The notes under the pieces: generated by a model
What the model was told of the DNA's origin: nothing
What the model saw: the letters and a program-made list of their open reading frames with translations, nothing else
Database searches by the model: none
In this document: in pieces, positions 1 through 64,000 of the stretch
Layout of the letters: every line of letters begins with the position of its first letter
Numbering within the stretch: position 1 is the first letter of the stretch
From: a virus
Virus record (IMG/VR): IMGVR_UViG_3300045988_170760
Span: 1 to 64,000 of that record
DNA: 64,000 nucleotides
Direction: 5' to 3' (one strand)
Program-made: the position numbers and the translations under genes

Positions 1-175
1 CTTTTTTTTTGCAATATTGTCTTTTTTCAAAATGTCTATATATATTTCCATGTTCTGTAAATGCTATTGCCTTTATATTATTATCCGCACAAAAGTCAAC
101 ATAATCCTTAAAATTAGTGCAACTATCTAATAAACTCATTTCTGTGTGGACATGATATGGAACATATGTTGTCAT
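1..175 (-). CDS. Replicative DNA polymerase III alpha-like protein, N-terminal PHP domain (partial, continues past window start)
   Basis: Minus-strand ATG at 173-175 follows a GGAGGGGG SD. My translation is MTTYVPYHVHTEMSLLDSCTNFKDYVDFCADNNIKAIAFTEHGNIY, which matches the HxH...SLLD...(A)FTEHGN opening of DnaE/PolC PHP domains. The frame is open to the window edge and is absent from the ORF track because it is truncated. Confidence 0.6.
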   Translation of the reverse strand, partial: MTTYVPYHVHTEMSLLDSCTNFKDYVDFCADNNIKAIAFTEHGNIYRHFEKRQYCKKK

Positions 176-176
176 A

Positions 177-695
177 TTAATCCCCCTCCCCTTTTAAAAC
201 CTTTAAAGCTTGTAAATATTCTTTACCTTGAAATCCTGTATCGTGCTTACATTCTACCATGTGTTCTGTAAAATTTAACTTTCCTTTATATTTGTTACCA
301 GTAATATCATAAGTATCATCATCTATTATAACATAATTTTCAGTTAATAAATTATTATCAAATAAATATTGCTCAATTTCATAACCTCTTATCATATCTT
401 TATGTCTTTTTGTAATGTCAAAAGGTATTTCATATCCTAAATTATTGAATATTTTTTCTTTGACTTTATTTATCCCTTTTTGATTTAACCTCCAAGTACT
501 GGATAAAACAACTTTTATATCATCTTTAAAATGTTCTATTAATTTACATAATAAATTTAAACTAATTGGGTCAAAAATATCTAAATCCTTATGCATTATT
601 TCATAGGCTCTGTCTCTACCTAACATTTCAAAAGTATAAATAGTATAATTCATGTTATTTAAAACACCATCTATATCCAAAAATATTAATTTCAT
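177..695 (-). CDS. HAD-superfamily phosphatase (DxDGxL / SSTWR / IIDDD motifs; resembles HAD domains associated with RNA-repair systems)
   Basis: ORF track. Motif I is FLDIDGVLN, motif II is LSSTWR and motif IV is IIDDD. Its stop abuts the polymerase start. Confidence 0.6.
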   Translation of the reverse strand: MKLIFLDIDGVLNNMNYTIYTFEMLGRDRAYEIMHKDLDIFDPISLNLLCKLIEHFKDDIKVVLSSTWRLNQKGINKVKEKIFNNLGYEIPFDITKRHKDMIRGYEIEQYLFDNNLLTENYVIIDDDTYDITGNKYKGKLNFTEHMVECKHDTGFQGKEYLQALKVLKGEGD

Positions 696-934
696 TGCAA
701 CCCCTCATACATCCAAGCTTTTTCTTGTAATTCTTCCAACTTATCTTTAGAAATCAAAATTGTATTCTTTTCTTCTGCATATTCAATAATAGCAATATAA
801 ATCATTTGTCTTGCACTTTCTCTATATATACATTGAACATTTTTTAATTCAGTATAAACATGTTTTTGCATAAAATCATTTACTTCTTTTTCAAATCCAT
901 CCTTATCATTAATTCCTTTTATTATTTTTATCAT
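692..934 (-). CDS. hypothetical protein
   Basis: ORF track 692-988. Likely start is the internal ATG at 934 (MIKIIKG) behind an AAGGAGGA SD. Co-directional and abuts its neighbours. Confidence 0.45.
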   Translation of the reverse strand: MIKIIKGINDKDGFEKEVNDFMQKHVYTELKNVQCIYRESARQMIYIAIIEYAEEKNTILISKDKLEELQEKAWMYEGLQ

Positions 935-935
935 A

Positions 936-1232
936 TTATTCCTCCTTAAATTCTTCAGGAAAAGCCTCCATATACATTTTATTAGCAAACTGAATATAAT
1001 TTTCTAAAGTCTTGGATTGTTTTTCAAGTTGGTTCCAAATAATTTCTTCTTTTATTAACTTTATTTTAATTGGTTGTTTTGCATTTGCAGCTTGTTGTAA
1101 AAGTTGTTCAAATTGCATTTGTATTATATCTGGAATTGCTCGAATTTTTTGTTTTTGTATTTTATTACCTATTTTTATTTCTATAATACATTCTTCTATT
1201 GCAATATCTTCAAATCCAAAATTAACAAACAT
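936..1232 (-). CDS. hypothetical protein
   Basis: ORF track 936-1247. Likely start is MFVNFGF behind a TAGGAGGA SD. Confidence 0.45.
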   Translation of the reverse strand: MFVNFGFEDIAIEECIIEIKIGNKIQKQKIRAIPDIIQMQFEQLLQQAANAKQPIKIKLIKEEIIWNQLEKQSKTLENYIQFANKMYMEAFPEEFKEE

Positions 1233-1258
1233 AATTCCTCCTATCAATCTGTTTTATA

Positions 1259-1516
1259 TCAATACCATAAATCAGCATCTCCCCATCCAGCTGATAAAAT
1301 TTTTATAGAAGATACCTTATTATGTATTAAACTTTCATTGTAAGTTCTTTTATAATAATTTAACTTATTTTTTATGCTTCTATATCTATTAACAATAAAC
1401 TCTGTATCTTTTTGTCCTGGAATAGTTAATTCTACAGCTACACTCTGTGCATGTTCTTTTAAAGCCTCATTGAATATCTCTTCTAATTCTTTCATTGTAC
1501 TTATTTTTCTTAGCAC
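1259..1516 (-). CDS. hypothetical protein
   Basis: ORF track. GTG start 5 nt after a GAGGTG SD. It is the first gene downstream of the promoter at 1534-1562. Confidence 0.45.
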   Translation of the reverse strand: MLRKISTMKELEEIFNEALKEHAQSVAVELTIPGQKDTEFIVNRYRSIKNKLNYYKRTYNESLIHNKVSSIKILSAGWGDADLWY

Positions 1517-1533
1517 TTTATCACCTCTTCTTT

Positions 1534-1562
1534 ATTATACTACAATATAATTAATTTGTCAA
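1534..1562 (-). promoter_or_regulatory. sigma-A/sigma-70 type promoter (TTGACA-N17-TATAAT), leftward
   Basis: The reverse complement reads TTGACA (1562-1557), a 17-nt spacer, then TATAAT (1539-1534). Confidence 0.7.
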
Positions 1563-1567
1563 GTGTT

Positions 1568-2644
1568 TTATAAAAATTTTAATAATTCTTTTTCTGCTTC
1601 ATCTTCTATTGTATCTTCATCTTCTTCGTTTAGCATTTCTTGCATTTCTTTAAAGTCTTGAAAATACTCACAATTATCTCTGTGGTTACACAAATTTGCA
1701 CAATAAAATGAAGTATATGGTGTTATTTCTTTAGGTTCCCACCAAGATATATCATCTTTAAATTGTTCTATTTCCTCGATTTTAGCTTTGATGAAATTTC
1801 GAGTTTCTTTTTTTCTTTCCTCAGTATATTCATAATAACAAATATAATCTTTTATTGTATATTTTTTTTGTATATTTTCGGGCATATTATCTAAAGAGTT
1901 ATTATCAATTGCTATATCTACCATATTTTCTATTTCTAAATCACTGTATTTTTTCAATGATTTTAGTTCTCTTATAATATCTGATTTTAGTTTTTCTACA
2001 ATAAAGCCTTTTTCTGCTATAGTGGTTCGTGTTTTACCATTTTTTAATTTGTAACTTATTTCTACATATTTCAACATTTCCCAAGCTAAATCTCTAATAA
2101 CAAATCCTAAGTTTTCCATTACTATTCCATATAATATTAGCTGTCTTCCTTTTTCTTCTAAGTCAGTATTTGAAAATTTACTACTTGTTTTATAATCTCT
2201 AATAGAGATACTTCCATCTTCATTATATATTACTAAATCTATAATACCTTGTAAGTAATTTCCATCTAATTCAATTAAAAATTGTTTTTCTGTTTCTATT
2301 TTATTATAGTGTGGTGGATTATAATGAGTGGCAAAATACATAATATCCTTTGTCCATTTTTCTTCTATACTATCATTAGGAAAATTAATATCTAATAGAG
2401 TAGCTTCCTTTAGAATTTTTTTTATCTCATTTGGGAAATCTAATTTTTTTCCATTTTGTAAATCTTCTAAACATTTGTGTATGCGTGTTCCTGTAAAACT
2501 ATATATATTATCTTTAGGTAATAAATGTTCCATATAAGTTTGCCAATATTCCCAACCACAATTATCTACCGTATTTAACCTACTGATAGAATAAATAGTT
2601 TTCCCACTTTGCCTTATTTTTTTTATTTGTTCGCTTATTTCCAT
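1568..2644 (-). CDS. PD-(D/E)XK exonuclease, Cas4/RecB-like with 4-Cys cluster
   Basis: ORF track 1568-2665; start taken at the ATG after AAGGAGG (MEISEQ). Motifs: IDLV...IRDYKTS (D...DxK), QLILYG (QxxxY), one N-terminal Cys (NCGWEY) and a C-terminal CANLCNHRDNC. Confidence 0.75.
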   Translation of the reverse strand: MEISEQIKKIRQSGKTIYSISRLNTVDNCGWEYWQTYMEHLLPKDNIYSFTGTRIHKCLEDLQNGKKLDFPNEIKKILKEATLLDINFPNDSIEEKWTKDIMYFATHYNPPHYNKIETEKQFLIELDGNYLQGIIDLVIYNEDGSISIRDYKTSSKFSNTDLEEKGRQLILYGIVMENLGFVIRDLAWEMLKYVEISYKLKNGKTRTTIAEKGFIVEKLKSDIIRELKSLKKYSDLEIENMVDIAIDNNSLDNMPENIQKKYTIKDYICYYEYTEERKKETRNFIKAKIEEIEQFKDDISWWEPKEITPYTSFYCANLCNHRDNCEYFQDFKEMQEMLNEEDEDTIEDEAEKELLKFL

Positions 2645-2654
2645 TTTGACCTCC

Positions 2655-3005
2655 TTATTTTTCATTAAATTTTTCTTTTGTCTGATTGTCTAAGTAGCTA
2701 GTTTTAGTATAATCATATCCAAATGGATACATATAATCTTGATAGTGTTTTTCTTTCCAAGAAACTCTATAAAATTCATCTTTATCTTTATTTTCTTTTA
2801 TTCCTTTTTCTAACCCTTGTATATATCCTTTAAGATATGGTATTTCAGAATATTTATATTTCTTTATTTTGTTTTCTAGGTCTTTAATATAATCTAAAAT
2901 TAAATTTATATATGGCTCGTCCTCGTCATCTAATGCTCCTATATTTAATAGCCACTCCAAATGTCCTTTAGCATTTTCTATATCTTCTTTATTATTAACA
3001 TCCAT
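2655..3005 (-). CDS. hypothetical protein
   Basis: ORF track; co-directional, tightly packed operon; no motif recognised. Confidence 0.45.
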   Translation of the reverse strand: MDVNNKEDIENAKGHLEWLLNIGALDDEDEPYINLILDYIKDLENKIKKYKYSEIPYLKGYIQGLEKGIKENKDKDEFYRVSWKEKHYQDYMYPFGYDYTKTSYLDNQTKEKFNEK

Positions 3006-3006
3006 T

Positions 3007-3273
3007 CTAAAAACTCCATTCTATTAATTTGTTCCTAATATAATTAATATCTTCTGTACAATACCCCCATAAAAAATCTTGCAAATCAAAGGCGATACAA
3101 TCATATAACAATTTAACATCCTTACTACAATCACAGAATTCATCATATCCAAAAATATTTACAAATTCTTCTAAATCATTAAAACTAATCCATACTTTAA
3201 TACTGTCTTCTTCTACTAGATATTCAGTATCCTTCAGAAAAAGTAATAAATCTAAAATCATATCATTATCCAT
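3007..3273 (-). CDS. hypothetical protein (acidic)
   Basis: ORF track; abuts neighbours. Confidence 0.45.
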   Translation of the reverse strand: MDNDMILDLLLFLKDTEYLVEEDSIKVWISFNDLEEFVNIFGYDEFCDCSKDVKLLYDCIAFDLQDFLWGYCTEDINYIRNKLIEWSF

Positions 3274-3276
3274 TAT

Positions 3277-3600
3277 TTACATCTCCAATCCTGCATAGTA
3301 TTCCATAATATCAGCAAATAATTCTACTGCATCAATTTGAGCATTATCATTGTATTCCACATATTCCCCACCAATTGTAACTCCTAATGGGTGTTTATCA
3401 ATATATTTTTTTACAATATTATATATATCCTTCATAACTGTTGCCTCACCTACATGGTCACTTTCTTCTATATAATCGTTATCTTCAAAATATTCGTGAT
3501 ATCTATCAGAAATTTCTTTACATGCTTTTTCATTAATTCTAACTTCTAGTTGATTATCTCCAATTAAAATCATTTCATCATCATTGCAATTAATTACCAT
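3277..3600 (-). CDS. hypothetical protein (acidic)
   Basis: ORF track; abuts neighbours. Confidence 0.45.
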   Translation of the reverse strand: MVINCNDDEMILIGDNQLEVRINEKACKEISDRYHEYFEDNDYIEESDHVGEATVMKDIYNIVKKYIDKHPLGVTIGGEYVEYNDNAQIDAVELFADIMEYYAGLEM

Positions 3601-3602
3601 AG

Positions 3603-3920
3603 TTATTCTTCCTCCATTAAATTAAATAATTTGATTTCTACATATTGTGCTATGTTGTCTAAATTCATTTCTATTTGGTCATAAATATCAATTTTTTTAA
3701 AATGTTCTGGTATATCAAAAAGTCCTCCAACTTGAATTTCATATTCTGTTCTGCTCCAATAATGATATTTAGCCCATTTCTTTATTGCTTCTTTTATTGA
3801 TTTACCCTTATAAACATCATCTATAATTTCTTGTAAAAAACCATCATAAAAAATATTATAAGGAACAATTTTTTTATTATTAAAATCGTATATTAATACA
3901 TTCCAAACCAACTTATTCAT
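3603..3920 (-). CDS. hypothetical protein
   Basis: ORF track 3603-3935. The probable start is the ATG at 3920, which overlaps the upstream stop (ATGAATAA coupling). Confidence 0.45.
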   Translation of the reverse strand: MNKLVWNVLIYDFNNKKIVPYNIFYDGFLQEIIDDVYKGKSIKEAIKKWAKYHYWSRTEYEIQVGGLFDIPEHFKKIDIYDQIEMNLDNIAQYVEIKLFNLMEEE

Positions 3921-4119
3921 ATTTATCTTCATCATCCCATTCTTCTAATATTTCATATGCATAGCCATAATCGCTCCAATTATCTACTCCTGCAGCTTCT
4001 AATGCACATAAAAATCTATCTCTTTCATATAAACCATTCAATTCATCTATTAAATCAGAGCATACTTTTTCATTATATTTTTCTTTTATTGCTTCTTCTA
4101 TCATATTAAAATTAGTCAT
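3913..4119 (-). CDS. hypothetical protein
   Basis: ORF track 3913-4200. The probable start is the ATG at 4119 (MTNFNM), which overlaps the upstream stop. Confidence 0.4.
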   Translation of the reverse strand: MTNFNMIEEAIKEKYNEKVCSDLIDELNGLYERDRFLCALEAAGVDNWSDYGYAYEILEEWDDEDKYE

Positions 4120-4654
4120 ATGTTTCTTTCGCATCTCTTTCTTTCCATTCCTTTTCCCAACATTCTTTGCAATAAATACCCGCAAAAAATCGTCCAGCAA
4201 TTTCTTCTTCTTTTAATGATTTATTACAATCAGAACAGTGTACAATCCCATTAATATATTCATAAGTTATATTTTCTATCCATTCTATAAAGTCATCATC
4301 TGGTATATCATTTATATTAATCTCAAAACATCCTAAATGTTCGCTAAAATCATTATACAAAGAAAATTCTGAGCTATTAGGATGTAAAAAGAAACCAAAT
4401 CTTTTATTTTCTCTCATTAGATATACTTCTGTATTGTCGCAATTTCTTCCAAATACTTCGTTCCTAAATTTAATCCATTTATTTATCGCTTCATATAATT
4501 CCTTAAATGTTATATTACATTCTTGCATTTTCCTAAATATATTTCCAGCAGCACATGTGGTACTTTTTTCACTGCTCCATGGATAAAGTGGTAAAATCAT
4601 CCATGTTCCAGTCCATATTTTTTCTCCTAATTTACTATTAATATCCATCTTCAC
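4112..4654 (-). CDS. hypothetical protein with C-terminal CxxC...CxxC zinc-ribbon-like motif
   Basis: ORF track; the motif is CSDCNK...YCKECW. Confidence 0.45.
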   Translation of the reverse strand: MKMDINSKLGEKIWTGTWMILPLYPWSSEKSTTCAAGNIFRKMQECNITFKELYEAINKWIKFRNEVFGRNCDNTEVYLMRENKRFGFFLHPNSSEFSLYNDFSEHLGCFEININDIPDDDFIEWIENITYEYINGIVHCSDCNKSLKEEEIAGRFFAGIYCKECWEKEWKERDAKETYD

Positions 4655-4659
4655 CTCTC

Positions 4660-4875
4660 CTATACTAATTCACTTTCTATTCCTAGAACATTAAATATTT
4701 CATTAAGTAATTCATATCCAAATTGTGAAAATTCTATATCTGGAGGAGGATTATTATAATCACTATATTTTTCTATATCTTCTTTTTTACAAAACCATAC
4801 ACTATCATTATCAACAAAGCATCTATACTCTTCTTTATTTTCTAACAATAATTCAAACTTTTCTTTATCTGTCAT
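4660..4875 (-). CDS. hypothetical protein
   Basis: ORF track; abuts neighbours. Confidence 0.4.
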   Translation of the reverse strand: MTDKEKFELLLENKEEYRCFVDNDSVWFCKKEDIEKYSDYNNPPPDIEFSQFGYELLNEIFNVLGIESELV

Positions 4876-5090
4876 TATAATATCTCCACCTTATCTAAAA
4901 CTGGAACACCATTTTCCACAAATATTTTATAAAAATTATAATCTTTTTTATCTATGTTATCTCTAGTAAATATAGCTTTTAAATGACTTAGTTTAATCCA
5001 AGACACTTTATTTTTATATCCACACCATCCTGTATTAAAAATTTCTTTTGTGTTTTTATTGATAGCAAAATATAATTCTTTGTTATACAT
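4875..5090 (-). CDS. hypothetical protein
   Basis: ORF track; its stop overlaps the next start. Confidence 0.4.
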   Translation of the reverse strand: MYNKELYFAINKNTKEIFNTGWCGYKNKVSWIKLSHLKAIFTRDNIDKKDYNFYKIFVENGVPVLDKVEIL

Positions 5091-5095
5091 ATCTT

Positions 5096-6109
5096 TTACT
5101 CCTTTCTAAAACAATAATTCTTTAACAATAATTCAAACTTTTCTTTACCAAAATCTGTTGGAGACGATTTACTTCCTTTAGGAAGAACAGTATTATTACC
5201 GTCATAAATACACCATATCTCTTTATTAGTATTAAATATACCTCCTTTTAACTTGTCACATTGAGCTAGAATATGTTCTGCACTTATACCTTCATCTAAT
5301 GCTATAATAACTTTTTTTACTGGTAGAGATTTTATTATCCTGGCTTGCTTGTCTGTAATTGTGCAGTTACCAAGAGCTAATCCATTATGATATCCATAAC
5401 TGTCTAGTTGCATCACAAATTTCTCACTTTCACCTATTATAACATAATCTGCTTTTTTTATTTCTTCTTGGTTCTCATAAATACCATATAAATAATTACC
5501 TTTAGCAAAATTCTTTAAAGTTTTCCATTTAGGGTTGTTTCCTATATTGTCAAAATTATATCTACCTGTAATTCCTACAAGGTCTCCTTTAGTATTAAAC
5601 CATGGCACTATAATTCTTTGACTTATATTATCATAATGTATATTAAATTTATATTGTGTATTAAAGGAAATATTATCTTCTAAAAACCTTATATTTGGGT
5701 GAAATATATAATTGTTTAAAACAGATTTAGGTAAGATATCTTCCTTAATATTTCTTTTATGTTTTACTTTTTTATATACTCCATTAAATATATAAGGTGT
5801 TTTTATATTATCCATATCTTTTATTTTTAATGTATCTAAAACAAATTTTATAGTTTTATTTAAATCCCAATTATTGTGGATACTAATAATATAAAACAAA
5901 CTACCTCCAATTCCTTTACTAAACACATATGTTTGTAAAGTATTACAATTAATAGCAACAGAAGTAGGATTGCCTCCCTCATAATAAGCACATCTTATTT
6001 CATTTTTCCCATCATAAAAAGAGATGTCATGAAAATCAGTTAACTCTAAGATTTTAATTATCTCGTTTGGATTATCGCTTAGATAATGTGTTAATGTTTC
6101 AATTGACAT
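5096..6109 (-). CDS. DNA primase (Toprim domain, DnaG-like)
   Basis: Toprim-like motifs VIIGESEKFV and VIIALDEG. Sits directly downstream of the helicase gene. No clear zinc finger. Confidence 0.6.
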   Translation of the reverse strand: MSIETLTHYLSDNPNEIIKILELTDFHDISFYDGKNEIRCAYYEGGNPTSVAINCNTLQTYVFSKGIGGSLFYIISIHNNWDLNKTIKFVLDTLKIKDMDNIKTPYIFNGVYKKVKHKRNIKEDILPKSVLNNYIFHPNIRFLEDNISFNTQYKFNIHYDNISQRIIVPWFNTKGDLVGITGRYNFDNIGNNPKWKTLKNFAKGNYLYGIYENQEEIKKADYVIIGESEKFVMQLDSYGYHNGLALGNCTITDKQARIIKSLPVKKVIIALDEGISAEHILAQCDKLKGGIFNTNKEIWCIYDGNNTVLPKGSKSSPTDFGKEKFELLLKNYCFRKE

Positions 6110-6124
6110 CCCTCCATCTCCTTT

Positions 6125-7591
6125 TTATAATCTATTCTCTTCGCCTACTTGACATAGACCTATTTCCTTCCATTTATTAAATCTAGGAATAAATTCATAT
6201 ATTACTGTCCTACCTGCTTCACCATTCCTACTCTTACAATGGAAAAATATTTTGTAATGTTTTCCTTCATTTTCTGTAATTGGTATTTCTTCTCTTATAT
6301 TTGTAAATCCATCTATATCCTTCTTATAATTATATGGAATGATACGTTTCCCTTCTTCTCCATTTGAAAATTCGTCTTTCCATATATCCCTAAACATAAA
6401 TATTTCTTCATAAATTTCAGATATTTGTTTACTGTTAGAAAGTACTCCTTCATTTAAATATCTTACCCTACCTTTTGTAGATAAGGCTATTTGTACTGGA
6501 GTAATAATTGCCACTCCTTCCTTAGATGATATTTGGAACAACTCTTTACTGTCATTTAAAAAAGATTGCCAAACAACATCTGTAGTTGCATCTACCTTAA
6601 ATGTATCATAAACAAATAATTCAAAACCTTGTCTTGCCAATTTTTTTATAGTTCTTTTTACATTTTTCATACTATAATCATATACTCTTTGAAATAATAT
6701 TTTAGACTTATATTTTGTATTAATTATTTCATTTGCTTTTCTAAAATATTCCCAATCTTTCTCATTAAAATCTAAATCTTTTAATTTAGTCCTAGTTATA
6801 TCCCAATAATCTAAATCTGTTGTCAATACATGTAAATATAATAAATCTTTAAAAACAATACTATCTTGTTCATTACTAATAACACATATTTTGATATCTT
6901 GGTCTATTAATGGCATTACAATATTCTCAAATACAAAACTTGTTTTACCGCCATTAGTATAACTTGCGAACATAGTAAGTCCTTTTCGTGGGACACCATT
7001 ACAAAAGCTATTAAGAAGAGGACAACTTTTTGAAAATTGTAATCCTATTTGTTCTCCACTTTGTTTACGTTGAATATCTTTTTCTGTATATTCTAATGTC
7101 TCTAATTTTAAATCATGAGTTATATTTAGTGCAATAGAATTTAATTGGGCATCTAAAAAATCTACTACTTCATCTGCTGTATTTAATTCAGAAAAAACAT
7201 TTATGTTCGTTGCAATATCAAATCCCTTTTTATCTAATTTTATCAACAAATTGTTTTTTACTAATTCATTATAATAAGCCTCTATATTATTCTCATCTAA
7301 AACATCAGTATAATCTTCAATAGATTTCCATCCGCCTTTGTCTTCATATTCTAATTTTAGTTCAGGATAATCATTTAAAAAAGATAATATAGAAATTTCG
7401 TCAAATGTTTTAATACCCTTTTTTACCATATTAAATCCTAGATTATAATAAAATTTTCCATCACTTGTTAAAAGGTCAGTATCTGAGTTTATAGGAAAGT
7501 CTCCATATAATTCTATAGGATTTTTATATAAAGATAAAACAAAGTTACCTTCTAATACATCTCTGTTTTTAGTTAAATCTAATTTTCTCAT
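6125..7591 (-). CDS. Replicative DNA helicase, DnaB-like
   Basis: Walker A is SYTNGGKTSF and Walker B-like is ELFVYDTF. 488 aa, adjacent to the primase. Confidence 0.75.
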   Translation of the reverse strand: MRKLDLTKNRDVLEGNFVLSLYKNPIELYGDFPINSDTDLLTSDGKFYYNLGFNMVKKGIKTFDEISILSFLNDYPELKLEYEDKGGWKSIEDYTDVLDENNIEAYYNELVKNNLLIKLDKKGFDIATNINVFSELNTADEVVDFLDAQLNSIALNITHDLKLETLEYTEKDIQRKQSGEQIGLQFSKSCPLLNSFCNGVPRKGLTMFASYTNGGKTSFVFENIVMPLIDQDIKICVISNEQDSIVFKDLLYLHVLTTDLDYWDITRTKLKDLDFNEKDWEYFRKANEIINTKYKSKILFQRVYDYSMKNVKRTIKKLARQGFELFVYDTFKVDATTDVVWQSFLNDSKELFQISSKEGVAIITPVQIALSTKGRVRYLNEGVLSNSKQISEIYEEIFMFRDIWKDEFSNGEEGKRIIPYNYKKDIDGFTNIREEIPITENEGKHYKIFFHCKSRNGEAGRTVIYEFIPRFNKWKEIGLCQVGEENRL

Positions 7592-7603
7592 TTTACACTT
7601 CCT

Positions 7604-8239
7604 CTAATCTAAAAATTTGCTCATATCTCTTTTAGGTAATGGTTTACTAATTATATTTTTATTTAATTGATGTATTATTTCCTCATCATTTATTTTCTTA
7701 GTAAATCCTTCATAAGCTTCTTCCTGTCTTTGCATTTTTTTCCAAACTATTTTTAAATTATTTTTAATAATAGCCATCATATAACTTATTTTTTGATAAT
7801 CAGAACTAAAAACTTTAGTATTAGCATAATCTAAATTCTTCATAGAATATAATATACTATTATATATAATCTTATATGAAAAACTTTGCTTATATAGATT
7901 ATTTAATTTAGATACTAAAATAGGATTAAATTGCTTAGTTTCATTATAACAAAAATATTTAGTACATAAAATATCTATACATTTTTGCCTATATTCTTCT
8001 TCTTCAGAAGGTAATTTTTTATGGTTTTTATGTTTTTGATAATAGTCCCTTTGTTTTTTTCTCTTCATGGCTTTTTTTATTTCTTCTTCATCATAAAGTC
8101 CTTGTTCAGAAAGATTAGAAACAATTTCTTTAAATGTTTTTCGTGATATTTTGACTTTTTTAATTGTTTCTTCTATTGTGTATCCCTCTATTTGTCTTAA
8201 ATCCAATATACTTTTCTCAAGTTTAGTTATTTTTGCCAT
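7604..8239 (-). CDS. HTH DNA-binding protein (possible replication organiser/helicase loader, by position only)
   Basis: The N-terminal segment LRQIEGYTIEETIKKVKISRKTFKEIV looks like a sigma-r4/LuxR-type HTH. Located upstream of the helicase. Confidence 0.35.
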   Translation of the reverse strand: MAKITKLEKSILDLRQIEGYTIEETIKKVKISRKTFKEIVSNLSEQGLYDEEEIKKAMKRKKQRDYYQKHKNHKKLPSEEEEYRQKCIDILCTKYFCYNETKQFNPILVSKLNNLYKQSFSYKIIYNSILYSMKNLDYANTKVFSSDYQKISYMMAIIKNNLKIVWKKMQRQEEAYEGFTKKINDEEIIHQLNKNIISKPLPKRDMSKFLD

Positions 8240-8248
8240 GCTTACCTC

Positions 8249-8473
8249 CTATTTTATATAGTATTTTTTATAATCTTCTTTCATCCTATCAAAAAAATTA
8301 TCAATAATATCATTAGAAATATCTATTTCTTGATTTAAATGAATTAGTTTATCTAATAACATTAAGCAAATTCTATAAATTTCAAATCCATAAGTATGAG
8401 CTTTAAGGTCTATATTAATTGTAGATTGTCTTTCTTTATCTCTATATGCCTTTAATATTAAATTCTCTTCCAT
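8249..8473 (-). CDS. hypothetical protein
   Basis: ORF track. Confidence 0.4.
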   Translation of the reverse strand: MEENLILKAYRDKERQSTINIDLKAHTYGFEIYRICLMLLDKLIHLNQEIDISNDIIDNFFDRMKEDYKKYYIK

Positions 8474-8507
8474 TTAAAACTCCTTTTTAAAAAAATTAAA
8501 AGGGAAA

Positions 8508-9179
8508 CTATTTGTTCCCTTTTTTCTCTACTGGCTTTTCTTCATTCATTAATTCTTGAGGAACTTCAACATTTAAAACATTAGCTAATGAAATAATGTC
8601 TTTTTTGTTTTGTTTTTTAGCTACATCTGCAAAACTAGTATATCCTAAAGTTTTCATCTCTTTTGCAATCTCTTCTTTTGTTTTATCTGTAGCTGATTTA
8701 AATGCTTCTTTTGATTTTTCAACTAATACTTCTAATGCTCCTTTTTCCTTTTTGGCTCTTTTTTTCTTCTCAAAATCTACACTATCAAACATATCAGCTT
8801 CAACAATATCAAATGCATTCATATATAGATATCTTCTTAAATAAGTTTGAACTCCACCTAAGGCTTGAATAGCATTAGCTCCTTTAAGTTCTAAATCTCT
8901 CATTGGAGATGTATATCTAATACAATTATAATCTAATACTCCATTTTCAGTTTTTACTGCATTTGCATCTTCAGCATCTACTATAATTAAAATTCCCTCT
9001 TCATTTGTAAATGTAACTTGTGTAAATAATTTATGCTTTTCACATAATTCAATAATAGAGGGCATAAAATCTCCTAATTCATAATATTTAAATCCTGCAA
9101 ACTTATTTTCTCCAGATTTTTTTAGTTCTCTCTCAGATAATTCTTTTTTTACTAGTTGAACTTTTTCATAAATATTCAT
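8508..9179 (-). CDS. ERF-family single-strand annealing protein
   Basis: N-terminal KFAGFKYYELGD plus GGVQTYLRRYLYMNAFDI are typical ERF superfamily signatures. Confidence 0.7.
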   Translation of the reverse strand: MNIYEKVQLVKKELSERELKKSGENKFAGFKYYELGDFMPSIIELCEKHKLFTQVTFTNEEGILIIVDAEDANAVKTENGVLDYNCIRYTSPMRDLELKGANAIQALGGVQTYLRRYLYMNAFDIVEADMFDSVDFEKKKRAKKEKGALEVLVEKSKEAFKSATDKTKEEIAKEMKTLGYTSFADVAKKQNKKDIISLANVLNVEVPQELMNEEKPVEKKGNK

Positions 9180-9197
9180 ATAATCTTCCTTTCTAAT

Positions 9198-10241
9198 TTA
9201 ATTAAATGGATTTTTTTCTGCATCATATTTAGCTATTTTATCTATACTTTCATAATTATCTTCTATAAATTGCCTATTAATTTGACTTTTAAATTCATTG
9301 TCTGTACAACTTATAGAAATATAAGCCTTACCATCTTTATTTAAAGTATTATCTGGTCTAGTTAAACATATAAATTCTTCTGCTTTTCCTATAACATTAT
9401 GCATATATTCCTTAATATCTCTACCAGCATTTATAATTTCAAATTGTATATCTTTTGGTAATGTTTCTAAAGGAGGCAATATTAATTGAGCTCCTCTTAC
9501 ATATTGAGCTTCCCACGTAGCTTTTACATATCCCTCTGATTTATCAGGAAGAAGATTTGCTTTTCTATGCTTTATTAAATCTATATGAGTTGCATTTTTA
9601 AAATCAAATCTATTAGTTACAAATTGTACCTGTATTGGAAAATATTCCATTCTTTTATTTGCATAAACATATTGTTGAATGTACGCATTTAATATAAATT
9701 TATTCCTTTTATCTCTTTCATCTAAAGACTGATAATTATAAAATAAATCAAGCTTTAATGTCAATTCAGGTCTTAATGAATTATCTACTGTTACACTTTT
9801 TATATTAAAATTATTATAAAGTTTTCCATTATTATAACTTATACTATAATCTCCTGATACTTTATATATAGTATTTTCTGATAAAGAATTAATCAATTCA
9901 TATAGATAATCCATAAAATCATCTTTCCAAATAAATTGTATCTTCTTATGATTATATTCTATATAATATTTAGATACATAAGAAACTGAATTTAATATGT
10001 CTTTATCAAATCTCTTTTCAAATGGCACTAAAAATTTTCTTTTAGTTCTATTAGATACTACAACAATTGCACCACTAGATAATGTATCTCCATACATATA
10101 TGCATAACCTGAATTATTTTCATTTTGTTTGACTAATAACTTAATAAATTTTTTATTATTGTTAGTTCTTTTTATAAAATTTTGTCTATCTGAAGGGATA
10201 GAAATTCTCCCTATAAAATCAAAAGTATTCAATAATATCAC
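9198..10241 (-). CDS. hypothetical protein (347 aa)
   Basis: ORF track. The start may be a TTG about 9 nt downstream, behind AAAGGTG. No motif recognised. Confidence 0.45.
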   Translation of the reverse strand: MILLNTFDFIGRISIPSDRQNFIKRTNNNKKFIKLLVKQNENNSGYAYMYGDTLSSGAIVVVSNRTKRKFLVPFEKRFDKDILNSVSYVSKYYIEYNHKKIQFIWKDDFMDYLYELINSLSENTIYKVSGDYSISYNNGKLYNNFNIKSVTVDNSLRPELTLKLDLFYNYQSLDERDKRNKFILNAYIQQYVYANKRMEYFPIQVQFVTNRFDFKNATHIDLIKHRKANLLPDKSEGYVKATWEAQYVRGAQLILPPLETLPKDIQFEIINAGRDIKEYMHNVIGKAEEFICLTRPDNTLNKDGKAYISISCTDNEFKSQINRQFIEDNYESIDKIAKYDAEKNPFN

Positions 10242-10244
10242 CTT

Positions 10245-10493
10245 TTATTTACTTTTTTCTTGTGCCTTAGCCTCTAAATTAGCTTCTTTTAATATTTTTT
10301 GTTCCTCTTGTTTTCTTTTCTCTTCTTCTATAGCTTGTTTTTGTAATGCCTCAGTTTGATTTACTGCATTTACAAGTCCTACATATGTTTGATATAATGT
10401 TGCATATCTTTTATAATCCATTGCTTTAGTATTCCCTAAACTTTTTTGTACTTTTGTTAACTCTCCTCTTAAAAATTCTAAATTACTTACCAT
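10245..10493 (-). CDS. hypothetical coiled-coil protein
   Basis: ORF track; E/K/Q-rich C-terminus. Confidence 0.4.
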   Translation of the reverse strand: MVSNLEFLRGELTKVQKSLGNTKAMDYKRYATLYQTYVGLVNAVNQTEALQKQAIEEEKRKQEEQKILKEANLEAKAQEKSK

Positions 10494-10557
10494 TTTTATC
10501 TTCCTTTCTATAAATTATAAATTTATTTATAAAGTATATGCTAATTAAAATAAAAAT

Positions 10558-10938
10558 CTAATCTACTTTAATAGTTTGAATATCCCCTTTTACTTCTGGT
10601 TTTTCATACTCAATAGTGATATATAATAAACCATTCTCTGTTTTTGAAGAAATATCCTTTATCTTTTTATTTTTATCTAATACAAATTCAGAATGAATAG
10701 AATAATCACTTTCTGTTTCTTTATTTTTAGTTTCTCCAGAAATAACTAATTTACTTATATTGTTATCATTAATAATCTTTACTTTTAAATCTTCTTTATT
10801 AATGCCAACTATATTATGCACTAATATTACTTTATTACCTTTCTCATGAACTGAGAATGGGTTCATATCTTTCTCAAATCTATTAAATTTATAAACATCT
10901 TTATTCCATAAAAATGGATTAAATAAAAAACTTAACAT
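10558..10938 (-). CDS. Small heat-shock protein, Hsp20/alpha-crystallin family
   Basis: ORF track 10558-10974; start taken at the ATG at 10938 after an AGGAGAG SD. Alpha-crystallin-like core: VGINKEDLKVKI...LVISGE...ENGLLYITIEYEKPE. Confidence 0.7.
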   Translation of the reverse strand: MLSFLFNPFLWNKDVYKFNRFEKDMNPFSVHEKGNKVILVHNIVGINKEDLKVKIINDNNISKLVISGETKNKETESDYSIHSEFVLDKNKKIKDISSKTENGLLYITIEYEKPEVKGDIQTIKVD

Positions 10939-10990
10939 TAAAATCACTCTCCTAAAAAATAAAAATATTAGCATATACTTTATCTACTTT

Positions 10991-11019
10991 ATTATAGCAT
11001 ATTTTAATTCAAAAGTCAA
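10991..11019 (-). promoter_or_regulatory. sigma-A type promoter (TTGACT-N17-TGcTATAAT), leftward, drives hsp20
   Basis: Reverse complement: TTGACT (11019-11014), 17-nt spacer ending in TGC, then TATAAT (10996-10991). Confidence 0.7.
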
Positions 11020-11026
11020 TAGTATT

Positions 11027-11374
11027 TTATTTTTTTTCTTTATTTTCTTTTTTTGTTGGTTTATAAAAATCCACATAATCTTTACAACATATATTAATTG
11101 TATGCCCACAATTTGGACAATAATTTATCAATGCTCTTTTTATAACTCTTTCATTACCATATTTTTCTTTACTTTCTTTTATATATTCTTTACATTCTTT
11201 CATTAAATCTCTCTTATTAGGTACTTCTACATATCTAAATGGTAATTCAAATTCTACTCCTTTTTCTGTTGTCATTTTTTCCTTTTCTTTACAATGAAAA
11301 CATTTTGCCTTAAATTTCCCTTTTACTTTTTTTTCTGGTACAAAGTCTATACTTTCAATTTTATTTGTTTCCAT
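11027..11374 (-). CDS. Zinc-ribbon protein (CxxC...CxxC)
   Basis: Motifs CFHCKE and CPNCGH. Immediately downstream of the cysteine desulfurase. Confidence 0.5.
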   Translation of the reverse strand: METNKIESIDFVPEKKVKGKFKAKCFHCKEKEKMTTEKGVEFELPFRYVEVPNKRDLMKECKEYIKESKEKYGNERVIKRALINYCPNCGHTINICCKDYVDFYKPTKKENKEKK

Positions 11375-11378
11375 ATTT

Positions 11379-12515
11379 TTACTCCTTTCCTATTTTTATT
11401 AAATGATTTGCATACAATATAATATTTTTGATTAAATTATCCACTTCAAATTCTTTTGTATCAGGCGAAATACTAATCCTTAAAGAACCGTTTAAAAATT
11501 CATTAGGAACTCCTATTTCTTTTAATACATATGATGGTTCAGAAAAATTAGAATGACATGCAGATGCAACAGAAACCATATCACCTTTACAAGAAAGCAT
11601 TAACTGTAGTGTTTCACTATTTATATTCTTAAAAGCAATATTAACAATACCTAGAGCATTAGAATTAATAATAATATTATCTCCGAAAGCAGTTTTTAAT
11701 TTCTGAACTATTTTATCTTGTAAGCTATTCATATATGTGATATTAAAATTTGTCCAATTATTATAATATTTTTCTAAACACAACGCTAACATATAGTTTC
11801 CAAATATATTTTCTGTTCCTGCTCGCAGATTACTTTCTTGCCCACCTCCACAAATTAATGGTTCCAATTCTACATAAGTTTTAACATACAAAAATCCAGT
11901 ACCTTTTAATGCCCCTACCTTATGCCCAGAAAAAGATGCCATGTCAATTGTATCTAAATTTAAATCTATTTTACCTAATGCCTGAACTGCATCTGTATGA
12001 AATAGTATCCCTTTTGTATGAGCTAAATGAGCTATTTCATATATATCTTGCATAGTTCCTAATTCGTTATTAATTGCCATTATACTTATAAGTTTTGTTT
12101 TATCATTAATTTGTTTTTTTATATTTTCTATGCCAATATAACCCTTATTATTAGGTTTTACATAGCGAATAGTATATCCAAATCTTTCTAATTGCTTACA
12201 AGTTTCTAAGATAGCAGGGTGTTCTATAGTAGAGGTAATTAATTCAGCTTCTTCTGGCTTATATTTTAACATAACACCTTTAAGTGCTGTATTATCACTT
12301 TCTGAGCCTCCACTCGTAAATATTATTTCATCCGTAGAACACTGCAAAATATTAGCAATTTTTTGTCTTGCTTTTGATAATAAATCTGCTGCCTTTATTC
12401 CTTCTTCATGAGTAGAAGATGGATTATTAAATATACCATCATCTCTTTTTAAAATACATTGTTCAAGTATTTCTATGTCTGTAGGATAAGTAGAAGCATA
12501 ATCAAAATAATACAT
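11379..12515 (-). CDS. Cysteine desulfurase, NifS/IscS-like class V aminotransferase
   Basis: FDYAST N-terminus, HTDAVQALGK, PLP-lysine motif SFSGHKVG, and catalytic loop SVASACHS. Confidence 0.85.
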   Translation of the reverse strand: MYYFDYASTYPTDIEILEQCILKRDDGIFNNPSSTHEEGIKAADLLSKARQKIANILQCSTDEIIFTSGGSESDNTALKGVMLKYKPEEAELITSTIEHPAILETCKQLERFGYTIRYVKPNNKGYIGIENIKKQINDKTKLISIMAINNELGTMQDIYEIAHLAHTKGILFHTDAVQALGKIDLNLDTIDMASFSGHKVGALKGTGFLYVKTYVELEPLICGGGQESNLRAGTENIFGNYMLALCLEKYYNNWTNFNITYMNSLQDKIVQKLKTAFGDNIIINSNALGIVNIAFKNINSETLQLMLSCKGDMVSVASACHSNFSEPSYVLKEIGVPNEFLNGSLRISISPDTKEFEVDNLIKNIILYANHLIKIGKE

Positions 12516-12516
12516 T

Positions 12517-12675
12517 TTATTTCCCCTTTCTGCTTTTTCTTTGCTCTTTAGTAAGCTTACAAGTTATAATCATACTCCTAAAACTTTGCTTGCAAGAATA
12601 AGGGCAATCTACACATAATTTATTATAAATGATTTTTCCTTTTTTATCTTTAAAGTACAAATTTTTATCATTCAT
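12517..12675 (-). CDS. Small Cys-rich protein (52 aa)
   Basis: My translation is MNDKNLYFKDKKGKIIYNKLCVDCPYSCKQSFRSMIITCKLTKEQRKSRKGK. AAGGAG SD upstream; the stop sits 1 nt before the nifS-like ATG. Below the ORF-track size cutoff. Confidence 0.45.
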   Translation of the reverse strand: MNDKNLYFKDKKGKIIYNKLCVDCPYSCKQSFRSMIITCKLTKEQRKSRKGK

Positions 12676-12686
12676 TTCTTTTCTCC

Positions 12687-13373
12687 TTATAATATTTTAA
12701 TATATACTGTTCTCCTCCCAAAGTTTAGAGCTTCTTGATGAGTATTAAAAAATATATCTATTTTATTTCCTTTTATTGCCCCACCTCTATCCTGAACAAT
12801 ATAGGTACCCATTCCTTTTATTTTTATTTTAGTTCCAAATTTGTATTTGTTTGGCATTGCAACAGTTACTCCAGCTTTTGCCTTCACACCACTAGCTGTT
12901 ATACCATTAGTTTTACCACAACATTTAGCACAAGGACAATATCCTGTCGCCACAAATGCTACATATCCTATATCATTTGTTCGTGATGATGAAGAACGAG
13001 ATGTAACTTCAACTGTATTATTTTGCTGTGATTTTCTTGCTACTTCTTGCTTTTGTATTTGCTTTTGTTTTATTTGTTCTTGTCTTATTCTTTCTTTTTC
13101 TGCGATTTCTGCCTCTTTTCTTAATTTATATTCGTGTTCTTCTTGCATTTTTTTAGCTATATCAGATGGCAAAGGTATATTTTGACTTGTATTAATTTCT
13201 TTGTTTGGATTTATGTTATTTTCTTTAATTATAAATACCTGACCTTCTGGTAATATATGGAAAATATCTTTTTGTGTTTCCATGAAATTAAGGAATTTTG
13301 GTACAATAGAAATTAATATATATATTATACCTATTATTAAGCATCCTATTAATCCATTTTTTATTTTATTCAT
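12687..13373 (-). CDS. Membrane-anchored 3D-domain protein (MltA/YuiC-like cell-wall hydrolase fold)
   Basis: N-terminal TM helix. C-terminal segment GYCPCAKCCGKTNGITASG...IVQDRGGAIKGNKIDIFF is typical of the 3D domain. Confidence 0.7.
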   Translation of the reverse strand: MNKIKNGLIGCLIIGIIYILISIVPKFLNFMETQKDIFHILPEGQVFIIKENNINPNKEINTSQNIPLPSDIAKKMQEEHEYKLRKEAEIAEKERIRQEQIKQKQIQKQEVARKSQQNNTVEVTSRSSSSRTNDIGYVAFVATGYCPCAKCCGKTNGITASGVKAKAGVTVAMPNKYKFGTKIKIKGMGTYIVQDRGGAIKGNKIDIFFNTHQEALNFGRRTVYIKIL

Positions 13374-13384
13374 AACTTTTCTCC

Positions 13385-14278
13385 TTATAAACCAACTTTA
13401 TAATTTCTAAATACATTGCGAGATTTATTTTGTAGTTCTTTTAAATATATTTGTGTTGTAGCAGGATTACTATGACCTAATACATCTTGAATTTCTTCTA
13501 TTTGAAATCCATGTTTATACATATCTGTAGCTGCTGTCCTTCTTAGACTATGTGCAGAAATTGGTTTTGTTATGCCTGCTTTATTCTTTATTTTTTTTAT
13601 AGTAGTATCAATACTTTGAGCAGACATCTTTTTACCTGTATTAGATACAAACAAATAATTTAATTTAGTAGAAGTCCTAGTTTTTAAATACTGTTTTATA
13701 CATTTTGTCACAAAAGAATTAAAATATATTTCTTGCATTTTTCCACCTTTTCTAGTAACAATAATAGTAGAAACTTCTTCATTATTTTCATCTTTAAATA
13801 CAGTAAAAGTATCTAAAGTTAAATTTATTAATTCAGAAATTCTTATACCTGTATTTAAAAATATTGAACAAAAGGCTTTTTCTCTAGGTGTTTTGCATTC
13901 CCTTAAAAAATCTATAATTTCATCTTCTGTTAAATATGTTGTGTGTTGTGGATTTACTATTTTTTTTGTTGTTTTAAATAAATCACTACTAGCAATAATA
14001 TTTTTGTTAAAATCTAATTCAGATTTTGATAACAAAAATGTATAAAAACTACTAACAGCACTAAGTTTTGGTCTTATTGAATTTTCAGATATTCCAGTGT
14101 CTAATAGATAATTCTTCCATTCATAATAGTCATCAATATTTAATTCTTTGAAATCATCTAGTGTTGTAATTGATTTAAATTCAAATAATTCTTTAAGATT
14201 ATCTTTATATCTTTTTCTTGTACCATCACTTCTTTTTGTATTAATAAAGTTGTTTAAAATTTCATCTATATTACTCAT
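13385..14278 (-). CDS. Tyrosine recombinase/integrase (XerC/D-like)
   Basis: ORF track 13385-14311; start taken at MSNIDEI. Catalytic motifs AHSLRRTAAT and LGHSNPATTQIYL (R..HxxR..Y). Confidence 0.85.
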   Translation of the reverse strand: MSNIDEILNNFINTKRSDGTRKRYKDNLKELFEFKSITTLDDFKELNIDDYYEWKNYLLDTGISENSIRPKLSAVSSFYTFLLSKSELDFNKNIIASSDLFKTTKKIVNPQHTTYLTEDEIIDFLRECKTPREKAFCSIFLNTGIRISELINLTLDTFTVFKDENNEEVSTIIVTRKGGKMQEIYFNSFVTKCIKQYLKTRTSTKLNYLFVSNTGKKMSAQSIDTTIKKIKNKAGITKPISAHSLRRTAATDMYKHGFQIEEIQDVLGHSNPATTQIYLKELQNKSRNVFRNYKVGL

Positions 14279-14301
14279 ATCTCTTCCCTCTTTCTGTATA
14301 T

Positions 14302-14330
14302 AGTATAGCATAGATGGAGATAAAAGTCAA
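14302..14330 (-). promoter_or_regulatory. sigma-A type promoter (TTGACT-N17-TGcTATACT), leftward, drives recombinase
   Basis: Reverse complement: TTGACT (14330-14325), 17-nt spacer, TATACT (14307-14302). Confidence 0.55.
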
Positions 14331-14349
14331 GCTTTTATTAAAAAAAATA

Positions 14350-14724
14350 TTAAATTTCATCTTCAATTGTAATATATAATCTATTTCCTTCAATATAATT
14401 AGTTTGGTGCATATTATAGTTTTCTGTAGTTAAATCTACATATCCTAATACTACAGTATCATCTTCTTTACAGATAAGAATTTGAGAGATATCTTGTTTA
14501 TTAACATCTAATGTTATATCATTTTCATCTTTTATTTCTGTATAATTATCTATAATCAGTAATAGACTTTCAACTAATGGCAAGTCTACTGATTTTTTAT
14601 CTTCTAAACTACTACAATCAACAGGTGCATTTTTTATTATACAATTACATTCACATATATTATTTTTATCTATTCTATATACATCATAGCTAGAAGACAT
14701 TATCTCTATAAATTTAATATCCAT
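14350..14724 (-). CDS. hypothetical protein (acidic)
   Basis: ORF track. Confidence 0.45.
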   Translation of the reverse strand: MDIKFIEIMSSSYDVYRIDKNNICECNCIIKNAPVDCSSLEDKKSVDLPLVESLLLIIDNYTEIKDENDITLDVNKQDISQILICKEDDTVVLGYVDLTTENYNMHQTNYIEGNRLYITIEDEI

Positions 14725-14733
14725 AACATCCTC

Positions 14734-14910
14734 CTATTTTTTATTTTTATATTTATTTATGTCAAATGTATATATAGCATTTACAATAATAGGAGTTGTA
14801 AATCCAATAATATATGGAGCTACAAATCCAGCATATAAAGTGCTTACATATATAGATAGAAATACACTTGCAAGAGTAATAATCATTAATAAAATTGTTT
14901 TTATTTTCAT
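14734..14910 (-). CDS. Small membrane protein (58 aa, two predicted TM helices)
   Basis: My translation is MKIKTILLMIITLASVFLSIYVSTLYAGFVAPYIIGFTTPIIVNAIYTFDINKYKNKK. AAGGAGGG SD upstream. Below the ORF-track cutoff. Confidence 0.55.
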   Translation of the reverse strand: MKIKTILLMIITLASVFLSIYVSTLYAGFVAPYIIGFTTPIIVNAIYTFDINKYKNKK

Positions 14911-14969
14911 TCTATAACCCTCCTTTTATATTTATTAGGCAAATGCCCAGCCATTTGCCTTTAATTTAA

Positions 14970-15302
14970 TTAAAATGGTAAATCATCTGTACTTGCAAAT
15001 CCAGATGCATCTTTTTCAGCTGAATTAGCTGGAGAAGAATTAGATACGATATCAAAGTCATTAACAAATATTTTTAAATATGTGTTAGTCTTCCCTTCCT
15101 TTTCATATTTATCAAAACTTAACCATCCACTTTTAATATTAATTAAAGTTTTATTGTCTAATGTTACACCACTTCTAAATGACACATTAATATAAGCATT
15201 ATCATAGCTTCCATCTTGTTTCTTTTTTGAAATAGATGTTGAATAAAATCCATTATCATTTTTAAAAATCATTGTTTCTCCAGTTATATCTGTTTTAATC
15301 AT
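14970..15302 (-). CDS. ssb: Single-stranded DNA-binding protein
   Basis: OB-fold-sized protein (110 aa) ending in the canonical acidic SSB tail ...STDDLPF. Confidence 0.7.
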   Translation of the reverse strand: MIKTDITGETMIFKNDNGFYSTSISKKKQDGSYDNAYINVSFRSGVTLDNKTLINIKSGWLSFDKYEKEGKTNTYLKIFVNDFDIVSNSSPANSAEKDASGFASTDDLPF

Positions 15303-15303
15303 A

Positions 15304-15861
15304 TTATCTTCCTTCCTTTTCTTTAAAAAATTTTTCTAAATAATCTTTTTGTATATCTTCAAAAGAAATTGGTTTATAATTAATTCTTTCCACACATACA
15401 CAAAGATGATTATTAGATTTCATATCTGGGTATTCACTTTCTAATAATGCATCATGAATATGACCATGGATATTGAATTCATTATCTTTAATATATTGAG
15501 GCTCATGAGAAAGTATTACATATTTAAAGTTGTGGTTTCTGTCTACATAATAAAGCTTTTGGGGGCTATCTAACACTAAATCAAATCCTATATTTTCCCA
15601 AGATTGTTTCCCTCTATCTCTGTCATGATTACCTCTAATAATAACTTTTATACCTTTTAATTGATTGCATATTGCATGACTTTGCTCAGCATTGCCAAAA
15701 GAAAAATCTCCTAAAAAATATATAGTATCATCATCATTGACTGTATAATTCCAGTTTTCTATGAGTTTCTTATTCATCTCTTCTATAGATGAGTAAGGTC
15801 TTTTACAATAAGGAATAATACTTTTATGATAAAAATGAGTATCACTAATGAAATATATCAT
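15304..15861 (-). CDS. Metallophosphoesterase (calcineurin-like)
   Basis: ORF track 15304-15900; start taken at MIYFISDTHF after an AGGAGA SD. Motifs DTH, LGDF, RGNHD, SHEP and GHIHD. Confidence 0.75.
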   Translation of the reverse strand: MIYFISDTHFYHKSIIPYCKRPYSSIEEMNKKLIENWNYTVNDDDTIYFLGDFSFGNAEQSHAICNQLKGIKVIIRGNHDRDRGKQSWENIGFDLVLDSPQKLYYVDRNHNFKYVILSHEPQYIKDNEFNIHGHIHDALLESEYPDMKSNNHLCVCVERINYKPISFEDIQKDYLEKFFKEKEGR

Positions 15862-16028
15862 TCTTATTCTCCTTTCTAATAAATAAATTTTTATTTGCAT
15901 AAGAGTTTCTACTAAATATAGGTTATTGGCAGGTGTGCCCTTTCCTGCATTTCTTTTGACCTATAAGGTGCGTGGCAGCACTTATCTCCACTTCAATCCC
16001 TATATTAATATAAAATTTAAGACAATTT
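15862..16028 (-). promoter_or_regulatory. Structured, locally GC-rich 5' leader of the metallophosphoesterase mRNA (candidate cis-regulatory RNA, class unknown)
   Basis: About 165 nt lie between the predicted TSS and the ATG. Minus-strand RNA can form UAUAGGU/ACCUAUA (7 bp) enclosing GCAGG-AAAGGGCACA-CCUGC. A competing hairpin AUAAGUGC-UGCCAC-GCAC(C)UUAU is also possible. Confidence 0.35.
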
Positions 16029-16034
16029 TACTTT

Positions 16035-16063
16035 ATTATATCAAATTTTATGATGAAAGTCAA
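16035..16063 (-). promoter_or_regulatory. sigma-A type promoter (TTGACT-N17-TGaTATAAT), leftward
   Basis: Reverse complement: TTGACT (16063-16058), 17-nt spacer, TATAAT (16040-16035). Confidence 0.7.
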
Positions 16064-16072
16064 TATATTTTA

Positions 16073-16468
16073 TTATTTTTTTCTTATATAAAAAATATTA
16101 TTATCTTCTTCTACAATGTAATCTTTATCTTCAAAATATAAATTTATTACTTGATTTAATTGATTTAAATTAAAAACAGTTCCTTTTTGATTTTTGTTTA
16201 ATTTTTCTATACATTCTTTTATAATGTCTTGAGAATAACTTTCTAATGATAAGTCATATGGTGCTTCATTTGTTTCAAATGGAGTGTCAGGCTGAAATTC
16301 TGAATATTTAAAAGCTTCTTTATAAAATCCATTATCAATTACAACAAAATGATTTGTTATTTGAAATACTTTACCTTTAATAGTTTTGCAATATTCATTT
16401 CCTTGGTCATCATAATTATATATTTTCTTTTCGATTTCTTCTCCTAATTTAAAATAGTCTTTATTCAT
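16073..16468 (-). CDS. hypothetical protein
   Basis: ORF track 16073-16492. The probable start, ATG at 16468 (MNKDYF), follows AAGGAGG and overlaps the upstream stop. Confidence 0.45.
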   Translation of the reverse strand: MNKDYFKLGEEIEKKIYNYDDQGNEYCKTIKGKVFQITNHFVVIDNGFYKEAFKYSEFQPDTPFETNEAPYDLSLESYSQDIIKECIEKLNKNQKGTVFNLNQLNQVINLYFEDKDYIVEEDNNIFYIRKK

Positions 16469-16973
16469 AATATACCTCCTTATATTTATCAACTAATAAT
16501 TTCTTAAAGTAGTTATAATCTCCATCATGGGTTGTAGTAGTACTAATACATATAATATCTATCTTGTCAGTATTTAAAAATTTTCTTAAATATTTTATTT
16601 TTTTTAGTGTAGATTTATCTAATTTATTAAATTCTTCGTTAAAATATTTATCACATCTTATTCCTTTTACATAAGGAATAGTCATTTTATTTAACCATAT
16701 CCTATTTAAAGCATATTTAATAAATTCTACTCCTTGATATAAAGCTCTACTGAACATTTTATGAGGGCTTGCATCACATACTATTACCGTATATCCTAAT
16801 GCAACATCCATTAAAAAATTATAGTCTAAATCAGATAAAATTTTATTCCATAAATGTCTTTCACAAGCACAACTTTGTATTCTTACAAAATTATAATTTT
16901 CTTTAAAATCAGTATCAGATAAAAACTCAATGCCATTAGTCAGATTAAGATAAATTTTGATTTTATTGTTCAT
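16461..16973 (-). CDS. hypothetical protein
   Basis: ORF track; AGGAGGA SD upstream. Confidence 0.45.
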   Translation of the reverse strand: MNNKIKIYLNLTNGIEFLSDTDFKENYNFVRIQSCACERHLWNKILSDLDYNFLMDVALGYTVIVCDASPHKMFSRALYQGVEFIKYALNRIWLNKMTIPYVKGIRCDKYFNEEFNKLDKSTLKKIKYLRKFLNTDKIDIICISTTTTHDGDYNYFKKLLVDKYKEVYYE

Positions 16974-16974
16974 A

Positions 16975-17133
16975 TTAATCCTCCTTTATTTCATTTAATA
17001 TAATATCAATAGCTTGGCTTAGCTTTACACTATTCAAAATACCAATTTTAAAGTGCAGCTCTCCTTTTTTTATGCTTTCTTTTATTTTTATATTAAAGAC
17101 TTCTAACCAAATTTTAGCATCATTAAATGTCAT
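16975..17133 (-). CDS. small hypothetical protein (52 aa)
   Basis: My translation starts MTFNDAKIWLEVFNIKIKES and ends NEIKED. AGGTGG SD upstream; TAATG coupling at both ends. Confidence 0.4.
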   Translation of the reverse strand: MTFNDAKIWLEVFNIKIKESIKKGELHFKIGILNSVKLSQAIDIILNEIKED

Positions 17134-17300
17134 TATTTCCACCTACTTTCAATTTCTTTCAATGATAAATCAATTAAATCTAGTTCTACTTTAACATCTT
17201 TACTCGGATTAAATCCTAGATTAATACATTTTAATCTTGTTTGTTGTAATTCTAATGTCTTAATAATATATTGTTTTATTATATCGTTCATATTATCCAT
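17133..17300 (-). CDS. small hypothetical protein (55 aa)
   Basis: My translation starts MDNMNDIIKQYIIKTLELQQ and ends IESRWK. The stop overlaps the next ATG. Confidence 0.4.
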   Translation of the reverse strand: MDNMNDIIKQYIIKTLELQQTRLKCINLGFNPSKDVKVELDLIDLSLKEIESRWK

Positions 17301-17302
17301 AT

Positions 17303-18028
17303 TTATTCAACTCCTAACAATTTATCTATATAATCTCTATCTTGAGTGAATATAGGGATGTCTAAATCTATATCCCATTTCCCATCTTTTTTGATTACAC
17401 AACTGCCCCTTTTAAAATCTGTTCTATATTTGTCAAAATTAATATTATTTTCTTTCCATAATATTTCCTGTATTTCATTACAGTTTTTATTTTGTAATTG
17501 AGAGTGTGAAAAATATGCCTGACCTGCTGACTGAATTGCGTTACGTGTCGCATCCTGTTGCCTCCAAATAAAATAATTACAGACTTCTTCCTTTGGGATA
17601 TTAAATGCTCTACTGTCAAATGTAGCTTTCCATCTTTTATTATTAAATTTATAACTAAATCCGTTATATTGTAATTTATCTTCTAAAATATTATTAAATT
17701 TTAGTGTAGTTAAACTTGCTGTAATAGATATAATTTTAGATAAATTATTTTGGAACCATGCTTGTGTATCATTATTATCCCAGTCAGTTAATAATAAAGA
17801 TATCTCATCCGATTGAGTATATCCTAATTTACATCCAGGGATTTCTTTACATAACTCTAACGTAGTATTTTGCATCAATCTCATAAAATCTCCGTCATAT
17901 GGTTTTTCTAGTCCTTTTGTAAAAGTATGAAAAGCTCTTCCATCTATTCTTACAATGACAGGGGTTCTACATGTTAAATAATTACGTGTAACAAATTCAT
18001 ATCTTTTCATTCTGTCTCCTAATTTCAT
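17303..18028 (-). CDS. Thg1-like protein (tRNA-His guanylyltransferase family, 3'-5' nucleotidyl addition / tRNA 5'-end repair)
   Basis: ORF track 17303-18061; start taken at MKLGDRMKRYE after AAGGAGG. Family signature: DRMKRYE...PVIVRIDGRAFHTFTKGLEKPYD...GYTQSDEISLLL. Confidence 0.8.
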   Translation of the reverse strand: MKLGDRMKRYEFVTRNYLTCRTPVIVRIDGRAFHTFTKGLEKPYDGDFMRLMQNTTLELCKEIPGCKLGYTQSDEISLLLTDWDNNDTQAWFQNNLSKIISITASLTTLKFNNILEDKLQYNGFSYKFNNKRWKATFDSRAFNIPKEEVCNYFIWRQQDATRNAIQSAGQAYFSHSQLQNKNCNEIQEILWKENNINFDKYRTDFKRGSCVIKKDGKWDIDLDIPIFTQDRDYIDKLLGVE

Positions 18029-18029
18029 T

Positions 18030-18308
18030 TTATTTACCTCCTTTATTTCTAAAATGTACACTATTAAAAGGTATATCTGGAAATTCTTTTAAATATATAG
18101 TAGTATGCCATCCACCTACATCTATACGTTCTATAGTATATTCATGATTTAATTTTAAATATTTAGTAGCTATTTTCCTTTCATATGTCATTCCGTTATC
18201 TGGAAAAGCAAATATTACTTTTGAACCTATTGCAGTATAAATGTCCATTGTATCATCATTTTTAAAAAATTTATCTATATTTTCAAAATCTTCTTTACTT
18301 AATATCAT
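18030..18308 (-). CDS. hypothetical protein
   Basis: ORF track; abuts the Thg1-like gene. Confidence 0.45.
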   Translation of the reverse strand: MILSKEDFENIDKFFKNDDTMDIYTAIGSKVIFAFPDNGMTYERKIATKYLKLNHEYTIERIDVGGWHTTIYLKEFPDIPFNSVHFRNKGGK

Positions 18309-18744
18309 TTATTCTCTCCTTTCTTTTTTTATTAACAATATCATTTAAAGTATTTTCTGTATAATATTTAGTGTGATATGTTCTAATCTTCATTTTTTTG
18401 TTTTTAGAATTTAAAATCCCATCAACAGTTTTATCATTATTGAAAGTAAAATCCGAACCTAATCTATTTAAAAACTGTACTGTATCTTCTGCTTTCCTTC
18501 TGTCTTTTCTTACTTTGCTTAATTCTTTTACTAATCTATATGCTCCAACTGCACTCAACTCTTTAAATTCAATATAATGGAGAATATCTTGTTCCTTTTT
18601 ATTGTTATCCCCAAAATCAACAGAATATTTTTTTAATACATTTTTATATTCTTTTTCTACTGATTTTAAATGTTCTAAAAAATCTAATACATCTTCCTCT
18701 AATTTTAATTTTTTATCTTCATCATATTCTTTTTCATTAATCAA
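18295..18744 (-). CDS. hypothetical protein (basic, coiled-coil)
   Basis: ORF track; TTG start behind a TAGGAGG SD. Confidence 0.45.
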   Translation of the reverse strand: MINEKEYDEDKKLKLEEDVLDFLEHLKSVEKEYKNVLKKYSVDFGDNNKKEQDILHYIEFKELSAVGAYRLVKELSKVRKDRRKAEDTVQFLNRLGSDFTFNNDKTVDGILNSKNKKMKIRTYHTKYYTENTLNDIVNKKRKERINDIK

Positions 18745-18760
18745 TTTTATACCTCCTATA

Positions 18761-18849
18761 TTTTCAACTTATGGGGTGGGTTTTCAAATCAAAAGTGGTT
18801 TTTGAAAATCTACTTTTACATTTTAAAATGCTACTTTTAAAATTGCTAA
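18761..18849 (-). repeat. 89-bp conserved intergenic element, copy R1 (second copy at 26627-26715)
   Basis: Ungapped alignment with 26627-26715 gives 74/89 identities by my count. Shared blocks are TTTTCAACT, GGGGTGGGTTTTC, AAAAGTG and GCTACTTTTAAAAT.GCTAA. Confidence 0.75.
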
Positions 18850-18871
18850 TTATATTACTATTATTAAATAT

Positions 18872-19345
18872 TTATTTATTATAATTTTTAACAATCCAAT
18901 TATGATAGTCATCATTTACTTCCTTATCTTTCTCTAATATCATATTAATCTGTTTGGTATTGTGTTTTCCTAAATAATGTTTTCGACAATATTTACATAA
19001 ATATTCATCTACAAAAAAATATAGATTTTCCAAAAAACCAATATATCTGTTTTCTTTATCCCTATATTTTCTGCCATCATATGTTGCTTTTAATAATTTA
19101 TATTTGAAGATTTTTTTATTATTGTCTTTAATTAGAATATAAAAATCAAAAACTTCAATAGGCAATACTTCTATATAATTAGACAATTTAACATTTTTAT
19201 CACTTGTTTTTTTTAAATTTCTTTTATAAAATAAATTTAAAATTTCTATATTAAATACTTTTTTATAATAAAATGCAATTCGATTTGAAGCTAACTCAAA
19301 ATTTATATCTTTTTCCTCTAATATCTTAAAATCCATTCCATTCAA
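18872..19345 (-). CDS. hypothetical protein
   Basis: ORF track; first gene after the promoter at 19383-19411. Confidence 0.45.
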   Translation of the reverse strand: MNGMDFKILEEKDINFELASNRIAFYYKKVFNIEILNLFYKRNLKKTSDKNVKLSNYIEVLPIEVFDFYILIKDNNKKIFKYKLLKATYDGRKYRDKENRYIGFLENLYFFVDEYLCKYCRKHYLGKHNTKQINMILEKDKEVNDDYHNWIVKNYNK

Positions 19346-19382
19346 TCCTTTCTTTATTAACTTTCTTTTATTTATTTATCTC

Positions 19383-19411
19383 ATTTTAACATATAAAATT
19401 TATTTTGTCAA
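19383..19411 (-). promoter_or_regulatory. sigma-A type promoter (TTGACA-N17-TGtTAAAAT), leftward; near-identical twin of 27279-27307
   Basis: Reverse complement is TTGACAAAATAAATTTTATATGTTAAAAT. It shares TTGACAAAATAAA-N6-ATGTTAAAAT with the 27.3 kb promoter. Confidence 0.7.
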
Positions 19412-19443
19412 CAGTTTTTTTAAAAAAATAAACAATATTTTCT

Positions 19444-19471
19444 CTGGGGGATTTTTTAAAAAAATGTTACG
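19444..19471. repeat. Bipartite motif CTGGGG-n-ATTTTT-N9-TGTTACG, copy 1 of 4
   Basis: Sequence is ctgggggattttttaaaaaaatgttacg, with 21 nt from CTGGG to TGTTACG. Confidence 0.6.
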
Positions 19472-19510
19472 TTATAATTAACCTAGTGATTTTTAAATAT
19501 GATGTTATAG

Positions 19511-19538
19511 CTGGGGAATTTTTATATTTAATGTTACG
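19511..19538. repeat. Bipartite motif, copy 2 of 4
   Basis: Sequence is ctggggaatttttatatttaatgttacg, with the same 21-nt register. Confidence 0.6.
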
Positions 19539-19942
19539 CCTTTTTTGTTTTATTCTTGTTTTTATGCCTATATTTTTCTTGAAACATTTGTTTCGCAAAC
19601 ATTTATTCTTCTAGGTGCATATAAACACAATATTCATATTATTATTTATAATATGCTTAGGACGTATGATATTAGCCATATATTAATTTTTATATATTAT
19701 TAGTATAACTATATTACTTATAAGTAACTTTCTTTAAAATTGATTTTAAAACGTTATTATAAGTATTATAATTATTGTTGTATGACGTTTATTTTAAGTT
19801 TTAAGAGAATATTTTTGCAAGGTATATAAGTATATTACTTTATCTAAAAAACGTCTTAAAATTAATCCTCATGCGTCCTGTGTGTATTAAATTGTCAAAG
19901 TTCTATTAATATGTTAGATTTAATTTATGTATCTAATATGTA

Positions 19943-19985
19943 TATAAAAAAGAGCTATAATATACCTATCTAAGTATATTATAGC
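19943..19985 (-). terminator. Rho-independent terminator (leftward)
   Basis: Perfect 12-bp inverted repeat GCTATAATATAC/GTATATTATAGC (19954-19965 and 19974-19985). On the minus strand it is followed by CUCUUUUUU. Confidence 0.7.
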
Positions 19986-20026
19986 CCACTTGCTATTTTC
20001 TAGTTTTAAGTTCTAGCAAACTTTAT

Positions 20027-20185
20027 TTAATTTTCTTTATTACTTATTCTTTTTATTACAGTAGAATAAAAAGAATATCCATTTTTATTTTTTTTTATAC
20101 AAACATCTTTTCCTTTTCCTAATTCAGCAATTATTTTATTACTATTAGCAATAAATAAATCTATTAACTTATTTTTATTTTCCAT
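20027..20185 (-). CDS. small hypothetical protein (52 aa)
   Basis: My translation starts MENKNKLIDLFIANSNKIIAELGKGKDV and ends RISNKEN. AAGGAGGA SD upstream. Confidence 0.45.
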   Translation of the reverse strand: MENKNKLIDLFIANSNKIIAELGKGKDVCIKKNKNGYSFYSTVIKRISNKEN

Positions 20186-20232
20186 GCAATTCCTCCTTTA
20201 AAATTATTTAAAACAATATGTAAAAGAGAAAA

Positions 20233-20448
20233 TTAATTCTCTTTATTATTTTTTATTTTTAGATATTTATATTTTGATTTATACTTAAAATGTTGTTCTA
20301 AGATATACTTTACTTTTTTATTGTTCGTTTTATTTACTCTATTACATATTGTTTGTCTACTTACACCAAAATGTTTAGCTGTTTCTCGTACATTTGCATT
20401 ATTTTTTAATATATAATCTATTATTACATTATTGTCAATATCTTTCAT
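20233..20448 (-). CDS. SpoIIID-like HTH transcriptional regulator
   Basis: The layout IIDYILKNNANVRETAKHFGVSRQTICNRVNK...ILEQHFKYKSKYK parallels SpoIIID: an HTH followed by a basic tail. Confidence 0.5.
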   Translation of the reverse strand: MKDIDNNVIIDYILKNNANVRETAKHFGVSRQTICNRVNKTNNKKVKYILEQHFKYKSKYKYLKIKNNKEN

Positions 20449-20461
20449 TTTTACCCTCCTG

Positions 20462-20680
20462 CTATAAACTAATACAAACTACCTCTCCACTTGATAACTC
20501 ATAATAAAATTCATCATCCAATAAATCTTCTCCAAATTGTTTTAAATCTATATAATGCATTATAGTATCTGGAATATTATATACATCAGAAATTTCTTGA
20601 TAAGCCAATTCCTCAACATCTCTATATATAGCACAAATTTCAGCAAATTCACTATAACTATAATCTTCTATAATATCCAA
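20462..20680 (-). CDS. ArdA-like anti-restriction protein fragment (C-terminal domain); reading frame continues upstream to a frameshifted ATG at 20777
   Basis: The acidic C-terminus NIPDTIMHYIDLKQFGEDLLDDEFYYELSSGEVVCISL parallels the ArdA tail (..NYIDYQAYGRDL...G.FEI). The same frame is open upstream (DLTEEQIDFLEENNEYDINLEELL). Confidence 0.45.
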   Translation of the reverse strand: MDIIEDYSYSEFAEICAIYRDVEELAYQEISDVYNIPDTIMHYIDLKQFGEDLLDDEFYYELSSGEVVCISL

Positions 20681-20811
20681 TAATTCCTCTAAGTTAATAT
20701 CATATTCGTTATTTTCCTCTAAAAAATCTATTTGTTCTTCTGTTAAATCTTATTATTATCTTCATTCAAATAATACATAATTTATTACCTCCTATTTATT
20801 TTATCACACTT

Positions 20812-20840
20812 ATTTTATCATATTTATTTTATATTGTCAA
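20812..20840 (-). promoter_or_regulatory. sigma-A type promoter (TTGACA-N17-TGaTAAAAT), leftward
   Basis: Reverse complement: TTGACA (20840-20835), 17-nt spacer, TAAAAT (20817-20812). Confidence 0.65.
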
Positions 20841-20844
20841 GCAC

Positions 20845-21195
20845 CTATACCAAATTTAAACTTATTTTTAATGCCTTATTTATACCTTCTAAATCTTTTG
20901 AACATATCTTACCAATTTTATGTAATATCTGAGATTTATCTAATGTTCTAAGTTGTTCTAATAAAACAACAGAATTTAATTCTAAACCATTTTCATCATC
21001 TACTGTTAAAGAAATATGAATTGGTAAATCTATTCTTTTTATTTTAGAAGTTAAAGGGGCAACAATAACTGTTTGACTATATTTATTACCTTTATCATTT
21101 GAAATTATCAAAACTGGTCTTATACCACTTTGAACACTTGTACTATTATTATCCCCAAGATTAGCATAATATAATTCGCCCCTATATATATCCAT
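20845..21195 (-). CDS. mazF: MazF/PemK/EndoA-family toxin (sequence-specific endoribonuclease)
   Basis: Similar along its full length to B. subtilis EndoA as I recall it: RGELYYANL, GIRPVLIISND.GNKYS.TVIVAPLTS, LPIHI, NSVVLLEQLRTLDK and INKALKISLNL. Confidence 0.85.
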   Translation of the reverse strand: MDIYRGELYYANLGDNNSTSVQSGIRPVLIISNDKGNKYSQTVIVAPLTSKIKRIDLPIHISLTVDDENGLELNSVVLLEQLRTLDKSQILHKIGKICSKDLEGINKALKISLNLV

Positions 21196-21218
21196 TTTTC
21201 CTCCTTTATTATGATATT

Positions 21219-21247
21219 ATTATAACATACAAATTCTATTTTGTCAA
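21219..21247 (-). promoter_or_regulatory. sigma-A type promoter (TTGACA-N17-TGtTATAAT), leftward, immediately upstream of mazF-like gene
   Basis: Reverse complement: TTGACA (21247-21242), 17-nt spacer, TATAAT (21224-21219). Confidence 0.7.
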
Positions 21248-21286
21248 GAATTTTTATTATTTTTTTTGAACTATTTTATATAATAT

Positions 21287-21433
21287 TTATATATCTTCAT
21301 ATTTCTTTATTTTTTTATTAATTATTTCCAATTTATCTTCCCATTTCATAAATGGGTCTATTGTAAATATTTCTATTGTCTTTTTATCTTTTCTTATTTC
21401 CCAATTATTACCAACTTTTACTGCATTTATCAT
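21287..21433 (-). CDS. small hypothetical protein (48 aa); weak candidate antitoxin by position only
   Basis: My translation is MINAVKVGNNWEIRKDKKTIEIFTIDPFMKWEDKLEIINKKIKKYEDI. The ATG overlaps the upstream stop (TAATG). Confidence 0.35.
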   Translation of the reverse strand: MINAVKVGNNWEIRKDKKTIEIFTIDPFMKWEDKLEIINKKIKKYEDI

Positions 21434-22074
21434 TATTCCACCTCTATATATTTATATGTCTGTTGTATAGTTTCTGTTTCTTCTTTTATCTTAGCATTAT
21501 CTAATATATATATTAATTCTTCTCTTAATACATCACAAAGTAAATCAAAAGATTTTAGTAAATAGTAACATTCTTCTAAATTGTTATTAATATCTTCATT
21601 ATCTTTACCATAAGCTGTATCTAAACTTTCTTTTTTTAACTCTTTTAATGTATCATAATCATAAATATTATCATCAAAAAATAAATCTAATATATTCATT
21701 CTTTTTTTGTATTGGTTGAAATCAGGAATTATTACTAAATGACCTCCTTGACTTCCGTTGAAAAATATATCTGTACCAGTCAATTCTTCAAAATCATTTA
21801 TAGTAACGTTTAAAAAATCATAAATATAATCATTATCTATATCCAATAACTCAAAAAATGTATTTTCTTGTTTTTTAGATAAATTTAAGTGCCATATTTT
21901 TACATTATTAGCAATACTGCGTAAACCATTCCAAGAATTCATTACATCATATGTATAATGACTTTTGATATATTCAAATTTTTCCTCTAATGTTTTTTCT
22001 TTCATTCCAGTATAAAATACTTTTTCTACCTTTCTATTATCCTTAATAAATTCTTTAATTAATTCTAATTTCAT
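21433..22074 (-). CDS. hypothetical protein
   Basis: ORF track; AAGGAGGA SD upstream; first gene after the promoter at 22104-22132. Confidence 0.45.
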   Translation of the reverse strand: MKLELIKEFIKDNRKVEKVFYTGMKEKTLEEKFEYIKSHYTYDVMNSWNGLRSIANNVKIWHLNLSKKQENTFFELLDIDNDYIYDFLNVTINDFEELTGTDIFFNGSQGGHLVIIPDFNQYKKRMNILDLFFDDNIYDYDTLKELKKESLDTAYGKDNEDINNNLEECYYLLKSFDLLCDVLREELIYILDNAKIKEETETIQQTYKYIEVE

Positions 22075-22103
22075 ATCAATTTCCTCCTTATCTTTATAAT
22101 ATG

Positions 22104-22132
22104 ATTATAGCATATTATTTTAATCTTGTCAA
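22104..22132 (-). promoter_or_regulatory. sigma-A type promoter (TTGACA-N17-TGcTATAAT), leftward
   Basis: Reverse complement is CTTGACAAGATTAAAATAATATGCTATAAT. Confidence 0.75.
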
Positions 22133-22175
22133 GTTTTTTTGTAAAAAATATGTAAAATTTATTTAAAAATGAGGT

Positions 22176-22208
22176 GGGCAATATTTTTATTAATATTATA
22201 TATTGCCC
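22176..22208 (-). terminator. Hairpin terminator (possibly bidirectional)
   Basis: GGGCAATAT / ATATTGCCC 9-bp stem with a 15-nt loop. U-rich tracts follow on both strands. It lies after the small ORF 22247-22417. Confidence 0.45.
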
Positions 22209-22246
22209 TTTTGTTCTTTCAAAAGAACTTAAAAAGTAAGATTATT

Positions 22247-22417
22247 TTATTTTTCATTTAAACCCATAGTTTGTGCATAGTTTTGAATTTCTAATATTAT
22301 TTGATTTTCTATTGCTGTATTTTTCTTTATGTTCTCTACAATATTAGCAACATCTTCTTCTTGTAAGTCTATTTCTAGCTTTTTACTATATTCTACTACT
22401 AAGTCTGCTAAGCTCAT
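22247..22417 (-). CDS. small hypothetical protein (56 aa)
   Basis: My translation starts MSLADLVVEYSKKLEIDLQEEDVANIVENI and ends MGLNEK. GGAGGTG SD upstream. Confidence 0.45.
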   Translation of the reverse strand: MSLADLVVEYSKKLEIDLQEEDVANIVENIKKNTAIENQIILEIQNYAQTMGLNEK

Positions 22418-22528
22418 TATATATCACCTCCTTATCCCCAATAACTTCCTTCTACAAATGATATATAAAAATTCTTATTAATTTCTTTTTCTATAAAGTT
22501 TTCAAAACTCATAATATTAAATCTCCTT

Positions 22529-23251
22529 TTACTCAAAATAATAATTTAAAAAATCTGTCACTATTTCTTCTAAGTTATATTCTATATAACTCACATAATC
22601 TCCCCCATTATTGATAAACTTATCATATAAATATTTAATAAATAAACTATAAACTTCTATTCCATCATCACAACTCTTTATCATATTATCTAATTTCTTT
22701 ATATATTGATTATCGTTAAATTTCCCTATTATATAAGAAAATTCTATTAAATAATAAAGGTCGTCGAATGTAAAATTTTTAAAATTCAAGTCCTTTTTCG
22801 ATTTATTTTCATTTAATTTGATATTTTTATCATTTTTATTATCTTTTAATTTAATAATTATATAATTTTCAGTTTCTTTAATACTTAATATTTCATAACT
22901 GTTTTTATTGTCATTTAAAATATCAAAAATATCATTTGCAAATTTTAATTCACACCCACATAAATTATCCATAGGAGAATTATATAAACTGTCAGCCCAA
23001 CATTCTTTGTAATCTAAACATTCTCTTTCTAATTCATCTATGAACCCATAATTTGTTATGCCTACAAAATTAGTTTCTTTATCTTCTAATTTGTTTAGAA
23101 CTTCACTGTACCATATGCTATCTTCAATATAATGTCCTTGTACCATAGGTATTAAAAATTCCATTGTATTATTCTTATTTATTTTTAACATTATTTTCTT
23201 TTCTTCTTTGCAATTTTTACAAACCTTATATAAATCATCTAAAATATACAT
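22529..23251 (-). CDS. hypothetical protein
   Basis: ORF track 22529-23266; probable start is MYILDD after GGAGGT. Confidence 0.45.
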   Translation of the reverse strand: MYILDDLYKVCKNCKEEKKIMLKINKNNTMEFLIPMVQGHYIEDSIWYSEVLNKLEDKETNFVGITNYGFIDELERECLDYKECWADSLYNSPMDNLCGCELKFANDIFDILNDNKNSYEILSIKETENYIIIKLKDNKNDKNIKLNENKSKKDLNFKNFTFDDLYYLIEFSYIIGKFNDNQYIKKLDNMIKSCDDGIEVYSLFIKYLYDKFINNGGDYVSYIEYNLEEIVTDFLNYYFE

Positions 23252-23274
23252 TTTATTTACCTCCAATAATATAA

Positions 23275-23445
23275 TTATAAATCTATTTCATCTAAAAAGT
23301 CTTTTAATTCTTCTAACTCTTCCTCCAAACCTTCAATGTAATATAAATCGCTTTTCCCATAACCACAACATTTTAATTTTCTTTTCTCATAAGCAATTTC
23401 TTTTTTTAATTCCTCAATTCTTTTTTCTATTTTTTTAGTTTCCAT
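23275..23445 (-). CDS. small coiled-coil protein with CGYG motif (56 aa); paralog of 25577-25747
   Basis: My translation is METKKIEKRIEELKKEIAYEKRKLKCCGYGKSDLYYIEGLEEELEELKDFLDEIDL. GAGGTG SD upstream. Confidence 0.5.
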   Translation of the reverse strand: METKKIEKRIEELKKEIAYEKRKLKCCGYGKSDLYYIEGLEEELEELKDFLDEIDL

Positions 23446-23457
23446 AAAAACACCTCA

Positions 23458-23994
23458 CTAACTCAATCTTTCTTCTAAATTATCAATATTTACAATTTTA
23501 AAATCATCAAATAGTCCACCTAAACAAATATTGTTATTTACTTTGTCATCTATTGTAATTTTAAATTTCAAACAAATATCTTTTCCCAAATTTACAATAT
23601 ATTTATAACAATTTTTATTTGATTTATCAAAATGTAAAATTACATCAACTATTGCAAATTTTTTCAAATCATTTATAAGTGTTTTTTCTACAAATTTAAT
23701 ATGTTCATCTGTAAATTTTAAAGTAGAAAACATAGTTTTTCTATAATTCCATATTTTTTCTACTTGAATTCTACAATATTCATTATCAAACTTTCCTTTG
23801 CTTTTTCCTTCATTTTTTAGTAAATCTAATACATTTTGTGGAATAGCCCAAGCATTTGCATTTTGAGTTAATTTCTCCCATATAGTATCATAAATTATTT
23901 TACAAGCATTTTCAAGTTCTTCTTTATTTTCAGTTTCCGTATCCCAAAAATCACTAACTAAATCTAATAATTTTTTTAAATCTTGATTATTCAT
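23458..23994 (-). CDS. hypothetical protein
   Basis: ORF track; first gene after the promoter at 24031-24059. Confidence 0.45.
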   Translation of the reverse strand: MNNQDLKKLLDLVSDFWDTETENKEELENACKIIYDTIWEKLTQNANAWAIPQNVLDLLKNEGKSKGKFDNEYCRIQVEKIWNYRKTMFSTLKFTDEHIKFVEKTLINDLKKFAIVDVILHFDKSNKNCYKYIVNLGKDICLKFKITIDDKVNNNICLGGLFDDFKIVNIDNLEERLS

Positions 23995-24030
23995 TTTAAC
24001 CCCTCACTTTTTCTCTTCTAAACTATATAT

Positions 24031-24059
24031 ATTATATCACAAAATTTTTATCTTGTCAA
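24031..24059 (-). promoter_or_regulatory. sigma-A type promoter (TTGACA-N17-TGaTATAAT), leftward
   Basis: Reverse complement is ATTGACAAGATAAAAATTTTGTGATATAAT. Confidence 0.75.
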
Positions 24060-24076
24060 TATTTTTAATAAAAATT

Positions 24077-24502
24077 TTAAAAATTTTTAAATTCAGCTTT
24101 TTCAAATTGCCCTACATATTGCCTTGTTAGTTTCCAGTTATTGATAAATCTTAATGAACAACTTTCTGCCCAAATTCTAGGCAAATCTTCTATTTTCATT
24201 ATCATATATTCGGTTTCAATAGCTTGTTTTTTATCTTCCTCATCTTCAATTAAATAGATTTTATGGCAACCATCATAAGCAAATTCATTAATATTTGAAA
24301 TATCATAATTATTTATTTCTCTATCTTGAATGAATTTTATATTATTCAATAATGTATAAAGTTTGTCAAATTTCATTAATTCTATATTATATATTTTCTC
24401 TAAGCTATTAGATACACCATTTTTCCAACTATTTAATCTATTTATATCAAAATCTTCTTCTAATATTTTTCTTATCTCTCTCATATTTACTTTTATTTCC
24501 AT
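24077..24502 (-). CDS. hypothetical protein
   Basis: ORF track. Confidence 0.45.
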   Translation of the reverse strand: MEIKVNMREIRKILEEDFDINRLNSWKNGVSNSLEKIYNIELMKFDKLYTLLNNIKFIQDREINNYDISNINEFAYDGCHKIYLIEDEEDKKQAIETEYMIMKIEDLPRIWAESCSLRFINNWKLTRQYVGQFEKAEFKNF

Positions 24503-24504
24503 AT

Positions 24505-24876
24505 CTATTTCCCTCCAAATTCTTTATCTAGTTTCATAATTAACTCTTTATTTTCCATATATAATAATAGTTTGTTGAAAGGATTATCTCCTTGCCACCT
24601 ACTACTTTCACAATATAATTTATTACTATCTTTTAATATATATATTACAAGGTCATATCCTACACCAAAATAATCATTAATTATTTGTATGTCTTTACAT
24701 AATAAATAATTTTCTCTAATTGCTTTTTTATTCTTATCAAAATACATTCGTTTAAATTCTCTGCCATTCCAATATTCTATATATGCACTACCTTGTCTTT
24801 GTTTTATTTCTTTTCTGTTATTCTCACTAAAAATATAAGTATATTCATTTGTATCGGTTACTTCATATATTTTCAT
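24505..24876 (-). CDS. hypothetical protein
   Basis: ORF track; GGAGGT SD upstream. Confidence 0.45.
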   Translation of the reverse strand: MKIYEVTDTNEYTYIFSENNRKEIKQRQGSAYIEYWNGREFKRMYFDKNKKAIRENYLLCKDIQIINDYFGVGYDLVIYILKDSNKLYCESSRWQGDNPFNKLLLYMENKELIMKLDKEFGGK

Positions 24877-24903
24877 TTTTTACCTCCTTCTTAATTTAAT
24901 ATT

Positions 24904-24932
24904 ATTATACTACTTTTCTTATATCTTGTCAA
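24904..24932 (-). promoter_or_regulatory. sigma-A type promoter (TTGACA-N17-TATAAT), leftward
   Basis: Reverse complement is CTTGACAAGATATAAGAAAAGTAGTATAAT. Confidence 0.75.
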
Positions 24933-24949
24933 GTTTTTTGTAAAATATT

Positions 24950-25186
24950 TTATTTTTTTATTTCTTCTAATTCTATATTTATTTTATATTCTTTTATTAT
25001 GCCTTTATTTTCAATACTTAATATCATGACATCTGTATTAAATTCACTCCATTTATATTTAATGCTGTCATCATTTGCAATGAAATCGTTTGCAATTAAT
25101 TCATTTTCTAAATATTTCATATCTCCTAATAAATCTGCTTCAAACAAACTTAAAATATAATCTTTTATATATCTTTTAATATCCAT
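24950..25186 (-). CDS. hypothetical protein
   Basis: ORF track. Confidence 0.4.
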   Translation of the reverse strand: MDIKRYIKDYILSLFEADLLGDMKYLENELIANDFIANDDSIKYKWSEFNTDVMILSIENKGIIKEYKINIELEEIKK

Positions 25187-25188
25187 TT

Positions 25189-25584
25189 TTATTTTATCTC
25201 CTTTAAAATATTTTCTACTTCTTGTATAGCTCTATGTTCTTCTATATCATATTTATTTATAAAATATGTTGCCATAATTTTTTTTAGTTCTTCTTCATTT
25301 TTTAATTCATAATCCCAGTCGCCTAATTCACAAGGTTGAAATATATATTCATTACTTTGTCTATCTATAATAAACCATGTTGTATCTCTAAATTCATATA
25401 CATTTTTATATTCTGTTTCTGTATATGCAAAACAATTATTTTTGTCATTTATGATAAAAAATGCTATTATTATTCCAATTATAAATGCTATGACTACACT
25501 AACAATTATTCCAATAATAAATTCTTTATTTGTTTCTTTTTCTACAAATTCTTCAAAATCCATACTAACACCTTCTTTATTCAT
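25189..25584 (-). CDS. membrane-anchored hypothetical protein
   Basis: ORF track; a single TM helix (IIGIIVSVVIAFIIGIIIAFFII). Confidence 0.45.
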   Translation of the reverse strand: MNKEGVSMDFEEFVEKETNKEFIIGIIVSVVIAFIIGIIIAFFIINDKNNCFAYTETEYKNVYEFRDTTWFIIDRQSNEYIFQPCELGDWDYELKNEEELKKIMATYFINKYDIEEHRAIQEVENILKEIK

Positions 25585-25747
25585 ATATTTTATTCAATAA
25601 TTCTTCTAATTCTGTTTCTAGCTCTTCTAAATAAACTAAGTCTGTACTTCCATATCCACATACTTTTTGTTTTTCTTCTTCATATCTTATTAATTGTTCT
25701 AATTCGTATATTCTGTTTTCTATTTCTTCAATATCTTCCTCACTCAT
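25577..25747 (-). CDS. small coiled-coil protein with CGYG motif (56 aa); paralog of 23275-23445
   Basis: My translation is MSEEDIEEIENRIYELEQLIRYEEEKQKVCGYGSTDLVYLEELETELEELLNKIYE. AGGAGGG SD upstream. Confidence 0.5.
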   Translation of the reverse strand: MSEEDIEEIENRIYELEQLIRYEEEKQKVCGYGSTDLVYLEELETELEELLNKIYE

Positions 25748-25787
25748 TTTTTTTATCCCTCCTTTTATATTATCCTTTATATATTCT

Positions 25788-26036
25788 TTAATTCATTTTT
25801 TTTATAAAATCTAATATAGCATTTAATAGTTTTACATCTGCACAAAAAGGTTCGTCGTGTTCTTTCCCACCTTGTTTTATTATTCTTTTTAAAAAAACTC
25901 TTTTAGAATTTTTATTGAATATAACTATTTTTTTATCTTCTTCCATTCCTAAAAATCTACCATCATATTTTTCTACTTTTATATATATAATTTTATTATT
26001 TGTTGTTGTTTTTATTTTAAATCCTAATTCTTCCAT
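25788..26036 (-). CDS. hypothetical protein
   Basis: ORF track; GGGAGGA SD upstream. Confidence 0.4.
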   Translation of the reverse strand: MEELGFKIKTTTNNKIIYIKVEKYDGRFLGMEEDKKIVIFNKNSKRVFLKRIIKQGGKEHDEPFCADVKLLNAILDFIKKMN

Positions 26037-26064
26037 TATAATTCCTCCCTAATTAAAATATCCA

Positions 26065-26232
26065 TTAACATAAATAACTATTATCATAATTACTATCAAT
26101 ATATTCTTTTGCATTGTTTAAACTATATGCTGTATTTATATATTTTTGATTTTTATATATATTATATTCATATTCCGTTCTGCAATCATAATCTGCTTTT
26201 GTTTTAACTATTTCATGATTATGGTATTTCAT
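26065..26232 (-). CDS. small hypothetical protein (55 aa, Tyr/Asn-rich)
   Basis: My translation starts MKYHNHEIVKTKADYDCRTEYEYNIYKNQKY and ends NSYLC. GGGGGA SD upstream. First ORF after the promoter at 26259-26287. Confidence 0.4.
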   Translation of the reverse strand: MKYHNHEIVKTKADYDCRTEYEYNIYKNQKYINTAYSLNNAKEYIDSNYDNSYLC

Positions 26233-26258
26233 ATTATTAATCCCCCTTGATATATATT

Positions 26259-26287
26259 ATTTTACCATAAAATTTATATCTTGTCAA
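26259..26287 (-). promoter_or_regulatory. sigma-A type promoter (TTGACA-N17-TGgTAAAAT), leftward
   Basis: Reverse complement is CTTGACAAGATATAAATTTTATGGTAAAAT. Confidence 0.7.
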
Positions 26288-26350
26288 GTTTTTATATAAA
26301 AATATTATAATTTTTATAAATTTAAGATTTAAAATATTACTTTTATTATA

Positions 26351-26602
26351 TTATTCCCAACTTAAATAATTAAAATAGTAACAACCCATTGGATTATAAG
26401 ATACTTTGATTATTGTATTGTCAAATTCTTCTCCTAATTGGGATAATAAATCTCCTATTATTTCTATGTGATTTATTTTTTCTTCAATATCTATCTTTTC
26501 ATCTGTTAGAATTTTAGATAGTTCATATGAAAAACATTCTTTTATGTCTTTTACTTTTCCTATTACATCTTCATCATTATATATAACATTAAAATTCTTC
26601 AT
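26351..26602 (-). CDS. hypothetical protein
   Basis: ORF track; TAGGAGGA SD upstream. Confidence 0.45.
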   Translation of the reverse strand: MKNFNVIYNDEDVIGKVKDIKECFSYELSKILTDEKIDIEEKINHIEIIGDLLSQLGEEFDNTIIKVSYNPMGCYYFNYLSWE

Positions 26603-26626
26603 AATTTCCTCCTATATACCCCTTAG

Positions 26627-26715
26627 TTTTCAACTAAAGGGGTGGGTTTTCGACCAAAAAGTGAATTTCAAAAAACTAATTTTACTTTTGAAATTGCTAC
26701 TTTTAAAATCGCTAA
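26627..26715 (-). repeat. 89-bp conserved intergenic element, copy R2 (first copy at 18761-18849)
   Basis: See R1. It has the same length and the same position: between the first and second gene of an operon. Confidence 0.75.
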
Positions 26716-26728
26716 ATTTTTATAAATT

Positions 26729-27247
26729 TTATCTTGCTAAAAATCCAAAACTATTTCTTAATTCTATCAGTTCTTTCAATTTATTATTATATATTTCTAA
26801 ATTATTATAAGCATTTTCAAATTCAGGGTCGTGAATATTTTGTAAATAATCTATTTCTTCTTTTTTATACCAACTATTTATTTCTAAAATTTCATCATAA
26901 TATCCACCTTTTATATTATTTTCAAATCCTCTTAAAATATCAATATTACCAACATTACCATAATAATTTTCAAATTTTATTATCAAAGTTCTATCATAAT
27001 ATTTTTCACTTATTCCACTATATTTTTTGTCCATATTTTGATAATACACATATTCATATTTTATGTTATTTTTATCTAAATATTCTTTTGCAAATTTTTC
27101 AATATTTTTTGTTACTTTTTTGTGTCCTAATTTTTCCAAATCTAAAAGAAAATTATTTATACATTTCTTTAATTCTATTTCTTTTTTATATTGTCTTTTT
27201 TGACTTTCTAATTTTTCTTTTTCTAAAAAACAAAATTCATATTTCAT
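26729..27247 (-). CDS. hypothetical protein
   Basis: ORF track; AAGGAGA SD upstream; first gene after the promoter at 27279-27307. Confidence 0.45.
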   Translation of the reverse strand: MKYEFCFLEKEKLESQKRQYKKEIELKKCINNFLLDLEKLGHKKVTKNIEKFAKEYLDKNNIKYEYVYYQNMDKKYSGISEKYYDRTLIIKFENYYGNVGNIDILRGFENNIKGGYYDEILEINSWYKKEEIDYLQNIHDPEFENAYNNLEIYNNKLKELIELRNSFGFLAR

Positions 27248-27278
27248 TTTTTTATATCTCCTTTTCTTAATTTTCTTT

Positions 27279-27307
27279 ATTTTAACATACTTTTTTTATT
27301 TTGTCAA
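27279..27307 (-). promoter_or_regulatory. sigma-A type promoter (TTGACA-N17-TGtTAAAAT), leftward; twin of 19383-19411
   Basis: Reverse complement is TTGACAAAATAAAAAAAGTATGTTAAAAT. Confidence 0.7.
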
Positions 27308-27352
27308 TATATTTTTAAAATTTATTTTATTTTTTTTATAAAATATAAAAAG

Positions 27353-27380
27353 CTGGGCGAATTTTTAAATCCATGTTACG
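27353..27380. repeat. Bipartite motif, copy 3 of 4
   Basis: Sequence is ctgggcgaatttttaaatccatgttacg, in the 21-nt register. Confidence 0.6.
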
Positions 27381-27402
27381 TTTTTGAACTACCCTCCCAA
27401 GG

Positions 27403-27431
27403 CTGGGGCAATTTTTTAGTTCCCTGTTACG
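27403..27431. repeat. Bipartite motif, copy 4 of 4
   Basis: Sequence is ctggggcaattttttagttccctgttacg, in a 22-nt register. Confidence 0.6.
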
Positions 27432-27933
27432 TATTTTTTCATCTTTCTGCAAATATTTGTTCTTTAAAACATCTGTTCTATCAAACGAACGTTTTACAAA
27501 CATTCTTTTGCAAACAAACATTTTACAAACATAAGTTTTATAAATATTATATACATACATATATATAATATTAGTGTGTCGCACGTCTGAGGATGCTTTT
27601 TAATCGTTTTTATTAATATACTAATATAGTTATATATATAACAATTATATTACGTTATATCTTAATTTAATGCGTTTTATAATATAAATTATAAAAGTAT
27701 ACAATGAAATTATATATTTAATTGTACCTAAAATGTGATATAACTATACTTTTTAAGTATGCTATATAATTATACAGATAAAAAAATATATTTGATTATA
27801 GCTCATTTTGACACGTTTTAATATGTTCGTATTTTTAGCATATAATTTATAAATATATCAATATAAAATTATGAATGTACTTTTTATTTTCTTATATAAG
27901 GATTTTATTTTCTAAAAATCCTTGTATAAAACA

Positions 27934-27985
27934 ATAAAAAAAACAAGTTATTTATAATTATTAAATAATTATAATATAACTTGTT
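27934..27985 (-). terminator. Rho-independent terminator (leftward)
   Basis: About 21-bp near-perfect hairpin AACAAGTTATTTATAATTATT / AATAATTATAA(T)ATAACTTGTT. On the minus strand it is followed by UUUUUUUU. Confidence 0.65.
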
Positions 27986-28017
27986 ACTTGCAATTTTAAA
28001 ATTGCTTTCATCTGTTA

Positions 28018-28329
28018 TCATTGCATATTTACATCATATTCAATTTTTTTAGTATCAATTAATTTTTGGATATATTTTCTTTTGTTTTTTTTCACATAAA
28101 GACATATAAACAATTCACAAATATCCTTTCTTAAATAGTGCCTATAATCCTCAATAAACATATATAAATGCTTCATAGTAGTATTTGAATAATCCCAATC
28201 AATGCCCAGTGTTAAGGTTCCTTTGTCCTTGTTTATGCTTGCAATCAAGCTATTATAACTCTGAAATTGTATAAGCTCATCACTTTCAAACAAAAATTGA
28301 TTTTTATTATAAAAATTTTGTACTTTCAT
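28018..28329 (-). CDS. hypothetical protein
   Basis: ORF track. Confidence 0.45.
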   Translation of the reverse strand: MKVQNFYNKNQFLFESDELIQFQSYNSLIASINKDKGTLTLGIDWDYSNTTMKHLYMFIEDYRHYLRKDICELFICLYVKKNKRKYIQKLIDTKKIEYDVNMQ

Positions 28330-28360
28330 TTTTTTTATACCTCCATTATTCTATTATTTT

Positions 28361-28594
28361 TTACATTGTTCTTTTTTTCTCTTCTTTTATGATTTTATTA
28401 ATTTTTTTATATAATATATTCTTTTGTCGTTCTGTAATATAACCCCCGTAAATCTTATCATTAAAAAAATACAATTGTATACAATTTATATTATTATTGT
28501 AATAGTACCAAATTATACAATCTTTTTTATTTTTTTCTTTTTCGATTTCGATAATATGATTATCAATTTTTGTATTATATGTAATTTTATTCAT
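28361..28594 (-). CDS. hypothetical protein
   Basis: ORF track; AGGAGGA SD upstream. Confidence 0.4.
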   Translation of the reverse strand: MNKITYNTKIDNHIIEIEKEKNKKDCIIWYYYNNNINCIQLYFFNDKIYGGYITERQKNILYKKINKIIKEEKKRTM

Positions 28595-28626
28595 TTTTTT
28601 TATTCCTCCTTTTATATGTATTTTTT

Positions 28627-28743
28627 TTAATAATTATAAATATTATTAGTATAATATTTTTCGTCATCTTTTTCGTTTTCTATATTGTCAAAAATTCTAT
28701 TATCAATATTTCTTATTATCTCGTTTATTGTATTTTCTTTCAT
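28627..28743 (-). CDS. small hypothetical protein (38 aa)
   Basis: My translation is MKENTINEIIRNIDNRIFDNIENEKDDEKYYTNNIYNY. The SD (AAGGGG) is weak. Confidence 0.25.
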   Translation of the reverse strand: MKENTINEIIRNIDNRIFDNIENEKDDEKYYTNNIYNY

Positions 28744-28924
28744 TTTTCTTTTGCCCCTTTACTGTTTAAAGTCTGCTTGTGCTTAAAATTACAAGCTTTT
28801 TACTGTATCTTACTTTTGCTAAAAATTTATTGAATAGATAAAAACTATCAAATTTTTTTTCGAAATTTTTATTTGTTTTTTTATCTAATAATTTTATTGT
28901 AAACATATAAACACCGCCTTTTTA

Positions 28925-29095
28925 TTATTTTATGTATTTATCAATTAAATTATAACTAATTATTTTATATAGATTTATTTTTCTGTTGCTTAAATTATAT
29001 ACAATACCTTGTATTAATAACCCCAAAATTAAAATCCCCATTAATTCAATAAAAATTATTCCCATTTTTGCCAAAAATTCTAAAAATAAAATCAT
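28925..29095 (-). CDS. small membrane protein (56 aa)
   Basis: My translation is MILFLEFLAKMGIIFIELMGILILGLLIQGIVYNLSNRKINLYKIISYNLIDKYIK. AAGGAG SD upstream. Confidence 0.45.
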   Translation of the reverse strand: MILFLEFLAKMGIIFIELMGILILGLLIQGIVYNLSNRKINLYKIISYNLIDKYIK

Positions 29096-29115
29096 TTTTT
29101 TACAACTCCTTTTAT

Positions 29116-29289
29116 TTATATTATCACTTTTTCAAATAATTGTAAAGATATTTTATGTGTTATTCCTAATGCCAAATTTGTTTCTTTAGATATTAATTTT
29201 ATGGTATCTTTACCAAAATTTTCTATATAAAATATACCATTAAATTTTATACCATTTGTAAATGGTCTTACTTGTTTATAATAATTCAT
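29116..29289 (-). CDS. small hypothetical protein (57 aa)
   Basis: My translation starts MNYYKQVRPFTNGIKFNGIFYIENFGKDTIKL and ends FEKVII. TAGGAGG SD upstream. Confidence 0.45.
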   Translation of the reverse strand: MNYYKQVRPFTNGIKFNGIFYIENFGKDTIKLISKETNLALGITHKISLQLFEKVII

Positions 29290-29336
29290 ATTAAAAATAC
29301 CTCCTATAGTAAGCTTGTTTTTCTTTTATCTTTTTT

Positions 29337-29507
29337 TTATTCTTTTATTTTATAGTTTGTCAAGTTTTCTATTTCTGTTTTTTCAAAATTAGATAGTTTA
29401 TAAAATGTAACTTTTTTATGTTTACTGTCAATATTTTCTATTTTTTTTATTTTTGGTAAACATTCTTTATATTTTCCAAAAATAAAATTGTTTAATATTA
29501 TATACAT
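29337..29507 (-). CDS. small hypothetical protein (56 aa)
   Basis: ORF track 29337-29540. The upstream ATG lies inside or before the predicted TSS. The ATG at 29507 (MYIILNN) follows AAAGGAGA. Confidence 0.45.
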   Translation of the reverse strand: MYIILNNFIFGKYKECLPKIKKIENIDSKHKKVTFYKLSNFEKTEIENLTNYKIKE

Positions 29508-29538
29508 TTTTTTTCTCCTTTCTTTTTTCATTATACAC

Positions 29539-29566
29539 ATTATATCATTATATATTAAAAAGTCAA
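29539..29566 (-). promoter_or_regulatory. sigma-A type promoter (TTGACT-N16-TGaTATAAT), first leftward promoter of the divergent control region
   Basis: Reverse complement: TTGACT (29566-29561), 16-nt spacer, TATAAT (29544-29539). Confidence 0.6.
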
Positions 29567-29576
29567 TGACAAAATC

Positions 29577-29609
29577 ATTACAATTATATTACAATTATAT
29601 TACAAAATT
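29577..29609. repeat. 3 x 11-bp tandem repeat ATTACAATTAT (third copy 9/11)
   Basis: Sequence is attacaattat attacaattat attacaaaatt. It lies just upstream of the -35 of the leftward promoter, with a one-helical-turn period. Confidence 0.6.
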
Positions 29610-29891
29610 CAAATTTTAGTTCGCTATTTTATTTTTATTTTCTTTTATTTTTGTTTTTAGTGGTTTAGTTATGTAAACAATAACATAGCTGTATATGTAT
29701 ATACAAAAGCATTATACATCTAATATATAATAACTTTCTATATTAAAAGTCGCTATTTTTTTATTTTTGCTATTTTTTAGGTGCTATATAATTTGTGTGT
29801 ATAGCTCTTTTGTGTTTTATTTTACTATTCTTACTTTTACTTTTGTTTTTGTTTAATGTTCCACAAAGAACATATTATCTTATATAGATAT

Positions 29892-29911
29892 ATAAACAAA
29901 CGTTCTTTTGT
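29892..29911. repeat. 20-bp direct repeat ATAAACAAACGTTCTTTTGT, copy 1
   Basis: An identical 20-mer recurs at 29999-30018. It contains the imperfect palindrome ACAAACG-TTC-TTTTGT. Confidence 0.65.
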
Positions 29912-29998
29912 TATATTATATTTATTTTTTTTATTTTATTTTTATTTTAATTAATATAAAATAAATTGCGTATATTGTGTTGTCGTGTAATTGTGTGA

Positions 29999-30018
29999 AT
30001 AAACAAACGTTCTTTTGT
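29999..30018. repeat. 20-bp direct repeat ATAAACAAACGTTCTTTTGT, copy 2
   Basis: Identical to 29892-29911, 107 bp apart. A 15-bp palindrome TGATAATCATTATCA follows at 30038-30052. Confidence 0.65.
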
Positions 30019-30117
30019 GTTGGGTGGGATATGTGATATTGATAATCATTATCATATATTTAAAAAATGCAGTTACCCTTTTTTAAAACCCCTTTCATTT
30101 TTAAAATAGATTTTTTT

Positions 30118-30146
30118 TATATATTTTAAATTAAACTAAAAGTCAA
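30118..30146 (-). promoter_or_regulatory. possible additional leftward promoter (TTGACT-N17-TATATA)
   Basis: Reverse complement: TTGACT (30146-30141), 17-nt spacer, TATATA (30123-30118). No ORF lies directly downstream. Confidence 0.35.
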
Positions 30147-30705
30147 ATTTTACTTATAATTTTAAAACAATAACAGCAACCTTAAAATTATTGATAAAAT
30201 TGTGATTTTATAAATATTAATAATCCCGTTACGTTTTAAATTTATGGTAGTAAGGGGGATACAATAACAACCAAGACCCCAAAAAATCGAACAAGTGTTC
30301 CGCGTGCACATCCATTCCCACACCCAACTCCGAAATACCGAAAAAACCTTACTCTCCCAATACATACAAGCACAAAAAATAAAATTATTTATAAAATCGA
30401 AAAAACAGATATAAAAAATCGTAAAAACGGTGAAAATAGTGCATTAAGCGAAACAGTAAAAATAATAATTATAGTAATAAATATAGAATAACGATAAAAA
30501 AATAAGATATTAAAAATCTCTAAAACCTTGATATTTCTAATAATTCATACGAAACTTCTAAAAATACTTCTAAAACACTCTAAAATTTCTAATAATTTCA
30601 AAAAAATAGAAATATAGAAAAATAGATTAAAATGTTAAAATAAATCAATTATATTATAAATATTTATATACATATTATATATACATATTATATAACATAT
30701 TTAGT

Positions 30706-30792
30706 TGTGTAAAAATACAAAGTTCATTGTGTAAAAATACAAAGTTTGAATGTGTAAAAGTACAAAGTTTGGTTGTGTAAAAATACAAAGTT
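30706..30792 (+). repeat. Four tandem iterons TGTGTAAAA(A/G)TACAAAGTT, period 22-23 bp
   Basis: Copies start at 30706, 30728, 30751 and 30774. Three are identical and one has a single A>G change. The array ends 24 bp upstream of the -35 at 30816. Confidence 0.85.
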
Positions 30793-30815
30793 TAGCATAT
30801 AATTTTAAAAAAGTA

Positions 30816-30844
30816 TTGACTTTGAAAAATAAATATGTTATAAT
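30816..30844 (+). promoter_or_regulatory. sigma-A type promoter (TTGACT-N17-TGtTATAAT), first rightward promoter
   Basis: TTGACT at 30816-30821, 17-nt spacer, TATAAT at 30839-30844. Confidence 0.7.
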
Positions 30845-30905
30845 TATATAGAAGCAATTAAGAGAGAAACATAAAGTATTAATTAAGGATAAGAAAGGTG
30901 GTGGT

Positions 30906-31505
30906 ATGTGTGTGAGTAAAGAAAGGACATCATTGTTAATACCTAGTGAAGAAAATTTCATATCCAATAAAGAGGTTTCAGATATATTATATGTTTGGAT
31001 ATTGTTAAATGGAGATAATATAGATGGAAATATAACTATCAATCAAAAGCCAAGAGGGGCATATAAGGAGTTAGGTATAAATTATAGAACCTTTTATAGA
31101 AAAATAGATAAGTTATTGGAATATAGATATATAGAAAAAGATGGAGAGTACAAATATAAAATAAGCAGCAAGAAATACAAATATAAGAGATATGTATATA
31201 AAGATATAATAAAAGAACTATATGACACCAAAATAAATAATATCATAAAAGTATATATATATTTAAGTTCATTATATGATACTAACCAAAAAAAAGGAAT
31301 TCCTACCTATTTTAGATATAACACATTAGCTAAAGCAATAGGATATTATGGAGGAGAAAACAGAGACAGTAGAAATGAGAAAAAGGTAGGGGGGATAGTA
31401 AAAAAACTATCCGACATGAAATTAATCTCATATACACCACAGTATATTAAAGTAGGAGAAAAATATCAAACTAATTTTATATTAAATAAAATAGTAACAA
31501 AATAA
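30906..31505 (+). CDS. Winged-helix DNA-binding protein (candidate iteron-binding initiator or regulator)
   Basis: ELGINYRTFYRKIDKLLEYRYIEKDG looks like a wHTH. A second similar segment is LAKAIGYYG...IVKKLSDMKLISY. It is the first gene after the iterons and promoter. Confidence 0.45.
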   Translation: MCVSKERTSLLIPSEENFISNKEVSDILYVWILLNGDNIDGNITINQKPRGAYKELGINYRTFYRKIDKLLEYRYIEKDGEYKYKISSKKYKYKRYVYKDIIKELYDTKINNIIKVYIYLSSLYDTNQKKGIPTYFRYNTLAKAIGYYGGENRDSRNEKKVGGIVKKLSDMKLISYTPQYIKVGEKYQTNFILNKIVTK

Positions 31506-31519
31506 GGAGGGATATATAA

Positions 31520-31780
31520 ATGTTAGATAATATTTTCTGGTTTTTCATGGGTATAATAGGCAATATTGTAAAATTTATTATAGTGTCAGGGATAATTGGA
31601 TTTATATTATTATTACCTTTTTTATTAAAAGGGGGATGGTTATTAGGTATAATAATATATGGTTTTTTATTTATATGTATTGGAACTTTTCTAGTAGATA
31701 AACATAATCAAAATAAAGACCATTTTGAAGAGATGATGAAAAGGAGAGAAGAATTTAATGAAAGAAGTAAAAAGATATAG
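31520..31780 (+). CDS. small membrane protein (2 TM)
   Basis: ORF track; AAGGAGGG SD upstream; two hydrophobic helices. Confidence 0.5.
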   Translation: MLDNIFWFFMGIIGNIVKFIIVSGIIGFILLLPFLLKGGWLLGIIIYGFLFICIGTFLVDKHNQNKDHFEEMMKRREEFNERSKKI

Positions 31781-32318
31781 TGGATATGAATTAATCAAGG
31801 CATTAAAAAATAATGAAATATCTACAGGGACAAAATTATATATAGAGTATGAAGACAAAAATAATTCATCATATAGATATAAATTTTATACAAAAGTAGG
31901 AGAATTCAGACAACTTCATATTTGGAGAGAAGAAGAAGGTAAAGAAGATGAACTTTTAGAAAGGGTATTAGATACAGAAGATTTAACAAATAGTACATTT
32001 GTTATATATGAAAAAGAGGAAGAATATTCTTTAAGTAAAAGTGTACGTATCTTATCTGTATTTTTAGAAGAATTAGAAACAGTTTTCGAGAAAACAAAAA
32101 TCAACAACACAAAAGAAAGAAAGGCATTAAGAAAACTATTAGATACATTTAATGATAGTATTTTTATTTCAAAAAAACAATTAATGTTAATGGAAAAAGA
32201 AATAGATAAGCAGAATGAGCCATATGAAGCATATAACAAAGAAAGTAGAGCATATTGGTTGAATTTAGGAAAGAAGTCTTTGATTAATATGTTATTAAAT
32301 GGATTAGGAGGAGAATAA
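31758..32318 (+). CDS. hypothetical protein
   Basis: ORF track; co-directional with overlapping neighbours. Confidence 0.45.
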   Translation: MKEVKRYSGYELIKALKNNEISTGTKLYIEYEDKNNSSYRYKFYTKVGEFRQLHIWREEEGKEDELLERVLDTEDLTNSTFVIYEKEEEYSLSKSVRILSVFLEELETVFEKTKINNTKERKALRKLLDTFNDSIFISKKQLMLMEKEIDKQNEPYEAYNKESRAYWLNLGKKSLINMLLNGLGGE

Positions 32319-32713
32319 TGTATATCTCAGAAGAAAGGATAAAAGAAGTTATAAGCCATATTAAAGCTGGTTTTAATAACATACCACAGAGAGAAAGAAA
32401 TTTAAGTGCTGAGGGCATAAATTATCTTTTAGATAAAATAGAAGAAAAAATGTTAGGAGATGAAAGTAAGATGGATATAAAAACAAAATATAATATAGGA
32501 GATAAAGTTTGGATTGTATATGAGAATAATGGAGAAGTTTGTATTTTTTCAGATATCATAGATAGTTACTTAATATCTGAAGATGAAACAATAATATATG
32601 TAAAGGATAGTGACTGTGTAGATTTAAAGGAAGATGACATAATATTATATGATGACACAGAGGCATTAATAAAAAAAATAATGGAAATAGATAAACAATA
32701 TGAAGGGAAATAA
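32318..32713 (+). CDS. hypothetical protein
   Basis: ORF track; ATG overlaps the upstream stop. Confidence 0.45.
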   Translation: MYISEERIKEVISHIKAGFNNIPQRERNLSAEGINYLLDKIEEKMLGDESKMDIKTKYNIGDKVWIVYENNGEVCIFSDIIDSYLISEDETIIYVKDSDCVDLKEDDIILYDDTEALIKKIMEIDKQYEGK

Positions 32714-32717
32714 AGAT

Positions 32718-32975
32718 ATGTTAAGTGATTTAAACGAGTTTAGAAAATTAGTAGGATGGACACATTTTCTTATTGTGTTGTTGTTAGCTTTTATAGAATT
32801 GATTTTTAATATACCTTATTTATTATTAAAGTTAATCTTTTATCCTATTTGGTGGTTTTATGATAATTTTATGGAAGATAATTTTTATTGTATAAACTTT
32901 ATTAACTTCTCATTTTTTAATAAATATGTTAAGTATTTAGAGACACAGATAAAAGAGGAGCAAAGAGATGTGTGA
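32718..32975 (+). CDS. small membrane protein
   Basis: ORF track 32700-32975; probable start is MLSDLNEF. Confidence 0.4.
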   Translation: MLSDLNEFRKLVGWTHFLIVLLLAFIELIFNIPYLLLKLIFYPIWWFYDNFMEDNFYCINFINFSFFNKYVKYLETQIKEEQRDV

Positions 32976-33192
32976 TTGTACTGTTTTAAGCAAAAATATT
33001 AAATTAATAGGAAATACTATTTTTATAGGAGATAAAGAGATAACAAATCTGCCTAAAGAATTAGAAAATCTATTAAGAAATGGTAAGCCTAAAATTACCG
33101 TAAATAGTGTTAATATTATAATAGATGAATGGGAATATAAAGATGGTAAGTTTAAAAAGACTTTAAGAGGTTATATCCATAAATATTTATAA
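32968..33192 (+). CDS. hypothetical protein
   Basis: ORF track. Confidence 0.4.
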   Translation: MCDCTVLSKNIKLIGNTIFIGDKEITNLPKELENLLRNGKPKITVNSVNIIIDEWEYKDGKFKKTLRGYIHKYL

Positions 33193-33618
33193 ATGGAGGG
33201 TTATATGAATAAAAGAAAAATAAAAATAGTTGAAAATGGTTATTGGATATCAGATAATTGGTTTTATTTAGATACTTATAAATCAATTATATCTAAAGAA
33301 ATAACGTATCAAGAGTTTGAAAATGATTTTTGGGGATATAGTTATAATTTAGATTGGGATGAAGAATATTTAGGTAATAATCCTTTTACTCAAACATGTT
33401 GCAAAAGATATTTTTTAGATAATGAAAAAATGTTTGTAGAGGTTTGTGTGTTTACAGGTATAGAAACTGAGTTTTATATTCATAAAGTCATTACTAATAA
33501 TTATTCAAATTCTAATGATTTAGTAAAAGATTTAATGGAGTTAAATGAAATATATGATTATTTAATAAGTTCATTTGAAAATTATAGGAGGGATATAATA
33601 GATGATAAGTCTTTATAA
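33193..33618 (+). CDS. hypothetical protein
   Basis: ORF track; an alternative start is at 33205. Confidence 0.45.
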   Translation: MEGYMNKRKIKIVENGYWISDNWFYLDTYKSIISKEITYQEFENDFWGYSYNLDWDEEYLGNNPFTQTCCKRYFLDNEKMFVEVCVFTGIETEFYIHKVITNNYSNSNDLVKDLMELNEIYDYLISSFENYRRDIIDDKSL

Positions 33619-33892
33619 TGAATACAATGAAACAGGAGATTATCAAGCATTTATTTCTGCTAAGGAATGTGGAAATAACAAAGATAACTTTTTAAAAGTA
33701 TTAAAAGAGGAATTAATGGATGATAACATAGAATTAGCAGGAGAAGTAGAAGAAGGATATTATAGGATAAAAAGGTCAGATGAATGGGAGAGAGGTGAAC
33801 TTGGAGAATATTGTTGGACACCTACCCAGAAAGGAAGAGGAGCAACTTTATTTTATATGGCAGATTGGAAATTTAAAAAGGAGGTTATATAA
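33602..33892 (+). CDS. hypothetical protein
   Basis: ORF track. Confidence 0.4.
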   Translation: MISLYNEYNETGDYQAFISAKECGNNKDNFLKVLKEELMDDNIELAGEVEEGYYRIKRSDEWERGELGEYCWTPTQKGRGATLFYMADWKFKKEVI

Positions 33893-34203
33893 TGTTGTCT
33901 AATGGAGAGAAAGTAGAAAATATATCTAAATGGATAGTATTTCATACAAATGACCCAGTTGGAGCAATTAAGATAGGAGAAATGTTAGATGATTTATTAG
34001 ATGAAATATATAATTCTATCCATAAAGATATATTAATAGAAAAAATAAATAAATATAAAGAATGTATAAAAGGATGTAAGCCAGATGATTTAATGCTTAT
34101 AGACTACTATGAAGATAGAATAATTTTTTTACAAGAGCTTATAGATGAGATTAATGAAACTTTTATAGAACATAGAGGAGGGAAAGATGATGAAAATAGT
34201 TAA
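33892..34203 (+). CDS. hypothetical protein
   Basis: ORF track. Confidence 0.4.
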   Translation: MLSNGEKVENISKWIVFHTNDPVGAIKIGEMLDDLLDEIYNSIHKDILIEKINKYKECIKGCKPDDLMLIDYYEDRIIFLQELIDEINETFIEHRGGKDDENS

Positions 34204-34405
34204 GGTTCATGAGATTAATGCGGTAGACATCATAAATATTTCTAATAATCTTGAATTAGATAAAAATGAAAGTAAGATACAACGAATAAAGAAAAAGATT
34301 GATAATATTTTAAATCAAATTACTGTTGAAGAAATAGAACGTAGAATAAAAGAAGACGAAGAAAATCCATGTACAAATGAAATTATATTTAATAAGGAGG
34401 ATTAA
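34187..34405 (+). CDS. hypothetical protein
   Basis: ORF track. Confidence 0.4.
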   Translation: MMKIVKVHEINAVDIINISNNLELDKNESKIQRIKKKIDNILNQITVEEIERRIKEDEENPCTNEIIFNKED

Positions 34406-34408
34406 TAT

Positions 34409-34594
34409 ATGGAAGAAGATGATTTTACAGATTGGTTAATTGATAGAGAGGATAGTATAGAATATCCTTATGGTCAAACTAAAAATGAAATTATTTGTGA
34501 TATAAAGGATTGGATAAACGGAGAAGAATTTAATATAGACGATATAAAAGAAAGTTTGAAGATTTTGATAGATGATATAGAAAAAGACATATAA
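34409..34594 (+). CDS. hypothetical protein (acidic)
   Basis: ORF track. Confidence 0.4.
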   Translation: MEEDDFTDWLIDREDSIEYPYGQTKNEIICDIKDWINGEEFNIDDIKESLKILIDDIEKDI

Positions 34595-34609
34595 AGATTG
34601 GAGGTAATA

Positions 34610-34849
34610 ATGAATATATTAAAGTTAGGTAAAAATCCAGGAACTCAAAAATATATAAAACGTTGTAGAAATTGTAAAAGTTTATTAGTATATGACGATA
34701 GTGATTTATTTCCTGATATGGAAATGGATTTATGTATAAAATGTCCAGTATGTGAAAAGATTTTACTTATTGGATTATTTCCAAGAAAATATAAACCAGA
34801 AAAACATGGAAAAATAAAAAATGAAATAGGTTTTAAAAAGGAGTTATGA
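34610..34849 (+). CDS. zinc-ribbon protein (CxxC...CxxC)
   Basis: ORF track 34598-34849. The ATG at 34610 follows GGAGGT. Motifs CRNCKS and CPVCEK. Confidence 0.45.
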   Translation: MNILKLGKNPGTQKYIKRCRNCKSLLVYDDSDLFPDMEMDLCIKCPVCEKILLIGLFPRKYKPEKHGKIKNEIGFKKEL

Positions 34850-35016
34850 TGGATAAAGAATTAATTATTAATATGTTGGAAGATACAGATATAAAATATG
34901 TGATTGGAATTGATATCAATTTAGAGCTTTATGATAAGGATAGGGTTCGTATTGATTATATGAATTGTAACAAAGAGATTAAGCATATGGAAGGTTATTT
35001 TGACAATAGTATATAG
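34849..35016 (+). CDS. small hypothetical protein (55 aa)
   Basis: My translation starts MDKELIINMLEDTDIKYVIGIDINLELYDKD and ends YFDNSI. TGATG coupling to the upstream gene. Confidence 0.4.
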   Translation: MDKELIINMLEDTDIKYVIGIDINLELYDKDRVRIDYMNCNKEIKHMEGYFDNSI

Positions 35017-35028
35017 AAAGGAGCAGGC

Positions 35029-35217
35029 ATGATTAGTTATATTAATGAATTATATAAAAAAGAAGTAGAAGACAATAAAGAATTAAGAGATTGGGTAGAT
35101 AAATTAGCTGATTTTATTTTATCAAACCATTATCAAATAACCCATGTAGATGAACAACAATGGAATAAAAAGAAAAGAGAAATTGTTGAAGAAATCTGCA
35201 TTAAGAAAGAGGTATAA
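35029..35217 (+). CDS. hypothetical protein
   Basis: ORF track; AAGGAG SD upstream. Confidence 0.4.
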   Translation: MISYINELYKKEVEDNKELRDWVDKLADFILSNHYQITHVDEQQWNKKKREIVEEICIKKEV

Positions 35218-35311
35218 TTATGGAAGATTTTATATGTGATTATCAATGTGACAAGTGTATAGGGAAGTGTTTTAATACGGGTTTAATTATAAAATAGGGA
35301 GGTAAAAAATT

Positions 35312-35620
35312 GTGAATATAGAAAAAGCCTTAGAGGAAATGAGAAGTTGGATAGAATATAAGAAAAATAATAAAGACAAAATATTAAGGGCTGATGATTT
35401 GATTGATATACAAGAAACTATAATAAAAGAAGTAGATAGACAAAACAAAATAATAAGGCAGGCTTATGCAAAAGCAAATAATTATCTATATTTTGATGAT
35501 AGTTCTGATTATGGTGCAGGTTTATGGGAAGTTATTAGAACATTAAGACCAGATTTGGCTGAGAAATGGGATAATAGTGACGAATATATAGCCTTAGAAT
35601 ATATAGAAGAGGAGGATTAA
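35312..35620 (+). CDS. hypothetical protein
   Basis: ORF track; GTG start after GGGAGG. Confidence 0.4.
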   Translation: MNIEKALEEMRSWIEYKKNNKDKILRADDLIDIQETIIKEVDRQNKIIRQAYAKANNYLYFDDSSDYGAGLWEVIRTLRPDLAEKWDNSDEYIALEYIEEED

Positions 35621-35624
35621 AATC

Positions 35625-36068
35625 ATGACAGAAAGACAACAATCTGCATTAGACAGATTAAAAAGAGGAATAAATGATATATGGTTTGCCACATTATATA
35701 GTCAGGAAGAAATGGACGAAGATATTAGCATTGTATTAGATTTAGTATCTGAAATGCAAACAGAAATAAGCAAAAAAAACTATGAGATAAAAAGAATAAA
35801 GAAAGACAATTATGAATTGGATAGAGATGCTCAAAAGTATTTTGATGCTTATATGGATGGTGTTAGTGAGATTTATGGAAAAAATATGGAAATTGATATA
35901 TTAGTAGAAAAGCTATATTGTTATTTAAAATTTATGAAATATCATAATTTAACACTGGACAAAGAATGTAAAATATATAATGATAAAGATAAAGAAAGCA
36001 TGAAATATTTAAAGAAAAAAGTTGAGAAGAAAGTGGAGATGGATAGAAATGATGGATTATATGAATAG
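35625..36068 (+). CDS. hypothetical protein
   Basis: ORF track. Confidence 0.45.
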   Translation: MTERQQSALDRLKRGINDIWFATLYSQEEMDEDISIVLDLVSEMQTEISKKNYEIKRIKKDNYELDRDAQKYFDAYMDGVSEIYGKNMEIDILVEKLYCYLKFMKYHNLTLDKECKIYNDKDKESMKYLKKKVEKKVEMDRNDGLYE

Positions 36069-36333
36069 AAATGGTGAAGAATATGTAGTATTAAACATAG
36101 AAACATATGACAGGTTAAAAGAAAAAAGTGAAATTTTAAATAAGATTGAAGAAAATATAGAAAGTACGAGTTATGATGAAGATGGAACTGTATTGTCAGG
36201 ATTATGGTTTGCTGCTACTGCTAAAGTAGAAAAAAAGTTAGAAGTAGATTTAGAAGAAATTTTAAATATATTAGGATATGATATAGCAGGGTTTGATAGT
36301 ATTATTGTTAAAAATCCATCTAATAAATCATAA
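36049..36333 (+). CDS. hypothetical protein
   Basis: ORF track 36022-36333; probable start is the ATG at 36049 after GTGGAG. Confidence 0.4.
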   Translation: MMDYMNRNGEEYVVLNIETYDRLKEKSEILNKIEENIESTSYDEDGTVLSGLWFAATAKVEKKLEVDLEEILNILGYDIAGFDSIIVKNPSNKS

Positions 36334-36353
36334 TACATTTGTAAGGAGGAGCT

Positions 36354-36530
36354 ATGGAGGTATTAATATTTTTATTAGAAATATTTGATAAAATAACATG
36401 TTTGGCAGCATTATGTTTTGGGATATTTATTATTCCCTATTCTTTGTATAATGCAATTATGTATATTATTGTAAAAATAAAATATTGGAGGAATTCATAT
36501 GAGAATAGAAGAGGTAATCTTAAAAATTAG
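36354..36530 (+). CDS. small membrane protein (58 aa)
   Basis: My translation starts MEVLIFLLEIFDKITCLAALCFGIFIIPYSLYNAIMYIIVK. AAGGAGGAG SD upstream. Overlaps the next ORF by 32 nt. Confidence 0.3.
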   Translation: MEVLIFLLEIFDKITCLAALCFGIFIIPYSLYNAIMYIIVKIKYWRNSYENRRGNLKN

Positions 36531-36984
36531 AAATGGTGAAATAAAAAAAGGAGATGTTTTATTTTTTGATACAAATAAATCCAGAAAAAATGAAATAGAA
36601 TATGACGGAGAACATTTTATTGCAAAGTGGACTATTAATAAATTAGACTTTTTAGAAATTTATAGTTTAGAAGAAGTAATGGATATGGACTTCAAATTAT
36701 ATGAGACAGTAACTATAGGAAACTTAGAATTGAGAGGCACTGATTTTGCAAGGCATGAGAACAGCCCATTTATGAATACGGCTGATACTTTGGAGATTGT
36801 TATAAAAGAAGAGATGTATTGCAGAACAATTGGATATTGGATGATGACTGAAATGGGATATGATTTTAGGTTTGTTGGTGATAGATTTTTGACAGAGGAT
36901 ATAGATATTTATGATTTATATGATTTAATAGAAGAAGGTCAAAAAATAACACAACAAATGTTTAAGGAGAAAAATAATGGATAG
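36499..36984 (+). CDS. hypothetical protein
   Basis: ORF track; TGGAGGA SD upstream. Confidence 0.45.
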   Translation: MRIEEVILKIRNGEIKKGDVLFFDTNKSRKNEIEYDGEHFIAKWTINKLDFLEIYSLEEVMDMDFKLYETVTIGNLELRGTDFARHENSPFMNTADTLEIVIKEEMYCRTIGYWMMTEMGYDFRFVGDRFLTEDIDIYDLYDLIEEGQKITQQMFKEKNNG

Positions 36985-37120
36985 GTATTGTAAAGAATGT
37001 GTATATTTTCCTTGTATGAGAGAAGAATGTGATATATTTAAAGGACATTGTAATTATGGAAAATCAATTGTTACATTTGTTATAGAAGAACTTGCAAAGG
37101 AGAATGGGTATAATGAATAG
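36977..37120 (+). CDS. small Cys-rich protein (47 aa)
   Basis: My translation is MDRYCKECVYFPCMREECDIFKGHCNYGKSIVTFVIEELAKENGYNE. AAGGAGA SD upstream. Confidence 0.35.
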   Translation: MDRYCKECVYFPCMREECDIFKGHCNYGKSIVTFVIEELAKENGYNE

Positions 37121-37520
37121 ACCATCTTATATGAAAATTGGATATTGTAAAGGATATTGCAAAGAAACTAAGGAATGGATATATGGCTGGCATTGGACAG
37201 ATACACCATATGTTTGTTTTTATAATGGAGAGAAAATCAGGCATTTTATAAGAGTTCAAGTTAATTATGATTGGAATTTGACTGAACAAAGAGATTATGA
37301 AGTTGAGCCTGAAAGTATAGGTTATTATATTGGAAGAAATGATAGTAATAACATTCCAATGTTTTTAGGTGATAAGGTACATTTTACTAAGAATAAAAAA
37401 GACTATGAAGGTAAAATAGGGTACAATGTAGAAACTGCGGCTTATTGTATATTAGGAAATCCTTATGGAATAATAGTAGATTTTAGTAAGTTATCTAATA
37501 TAGAAATAAAAGATATTTAA
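37113..37520 (+). CDS. YopX-like protein
   Basis: ORF track 37092-37520; start taken at MNRPSYM after AAGGAGA. EWIYGW...VEPESIGYYIGRNDSNNIPMFLGDKVHF resembles the YopX family core. Confidence 0.45.
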   Translation: MNRPSYMKIGYCKGYCKETKEWIYGWHWTDTPYVCFYNGEKIRHFIRVQVNYDWNLTEQRDYEVEPESIGYYIGRNDSNNIPMFLGDKVHFTKNKKDYEGKIGYNVETAAYCILGNPYGIIVDFSKLSNIEIKDI

Positions 37521-37642
37521 TAAAATAAATATCTTTTAAGACATAATGCTAGGAAGCATTGAGTTTACTAGCATTAAAAAATGAACTCGAAGATAATATG
37601 GAATTAAATGTAGTTAAGCTTCGAGTTCAATAAAATAAATAT
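37519..37642 (+). repeat. Intergenic element: two stable hairpins bracketed by a 14-bp direct repeat AATAAAATAAATAT
   Basis: Direct repeats at 37519-37532 and 37629-37642. Hairpin 1 is AATGCTAG/CTAGCATT (37545-37575). Hairpin 2 is GAACTCGAAG/CTTCGAGTTC (37583-37628). Confidence 0.6.
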
Positions 37643-37658
37643 ATGGAGGTAATAATAA

Positions 37659-38159
37659 ATGATTATTTTATTTGATATGAACAAAGAAATGTGTGATGCC
37701 TGGAACAAAGAATTTAAAGACTGTAATGATGTAAAGGTATTAAATATAAAACTTGACGAATTACAACCTGTAGATTATTTAGTAACAGCAGGTAATAGTT
37801 ATGGAATAATGAATGGTGGTATAGATTTAGCAGTAAGAAATTTGTTTGGAACAAGATTACAAGATAGGGTACAATGGGGTATTATAAGAAAATATAAAAA
37901 ATTATATTTACCTGTAGGAGATAATATAGTAGTTTATGGAAATAATAAATATAAAAATGTTATTTATGCACCTACTATGGAATTCCCAAAATTTATTTCT
38001 AAAGATTGTATATCTAAAATATTTTTAAATTGTTTATTAACAGCTAAGAATGGAAACATAGCATGTTGTGGTTTGGGAGCATTAACTGGAGGGCTTACTG
38101 TTACTACAGTAGCACAGGAAATGAAATTAGCATATAATAAATTTAAAAAAATAAATTAA
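37659..38159 (+). CDS. Macro-domain protein (ADP-ribose binding/hydrolase fold)
   Basis: YLVTAGNSYGIMNGGIDLAVRNLFG resembles the macro-domain N..G.GG(I/V)D..I signature. 166 aa is the size of a single domain. Confidence 0.5.
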   Translation: MIILFDMNKEMCDAWNKEFKDCNDVKVLNIKLDELQPVDYLVTAGNSYGIMNGGIDLAVRNLFGTRLQDRVQWGIIRKYKKLYLPVGDNIVVYGNNKYKNVIYAPTMEFPKFISKDCISKIFLNCLLTAKNGNIACCGLGALTGGLTVTTVAQEMKLAYNKFKKIN

Positions 38160-38179
38160 AATCGAAAGGATGATATATA

Positions 38180-38374
38180 ATGGATAGTTATGTAACTATA
38201 GAAAAAGAAGAAATATATGATATCTTATGTGGTTGTGGATTGATGACTATTTATACTAAAGAATATGGTTCATTAGAAATGACTGATGAAGATAGTATTA
38301 TGGAGGATTTTATTCCAGCAGTAGTAGACTATATCAATGACAAATTAGATAATACGAGATTATTTTTAGAATAA
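38180..38374 (+). CDS. hypothetical protein (acidic)
   Basis: ORF track. Confidence 0.4.
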   Translation: MDSYVTIEKEEIYDILCGCGLMTIYTKEYGSLEMTDEDSIMEDFIPAVVDYINDKLDNTRLFLE

Positions 38375-38377
38375 GTA

Positions 38378-38406
38378 TTGACATTGAATATAAAATATGG
38401 TATAAT
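38378..38406 (+). promoter_or_regulatory. sigma-A type promoter (TTGACA-N17-TGgTATAAT), rightward internal promoter
   Basis: TTGACA at 38378-38383, 17-nt spacer, TATAAT at 38401-38406. Confidence 0.7.
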
Positions 38407-38431
38407 AAATCAAAGAAGGAGGATAAAATAT

Positions 38432-38647
38432 ATGGATTTTGTAAAATTAATAATATATCTTAATGACGGAGTAGTTCAAGTAAATATAAGTGAAGAAATG
38501 TCAAGAAATCTTTCTACCGCAGTTAAAGATAAATCAGAAGATAAATTACGAGAATATTTTCATAATTTAGAGGATACACTTTCAGGTAAAAAGATTGATA
38601 TAGAACTAGATGATTTAAAAGGATTTGAATTTAAGTTAGGCAAGTAA
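38432..38647 (+). CDS. hypothetical protein
   Basis: ORF track 38378-38647. That upstream part is the promoter. The ATG at 38432 follows AAGGAGGA. Confidence 0.45.
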   Translation: MDFVKLIIYLNDGVVQVNISEEMSRNLSTAVKDKSEDKLREYFHNLEDTLSGKKIDIELDDLKGFEFKLGK

Positions 38648-38691
38648 TACTATAATACTCCTTAATTAGGATATTATAGTGGGGTGATAAT

Positions 38692-38859
38692 GTGTGTGAT
38701 GACAAAATTTCTAATGCTTGCTACAATTGTCCGTTTTTTATACAAAGTTGTTCATTTTGTCAATTAAATGATGAATATATAGATGATTGTATAGATGTAG
38801 TTAAGGAGTTGTATAATAATTATGAAGTTGAAAATTATAGAATTTATGAAAAATCATAA
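38692..38859 (+). CDS. small Cys4 zinc-ribbon-like protein (55 aa, GTG start)
   Basis: My translation is (V)CDDKISNACYNCPFFIQSCSFCQLNDEYIDDCIDVVKELYNNYEVENYRIYEKS. The SD is weak and it overlaps the ligase start by 38 nt. Confidence 0.3.
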   Translation: MCDDKISNACYNCPFFIQSCSFCQLNDEYIDDCIDVVKELYNNYEVENYRIYEKS

Positions 38860-39928
38860 GAACTGGGAAGAATTACTAACTAAAAAACCATATTGTTTAA
38901 AAGTTAATAGGCATAATGGATATATTTTATTGAAATATGACCAAATACATTCTGATTTTTCTTTAGATATTGTTAAAGAAGCTAGGGGAATTATAATAAA
39001 AGAAGAATGTTATAAGGTAGTATGTTTTCCTTTTATTAAATTTTTTAACATAGATGAAACTTATGCAGACAAAATAGACTGGAATACAGCAAAAGTACAG
39101 GAAAAAATAGATGGCTCATTAATTAAATTATGGTGTGACGAAAAAAATGGAATAAAAACATGGAATGTATCTACAAATGGATGTATAGATGCTTTTGCTT
39201 GTGATTTAGGTACTGATATATGTCCCTATAAAACTTTTGGGGAATTATTTATGTCCGTTTTTAATTTTAGAACTTTTCAAAAAATGAACCCAAACTATAC
39301 TTATATGTTTGAATTAGTATCTCCTTATACAAAAATTGTAGTAGATTATCCCAGAACAAAAATATATCATTTAGGAACTAGGGATAATATTAGTGGAAAA
39401 GAGTTAGAAGAAGATATAGGTGTCACAAAGCCAAAACTATATCCATTAAAGACTGAGGAAGAAATTAGAGAAACAGCAAATAAGTTACCTTTCAATGAAG
39501 AAGGTTATGTTGTAGTAGACAAAAATTATCATAGAGTAAAAGTTAAATCTCCAGCTTATGTTAATGCACATAGGTTAATTAATAATAATATAATAAATAC
39601 AGTAAAGGTACTTGATTTAATTATACAAAATGAGCAAGAAGAATTTTTATCTTATTTTCCTGAATATAAAAATGTATTTAAAGACATAGAAAGAAGATAT
39701 TTGAATTTTAGAAAAAGATTAAAGACAATAGAGGAACGCATACTAAAATTGAAAAAGAAAGCTAAAGATAGAAAAGATTTTGCTATTAAGTTAATAAAAA
39801 GAATGCCAGATTATAAAGAAATGGGTTTTATGCTTTATGATGATAAAATAAAAAATTATGAAGAATATTTGAATAATTTAACTACTAAAAAAATTATAGA
39901 AGGGATAGAAAGATATGAAAACATATGA
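38822..39928 (+). CDS. ATP-dependent RNA ligase (T4 Rnl1-like nucleotidyltransferase)
   Basis: Motif I is QEKIDGSL (KxDGS), motif IV is EEGYVVVD and motif V is HRVKVKSPAY. The N-terminal LKYDQIHSDF...EARGIII...KFFN matches the RNA_lig_T4_1 pattern. Confidence 0.75.
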   Translation: MKLKIIEFMKNHKNWEELLTKKPYCLKVNRHNGYILLKYDQIHSDFSLDIVKEARGIIIKEECYKVVCFPFIKFFNIDETYADKIDWNTAKVQEKIDGSLIKLWCDEKNGIKTWNVSTNGCIDAFACDLGTDICPYKTFGELFMSVFNFRTFQKMNPNYTYMFELVSPYTKIVVDYPRTKIYHLGTRDNISGKELEEDIGVTKPKLYPLKTEEEIRETANKLPFNEEGYVVVDKNYHRVKVKSPAYVNAHRLINNNIINTVKVLDLIIQNEQEEFLSYFPEYKNVFKDIERRYLNFRKRLKTIEERILKLKKKAKDRKDFAIKLIKRMPDYKEMGFMLYDDKIKNYEEYLNNLTTKKIIEGIERYENI

Positions 39929-40115
39929 AAAGCTTTATGCTGTAAGAGAAAAGAAAACAAAAAAATTAATTAGTAAAAGACATTCTAATCCATTTTTTAC
40001 TTACAAAAGAAATGCTGAAAGTCAAATAGAAGAAATGGAGAGCCCATATTGGGGATATAAAGAAGGAGAATTAGAAATTGTTACTTTTAGATTAGAGGAG
40101 ATAGAATATGAATAA
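39915..40115 (+). CDS. hypothetical protein (66 aa) between ligase and kinase
   Basis: ORF track; overlaps both neighbours. Confidence 0.4.
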   Translation: MKTYEKLYAVREKKTKKLISKRHSNPFFTYKRNAESQIEEMESPYWGYKEGELEIVTFRLEEIEYE

Positions 40116-41040
40116 GTTTTATATGATAGTAGGTTTACCTGGTTCTGGTAAATCAACTATTAGTAATGAATTGAATGGAGAGGTTTTTTCTTCTGATGCT
40201 TTAAGGAAAGAATTATGGGGTGATGAAAATACTCAAGGCGATAATACTTTATTGTTTAATGAACTTCATAAACGTATAGAAAAAGGATTAAAAGAGGGGA
40301 AAAATTGTATATATGATGCAACTAATATTAATGCTAAAAAAAGAATACAATTTTTAAATAAAATAAAAAATATAAAATGTGAAAAAATTTGTATATTAGT
40401 AGCAACAGATTTTAATGTATGTTTACAAAGAAATAATTTAAGGGAAAGAAAAGTTCCATATGAAGTAATTAAGCGAATGTATTTTAATATTGATATTCCT
40501 CAATATAGAGAAGGATGGGATAAGATTATTATAAAAAGGACACAAGATGAGATGAACGATTATGATATATTTAAATTTGTAGATTATTTAGAAACAATTA
40601 ATCATGATAATCCTCATCATTTACTAACAATAGGAGGACATATTCAGGCAGTTGTAAAATATATAATGGATAATTATCAATTTAAATTTGCAGGAGATAT
40701 AGAAAGATTAGAATGTTTATTAAGAGCAGCTTTATATCATGACATTGGCAAAAAGATTACTAAAACATTTATTAATAGTAAAGGAGAAAAAACAGAAGTA
40801 GCTCATTATTATAATCATGAGAAAGTATCTGCTTATATGTATATAATGTATGAACATACAGAAGAATTAAAAGATGTAGATAAAATTCTTTATATAGCTG
40901 ATTTAATTGGACTTCATATGAAAATGCATTGTTATAATGGTGATAAAGAAAAAGCACATGAAAGAATAAGAAAGTTGGTAGGACAGAGAGAATTTGAAGA
41001 TTTATGTATTTTAAATGAAGCTGATATTATTTGTGGGTAG
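40108..41040 (+). CDS. Polynucleotide 5'-kinase (T4 Pnk-like P-loop) fused to an HD-domain phosphohydrolase
   Basis: Kinase motifs GLPGSGKST, YDATNINAKKR and VPYEVIKRMY parallel the T4 Pnkp kinase. The C-terminal HHLLTIGGH...LYHDIGK...HYYNHE is the HD signature. Confidence 0.7.
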   Translation: MNKFYMIVGLPGSGKSTISNELNGEVFSSDALRKELWGDENTQGDNTLLFNELHKRIEKGLKEGKNCIYDATNINAKKRIQFLNKIKNIKCEKICILVATDFNVCLQRNNLRERKVPYEVIKRMYFNIDIPQYREGWDKIIIKRTQDEMNDYDIFKFVDYLETINHDNPHHLLTIGGHIQAVVKYIMDNYQFKFAGDIERLECLLRAALYHDIGKKITKTFINSKGEKTEVAHYYNHEKVSAYMYIMYEHTEELKDVDKILYIADLIGLHMKMHCYNGDKEKAHERIRKLVGQREFEDLCILNEADIICG

Positions 41041-41049
41041 GAGGATAAA

Positions 41050-49026: not shown

Positions 49027-49857
49027 GTGAGTTATAATATAAAGAAGATAGCACAAAAATTTATTGCTATCACTTTATGTATGATTATACTGTTGTGTAA
49101 TAGTATGTGGATGTTTAAGTTAAATACTTCTACAACACAAATTTCTTGTATGAACGATATAGAGATAGAACAGATTGATGTTGCTTATATACCAAATAAT
49201 ATCAACGAAAGGCACATAGAAGTAACTTCAAGAAGTGGTTCAAGAAGAGAAAAAATAGAGAAAGTAGAGTATAAAATATATGAATTTAATATAAATAACG
49301 AAACAAAGTTATATTTTGAAGATATAGATAAGGCAGAATTTCAAAAAGATTATTTATTAAGGAATACAGAAGGAGTACTTGTAGAAATTAATGAAGTAAT
49401 ACAAGATAATAAAGATAACTTATCAGATGAATTTAAAATAAATAATACTATTGAAAATTACATTTTAAAATATAAAAAGAAATTAGAATGTTTTCCTACA
49501 ATTTCTCATACAGTGACATCTACTTATGGTAAAAGAGCATCTCGTGGTGACTTTCATACAGGGATAGATTTAGCTGGAAGATATGGTGATAATATTTATG
49601 CATTTAAATCTGGGACGATTGAAAAGGTTCAATATTCAAATGTGAGTTATGGAAATATGGTATTAATTAAACATGCAGATGGAAGTAAAACCAGATATGC
49701 ACATATGAGTTCAATAAATGTTAAAAGGGGACAGAAAGTAGGATGTGGTGAGACTATAGGATATATGGGGTCTACTGGAAATTCTACAGGAGTCCATTTG
49801 CATTTTGAAATAATTATAAATGGGAAAACTGTAAATCCTTATAGTTATATATTTTAA
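49027..49857 (+). CDS. Membrane-anchored M23 (LytM-type) peptidoglycan endopeptidase
   Basis: N-terminal TM helix. Motifs HTGIDLAG (HxxxD) and GNSTGVHLHFEI (HxH). Confidence 0.85.
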   Translation: MSYNIKKIAQKFIAITLCMIILLCNSMWMFKLNTSTTQISCMNDIEIEQIDVAYIPNNINERHIEVTSRSGSRREKIEKVEYKIYEFNINNETKLYFEDIDKAEFQKDYLLRNTEGVLVEINEVIQDNKDNLSDEFKINNTIENYILKYKKKLECFPTISHTVTSTYGKRASRGDFHTGIDLAGRYGDNIYAFKSGTIEKVQYSNVSYGNMVLIKHADGSKTRYAHMSSINVKRGQKVGCGETIGYMGSTGNSTGVHLHFEIIINGKTVNPYSYIF

Positions 49858-49888
49858 TAATAGGTGGAAAAAGTTTTAAACTTTTGCG

Positions 49889-49921
49889 GAGCTATGTTCA
49901 AATGAATATGGCTCTATTTTT
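49889..49921 (+). terminator. Rho-independent terminator after the M23 gene
   Basis: GAGCTAT/ATGGCTC stem (one G-U pair) with a 12-nt loop, followed by TATTTTTAT. Confidence 0.5.
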
Positions 49922-49943
49922 ATATTATAGAAGGGATGATAGA

Positions 49944-51014
49944 ATGGCAAGAAAAGCAGTAAAAAGAACGAAAAAAGCTGTAAAAAAACAGGAAGATGAA
50001 TTAGTTCAATGTGTTTCTTGTGGTAAGTTTAAACTTAAAAAAGATTTTTATATAAGTTATAATGAAATGCATTTGAATGGAGTATTACCTTATTGTAAAA
50101 CTTGCATAAAAAAGATGTGTAATGACAAGTTTAATCAGTTAGATAAAGAAAAAACATTAAGAATGTTAAGAACTATTGATAGACCGTATATACATGCTAT
50201 GTATGAAAAAGCTGTTGCTAAAGGTGGAGCAAATGCAATAGGTACATATTTAAGATTAATTAACTTACAACAATATAGAGATAAAAAATGGATGGATGGA
50301 GATTTAGATATGTTAGATGAAAAATCAGCTAATATAAAACCTCCTCTTACTGAAATAAAAAATGTAGAGCCTATAAAAACAGAGATAGAAAAATTTGAAG
50401 ATTTTGAGGTTACTAACGATATAATTGCTTTGTTTGGAACAGGTTATACAGATGAAGAATATTTTCATATGTGGAATAAATATCAGTTTTTAAGTGCAAA
50501 TTATACTGAACAAACTAATATGCATACAGAAGCATTGGTAACATATGTAAGATATAAAGTAAAAGAAGAAATGGCAGTTGCAGCAGGTAAAGCTACAGAG
50601 GCTAAGACTTGGGGAGAACTAGCCATGAAGCAAGCTGAAAGGGCTAAAATTAATCCTAATCAATTTAGTAAAGCAGACTTACAAGGTGGGTTAACAACGA
50701 TAGGAGAAATAGCTCAAGCAGTAGAACAAAATGTAGATATAATACCAGTATTACCACAATTTAAATTTAGACCAAATGATGCGGTAGACTTTTGTATATG
50801 GTGTTATATTAATTATGCAAGAGACTTAGAAGGTAAACCTCTAGTAGAATATAAGGATGTTTATAAATTTTATGACAGAATGAGAGAAGATTATATAACT
50901 AGTACAGGCGACCCTTATGGAATATTTGATGAAGACCCTACTTTAAATAATAGAGAAAAAGTAAAGCAGTTTATTCAACTTCCTGATGAATATTATGAGG
51001 AAGGTGAAAACTAA
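49944..51014 (+). CDS. Putative terminase small subunit / DNA-binding protein (by position)
   Basis: ORF track 49884-51014; that upstream part spans the terminator. The ATG at 49944 gives MARKAVKRTKK. Basic N-terminus plus a CxxC..CxxC motif. Its stop overlaps the terminase large subunit start. Confidence 0.35.
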   Translation: MARKAVKRTKKAVKKQEDELVQCVSCGKFKLKKDFYISYNEMHLNGVLPYCKTCIKKMCNDKFNQLDKEKTLRMLRTIDRPYIHAMYEKAVAKGGANAIGTYLRLINLQQYRDKKWMDGDLDMLDEKSANIKPPLTEIKNVEPIKTEIEKFEDFEVTNDIIALFGTGYTDEEYFHMWNKYQFLSANYTEQTNMHTEALVTYVRYKVKEEMAVAAGKATEAKTWGELAMKQAERAKINPNQFSKADLQGGLTTIGEIAQAVEQNVDIIPVLPQFKFRPNDAVDFCIWCYINYARDLEGKPLVEYKDVYKFYDRMREDYITSTGDPYGIFDEDPTLNNREKVKQFIQLPDEYYEEGEN

Positions 51015-52825
51015 TGGCATATATTAAAAACTTTGAAACGGAAGCCCACAAACATAGTAGGATGCAGTTTGCACCTAAAAGTGAATATGAAGCATGGGAT
51101 AATCCAACAGTAAAAGTACGTAAAAATGGTAAACAGAGTTTTTTTGAAGAACATATTAAGCAATATACAGAATTAATAAGTTATTTCAGATGGTATCCTG
51201 ATTTATTTTTAGATATGATAAGACCTAAGACAGGTGGGGTAAATTTACATTTTGACCAAAGAGTATTCTTAAGATGCATTTGTAGATTTATTAGTATATA
51301 TGGTGTATTTCCTAGAGGTTGGTCAAAAACATGGTCTGAGGTAGTGTCAATGTTTATAATAGCTGTTTTATATCCAGGAATAACTATGTCGTTAACAGCA
51401 CAAACAAAGGCTAATGCGGCAGAGTTACTTAAGGATAAACATGATGAGATAACAAGACAATATCCTTGGTTCAAGACAGAAATATTAAAAGTAAGAACAG
51501 CAAAAGATGACTGTGAAATATTTTTTGTGAATGGTTCAAGAATAGATGTGTTGGCAAATGCACAAAGTAGTAAGGGACAAAGAAGAAATAGAATACAGAT
51601 AGAAGAAAGTGCCTTAATAGATAATTTCACATTTGAAGATGCTTTAAAGCCTATTGTCGAAATAGGTAGAACAACTCAAGGTAAGATAGGTATATCTGAC
51701 CCACAAGAATTAAATCAACAAATAAATTTCTTTACGACATCAGGATTTAGAGGCAGTGATGAATGGGCTAGAAGTGTTCAAATGTATAAAGATATGACAG
51801 ACTTAAAAGGAGATATTGTTTTAGGTTCAGGTTGGATGCTTGGTTGCTGGATGGGAAGAGGTTCTAATAAGGGGCAAATATTAAAAAAGAAAAGAGATAC
51901 GGGCTCAGTAGCTTTTGCTAGAAACTATGAAGAAAAATGGGTAGGAGCTGTAGATAATCAACTTGTAGATATAAAGAAACTATTGCGAACAAGAACATTA
52001 ACGGAACCTGTTTTAGATAATAAAGATAATAAAAGGGAGATTATCTTAGGTGTAGACGTAGCTCGTTCTGCAAATAACGCTAACAATAAAACTGTAATTA
52101 GTGTGGTAGAAGAGCATCACGTAGACAATGGATTGATAAGGCAATTAGACTTAATTAATATGTTTTTGGTATCAAATCAATTAAATTTTACAGCACAAGC
52201 TTGTTTAGTTAAAAGAGTACAAAAACAATATAATGCAAAAATTGTAGTTGTTGATACAAATGGATTAGGTAGTGGTTTAAGAGATGAATTGTTAAAGCCT
52301 AATATAGATGTTGAAACAGGTGAGACATATAATGCATGGGATGCTGTAAATGGAGAAATAAAGTCTGACTATAGAGATGCAGAACCATTATTGTTTGCTT
52401 TAAATTCACAAAATAAAGATGAAACAAAGAAAGATGGAAGAATAAATAGTTATGCTATTATTAATTTTATAGATTGTGTAGATGGTCAAAAATTAAGATT
52501 ATTAGAAGAAAGAAGAGATAACGGTATAAATTTAGGGGATATAGAAGAAGTTAAAGCTTTTATACCTTTTGAGCAAACAAATGCTCTTGTAGATGAAATA
52601 TCTAATTTAAAATTAAAACATTTAACTAATGGAGAGGTAACAGTAGAGAAAGTTTTAAATAAAATAGATAAAGATAGATTTTCAAGTTTAATGTATGCAT
52701 TATGGTGGGCAATGACTTATGATAATGCATTAAAAACAGATAACAAAGATTTGGTTATGACAATAGCGAAAATGAACGGTCTCGGAAGCAGAAGAGGAAG
52801 TTCATTGAATAATTTATTTAAATAA
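51014..52825 (+). CDS. terL: Terminase large subunit
   Basis: Walker A-like FPRGWSKTW, Walker B-like RIQIEES, and nuclease-domain GVDVARS...VVDTNGLG. 603 aa, upstream of the portal-sized gene. Confidence 0.8.
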   Translation: MAYIKNFETEAHKHSRMQFAPKSEYEAWDNPTVKVRKNGKQSFFEEHIKQYTELISYFRWYPDLFLDMIRPKTGGVNLHFDQRVFLRCICRFISIYGVFPRGWSKTWSEVVSMFIIAVLYPGITMSLTAQTKANAAELLKDKHDEITRQYPWFKTEILKVRTAKDDCEIFFVNGSRIDVLANAQSSKGQRRNRIQIEESALIDNFTFEDALKPIVEIGRTTQGKIGISDPQELNQQINFFTTSGFRGSDEWARSVQMYKDMTDLKGDIVLGSGWMLGCWMGRGSNKGQILKKKRDTGSVAFARNYEEKWVGAVDNQLVDIKKLLRTRTLTEPVLDNKDNKREIILGVDVARSANNANNKTVISVVEEHHVDNGLIRQLDLINMFLVSNQLNFTAQACLVKRVQKQYNAKIVVVDTNGLGSGLRDELLKPNIDVETGETYNAWDAVNGEIKSDYRDAEPLLFALNSQNKDETKKDGRINSYAIINFIDCVDGQKLRLLEERRDNGINLGDIEEVKAFIPFEQTNALVDEISNLKLKHLTNGEVTVEKVLNKIDKDRFSSLMYALWWAMTYDNALKTDNKDLVMTIAKMNGLGSRRGSSLNNLFK

Positions 52826-52840
52826 TTGGGGGTGTATTAA

Positions 52841-54442
52841 GTGAGTAATAACAAATCTAAAAGAAAAGGAAACACAAAGCCTCAAAATACAGTTAGAATG
52901 GCAACCCCAGAACAAGTGGAAACATTAGAAAAATTTGTAAAAACATATTCTGCTGACTTAGCAAAGAAGTTACAGGAATTAGACTTAATTACTAAAATTG
53001 CAAGTAATAAAGGTCAATATAATCCAATTTTATCTGAGCAATATCTTAATGATATAACTTTTAATCCTCAGAAGGCAAGTTCTCATGAGATTGAAAGATG
53101 GCTAATGGCTCCACAATATAATGATATGAATATTAGGCATTTAAGTCAATATTTAGAGACTGCTGTTGGTCAGTATGGAAGGGCAATTTGGTTCTTAAAT
53201 ACTGAGAAATCTTTTAACTATCTATTAACTCCAGCAGATGCAAATAATAGTGATTATATAGATAAAAAAGAGTACATGAATAGTTATGTAACAGCATTAA
53301 ATACTTTAAGAAAGATGAATATCAAATATCAATTCCCAAAAATGGATTTACAGGTTATGGAAGATGGCGTTGGATTTTATTTTATTCAAGAGACTGATGA
53401 TACAATTACATTTTTACAACTGCCAACTGATTATTGTTATATTACTGCACCTTGGACATATGGATGGTTATTTGCTATAGATTTAACATTTTTTGATAGA
53501 ATGGTAGGAATGCCTGATATATTACCAGAATTAACAGCGGCTTATAAACAATTTGTAGAAAAAAGAAAAGAAGGATATACTGGAGAGAAGTTAGCTCCAT
53601 TTCAATATTATAATTTGCCACCAGAAAAATCTTTTTGTTTAACATTTAATCCTAATAGGGCTTATAAGATACCACCTTTAACAGGTGCAATGGGGGCATC
53701 TTTGGACGTATTAAGTTATAGAGATTTATTAAAAAAGAAATCAGTATTAGATTTATGGAAATTAATTGCAATGAAAATACCAATTGATAAAAATACTAAT
53801 AAAATGCAAATTCCATATGATGAAGCAGCAGAATTAATTAGTATGATAAAAGAACAAATGCCAGAGAATATAGTGGCTTTTGCTACACCATTTGAGGCTC
53901 AAGAGGTTGCAGCAAATCAAGTCAATACAATGGATAAATTAGTAGATTTAGGAGATAACAATGTATTTAGTGCTTTGGGTATGGGGTCAGCAATGTTTGG
54001 TAAAGACAATAAAAATGCTGGTCAATTAAAAATATCTTCACAAATATCATTTGACTTCTCTGCTACTCATATGTATTCTCAATTTGCAAATTTAGCAAAT
54101 TGGATAATTATGCAAAAAACAAAAACATTTAAATGGAAGGTTTCTTTCTTTGGCAATAAATTGGACAAAGATAAGGAAATAGATAATGCTATAAAATTAG
54201 TTACAACTTCAAATTATCCTGTGGAATATTTAATGGCAAACACTGGATTTGAACCTTTTGAAGTCCAAAGTTTTGTTAACTGGGCTAACAAATTAGATTT
54301 GAAATCAAAAATGAAACCTTTACAATCAATGAATACAATGTCAAACAAGCCAGGTAGTGAAGGCGGGAGACCACAAAAAGATGTTGGAGACATGCAAGAT
54401 AGTGGTGAAAAAAGCAGAGAATATAAGGATAATAGAGGGTAG
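52841..54442 (+). CDS. Portal protein (putative)
   Basis: 533 aa, immediately after terL, with an acidic or disordered C-terminus. Called by position and size. Confidence 0.55.
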   Translation: MSNNKSKRKGNTKPQNTVRMATPEQVETLEKFVKTYSADLAKKLQELDLITKIASNKGQYNPILSEQYLNDITFNPQKASSHEIERWLMAPQYNDMNIRHLSQYLETAVGQYGRAIWFLNTEKSFNYLLTPADANNSDYIDKKEYMNSYVTALNTLRKMNIKYQFPKMDLQVMEDGVGFYFIQETDDTITFLQLPTDYCYITAPWTYGWLFAIDLTFFDRMVGMPDILPELTAAYKQFVEKRKEGYTGEKLAPFQYYNLPPEKSFCLTFNPNRAYKIPPLTGAMGASLDVLSYRDLLKKKSVLDLWKLIAMKIPIDKNTNKMQIPYDEAAELISMIKEQMPENIVAFATPFEAQEVAANQVNTMDKLVDLGDNNVFSALGMGSAMFGKDNKNAGQLKISSQISFDFSATHMYSQFANLANWIIMQKTKTFKWKVSFFGNKLDKDKEIDNAIKLVTTSNYPVEYLMANTGFEPFEVQSFVNWANKLDLKSKMKPLQSMNTMSNKPGSEGGRPQKDVGDMQDSGEKSREYKDNRG

Positions 54443-54451
54443 GTGAAATAA

Positions 54452-54676
54452 GTGTTTATAGATAATATGAATGAACTAGATAATGTAAAAAAATACATTT
54501 GCGGTTCTCCTAATCTTTGTAAATTTTTAGAACAACATGGATTAAAACCAAGTTATTCTTATAAATTAAGTAAAGAAAGACAAAATCGTACAATGTGGGT
54601 ATTTATTATGACACCAGAATTATCATCATTATTGACAGAATGGTCAAATAATAAACCTAGCAATAAAATTATATAA
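54452..54676 (+). CDS. hypothetical protein
   Basis: ORF track; GTG start after AGGTGA. Confidence 0.4.
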   Translation: MFIDNMNELDNVKKYICGSPNLCKFLEQHGLKPSYSYKLSKERQNRTMWVFIMTPELSSLLTEWSNNKPSNKII

Positions 54677-54694
54677 GGGTGGTGAAATAATAAA

Positions 54695-55243
54695 ATGTTA
54701 ATATCAGATGAAACCCAAGAAAAGTTAAATTTATTAATTCAGAGATTTTTCCAACACAACAGAAGTTGGGATAATTTTTTAGGATATTCTAATGTAGAGT
54801 GGGCATTTAATCATTTTAATGAAGTATTCCATCATGGATTAGCACATTTGTACCCACTATTAGCAGATGTGGTTGCAGATATAGAATTAAGATATAATAT
54901 AGTTCCTAAATATTATGAAACAAAAAGAGATACAAGAGTATATGGTTCTATGTTGGAGTTTTTCAATATTAATATTAACGAACATACTGAGACATATGAA
55001 TTAATTAAGTCTGCAATTGATACAGCAACTGTAAATGGAGATTTAAATGTTGAAGCTGATTTAAAAGCTTTATTAAGAAGATTTAATCACTTTATGGAAC
55101 AAGCTATTACTTTAAGAGATAAGGCTCAAATTTACGGAGAAGACCATAAGGCTTTATTTGATGGATTTGCTGACCAGTTCTATGTATTACAACAAGAATA
55201 TGATGATTTAACAGATGATGATAAAGAGGAAGATGATGACTAA
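54695..55243 (+). CDS. hypothetical head-module protein (acidic tail)
   Basis: ORF track; GGTGGTGA SD upstream. Confidence 0.45.
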   Translation: MLISDETQEKLNLLIQRFFQHNRSWDNFLGYSNVEWAFNHFNEVFHHGLAHLYPLLADVVADIELRYNIVPKYYETKRDTRVYGSMLEFFNININEHTETYELIKSAIDTATVNGDLNVEADLKALLRRFNHFMEQAITLRDKAQIYGEDHKALFDGFADQFYVLQQEYDDLTDDDKEEDDD

Positions 55244-55263
55244 AATAGAAAGGAGCATAAAAG

Positions 55264-57474
55264 ATGAGTGAACAAACAGTTAATTTGCAATTTAGCTTAA
55301 ATTCTGATAATTTTAGATTATTAGAAAATGATGGCTATTGTAGTATTGCAGAAGTAGATTTTTTACACTTAGGTGTAAATAGGAATAAATGTAATATTAC
55401 AAAAGAATGTGTGCAAAAATCTTTACAGTCTTTTTATAATAAGCCTTTATTATGTATTTTAGATAATTCATTTGATGCATCTTTATCAGTAGATTTTAAA
55501 GAACATGCTCGTTCTGAAAATGAAAAGAAAAAATTTATAGCTTTTGGAACAATTCCTGAAAGCTCTACTTTTAGATTTTTAGAAAGAGATAACGACAAAA
55601 CCTATTTAAGTGCAAAAGTAGTAATTTGGAAAAATTATTTCCCAGTAATTATGAATATTTTAAAAAGAAGAGGAGATGTAAAGGTTAGTATTGAATTAGC
55701 AGTTATTGATGGAGTACAAGATGAAAATACTGGTATATTAGATATTAATGAATTCAGATTATTAAGTTGTGTCTTATTGGGTGAAGGAATAATGGAAGGT
55801 ATTGAAGGAAGCCATTTAGAAGTACTTAGATTTGCTTATGACCAAGATGATGTAAAAAAAGCAAATGAATATTATTTAACTTTTTCTCAAAACAATATGA
55901 AATATGAAGTGCCAGAAGAAGTACAAAATGCAGTACAAGAAGGTCTTAAATCATATAAAAGTATTGGAAAGGGATGTACAACTCAAGAGGTTGCAATGGC
56001 TAAAGGTTTAGCCAATGAAACATATATAGATAAAAATAAAGTTAATAAAATTAGCCAAAAACTTTTAAACTCAAAAGATAAAAATAAAAGTTTAACTTTT
56101 GAAATATTGGGTGGAGAAGTTATGGAAAGTTGGATTAACAATTTAAAAGAAGAAAGAGTGGGTGATAGTCAGTTGAAAAGTCTAAGTAATAATGAACTTC
56201 AAGAACAATTATGGAAAGACTTAGAAAAGTACAAGTACCATGATGGAGAATGGGAAGGCAGAAAATATTATGTAGAAGAAATTTATAGTGATGAAAAGGT
56301 TGCTATAATTAGAGATAATGAAACTGCTAAATATTATAAAGTTCCTTATGAAGTAAAAGATGGTAAAGTTACTGTTTTAATGGATGATAAAAAAAATGTT
56401 CATAGAACTTATGAGGAAACTAGTGAAGAAAAAACATTCTCAGAATTCACTTCAGTTGTTTTTGCTAAAAAAGATTACGGAACAGGAGAAGCCATCACTG
56501 TTGATAAATCTAAAGAAGCATTATCAGAAAGTAGCTGGGGGTCAGTTAATAAAACAGAATTAAGAAAAAAGGTTTTAGAAGCTAAAAATTATAAATCTTT
56601 AGTTAAGGATGTTTATGCAGATGTCCAAGAAGGATGGGAGGAAGCTCCAAGTTCTAAGCTTAAATATCCAATTATGGAAATTAAAGATGGTAAAGCTGTT
56701 TATAACAGATATGGTTTAGCGAGTGCCTTAGCCTATGCTGAAAAAAATGGAGAAACAGCTGTTGTTAATAAGGTGAAAAGTTTATATAAAAAACTTGACA
56801 TAGATAAAAATGATGAAGGTGGTGAAAAAAAGATGGCAAAGGAATTAGATAAAGACAAAAAAGAAGAAGTAGTTGAAAACAAATTAGACAAAGACAATAA
56901 AGACATTGAAAAAATCAGAGATGATGCTGATGCACAAGAAGATGATGTAAAAGAAAAAGAAAAAAAAGAAGTAAAAAATTCTGATAAATGTGATGATATT
57001 GGATTTGCTAAAGATGACGTTAAGAAAAACAAAATCGAAAAAGATGACGAAGGTGAAGAAGACTTAGAAGATGATGTTGATGCTGACAAAGACTACTGGA
57101 AGAAAAAAGCTAATGCTTTAGAAATCAAAAACGCTGAAATCGAAAATGAATTAAAGAAATACAAAAGAGCAGAAGAAGAAAGAGAAATGGCAGCAGAAGT
57201 AGATAAATTCGCACATTGTATGTCAGAAGACGAAGCAAAAGAACTAAAAAATGCAATTAAAGAATGCACTATGGCAGAAATGAAAGAAAAAATTAATGCT
57301 AAAGTTGCAGAATTTGCATTAAAAGTAAAAAATGCTGAAGAAGCAAAAAAAGAAATTCAATATTCAGTTAATCCAATGTTTGAATTAAACACATTAAAAT
57401 TTTCAAAAAGCGAAATTAATAGCTTAGATGATATTATTTCAAATAGCCATGCAAGTATTGCAGGTAAAAAATAA
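55264..57474 (+). CDS. Large head-morphogenesis protein with scaffold-like charged coiled-coil C-terminal half (possible protease/scaffold fusion)
   Basis: 736 aa. Residues ~520-700 are K/E/D-rich coiled coil. Located between the portal and capsid genes. No catalytic motif verified. Confidence 0.35.
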   Translation: MSEQTVNLQFSLNSDNFRLLENDGYCSIAEVDFLHLGVNRNKCNITKECVQKSLQSFYNKPLLCILDNSFDASLSVDFKEHARSENEKKKFIAFGTIPESSTFRFLERDNDKTYLSAKVVIWKNYFPVIMNILKRRGDVKVSIELAVIDGVQDENTGILDINEFRLLSCVLLGEGIMEGIEGSHLEVLRFAYDQDDVKKANEYYLTFSQNNMKYEVPEEVQNAVQEGLKSYKSIGKGCTTQEVAMAKGLANETYIDKNKVNKISQKLLNSKDKNKSLTFEILGGEVMESWINNLKEERVGDSQLKSLSNNELQEQLWKDLEKYKYHDGEWEGRKYYVEEIYSDEKVAIIRDNETAKYYKVPYEVKDGKVTVLMDDKKNVHRTYEETSEEKTFSEFTSVVFAKKDYGTGEAITVDKSKEALSESSWGSVNKTELRKKVLEAKNYKSLVKDVYADVQEGWEEAPSSKLKYPIMEIKDGKAVYNRYGLASALAYAEKNGETAVVNKVKSLYKKLDIDKNDEGGEKKMAKELDKDKKEEVVENKLDKDNKDIEKIRDDADAQEDDVKEKEKKEVKNSDKCDDIGFAKDDVKKNKIEKDDEGEEDLEDDVDADKDYWKKKANALEIKNAEIENELKKYKRAEEEREMAAEVDKFAHCMSEDEAKELKNAIKECTMAEMKEKINAKVAEFALKVKNAEEAKKEIQYSVNPMFELNTLKFSKSEINSLDDIISNSHASIAGKK

Positions 57475-57494
57475 GAAAAGGAGTGAAATAAATT

Positions 57495-58064
57495 ATGGCA
57501 AAACACTATATTGCAAGAACAGTTACAGAAAATCCAGGATATATGCAAGCAAAAATTAGAGTTCCAGCAGATGTTACTTTACATGCAGGTCAAGTAGTAG
57601 TAGCTGAAACTTTAGATGCAGCATTAGGATATGGAAATTGGGATGTTTATGCACCAACACAAGTTGCAAATGCTACAAAAGAAAGCATTGCAGTTATTTT
57701 AGATGGAGGATTTGAAACATTAGCAGATGGAAGAAGACCAGATGGTAATGCAGATTATACTCAATACTTATTTAATGAAGGAGATGTTGTTACTGCTCAT
57801 AGATTATTACCAGAAGTAAGATTTGAAATATCAGAAGATGCATGTGATAATACAGTAACAGCAGCTACAGTTGTACCAGGAGATAATTTAATTCCAAAGA
57901 ATGGTCAATATGAATTAACATATTCAGCTAAAGGTACAGCAGTTACAGCTAAAAACTATTTAACAGTTGAAGCAACAAAATATTTCAGATTAGGTGGTAT
58001 GTCTGGAGCAGATTTTGCTCAAACAATGGTTGTTAGAGCTAAAGCTACAGATGCTACAGCGTAA
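57495..58064 (+). CDS. Capsid-associated protein (decoration or scaffold, putative)
   Basis: Directly precedes the capsid-sized gene. Ala/Thr/Gly-rich, with a shift to GCT/GCA/ACA/GGT codons typical of highly expressed virion genes. Confidence 0.35.
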   Translation: MAKHYIARTVTENPGYMQAKIRVPADVTLHAGQVVVAETLDAALGYGNWDVYAPTQVANATKESIAVILDGGFETLADGRRPDGNADYTQYLFNEGDVVTAHRLLPEVRFEISEDACDNTVTAATVVPGDNLIPKNGQYELTYSAKGTAVTAKNYLTVEATKYFRLGGMSGADFAQTMVVRAKATDATA

Positions 58065-58081
58065 GGAGAGGTGAAAAATAG

Positions 58082-59227
58082 ATGAAAGAATTAGAAATTA
58101 TTAGAACTTTTTCATCAAAAGATGATGAAGTAAAAGTAATTAAAGAAAACTTAGAAAAAGTTTGTAAATATGCTATGTATCATGACGGAGCATTAAGTAG
58201 AATTGCAGACAAGAGTTTTGCTTTAGTTGATAAAGAAATTGATAACTATAATGATTTAAATGAAAAAGCTAAAATTGCTTTATTATCATTCTGTGCAGAT
58301 AAAGCAGGAATTAGTGAAATTAAAACTAATGCTGATGTAATTAGAGCATTCAACAATAGCACATTTGCAACAATTTACAATTCTATTATTGTTGATGTAT
58401 TAGAAAGCATTATCTTAAAAAGCAGACCTGAACAAATTTTCAGATTAGCAAATGTTGATGAAGTTGATGTTGGAGATAGTAAAACTTATGAAATTGAAAC
58501 AAAAGGATTACCAATTGCTCAAAGAACTTCATATACAACAAACGTAACATTCTTAGATAGTTATTCAAGAATGAGCTTAACAATTACACCAAAACCATAT
58601 AGTATTGGTACAACAATGGATTATATTAGAATTTTAGCTAATAACTATGATATGGGTAAAGAATTAGCTAGAGTTGCATTTGCATTATTATATGCACAAT
58701 TAAGATTAATCGTTGATGAAATTTATTCAATCACACCAATTAACGGAACTCCATTCTATCAAAATGCATGGAATAGTGCAAACTATATCCAAATGATTGA
58801 AGATTTAAAAATGTTAAATGGTGGAGCAGATGTTACAGCTTATGGAACATTACCAGCATTTAATAAAATTGGAGTTTTAGCTACTACTAACTATGGTTTC
58901 CAAAGCCAAGATGAAATGATTAGAGAAGGTTTCTTAGGAAGAGCTTATGGAGTAGACAACGTTGTAATTGACCAATTCACAGATTTAAGTCAACCATTTA
59001 CAACAGCTACTGCTGCTACATTAAGAGCAATTCCTAATGATAGAATTATCTTATTATCTAGTGTTGGTGACAAACCAGTTAAATTAGTAAGAGAAAACTT
59101 TGTTCACGTTAAAGTAAAAGAACCAACAGAAGGTTCACAATACAGACAAAACTATGAATATTTCATGAGTTTTGATGCTGCTATTGCAACACAAGCTAAC
59201 TATGGTATTCAATCTGTAAATGACTAA
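58082..59227 (+). CDS. Major capsid protein (putative)
   Basis: 381 aa with the same expression-biased codon usage. A strong terminator follows. Canonical position after the scaffold-like genes. Confidence 0.55.
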   Translation: MKELEIIRTFSSKDDEVKVIKENLEKVCKYAMYHDGALSRIADKSFALVDKEIDNYNDLNEKAKIALLSFCADKAGISEIKTNADVIRAFNNSTFATIYNSIIVDVLESIILKSRPEQIFRLANVDEVDVGDSKTYEIETKGLPIAQRTSYTTNVTFLDSYSRMSLTITPKPYSIGTTMDYIRILANNYDMGKELARVAFALLYAQLRLIVDEIYSITPINGTPFYQNAWNSANYIQMIEDLKMLNGGADVTAYGTLPAFNKIGVLATTNYGFQSQDEMIREGFLGRAYGVDNVVIDQFTDLSQPFTTATAATLRAIPNDRIILLSSVGDKPVKLVRENFVHVKVKEPTEGSQYRQNYEYFMSFDAAIATQANYGIQSVND

Positions 59228-59231
59228 TTAG

Positions 59232-59257
59232 AATGGGATAGATTTCTATCCCATTTT
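59232..59257 (+). terminator. Rho-independent terminator after the capsid gene
   Basis: Perfect 10-bp stem AATGGGATAG/CTATCCCATT with loop ATTT, followed by TT. Confidence 0.6.
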
Positions 59258-59258
59258 A

Positions 59259-59287
59259 ATTATAATATATTTTAGGATGAAAGTCAA
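59259..59287 (-). promoter_or_regulatory. Leftward (antisense) sigma-A type promoter TTGACT-N17-TATAAT inside the late module
   Basis: Reverse complement: TTGACT (59287-59282), 17-nt spacer, TATAAT (59264-59259). It shares TTGACTTTCATC with the promoter at 16035-16063. Confidence 0.5.
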
Positions 59288-59326
59288 TAGTTTATATTAT
59301 AGATTATTATGGAAGGAGCTATGAAA

Positions 59327-64000: not shown

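Follow-up and report, generated by a model that had tools for sequence, protein, structure and literature searches.

The early arm of this phage genome contains a duplicated cassette with the order boxes, strong promoter, first gene and conserved leader, of which a pair of tandem 28-bp boxes is a conserved part. The boxes are rare, lie in a fixed orientation and recur in eight related low-GC phage genomes, which belong to gut phages of about 120 kb. As judged from their sequence pattern, they most likely bind a regulatory protein; that they act as upstream binding sites for a phage-encoded regulator co-controlling the two early cassettes is given a probability of about 0.5. Their rarity, footprint-like conservation, orientation, tight inter-box spacing and association with one promoter type argue together for a protein-recognition element tied to cassette transcription. 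With its tandem 28-bp boxes, a gap of A/T only, a consensus promoter, an exchangeable first gene and a downstream element called R, the cassette defines a conserved cis-regulatory unit in a family of large human-gut phages that are almost unannotated. It offers an entry point to the timing of the early "host-takeover" genes and marks a site of accessory-gene exchange.

Boxes and cassettes in the window

The window is the whole stretch of DNA analysed, covering the first 64 kb of a virus record that is 120,297 bp long and has terminal repeats, and positions below refer to it. The initial annotation had reported four 28-bp copies of a motif, all in a single orientation, and a pattern scan recovered each of them at its place on the plus strand. 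The register, counted between the first bases of CTGGG and TGTTACG, was likewise found to be 21-22 nt. Read along the adjacent leftward promoters, on the minus strand, the boxes are as follows.

19444..19471, minus strand: site A, promoter-proximal box, CGTAACA-TTTTTTTA-AAAAAT-CCCCCAG (plus strand CTGGGGGATTTTTTAAAAAAATGTTACG)
19511..19538, minus strand: site A, distal box, CGTAACA-TTAAATAT-AAAAAT-TCCCCAG, starting 67 bp from the proximal box (plus strand CTGGGGAATTTTTATATTTAATGTTACG)
27353..27380, minus strand: site B, promoter-proximal box, CGTAACA-TGGATTT-AAAAAT-TCGCCCAG (plus strand CTGGGCGAATTTTTAAATCCATGTTACG)
27403..27431, minus strand: site B, distal box, CGTAACA-GGGAACTA-AAAAAT-TGCCCCAG, starting 51 bp from the proximal box (plus strand CTGGGGCAATTTTTTAGTTCCCTGTTACG)

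A relaxed pattern gave exactly these four boxes both in the 64-kb window and in the whole genome, with no match for the reversed-pattern control, and its core was found nowhere else, including before the late genes. In 100 dinucleotide-preserving shuffles the pattern had 0 matches. A related GTTACGTTTT at 30228, to which the initial annotation had also pointed, is present there (as CCGTTACGTTTT) but only as a 10-mer; the two other conserved blocks are missing at the right distance, and it was rejected as a fifth box.

Both sites share one layout. In the minus-strand sense, the terminator of the upstream operon is followed by an ORF-free spacer, the distal box, the proximal box, a gap, the promoter, the first gene, R and the second gene.

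19952..19987, minus strand: intrinsic terminator that ends the upstream operon ahead of the site A spacer
19539..19951, unstranded: ORF-free AT-rich spacer of site A beyond the distal box, 20% GC, with the palindrome GAAACATTTGTTTC at 19581-19594
27432..27942, unstranded: ORF-free AT-rich spacer of site B beyond the distal box, 18% GC, with a LexA-like AAAACATCTGTTCT at 27461-27474
27308..27352, unstranded: A/T-only gap of site B from the -35 to the proximal box (site A equivalent, 19412-19443)
19383..19411, minus strand: site A promoter, TTGACA-17-(TG)TAAAAT, 11/12
27279..27307, minus strand: site B promoter, TTGACA-17-(TG)TAAAAT, 11/12
18872..19336, minus strand: first gene of cassette A, 154 aa from ATG, with a CxYC motif and no family match, conserved at site A in seven genomes
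26729..27247, minus strand: first gene of cassette B, 172 aa, no family match
18748..18849, minus strand: R of cassette A, two copies of AAAAGTAG plus GAAAACCCACCCC, immediately 5' of the ribosome-binding site of the second gene
26615..26715, minus strand: R of cassette B, about 81% identical to the copy in cassette A

The two near-identical leftward promoters described earlier are real, each being the best sigma-70-type match in its region. The distance between box and -35, previously given as 33-44 bp, was measured as 32 bp at site A and 45 bp at site B, and the gaps at both sites are almost pure A/T. The 45-bp stretch 27306-27350, which overlaps the site B gap, holds no G or C and is the lowest such window genome-wide, tied with 29911-29955.

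The first genes of the two cassettes were considered as paralogues and rejected as such (BLASTP E 0.035; hhalign probability 0.5%). Across the relatives, the cassette A slot is always occupied by one family of 154-167 aa with the CxYC motif, while the cassette B slot holds at least three apparently unrelated families, the profile comparison having covered the site-A family and the 172-aa site-B family only. The position between promoter and R behaves like a site where accessory genes are exchanged.

R is an element of about 100 nt with two copies of AAAAGTAG about 22 nt apart, followed by GAAAACC(C/T)(A/G)CCCC. There are exactly two copies in this genome, and blastn found two in the relative G002 and two in the 26-kb stretch of the relative G001 that was examined. 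From its sequence and position, R could be a nut/put-like element or a translational control element.

The spacers are 400-600 bp long, their GC content is among the lowest 2-5% for 400-bp windows, and neither contains a credible small ORF. A comparison of five divergent spacers gave no robust conserved motif. The site B spacer has three 22-nt repeats, CAAAC..ACAAACAT. LexA-box-like AAC-N4-GTT palindromes, the GAAACATTTGTTTC and AAAACATCTGTTCT listed above, lie 30-45 nt past the distal boxes, and site B of G001 and G002 has CGAAC-N4-GTTT; these hint at a possible SOS input to something in the spacer. Three segments, 19647-19680 (plus strand), 19865-19885 (minus strand) and 27564-27600 (plus strand), share TATAAT and, a few nucleotides on, GGACG(Y)ATGA / GTCTGAGGAT. 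This shared motif suggests that small divergent or convergent transcripts may arise within the AT-rich spacers, with no credible ORF in them.

Conservation and anatomy across relatives

The scan of the full genome and of related phages that had been proposed with the motif gave four copies here and the same element in eight related genomes. Pattern scans of viral collections identified G001 and G002. In G001, site A is near-identical and site B 74% identical to the genome under study, whereas G002 is more distant, with a median protein identity of about 62% and of about 50% in the early arm. Between this genome and G002, no intergenic DNA aligns except the boxes. At site B the comparison with G001 shows the boxes kept, with the 22-24 bp between them and the DNA past the distal box scrambled; homology is detectable up to 27436, five bases past the box.

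A search baited with R, which does not depend on the box pattern, yielded five more phage genomes (G004-G008), and R is also found in G003. In the five baited genomes a TTGACA-17-TAnAAT promoter lies 545-586 nt before R, with two boxes upstream of the promoter and three at one site. A scan of eight genomes showed exactly four boxes in each of the five complete ones, arranged as two pairs 6.6-9.9 kb apart. The incomplete records had four boxes (53% complete), two (59% complete) and five, as a pair and a trio (88% complete). Within each of the eight genomes the boxes are all on one strand, and the reversed-pattern control gave 0-1 matches.

Near-identical copies were also seen on two human-gut metagenome contigs, and a MAG with the label Clostridium sp. 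contains a more distant relative with R, the promoter and, before the contig ends, a single degenerate box. Single-protein searches with the Thg1-like and wHTH proteins returned one near-identical relative only. Megablast of the 19-28 kb region against GenBank phages gave no match, and boxes and R are absent from the 50-kb central part of SPbeta that was searched. A tandem-box scan of a genome collection gave chance matches among those listed, and chance matches only with a stricter pattern; one metagenome match (L185) is a eukaryote-like low-complexity repeat and was rejected as chance.

To describe the anatomy of the element, 29 boxes, all distinct, were aligned in the direction of their adjacent promoters. 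Their consensus reads a-a-w-n GTAACA, N7-9, AAAA(A/T)T, (T/C) n C C C n R S. The search pattern itself contained GTAACA and AAAAWT, but the R-baited loci show both blocks independently. The spacer between the two blocks is 7-9 bp (8 bp in 20 of the 29 boxes) and 67% purine. After AAAAWT, every box has C at position +4, and 27 of 29 also have it at position +3. The motif had been described as bipartite: the GTAACA and AAAAAT blocks are real, but the conserved blocks number three with the C-run. The CTGGGG end is the least conserved part of the box among the relatives, with the variants CCCCAG, CACCCGGC, TCCCCGAGC and CACCGGGC in the promoter direction.

All 29 boxes point the same way as their promoter. 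Neighbouring boxes stand at one of two well-defined intervals, 52.4 +/- 0.9 bp for B-type sites or 66.5 +/- 2.1 bp for A-type sites. A coding explanation is excluded by inter-box distances that do not keep to multiples of 3 (51, 52, 53 and 54 bp) and by the lack of an ORF conserved across the boxes. A reading of CTGGGG plus the T-run as a terminator was rejected, a hairpin being present at some boxes only.

Predicted binding of a phage regulator

The earlier suggestion of a regulator that co-controls two early operons fits all the comparative evidence, and it is strengthened by the footprint-like conservation, the fixed orientation, the two pairs per complete genome and the constant linkage to promoter and R. 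The searches identified no protein as the predicted binder, and the wHTH, SpoIIID-like and recombinase proteins that had been nominated gained no specific support. A host regulator, offered as the other option, seems less likely; the MAG of a candidate host has no evident box enrichment ("Clostridium sp." SUG825, which contains the distant relative and is an uncertain host assignment, gave four loose matches against two in the control, none of them box-like).

In the proposed mechanism, the boxes would act in cis as targets of a sequence-specific DNA-binding protein, most likely a phage product. The asymmetric site would be read as GTAACA, about 8 purine-rich bp, AAAAAT and the C-run, extending over about 2.5 helical turns about a central A-tract. 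Such a long, asymmetric, A-tract-centred site would suit one multi-contact protein unit and not a symmetric dimer. Two protein units would sit 52 bp (B-type) or about 66 bp (A-type) apart, upstream of a consensus sigma-A promoter. Once bound, they may set the output of this promoter and possibly also that of a divergent transcript starting in the AT-rich spacer. Both early cassettes, each with its promoter, first gene, R and downstream genes, would in this way be switched together. Since the promoters are already near consensus, we lean, by analogy with phi29 p4, towards timed shut-off or upstream repression and away from activation. The boxes' existence, rarity, conservation, orientation and place in the cassette are observed, and from these we infer the binding of a protein, the identity of the binder and the sign of regulation.

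Several findings count against binding by such a regulator. Among genomes with the same box, the candidate HTH proteins share only 40-60% identity. The boxes lie at about -60 to -160, clear of the promoter, and the proximal GTAACA is 59-81 bp from the -35 (clusters at 59-63, 71-73 and 77-81 bp), a flexible distance that is not strictly phased. A simple operator would also leave the adjoining 400-600-bp ORF-free AT-rich spacers unexplained. Boxes occur at only two of at least nine strong leftward promoters in the early arm, which indicates that they do not form a master-repressor regulon. Pfam, PHROG and NCBIfam searches with about 50 early ORFs gave almost no DNA-binding candidates, and nearly all of these ORFs had no family match.

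The closest working analogues of the predicted regulator and its boxes are the SroF/MrpR box and phi29 p4. phi29 p4, characterised by Rojo, Salas and colleagues, binds A-tract sites of about 27 bp between A2c/A2b and A3, at about -70 to -82 of strong promoters. Its sites are inverted repeats bound by a dimer; they are present in several copies and switch early transcription from upstream. The likeness to the present boxes (A-tract sites of about 27 bp, several copies, a place upstream of strong promoters) is one of mode of action only, and the boxes differ in being asymmetric. The lambda OL/OR and nutL/nutR arrangement is also alike in having two loci and several operator copies at an early promoter, and R stands in the position of nutR after the first gene. 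However, lambda operators are palindromic and overlap their promoters, and R has no boxA/boxB-like hairpin.

In the SPbeta family, a SroF/MrpR monomer recognises a 26-bp asymmetric box with an A-tract at its centre; copies of the box are scattered over the genome, and one protein reads about 24 of the 26 bp around the A-tract (bioRxiv 10.1101/2025.11.27.690993; PMC10516654). The SPBRE box was recovered from the SPbeta sequence as ACAAATAC-AAA(A/T)AATATGTAT, at or after promoters and with its orientation locked to the genes. The SPBRE/MrpR/YopR/SroF system of SPbeta and phi3T resembles the present one in its non-palindromic, A-tract-centred boxes of 26-28 bp, in their dispersed copies and gene-locked orientation and in the large SPbeta-type genome, and a model of one protein unit per box would fit both. 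In contrast, SPBRE boxes stand singly, at about ten promoters or downstream of them, whereas the boxes here are tandem pairs at two promoters only and are unrelated in sequence.

The SPBRE/MrpR system itself was rejected as an identity for the boxes on the grounds of the unrelated box sequence, the two loci and the MrpR families. PF22822 and PF22823 were below the cut-off in this genome and seven relatives, with a B. subtilis control detected; this lack of the MrpR/SroF Pfam families also weighs against a regulator of that kind. No similarity to SPbeta YopR was found. Sub-threshold matches to the MrpR N-domain occur in two incomplete records, G006 and G007. The match in G006 is to the N-terminal core-binding domain, in a 356-aa ORF (contig C1, 25781-25984; E 3.8e-4, 17 bits), which has no equivalent in the syntenic stretch 2600-5150 of the window. 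If the boxes are indeed read by one unit with a long footprint, the SroF/MrpR mode of operator reading would extend beyond Bacillus phages.

Other readings and neighbouring elements

The main rival to a regulator site is an SPP1-like pair of replication origins, which we consider unlikely. Each box pair and its AT-rich ORF-free spacer would form an origin where a phage initiator binds the repeats and melts the DNA, helped in unwinding by the outward promoter. SPP1 has the same design, with two origins, oriL and oriR, whose direct repeats and AT-rich unwinding region are bound by gp38, and one of them is within a moron-like segment bracketed by transcription signals (PMC6316719). The likeness lies in the two loci per genome, here with the same layout, and in direct repeats next to an ORF-free segment very rich in A/T. 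The proximal box of site B adjoins one of the only two 45-bp windows in the genome that lack G and C. The spacer sequence is not conserved and AT-richness alone persists; an origin would account for these long ORF-free spacers. The same arm also encodes replication proteins, among them a core-gene HTH protein that is a candidate replisome organiser.

5096-6109: primase
6125-7591: DnaB-like helicase, directly downstream of the 211-aa protein
7604-8239, minus strand: 211-aa protein combining an N-terminal sigma-r4-like HTH with a conserved C-terminal YMMAIIKNN domain and an acidic tail, found in 9/9 genomes searched

However, each site has two repeats only, and the GC skew does not flip at site A or B. 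The boxes are coupled to the promoter-gene-R cassette at 14 of 14 sites, which an origin does not need and in which they differ from SPP1. The candidate initiator is encoded 11-19 kb away, and the box is constant while the recognition helix of this protein varies. No gp38-like protein was recognised; the 211-aa protein has no match to replisome-organiser families, and its profile gave generic HTH matches only against the PDB.

A broader proposal, a little less plausible than the paired origins, joins the boxes, twin promoters and R into a duplicated master early switch of a new SPbeta-like family of gut phages of about 120 kb. The boxes would then be read by a new long-footprint single-unit protein, in the manner of SroF and with another fold or family, or would represent a new promoter class for a phage-modified polymerase, and R would act in a nut/put-like way on the transcripts.

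Taken by itself, a promoter function is still less probable. The boxes would be tandem leftward phage-specific promoters for a modified host polymerase or a phage polymerase, with GTAACA as upstream element, melting at AAAAAT and a start in or after the C-run, and would provide a second, later mode of expression. Their span of about two helical turns is promoter-like and all of them point along the genes; GTAACA matches TTGACA at 4/6 positions and AAAAAT matches TATAAT at 4/6, including A-11 and T-7. Against this, GTAACA and AAAAAT are separated by just 7-9 bp, and the occurrence of the relaxed core at four boxes only would imply a factor with four promoters, serving operons that already have consensus promoters. 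Sigma-factor region 2 was not found in the genome. On these three points a general or sigma-factor promoter class was rejected.

It is very unlikely that the boxes are transcribed as an RNA element (a leader or small-RNA module, for instance) from an unmapped promoter in the spacer. Strand asymmetry, the purine-rich sequence (67%), the A-run and C-run and the fixed orientation would agree with this, and the C-run is similar to the GAAAACCCACCCC core of R, which is transcribed. Yet no conserved hairpin or covarying pairing and no conserved upstream promoter were found, and Rfam 15 had no match at E <= 1 in 18000-31000.

Lowest among these readings, and highly improbable, is that the boxes are sites for the resident tyrosine recombinase, with direct repeats 7.9 kb apart allowing early-gene excision, an alternative that the initial annotation had raised and that the comparisons disfavour.

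13385-14311, minus strand: Xer-like tyrosine recombinase, the only integrase-family gene, with intact R..K..HxxR..H..Y

The enzyme is catalytically intact and a core gene in 9/9 genomes searched; its best match among solved structures is XerA (1e-20), and it shares 24% identity with the integrase-like proteins YopP and YomM of SPbeta. In dif, the XerD arm is TTATGTTAAAT. The ATGTTA word of the boxes resembles this arm, and 28 bp is the length of a dif-type core. Unlike a dif-type core, however, the boxes have unrelated arms (CTGGGGnATTT and CGTAACAnnnn) that are not inverted repeats, and GTAACA and AAAAAT do not match the conserved inner-arm positions (ATAA/TTAT) of Xer sites. The central 6-8 bp differ between copies in all 29 boxes, which would block strand exchange. 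The sites are tandem direct pairs 50-70 bp apart, the one-strand arrays are kept in eight genomes, and no array-less or hybrid-array variant was seen among these. A search for a conserved palindromic core site of the recombinase gave coding or terminator-like matches only and no target site. The ParB N-terminal domain (PF02195) was not found in the genome, which weakens a reading as a ParB-type centromere. Packaging sites, also raised earlier, are unlikely because the two loci both lie within the early arm.

Two further elements lie to the right of site B. At 30038-30052, in the central divergent control region, TGATAATCATTATCA forms a perfect 7-1-7 palindrome, which we take to be of the Fur/PerR-box type. 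At 30701-30791, four tandem 23-bp iterons (TTnnTTGTGTAAAAATACAAAGT) stand directly upstream of a rightward promoter (30808-30849), which precedes a ScpB-like winged-helix gene (30906-31505).

Follow-up and report, generated by a model that had tools for sequence, protein, structure and literature searches.

A candidate antitoxin-free MazF cassette in the early region of an AT-rich Firmicute phage

The DNA analysed here (the window) comprises positions 1 to 64,000 of the IMG/VR virus record IMGVR_UViG_3300045988_170760. It contains a solitary gene of the PemK/MazF endoribonuclease family (mazF, 116 aa, 20845-21195 on the minus strand). Promoter, ribosome-binding site and mazF may well form a self-contained cassette for an antitoxin-free early endoribonuclease, carried in the early region of an AT-rich phage of Firmicutes (roughly 120 kb), a region that is hypervariable and holds multiple promoters. 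Judged by its sequence and surroundings, mazF most likely serves early on as an optional weapon directed at the RNA of the host or of rivals, not as a member of a classic toxin-antitoxin pair. MazF is among the best-studied bacterial toxins and is usually seen as a host-side stress or anti-phage module restrained by MazE. If a virulent phage uses a solitary MazF offensively, it would provide a Gram-positive counterpart of T4 RegB, and a toxin fold would have been recruited without its antitoxin. Such an enzyme might also have a new recognition motif and be naturally resistant to cellular MazE, which would make it a useful tool.

The MazF Protein

The ORF was originally predicted to be collinear with EndoA/MazF, and the alignments bear this out. 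It carries all four motifs on which the prediction was based (RGELYYANL, IRPVLIISND, LLEQLRTLDK and ALKISL). Pfam family PF02452 (PemK_toxin) matches residues 5-113 over nearly the full profile (2-109/109; E 8.5e-30; 103.6 bits against a cutoff of 23.1), and phrog_1936, described as "MazF-like growth inhibitor", matches with E 8.9e-30. The best PDB matches are structures of Bacillus subtilis EndoA/YdcE (4ME7, 4MDX, 1NE8; E ~2e-23), collinear over residues 3-116. Because of this homology to solved structures (E 2e-23), the protein very likely folds as an SH3-like barrel homodimer. Loss of the catalytic Arg or Thr had been named as a sign of a dead enzyme; both are retained, R26 and T49 aligning with GGVRP and AAIT of 4ME7 (R25/T48 in B. 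subtilis). Together with S75 and E80 they are invariant across an alignment of 122 MazF homologs. According to the 4MDX work, the Arg/Thr pair is catalytic and the Ser/Glu pair contacts RNA.

Purifying selection acts on mazF, dN/dS being 0.13-0.21 across all divergent pairs, with dS up to about 1.4. Since the catalytic residues are kept and dN/dS is low, the gene probably encodes a bona fide, catalytically competent MazF. Its relationship to the known enzymes B. subtilis EndoA/MazF (NdoA, YdcE) and Staphylococcus aureus MazF is close in kind: they belong to the same PF02452 family, are collinear over the full length, and share the catalytic Arg/Thr and the LLEQxRT(I/L)D motif. The chemistry of EndoA is presumably shared as well. 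It differs from EndoA/MazF of MazEF systems in having a remodelled loop and its own consensus promoter, with neither an RHH/AbrB-type MazE upstream nor a conserved partner. It seems highly improbable that this MazF fold has lost its activity or taken on a new function, for instance as a regulator that binds RNA or DNA, or that the gene is a decaying hitch-hiker. The non-canonical loop and the location of an accessory gene in a recombination hotspot, beside a gene scar, would be compatible with this, but the ORF is complete and keeps the invariant R26, T49, S75 and E80, a dN/dS of 0.13-0.21 is maintained over the same range of dS, the gene is found in 9/10 independently sampled relatives, and a strong promoter and ribosome-binding site are retained.

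Within the family, the window protein belongs to a phage-restricted subclade. Its best match among 185,579 species-representative genomes is 48% identical, identity to cellular EndoA homologs being 45-55%, and the roughly 20 contigs inspected were all phage-only, many of them 115-122 kb long. The GSEQGG loop between beta1 and beta2 is found in 0/21 members of the phage subclade compared with 92/99 cellular homologs, and the phage lineage also departs systematically from the cellular proteins at about 10 further positions where these are near-invariant. Changes of the phage lineage include, besides the remodelled beta1-beta2 loop, Q32S, A47P, K56D and a one-residue insertion. Because the loop differs from that of UACAU-specific enzymes, UACAU specificity cannot be assumed for the window MazF.

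The same substitutions bear on a possible engagement with the host MazEF system, in which the phage MazF would be checked by host MazE, titrate it, or heterodimerise with host MazF, and would not be a free nuclease. Nearly all Firmicutes have an EndoA-type mazEF, and a host MazF that is not inhibited restricts phages (PMC10769878); identity to cellular EndoA homologs is also considerable (45-55%). However, the altered loop (GSEQGG in 0/21 against 92/99) and the about 10 changed near-invariant positions argue against cross-recognition, and a pure decoy would not need invariant catalytic residues under purifying selection. Such interference is accordingly regarded as improbable.

Promoter and Transcription Unit

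Directly upstream of mazF, a promoter with an extended -10 element is found exactly where it had been proposed (21219-21247, minus strand), matching the consensus at 12/12 positions: TTGACA (21247-21242), a 17-nt spacer, TG at 21227-21226 and TATAAT (21224-21219). It is followed by a Shine-Dalgarno sequence, GGAGG (21200-21204, minus strand), 4 nt before the ATG and kept in a 7-locus alignment. The promoter also occurs at -52/-53 in six relatives (L013, L005, L009, L012, L033 and L042) despite differing upstream genes, and it is retained across two mazF alleles that are only 68% identical. These data support mazF as a putative separate transcription unit under its own consensus promoter, closed by an intrinsic terminator with a 16-bp stem and T-run (19952-19987, minus strand). 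The window holds 18 near-consensus promoters (one mismatch or none) versus 3.0 +/- 1.9 in shuffles, and since 0/100 shuffles reach 18, their abundance exceeds chance; ten of them, that of mazF included, lie on the minus strand between 16 and 27.4 kb, amid small ORFs. As to operator palindromes, which would mark an autoregulated toxin-antitoxin promoter, an 11-nt inverted repeat (21227-21237/21247-21257, 91%) flanks the -35 element of mazF; it is not conserved in the promoter of the second allele and is unremarkable at 22% GC.

A second promoter (TTGACA-17-TAAAAT with extended TG, 11/12 match; 20812-20840, minus strand) lies right after the mazF stop codon, and an identical one precedes a 72-aa gene of family F3 in L013. 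In most relatives F3 (67-143 aa, with an acidic C-terminus) lies 15 nt downstream of mazF. In the window, comparison with F3 of L001 (MHYIDEDNNEILTEKE) shows that its 5' end is left as an 11-codon ORF, MYYLNEDNNKI and stop, with a strong ribosome-binding site (20743-20778, minus strand). The remnant runs, out of frame, into the 3' part of an ArdA-like gene (family F13; 20462-20749, minus strand), corresponding to the 3' two-thirds of a 116-aa gene that is intact in relatives; the longest startable ORF left in it has 72 aa, from a TTG at 20680. The junction, with its breakpoint at about 20751, thus appears as an out-of-frame recombination scar, and the exact 43-mer across it has no match in IMG/VR or JGI metagenomes. 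The downstream gene had been described as an ArdA-like fragment with its own promoter. The resemblance to ArdA stands, weakly, at E 3.3e-4 and 21.7 bits, short of the 27 bits set as gathering score (PF07275 is matched by the complete 116-aa gene of L001, L008, L013, L033 and L034), but the promoter (20840-20812) and ribosome-binding site drive the F3 remnant instead.

Two further genes follow in the unit. A 71-aa SpoIIID-like HTH protein (F4; 20233-20448, minus strand; PF12116, E 3.5e-7) is also present in L034, a relative that lacks mazF, and is absent near mazF in L006. The last gene is a 52-aa ORF (F1; 20027-20185, minus strand), which lies downstream of mazF in every mazF-carrying relative, adjoining it in L006/L007, and is likewise present in L034. 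It forms only 2 database clusters and matches no Pfam, PHROG or PADLOC family; its AF2 model (pLDDT 71, a helix plus hairpin) has no match in the PDB. F1 was considered as a partner of MazF and set aside: it is rare in the database, kept in the mazF-less phage and without family or fold match, and its linkage to mazF is indistinguishable from general synteny.

Searches for an Antitoxin

That no recognisable antitoxin accompanies mazF agrees with the HMM, fold, Rfam and repeat searches, which were all negative in the part of the roughly 120-kb genome covered by the 64-kb window. HMM searches for MazE/AbrB/RHH/Phd-type antitoxins gave nothing in the 48-aa ORF upstream of mazF, in 59 small ORFs of the window or in 10 neighbours from relatives. 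No defence-system match was obtained with PADLOC for MazF or its module. The loci of the nearest cellular homologs were inspected for a cognate MazE that could serve as a probe, but the upstream 74-aa ORF of L015 has no Pfam match and the Lachnospiraceae loci L020-L028 have no obvious upstream ORF.

The original prediction named three non-canonical antitoxin candidates, namely the 48-aa peptide, the acidic ArdA-like protein and an RNA, and all three are now disfavoured. The 48-aa ORF (family F12; 21287-21433, minus strand) exists as described, parted from mazF by the promoter and devoid of RHH or AbrB signal; a MazE homolog was sought in it by HMM and none was found. It shares an ATGA overlap, indicative of translational coupling, with a 213-aa gene (family F8; 21433-22074, minus strand; no family match), of which it seems to be the companion. 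Its family lies 2-4 genes away from mazF in L001 and L005 and is absent near mazF in six other relatives (L002, L009, L011, L012, L006 and L008). The AF2 model of the peptide (pLDDT 91.6) has a beta-beta-beta-alpha fold, neither RHH nor AbrB, and has no PDB match with E < 0.9; Pfam gives nothing at E <= 1 and PHROG no antitoxin. A weak partial match to Csm4 in PADLOC (E 3.7e-4) is regarded as spurious. Of the ArdA-like gene, the window has only a truncated, out-of-frame copy, although the gene is intact in a 99.7%-identical phage without mazF. For RNA, nothing in Rfam attains a gathering score, and the only match at E <= 1 within 18-24 kb is a sub-threshold Bacillus-plasmid sRNA (22411-22465; 20.2 vs 31 bits). 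Upstream of mazF no type III (ToxIN-like) repeat array was found, the only repeat being a 14-nt x 2.6 repeat inside the downstream promoter, and the locus has no antisense promoter. F3 was also considered, as a MazE mimic: the segment "NGYIAYEKLINL" resembled the C-terminal helix of MazE, but phmmer against the PDB did not retrieve the MazE of 4ME7 (E <= 10), Pfam gave no match, and F3 is deleted in the window.

Negative HMM and fold searches do not prove that an antitoxin is absent, because small phage proteins without MazE homology, AimX and YosL of phi3T/SPbeta, inhibit and thereby neutralise MazF (PMC10769878); an unlinked antitoxin might also be encoded in the about 56 kb of the genome beyond the window. 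AimX and YosL act on a host MazF and share the C-terminal helix motif of MazE, whereas in the present case MazF is the phage's own and no protein of that kind was recognised. It is rather unlikely that mazF belongs to a type II pair with an unrecognised, quickly replaced antitoxin, serving superinfection exclusion, abortive infection or episome maintenance. The partner could be the 48-aa peptide, the 86-, 92- or 98-aa proteins encoded upstream in relatives, or the downstream 67-143-aa F3. The 98-aa ORF of L006/L007 overlaps the start of mazF by 11 nt, a classic toxin-antitoxin layout, and F3, with its acidic C-terminus, adjoins mazF in most relatives. The AimX/YosL precedent (PMC10769878) and the tyrosine recombinase of the phage backbone point the same way. 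However, at least five unrelated families are found upstream of mazF among phages whose MazFs are 63-98% identical, mazF has no constant neighbouring family across 15+ loci, and no neighbour matches an antitoxin family. F3 is deleted in the window while mazF is intact, and its PDB search gives no MazE even at E <= 10. Between mazF and the gene upstream, most relatives have the mazF promoter and often a hairpin, and such free switching of antitoxins would be unexpected for a toxin under purifying selection. A type II MazEF is marked by an adjacent, co-transcribed antitoxin of AbrB/SpoVT, RHH or related DNA-binding fold and by co-inheritance of toxin and antitoxin; from its sequence context, the window mazF appears to have neither.

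Mosaic Structure of the Early Region

The gene lies in a mosaic module of about 3.0 kb (20752-23782, minus strand), together with the 48-aa and 213-aa genes, which is missing from L034, a relative 99.6-99.7% identical to the window. In a blastn comparison, identity extends over 27000->23783 and 20751->16070 with nothing in between, and tblastn finds no MazF in L034. The module resembles those of L013/L046-type phages, whose backbone is only 81-85% identical. L033 and L042 carry the 68%-identical mazF allele on a backbone at least 98.8% identical, and mazF is found in 9/10 relatives that were sampled independently of MazF. Because nine of ten relatives carry the gene while L034 is without the module and others have the second allele, mazF appears to be prevalent yet dispensable, an early-region cassette whose promoter travels with the gene while the flanks vary. 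Its own promoter and its presence/absence and allelic polymorphism are those of a moron or accessory early-gene cassette. A near-identity DNA search of INPHARED gave no match, and an IMG/VR search for relatives by a neighbouring marker gave only one contig, already known.

Proposed Role and Cleavage Motif

An early host-shutoff role is the most plausible one suggested by these features. On infection, host RNA polymerase would fire the sigma-A/sigma-70-type promoter seen upstream of mazF, presumably early. MazF would then build up without a dedicated antitoxin, in keeping with the absence of one at the levels of sequence, fold and synteny within the DNA available. It is expected, from the chemistry of the family, to recognise a short motif in single-stranded RNA and cut there, producing 2',3'-cyclic phosphate and 5'-OH termini, and the destruction of host or competing mobile-element messages could benefit the phage. 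An antitoxin may be unneeded because the infected cell is doomed anyway. Presence in 9/10 relatives and the swapping of alleles between backbones suggest that mazF raises fitness and is not essential. With a tyrosine recombinase encoded in its backbone, the phage may be temperate or episomal, and unopposed MazF would then be a problem.

A wider proposal can be put forward tentatively. The subclade may have been domesticated as an antitoxin-free nuclease for host takeover or inter-element warfare, its loop conferring a new specificity and/or making it deaf to host MazE. The promoter-bearing cassette would be traded among ~120-kb phages with rapid allelic turnover as in an arms race, and the RNA ligase, polynucleotide kinase and Thg1 encoded by the phage may selectively heal collateral damage to those RNAs on which it depends.

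Phage transcripts had been expected to be depleted in the cleavage motif. UACAU is indeed below expectation in the phage genes under both null models, with 50 sites observed against 72.7 expected from synonymous-codon shuffles (z -3.6) and 59.4 from dinucleotide-preserving shuffles (z -1.95, rank 38/640), but with dinucleotides preserved the depletion is marginal. Motif avoidance as a form of immunity was set aside on this fall in z. The sites are spread over the early arm (27 in 25.4 kb) and the late arm (23 in 29.5 kb), one of them inside mazF; among other strand-specific 4-6-mers, none is outstanding except SD-like and poly-A words. Because 50 sites remain and the depletion is marginal, the phage would cut its own RNA with a UACAU-specific enzyme, unless the specificity differs.

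These counts also relate to a regulatory role like that of T4 RegB, an early phage endoribonuclease with a toxin fold and sequence specificity, no known antitoxin, and a non-essential gene variably present in relatives (PMC3014915). MazF would then mainly cut phage early transcripts or specific structured RNAs (rRNA, tRNA) and time the early-to-late switch, in place of global shutoff of host mRNA. The gene is in the early region under an early-type promoter, and UACAU is about equally frequent in both arms and occurs once in mazF, so that MazF might act on phage RNAs. RegB has precisely such a role and regulates itself (PMC3014915), and the phage-encoded RNA ligase, polynucleotide kinase and Thg1-like enzyme could heal the 2',3'-cyclic phosphate and 5'-OH ends. 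Nonetheless, a gene that is dispensable and replaceable by another allele on the same backbone fits poorly with hard-wired regulation, and the beta1-beta2 loop is unlike that of UACAU-specific enzymes, so UACAU may not be the motif of the window MazF. Such a regulatory role is therefore considered unlikely. The role of mazF is directly testable because near-isogenic phages with allele A, allele B or no mazF exist in nature and form a natural control.

Relation to Other Phage Ribonucleases

By analogy, T4 RegB appears to be the closest functional analogue of the window MazF. They share no homology: the fold of RegB is RelE/YoeB-like, with two catalytic His, whereas the window protein gives only PemK in Pfam at E <= 1. 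RegB moreover requires ribosomal protein S1 and cuts GGAG.

Phage-borne MazF homologs of phrog_1936 have been catalogued, and to our knowledge, from the literature searched, none has been characterised. Listings count such homologs among morons or virulence determinants, with no functional test (PMC6507118). The phrog_1936 phage proteins are 39-48% identical to the window MazF and come from 102 phage records, with no annotated antitoxin adjacent. They include genes of Enterocloster phage PMBT24, Psychrobacillus phage Perkons, Lactobacillus phages Maenad, P1 and P2, and staphylococcal cluster B prophages. Their contexts differ from that described here: the gene of PMBT24 is in the tail/lysis region, and Perkons and the staphylococcal phages are temperate. 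The window lineage, less than 50% identical to the other phrog_1936 members, forms its own clade in ~120-kb phages and has a conserved private promoter.

The mazF product and its lineage

Judged from sequence and comparison with relatives, mazF in this phage has roughly an even chance of being a solitary early endoribonuclease that would need no dedicated antitoxin and that sits on a dispensable, often-exchanged cassette. Its 116-aa product (20845-21195, minus strand) had been described as collinear with EndoA, the MazF of Bacillus subtilis, and this holds: the motifs quoted in support are all read in the sequence, PF02452 (PemK/MazF toxin) is matched over its full length (103.6 bits, cutoff 23.1, E 8.5e-30), phrog_1936 "MazF-like growth inhibitor" is matched in PHROGs, and among proteins of solved structure B. 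subtilis EndoA/YdcE comes closest (4ME7, 4MDX, 1NE8; E ~2e-23). In the collinear alignment, Arg26 and Thr49 pair with Arg25 and Thr48 of EndoA, which we take, from the work on 4MDX, to be its catalytic residues. Both are invariant in 122 homologs, as are G6, Q22, G24, P27, N33, N37, S75 and E80, and eight alleles from relatives give a dN/dS of 0.13-0.21, with dS up to ~1.4; an inactive protein, of which loss of the conserved Arg or Thr would be a sign, is very unlikely.

The 21 proteins nearest to the phage MazF in the database (identity of 59% or more), several of them from ~120-kb contigs, make up a separate subclade and have Q32S, A47P, I48L, K54R, K56D, an inserted Asn69 and D74N in common. 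The GSEQGG beta1-beta2 loop is found in none of the 21, vs 92 of the 99 other homologs. No relative above 48% identity was detected in 185,579 species-representative genomes, and mazF therefore represents an active-looking, phage-restricted lineage. The substrate motif of EndoA and its compatibility with MazE are not simply transferable to the phage protein; an interplay of phage MazF with the MazE/MazF of the host is quite unlikely. MazF homologs without an annotated antitoxin occur in 102 deposited phage records (e.g. PMBT24, Perkons, Maenad), so that the gene is a variant of something already known. Such homologs have been catalogued as morons or virulence factors (PMC6507118), and a literature search turned up none that had been studied functionally. 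In the closest homologs from cells or mobile elements (42-48%; L020-L028, genome contigs of Lachnospiraceae, Enterocloster and others), there is likewise no obvious antitoxin ORF upstream; downstream come a conserved 66-aa ORF (MKCREF[IV]YVGEPAP...) and then a gene for a large serine recombinase. This looks like a further MazF arrangement, perhaps a non-canonical one, carried by a mobile element.

Promoter and transcription unit

The consensus promoter predicted directly upstream of the toxin is present at 21247-21219 (minus strand) as TTGACA-17-TATAAT with a TG-extended -10, followed by AAAGGAGG and then the ATG. The window has 18 promoter-like sites that depart from the consensus at no more than one position, compared with 3.0 +/- 1.9 in 100 dinucleotide-preserving shuffles, none of which reached 18, so chance does not account for the mazF promoter. 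Of these sites, ten are on the minus strand between 16 and 27.4 kb, ahead of small ORFs, and that of mazF stands at -52/-53 in both allele groups irrespective of the upstream gene. The transcription unit (minus strand) comprises the promoter at 21247, mazF, a second promoter at 20840, a remnant ORF, an HTH gene (71 aa), the F1 gene (52 aa) and a terminator at 19987-19952. This multi-promoter region of small ORFs is typical of early regions dependent on host RNA polymerase, an early timing suggested by the architecture. An 11-nt inverted repeat at 21227-21257 (AGAATTTTTAT / ATACAAATTCT, 91%) flanks the -35 hexamer; it could be an operator, and is probably chance in AT-rich DNA because the promoter of the second allele does not keep it.

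Exchange of the mazF cassette

Relatives were picked via the Thg1-like gene, which makes the prevalence of mazF among them (9 of 10 contigs with enough upstream sequence) independent of MazF. The one contig without it, L034, is 99.6-99.7% identical to the window over 27000->23783 and 20751->16070, lacks the intervening 3.03 kb, and encodes no MazF detectable by tblastn. Two others, L033 and L042, match the backbone of the window at 98.8% identity or more, but their MazF proteins are only 68% identical to its own. Conversely, the window allele differs from the L013/L046 type by two amino acids and no synonymous change, on backbones only 81-85% identical. These near-isogenic natural phages (mazF+, alternative allele, mazF-) make the role of the gene testable.

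The right-hand breakpoint, at ~20751, falls within the ArdA-like gene. Here the first 10-11 codons of F3, the commonest gene downstream of mazF in relatives (67-143 aa) and gone from the window, persist as a remnant ORF (MYYLNEDNNKI and stop; 20743-20778, minus strand) behind a strong promoter and RBS, out of frame with the 3' two-thirds of the ArdA-like gene (20462-20749, minus strand); the junction coincides with the module edge defined by L034. Because the breakpoint creates this out-of-frame fusion, what had been taken for a downstream gene, an acidic ArdA-like fragment served by a separate promoter, is a recombination scar, probably a pseudogene, and the promoter is that of the F3 remnant. 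Contigs L034, L037, L038 and L043 start or stop 0.05-1.1 kb from mazF (window ~20.7-24 kb), consistent with assembly breaks from strain-level heterogeneity in a hypervariable early region. In L006, the most divergent relative, a ribosomal-protein-S6-like ORF (PF01250) and an HD_4 domain protein (5757-6684 and 9810-10235) lie just downstream of mazF, unusual phage cargo near a nuclease.

Search for an antitoxin

The original prediction saw no recognisable antitoxin, and sequence, fold, Rfam and synteny agree, both within the window and among neighbours in relatives. No match to MazE/AbrB, RHH, PrlF, Phd or other antitoxins was obtained in Pfam (E <= 0.05-1) or PHROGs for the 48-aa ORF (21287-21433, minus strand), seven other neighbours and 59 small ORFs, i.e. 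all those in coding orientation in the 64-kb window of a ~120-kb genome, nor for ten neighbour proteins from relatives. The 48-aa ORF thus holds no standard MazE homolog detectable by HMM, and it matches no protein family. PADLOC found nothing notable around mazF; its weak, partial Csm4 match to the 48-aa ORF (E 3.7e-4) is probably spurious. A confident AF2 model of this ORF (single sequence, pLDDT 91.6) has a beta-beta-beta-alpha topology, for which the best that the PDB offers is E 0.95, and that of F1 (pLDDT 71, helix and hairpin) has no structural match.

The strongest evidence comes from synteny. Across 15 or more loci, the upstream neighbour of mazF is the 48-aa ORF (window, L013, L014, L046-49) or an unrelated ORF of 92 aa (L001), 86 aa (L002-5, L009-11, others), 56 aa (L012) or 98 aa (L006/7). 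The 48-aa family always lies directly 3' of a 213/214-aa gene, whose stop it overlaps (ATGA) in the window; in L001 and L003-5 it is 2-4 genes away from mazF, and elsewhere it is missing from the surroundings of mazF, which argues against the suggested antitoxin role. An RNA antitoxin is likewise disfavoured: around mazF all Rfam families stay below their gathering thresholds (sole match at E <= 1, a Bacillus-plasmid sRNA at 22411-22465, 20.2 vs 31 bits, E 0.81), and neither a tandem array nor a strong antisense promoter was found. The phage proteins AimX and YosL inhibit MazF though unrecognisable as antitoxins (PMC10769878), a caveat on a solitary MazF. A hidden, quickly changing antitoxin is rather unlikely.

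UACAU in phage coding sequences

T4 RegB, with an early promoter, a RelE/YoeB-like toxin fold and no known antitoxin (PMC3014915), is the nearest functional precedent for such a solitary early MazF. EndoA-type MazFs cleave U^ACAU (PMC5408214), and the predicted depletion of the motif is marginal. Sense strands of 109 crude CDS (54.9 kb) hold 50 TACAT, compared with 72.7 expected from synonymous-codon shuffles (z -3.6, 8th of 609 5-mers) and 68.2 from a third-order Markov model, and the reverse complement is not depleted; with dinucleotides also preserved, 59.4 are expected (z -1.95, rank 38 of 640, 21/400 shuffles as low). There is no difference between early and late arm, and one site lies inside mazF. 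Avoidance is at most weak, for a motif taken from EndoA; the altered loop of the phage MazF means that its site may differ. A RegB-like action on the phage's own RNAs is unlikely.

Genome and relatives

The window (GC 21-29%) has two divergent gene arms that switch at ~28-31 kb and two tRNAs, tRNA-Pro and tRNA-Thr (47538-47614, 47664-47738). Its gene products include a DnaB-like helicase, a primase, exonucleases, a portal protein and an M23-type peptidase; further ones are a T4 Rnl1-like RNA ligase, polynucleotide kinase, Thg1-like tRNA-His guanylyltransferase and tyrosine recombinase. None of 50,697 deposited phages is a near DNA match; judged by its portal protein, it comes closest, among named phages, to Thomasclavelia phages TR-TP1/TP2 (40%), with 100-135-kb Firmicute phages further off, and metagenomes repeatedly hold relatives as stand-alone contigs of 115-122 kb. 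The tyrosine recombinase (13385-14311, minus strand; Phage_integrase and SAM-like N domain, E 1e-35) belongs to the backbone of all relatives, adjoining 3D-domain, aminotransferase, HSP20 and ERF genes. Since no contig of the group shows an integrated copy or a bacterial flank, its role may be in dimer resolution and not in lysogeny. The RNA ligase, kinase and Thg1-like genes (38822-39928 and 40108-41040, plus strand; 17303-18061, minus strand) form an RNA-repair kit. MazF-type nucleases leave 2',3'-cyclic-P and 5'-OH ends, exactly those healed by kinase and ligase, and a functional tie to mazF is speculative. GATC is absent from the 64-kb window (17 expected in CDS, dinucleotide-preserving shuffle), as are GAATC and GATTC (21-26 expected, synonymous shuffle), and GA(C/G)TC has three sites only, a strong signature of avoidance of DpnII/Sau3AI-type and HinfI-type restriction sites.

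Follow-up and report, generated by a model that had tools for sequence, protein, structure and literature searches.

A probable heal-and-seal RNA repair cassette of a phage, pairing an Rnl1-family ligase with a kinase-HD protein

By every available sequence and structure criterion, positions 38822–41040 of the window (the 64,000-nucleotide stretch of IMG/VR record IMGVR_UViG_3300045988_170760 that was analyzed) are a heal-and-seal RNA repair cassette. Three ORFs were found there on the + strand: a 368-aa ATP-dependent RNA ligase of the Rnl1 (T4 RnlA) family (38822–39928), a 66-aa accessory ORF (39915–40115) and a 310-aa kinase-HD protein (40108–41040), in which a predicted polynucleotide 5′-OH kinase domain (residues 1–147; 40108–40548) is followed by an HDIG-type metal-dependent phosphoesterase domain (residues ~160–310; 40585–41040). 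Such a module had been proposed in the initial annotation; its three ORFs, the motifs quoted for them and the catalytic residues were all present, the residues were invariant across homologues, and the Pfam profiles named there (RNA_lig_T4_1, AAA_33/PNK and HD) all matched. Domain identities, catalytic residues, synteny and promoter consensus were established computationally. We consider it likely that these genes belong to an early-transcribed operon for the repair of broken RNA, most probably tRNA, in a ~121-kb low-GC phage of Bacillota.

The ligase carries KIDGS at residue 95, EGYVVV at 227 and KVKSPAY at 240, with motif I read as K95-I-D-G-S, motif III as F-E164-L, motif IV as E227-G-Y-V and motif V as K240-V-K242. 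It matched Pfam RNA_lig_T4_1 (PF09511) with E = 3.3e-11 (43.9 bits, cut-off 28.3), phrog_562 with E = 1e-51, and the T4 Rnl1 structures 2c5u and 5tt6 with E = 2e-12 over residues 36–323, the motifs being in register. When aligned to 2c5u using phmmer, K95-I-D-G-S, E164, E227-G and K240/K242 fell on T4 Rnl1 K99-E-D-G, E159, E227-G228 and K240/K242, respectively; the source for the essential residues of T4 Rnl1 is reportedly the 2003 work of Wang, Ho and Shuman. Rnl1 enzymes have a C-terminal helical domain of their own, which is implicated in tRNA specificity; beyond motif V the alignment ran on as far as residue 323 of the 368 (T4 residue 325), with low similarity. Against the NCBIfam equivalog TIGR02308, the ligase scored 65.8 bits (E = 3.7e-18, cut-off 242.25), and its sequence places it in the Rnl1 family and not among T4 RnlA equivalogs; because this score is far under the equivalog cut-off, its substrate preference may differ from that of T4 Rnl1. 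The ligase is predicted to seal 3′-OH/5′-PO4 RNA ends using ATP. In one sub-lineage, L007 and L013 have in common a ligase frameshift at motif I and retain an intact kinase-HD gene, and so the healing enzyme may also act without this ligase.

Within the 310-aa protein, GSGKST was found at residue 12, DATNI at 70 and RERKVP at 112, giving a P-loop G9-x4-G14-K15-S16, a D30 general base, R33, D70-A-T72-N and the lid residues R112 and R114. The protein matched AAA_33 (E = 1.8e-20, residues 6–127), phrog_505 “polynucleotide kinase” (E = 1e-16) and NCBIfam bacter_Pnkp and HDIG. Its closest kinase neighbors in both sequence and structure were Clostridium thermocellum Pnk (CthPnk), the fungal Trl1 kinase, mammalian PNKP and T4 Pnk. 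CthPnk (4gp7) was matched by sequence with E = 1e-11 and by the kinase model with a Foldseek TM of 0.77 (rmsd 1.7–2.0 Å, E = 2e-9), while T4 Pnk was matched with a TM of 0.74; the model of the whole protein had a pLDDT of 94 and a pTM of 0.92. The catalytic residues of CthPnk are K21, S22, D38, R41, T80, R120 and R123 (PMC3902929), and these correspond to K15, S16, D30, R33, T72, R112 and R114 here. The kinase catalytic residues were invariant in 42 homologues, with S16 and T72 nearly so. Sequence motifs and model both predict that the N-terminal domain is a polynucleotide 5′-OH kinase. AAA_33 and HD are nevertheless broad superfamilies, weaker matches to 6PF2K and gluconate kinase-like folds were obtained, and nucleotide-metabolism genes adjoin the protein, which might then be a kinase/phosphohydrolase of nucleotides or other small metabolites that partners the neighboring dNMP kinase and does not heal polynucleotide ends. 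We regard this as very improbable, given that the top sequence and structure matches were all polynucleotide or tRNA kinases, that the acceptor-site residues D30, R33 and T72, which are specific to polynucleotide kinases, are conserved, and that operonic linkage to an RNA ligase recurs in both gene orders.

The C-terminal domain of the putative end-healing enzyme matched HD (PF01966; E = 8e-6, residues 198–275, 26.5 bits, cut-off 22) and TIGR00277 HDIG, and no HAD match was obtained in the 310-aa protein using Pfam and NCBIfam profiles. Its signatures are HH at 170–171, H178, H211-D212-x-G-K215, H233, H237, H270 and D306, among which the metal ligands H171, H178, H211-D212, H237, H270 and D306 were invariant across homologues. 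A profile of the family HD domain matched the HD domain of the class II tRNA nucleotidyltransferase 3wfp (E = 4.5e-11) and the N-terminal region of the polynucleotide kinase of phage RM378 (hhalign 94.8%, E = 4.9e-8); the latter hit spans 118 columns and puts the HDxGK, HExVS, HM and D motifs of the family and of RM378 PNK in register. RM378 PNK is the one PNKP for which 3′-phosphatase activity was shown in an HD domain (PMC1997131). The HD domain here is likely a 2′,3′-cyclic/3′-phosphoesterase, as had been proposed initially. The architecture itself, however, is no novelty of this phage: HD-type 3′ end healing was already established for RM378 PNK, Runella slithyformis HD-Pnk and Deinococcus radiodurans PNKP, all of which carry the HD domain at the N terminus (PMC1997131, PMC6097658). 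Judged on its sequence, the enzyme is a domain-order-swapped relative of these characterized HD-Pnk enzymes that has the order of T4 Pnkp, except that a CCA-enzyme-type HD domain takes the place of the HAD domain.

The substrates, activities and anti-defense role of the cassette are inferred by homology. In the proposed pathway, the HD domain at the C terminus of the 310-aa protein would hydrolyze a cyclic or 3′-phosphate to leave 3′-OH, the N-terminal P-loop kinase would move an NTP phosphate onto the 5′-OH, with D30 as general base and K15 and Mg stabilizing the transition state, and the Rnl1-family ligase would join the 3′-OH and 5′-PO4 ends through a K95-AMP intermediate.

The cassette lies in a longer transcription unit. 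A sigma-70/sigma-A type promoter at 38378–38406 (+ strand) has the perfect extended consensus TTGACA-17-TGnTATAAT, that is, TTGACA, a 17-nt spacer and a TG-extended TATAAT (score 12/12), and perfect copies likewise precede the homologous modules of L006, L007, L008 and the Bacillus phages L001–L003. The motif is enriched in the window, with 18 matches allowing one mismatch or fewer against 3.0 expected (18 was reached in 0 of 100 shuffles), and its orientation tracks gene orientation. The site is thus predicted to act as a promoter. The initial annotation had given the module a promoter of its own at 38378; a strong promoter conserved in relatives does precede it, but the unit that it serves opens with a further pair of small, conserved ORFs. 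What begins with TTG at 38378 is the −35 hexamer and not a coding sequence, and the first gene is a 71-aa ORF (38432–38647, + strand) with ATG at 38432 and a strong AAGGAGG ribosome-binding site upstream. This ORF has syntenic homologues in L006–L009 (25%–100% identity), and a longer, TTG-started version of it had no Pfam or PHROG match. It is followed by a 55-aa ORF (38692–38859, + strand) with a zinc-ribbon-like CxxC...CxxC arrangement, whose end overlaps the ligase start by 38 nt; its C10, C13, C20 and C23 were invariant in an alignment of L007, L008 and L013, and it is kept in L008, a genome without the 66-aa ORF. Downstream of the kinase-HD gene and co-oriented with it (+ strand) are a 74-aa hydrophobic ORF (41050–41274) and a dNMP kinase (41315–41875; DNMK PF21448, E = 3.7e-9; phrog_139, E = 6e-31), both syntenic in L006, L008 and L009. 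No terminator-like site was found in 37400–41500, and these two genes (41050–41875) are probably on the same transcript as the repair genes and probably outside the repair chemistry.

A DUF7768/deoxyribosyltransferase-like protein was also identified among the downstream neighbors by profile searches, and the company of such DNA-precursor enzymes is what might be expected if the cassette healed and sealed DNA ends, or DNA and RNA ends, in phage DNA repair or replication instead of repairing tRNA. Relatives of the end-healing enzyme have likewise been associated with DNA: a title cited in PMC6097658 presents Runella HD-Pnk as an end-healing enzyme for DNA and RNA, the assays of D. radiodurans PNKP used DNA (PMC1997131), and CthPnk was crystallized with DNA oligonucleotides (PMC3902929). 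The ligase, however, belongs to an RNA-ligase family and not to the DNA ligases, related Bacillus phages have a separate ATP-dependent DNA ligase nearby, the HD domain is closest to those of tRNA nucleotidyltransferases, and the phage has other genes for tRNA-directed repair, which together make a role in DNA repair unlikely.

These other genes are a standalone “Swiss Army Knife” (SAK) RNA-repair HAD phosphatase (177–695, − strand; PF18143 HAD_SAK_2, E = 2.2e-18) and a Thg1-like tRNA 3′-5′ nucleotidyltransferase (17303–18061, − strand; PF04446 Thg1, E = 5.1e-33; Thg1C, E = 2.6e-5), which by its sequence would be a further tRNA-repair function of the phage. The SAK HAD sits on the other genome arm. 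The HAD_SAK family has been described as a standalone phage RNA-repair phosphatase (PMC7824862), and the enzyme could possibly be a partner or an alternative 3′/2′-phosphatase. A calcineurin-like phosphoesterase and a Macro domain are also encoded. The proposal that the healing role had moved from a HAD to an HD domain oversimplifies, as a separate RNA-repair HAD and the calcineurin-like phosphoesterase are present in the same phage; because the phage also encodes the SAK-type HAD, the Thg1-like enzyme and the Macro domain, HD has not simply replaced HAD. With the ligase and the kinase-HD protein, the phage clade bundles SAK-HAD, Thg1-like and Macro proteins into a fairly complete tRNA-repair toolkit. 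The ligase and kinase-HD module could in principle serve the processing of the phage’s own RNA (maturation or splicing of tRNAs or transcripts, or recycling of RNA fragments) and not the countering of ribotoxins, since the phage encodes tRNAs and a non-canonical RdRP-like/YonO-type RNA polymerase, and a housekeeping role is conceivable for cassettes that were also found on large bacterial contigs and in complete bacterial genomes. We find this improbable: no introns were reported in the two phage tRNA genes detected using ARAGORN, and the precedent for the Rnl1 and Pnkp pair is counter-defense (PMC2610378). The host-type consensus promoter fits early counter-defense, which it does not prove.

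The initial annotation had also suggested that the 66-aa ORF, described as conserved, may be a specificity or adaptor subunit. The ORF is placed exactly between the two enzymes and is translationally coupled to each, sharing 14 nt with the ligase gene and 8 nt with the kinase gene (ATGAATAA). It holds this position in four lineages (the window, L006, L007 and L013). Its dN/dS of 0.24–0.33 indicates purifying selection and a real gene. The family comprises about 39 clusters of 61–72 aa with invariant Y4, A9-V-R11, N25-P-F27, A34-E35 and E54-x-V-x-F-x-L-x-E62, and in another phage a chimeric relative that shares the C-terminal half of the protein lies immediately beside an RtcB RNA ligase. These features could be taken as signs of a subunit dedicated to the repair module, be it for specificity, as an adaptor or for regulation. 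Conservation is, however, confined to a narrow sub-clade. Two relatives whose kinases are 66% and 55% identical lack the ORF, and in them the ligase overlaps the kinase directly; Bacillus phages and 80 of 80 genomic cassettes lack it too. Outside the clade, its closest homologues, 41%–48% identical to the window copy, were found in ~45-kb recombinase-bearing phages amid unrelated small early ORFs, where neither a ligase nor a kinase adjoins them. The ORF also evolves much faster than its neighbors (between the window and L006 it is 52% identical, the ligase 93% and the kinase 77%), and its predicted beta-beta-alpha-beta fold (AF2 pLDDT 87) offers no functional clue, as it had no PDB analogue and matched only uncharacterized phage proteins, weakly. 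Because it is absent from most cassettes and has homologues in unrelated contexts, an adaptor role is unsupported, and we give a dedicated subunit little probability. The gene is instead a mobile accessory gene; it would be a lineage-specific accessory inserted exactly at the coupled ligase/kinase junction, co-expressed with the module and dispensable for its chemistry. Its patchy occurrence is a natural presence/absence experiment on whether small genes sitting within phage operons influence the genes beside them.

Proteins with the kinase-then-HD order, which is not the characterized order, are common. They were found in 37 GenBank phage records, mostly annotated as “polynucleotide kinase” or ATPase and adjoining an RNA ligase; they also account for more than 3000 metagenomic proteins and occur in the genomes of 161 bacterial species, being widespread in Bacillota. 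Of 80 genomic loci, 39 have an Rnl1-like ligase on the same strand as the kinase-HD gene, which the ligase immediately precedes in ~20 and immediately follows in ~16. No biochemical or genetic study of any kinase(N)-HD(C) member was found in the literature. As the family is this common (dozens of isolated Bacillus phages included) and has apparently never been characterized biochemically, any isolated Tsamsa-like phage would be an easy entry point. A bolder proposal, to which we assign a low likelihood, is that small proteins of the YAVR...NPF...E-V-F-L-E type are portable modulators of RNA ligation, and that the kinase(N)-HD(C) proteins, widespread in Bacillota and phages, are a biochemically uncharacterized Pnkp class with a rigid two-domain structure (pTM 0.92). 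If true, the 66-aa family might tune repair, for example by steering it to particular tRNAs or by shielding repaired RNA from re-cleavage.

Among known systems, the kinase domain of C. thermocellum Pnkp is the closest solved structure and has equal catalytic residues. CthPnkp/Hen1 differs in having a calcineurin-type binuclear metallophosphoesterase and a fused ligase domain; TIGR04075 was matched only in its kinase portion (positions 12–167 of 851), no Metallophos domain was found in the 310-aa protein using Pfam, and no Hen1-like methyltransferase was found among the ten ORFs scanned (37659–43365). T4 Pnkp and Rnl1 share with the cassette the heal-then-seal logic, the kinase(N)-phosphatase(C) order, a ligase that aligns over residues 36–323 and a superposable kinase, whereas T4 Pnkp ends in a HAD domain (DxDxT acylphosphatase), the window genes are in one operon, and the window ligase scores well under the T4 RnlA equivalog threshold.

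Runella HD-Pnk (Munir and Shuman, 2017), as described in PMC6097658, is similarly a bifunctional HD 2′,3′-phosphoesterase and 5′-OH kinase, and its ORF overlaps that of a neighboring ATP-dependent ligase. According to the same paper, that ligase sealed none of the standard RNA or DNA substrates tried. The window ligase is of the Rnl1 family. Both Runella HD-Pnk and D. radiodurans PNKP differ in their N-terminal HD domain and in being cellular and not phage proteins, and Tpt1 and an MTase-HIT protein are further members of the Runella cluster (PMC6097658, PMC1997131).

RM378 PNK (Rm378p110; Blondal et al., 2005, JBC 280:5188, cited by PMC1997131) likewise combines a phage P-loop polynucleotide 5′-kinase and an HD-superfamily 3′-phosphohydrolase in one enzyme, with 27% identity between the kinase domains (E = 1e-13) and homologous HD domains, and Rhodothermus phage RM378 also has an Rnl1-family ligase. 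The order is reversed, however, with HD at 35–94 and kinase at 189–325 in RM378 PNK and kinase at 6–127 and HD at 198–275 here, sequence identity is low, and the RM378 ligase gene lies on the other strand, at a distance of about 7 kb, and not in an operon.

The large Bacillus siphophages (Tsamsavirus, Kenyattavirus, PK-3 and others) have full-length kinase-HD proteins (99%–100% coverage, 31%–35% identity) with an Rnl1-like ligase immediately upstream, a stop/start overlap and a perfect sigma-A promoter. No biochemical characterization of these pairs was found, and they are known by annotation. They differ in having no small ORF between ligase and kinase and in their neighbors, which are an S8 peptidase, ClpP and a DNA ligase. 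The cassette is thus of a known kind that is widespread and had been annotated before, and the window holds one more member: one more well-resolved entry for phage counter-defense RNA repair that does not overturn current understanding.

The three ORFs that the initial annotation had grouped as an RNA heal-and-seal module were present exactly as described at window positions 38822-41040 (+), and every motif quoted for them was found in the ligase and kinase-HD sequences; profile searches also confirmed the proposed RNA_lig_T4_1, AAA_33 and HD assignments. The ligase (38822-39928, +, 368 aa) matched RNA_lig_T4_1 above the gathering score (E=3.3e-11) and phrog_562 (E=1e-51). Its PDB relatives were T4 Rnl1 structures only (2c5u, 5tt6 and 9do4, E ~2e-12), with the T4 Rnl1 alignment spanning ligase residues 36-323 and ligase R55, K72-F-F74, K95-I-D97-G98, E164, E227-G228 and K240/K242 aligning with T4 Rnl1 counterparts. 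Judged by sequence, the ligase is a member of the Rnl1 family and not the T4 RnlA equivalog, because it scored 65.8 bits against TIGR02308 (NCBIfam), for which the cut-off is 242. Two diverged relatives from different samples shared a 1-nt insertion inside ligase motif I (contig L007, positions 2990-3010, and contig L013, positions 2205-2225; window equivalent 39104-39118), which reads AAA ATA GAC C GGx in these contigs and AAA ATA GAT GGC in the window. Frame 0 ends after KID-RVFN, and in either contig the +1 frame remains open as far as the usual end of the ligase; the gene is either a shared pseudogene with kinase-HD kept, or is subject to +1 recoding at the very rare CGG codon.

The kinase-HD protein (40108-41040, +, 310 aa) matched AAA_33 over residues 6-127 (E=1.8e-20) and phrog_505 "polynucleotide kinase" (E=1e-16), while NCBIfam returned bacter_Pnkp (kinase part only), HDIG and actinobacterial CCA-transferase HD matches. 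The best PDB sequence match of the kinase domain was the Clostridium thermocellum Pnkp kinase domain (CthPnk; 4gp7, E=1e-11). An AlphaFold model built from 42 homologues (pLDDT 94, pTM 0.92) was compared with known structures using Foldseek; its N-terminal domain superposed on CthPnk (TM 0.77, rmsd 1.7-2.0 Å), T4 Pnk (TM 0.74) and the fungal Trl1 and mammalian PNKP kinases. The catalytic residues of CthPnk are Lys21, Ser22, Asp38 (the general base), Arg41, Thr80 and Arg120/Arg123 (PMC3902929), and K15, S16, D30, R33, T72 and R112/R114 of kinase-HD aligned with this set. Across the 42 homologues, down to 45% identity, K15, D30, R33, R112 and R114 were invariant and S16 and T72 nearly so; the same five residues were likewise invariant in Bacillus phage proteins (~36% identity).

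The C-terminal region matched the HD profile over residues 198-275 (E=8e-6), and H171, H178, H211-D212-x-G214-K215, H233, H237, H270 and D306 were invariant or nearly so in the homologue alignments. An HD-only profile searched against the PDB matched the HD domain of class II tRNA nucleotidyltransferase (3wfp-3wfs, deposited under "Poly A polymerase"; E=4.5e-11), with the Cas3 HD far behind (E=7e-4). Comparison by hhalign with the N-terminal HD region of the Rhodothermus phage enzyme RM378 PNK gave 94.8% probability (E=4.9e-8) and lined up the HDxGK, HExVS, HM and D motifs; tblastn with the HD domain did not reach RM378, and profile-profile comparison was needed. Foldseek with the full-length model was dominated by kinase matches and returned no HD-domain neighbours. 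The HD domain of the class II nucleotidyltransferase was characterized biochemically in 2004 work, as cited in PMC6961547. Because both of these related HD domains are biochemically characterized, we infer that the HD domain of kinase-HD heals 3′ ends.

The kinase-HD order is very common. Full-length matches were found by tblastn in 37 phage records at 30-35% identity, comprising 36 Bacillus phages of 143-217 kb (mostly 157-170 kb; among them Tsamsavirus, Kenyattavirus, PK-3 and FADO) and one Lysinibacillus phage, and many of these records carry the annotation "polynucleotide kinase". In all three phages inspected, each a Bacillus phage, an RNA ligase lies immediately 5′ of kinase-HD, with stop and start abutting or overlapping. 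A large protein database held 3077 relatives at E<=1e-5, many of them 300-320 aa and from ~120-kb contigs, and when species-representative genomes were scanned, 161 of them carried relatives, mostly those of Clostridia, Lachnospiraceae, Christensenellaceae and Bacilli (Pseudobacteroides cellulosolvens, Acetivibrio mesophilus, Roseburia and Cytobacillus are among the cultured carriers). Of the 80 best-scoring genomic loci, 39 had a same-strand Rnl1-like ligase within 3 kb of kinase-HD, which the ligase abuts upstream in ~20 and downstream in ~16. The two-gene cassette therefore recurs in both gene orders, and this repeated pairing is the strongest argument, apart from homology, that both enzymes act in one joint pathway.

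The region clearly forms an RNA heal-and-seal operon, of a kind already known and annotated. In the proposed pathway, the HD domain would open or remove a 2′,3′-cyclic phosphate or 3′-phosphate, the kinase domain would phosphorylate the 5′-OH and Rnl1 would seal the break; we consider this enzymology likely. Less certain than the enzymology is the biological role, which by analogy with T4 (PMC2610378) may be to counter host anticodon nucleases or other ribotoxins. Improbable alternatives are roles in DNA end repair, phage RNA processing or small-molecule metabolism. A tRNA-repair theme is supported by further genes in the window, namely a HAD, a phosphoesterase, a Thg1-like gene, a Macro gene and tRNA genes.

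The HAD (177-695, −) is a standalone RNA-repair HAD of the "Swiss Army Knife" type (PF18143, E=2e-18), located on the opposite arm and far from the ligase operon; on sequence it is a second candidate 3′/2′-phosphatase for RNA repair. A calcineurin-like phosphoesterase is encoded at 15304-15900. The initial annotation had suggested that the role played by a HAD domain in T4 had moved to the HD domain. The HD domain is indeed part of kinase-HD, but a simple takeover is weakened, because the several phosphoesterases of this phage may divide the 3′/2′ end-healing steps among them. The Thg1-like tRNA 3′-5′ nucleotidyltransferase (polymerase) gene (17303-18061, −; PF04446, E=5e-33, plus Thg1C) is of a kind reported only sporadically, from a few jumbo phages (PMC7824862); it suggests that this phage also repairs the 5′ ends of tRNAs. 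The Macro-domain protein (37659-38159, +; PF01661, E=9e-7; phrog_2613, E=1e-34) may process ADP-ribose derivatives tied to RNA 2′-phosphate removal, or may counter ADP-ribosylating defences; its gene is conserved just 5′ of the repair-operon promoter in the relative contigs L006 and L008. The tRNA genes are tRNA-Pro(UGG) and tRNA-Thr(UGU) (47538-47738, +).

The source phage contig is 120.8 kb with ~25% G+C. At the DNA level the 3-kb region had no similar record among GenBank/INPHARED phages, and IMG/VR scans with kinase-HD and with the small ORF gave no match beyond the source contig, IMGVR_UViG_3300045988_167160. A tyrosine integrase (13385-14311, −, E=1e-35) in this ~121-kb contig suggests a temperate or integrative lifestyle, and a class V aminotransferase/cysteine-desulfurase-like gene lies at 11379-12515 (−, E=2e-63). 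A 919-aa ORF of the RdRP family (43381-46140, +; PF05183, E=2e-12) is presumably a single-subunit RNA polymerase of the YonO/crAss-like type. The polymerase gene called in relatives (L007:6578-8936; L009:6307-7962) is 551 aa long, and in L007 a NUMOD4/HNH homing-endonuclease gene comes next after it, an arrangement that suggests a split or invaded polymerase gene.

The promoter that the initial annotation had placed upstream, at 38378, was borne out as a sigma-70-type site (38378-38406, +) matching TTGACA-17-TGnTATAAT perfectly. Allowing up to one mismatch, the 17-spacer motif occurred 18 times in the window (3.0 expected), in orientations that track the genes. Gene orientation and GC skew both switch near 30 kb; 12 of 13 minus-strand near-consensus promoters (TTGACA-17-TATAAT, at most one mismatch) lie before ~30 kb, and the rightward arm carries the plus-strand sites at 30816, 38378 and 61765. 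The agreement of promoter strands with the strand switch and the change in GC-skew sign at ~30 kb marks a divergent early-transcription region. L006, L007 and L008 also have a perfect promoter copy upstream of their homologous modules, as do the three Bacillus phages directly before the ligase. In the window the promoter is followed by an AAGGAGG ribosome-binding site and a conserved 71-aa ORF (ATG 38432, +), then by a conserved 55-aa ORF with four cysteines (CxxC-x6-CxxC; 38692-38859, +), the ligase, the small ORF and kinase-HD (38822-41040, +). Region 37400-41500 contained no site resembling an intrinsic terminator, and the unit probably continues 3′ of kinase-HD into a 74-aa hydrophobic ORF and the genes for a dNMP kinase and a DUF7768 protein. 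The 55-aa ORF, whose last 38 nt overlap the start of the ligase, occurs in relatives both with and without the 66-aa ORF, and is therefore linked to the ligase more consistently than the latter.

The small ORF (39915-40115, +, 66 aa) shares 14 nt with the ligase gene and 8 nt with the kinase gene. Syntenic versions in relatives (64 and 72 aa; 52% and 39% identity) share the pattern Y4, A-V-R, N-P-F, A-E, E-x-V-x-F-x-L-x-E, dN/dS is 0.24-0.33, and the AlphaFold model has a compact beta-beta-alpha-beta fold (pLDDT 87); on this evidence it is a real gene. It was missing from L008 and L009 (kinase 66% and 55% identical, respectively), where the stop codon of the ligase overlaps the start codon of the kinase (...TATGAGTAA), from the three inspected Bacillus phages and from 80/80 genomic loci, and so is not a conserved component of the module. 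In the window its ATG stands at that ligase-end position and its stop restores the ATGAnTAA overlap with the kinase, the picture expected of a clean insertion at a coupled junction. Between the window module and that of L006 (2721-4933), identity is 93% for the ligase (dS 0.38), 52% for the small ORF and 77% for kinase-HD (dS ~1.1-1.3). This mosaic divergence indicates that a recombination breakpoint lies where the ligase meets the small ORF, and that the small gene evolves rapidly.

Elsewhere, tblastn with the small ORF found no match in phage records; an exhaustive search gave four 50%-identity clusters only, and a profile search ~39 clusters at 90% identity. Four members (P0133, P0148, P0125 and P0141; 41-48% identical to the window copy) occur in ~45-kb serine-recombinase phages among small early ORFs, with no adjacent ligase or kinase, and a further phage has more distant members. 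A strong-looking phmmer match, the 3274-aa protein P0123, was rejected after pairwise comparison as the sum of dozens of weak repeat matches. In a different phage, a 62-aa chimera (P0156, L016:2161-3572), with an N-terminal Cys-rich segment and a C-terminal half nearly identical to a 65-aa small-ORF subfamily, ends exactly at the start of an RtcB RNA ligase gene, an intriguing but single case. Fold searches with the model gave no PDB match below E=0.4; the BFVD matches were all weak (best E=4e-3), to small uncharacterized proteins of phages from which no function was transferable. The small ORF is best read as a mobile accessory gene co-expressed with the module. The earlier proposal of an adaptor or specificity subunit was not supported, given the patchy presence, the unrelated contexts elsewhere and the absence of a functional lead from the fold; such a role is possible but improbable.

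A PNKP subfamily combining a 5′-kinase with a 3′-HD phosphohydrolase was proposed earlier, and RM378 PNK was then the sole PNKP with 3′-phosphatase activity shown in an HD domain (PMC1997131). By direct domain scan this enzyme (Rm378p110, 361 aa, annotated "probable poly A polymerase") has HD at 35-94 and kinase at 189-325; the RM378 Rnl1 homologue lies 7 kb from its gene on the other strand. The Runella HD-Pnk is bifunctional, with an N-terminal 2′,3′-phosphoesterase HD and a C-terminal kinase, and its ORF overlaps an upstream ligase ORF (PMC6097658). From the RM378 scan and the Runella description, the order is HD(N)-kinase(C) in all characterized examples. No description of a kinase(N)-HD(C) enzyme was found in the literature searched, which lay outside Blondal 2005, Munir & Shuman 2017 and Burroughs & Aravind 2016. 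The kinase(N)-HD(C) order, unlike that of biochemically characterized HD-Pnk enzymes, would merit characterization: relative to those enzymes the domains of the window protein are reversed, whereas the kinase-first order is common to it and the T4 enzyme.
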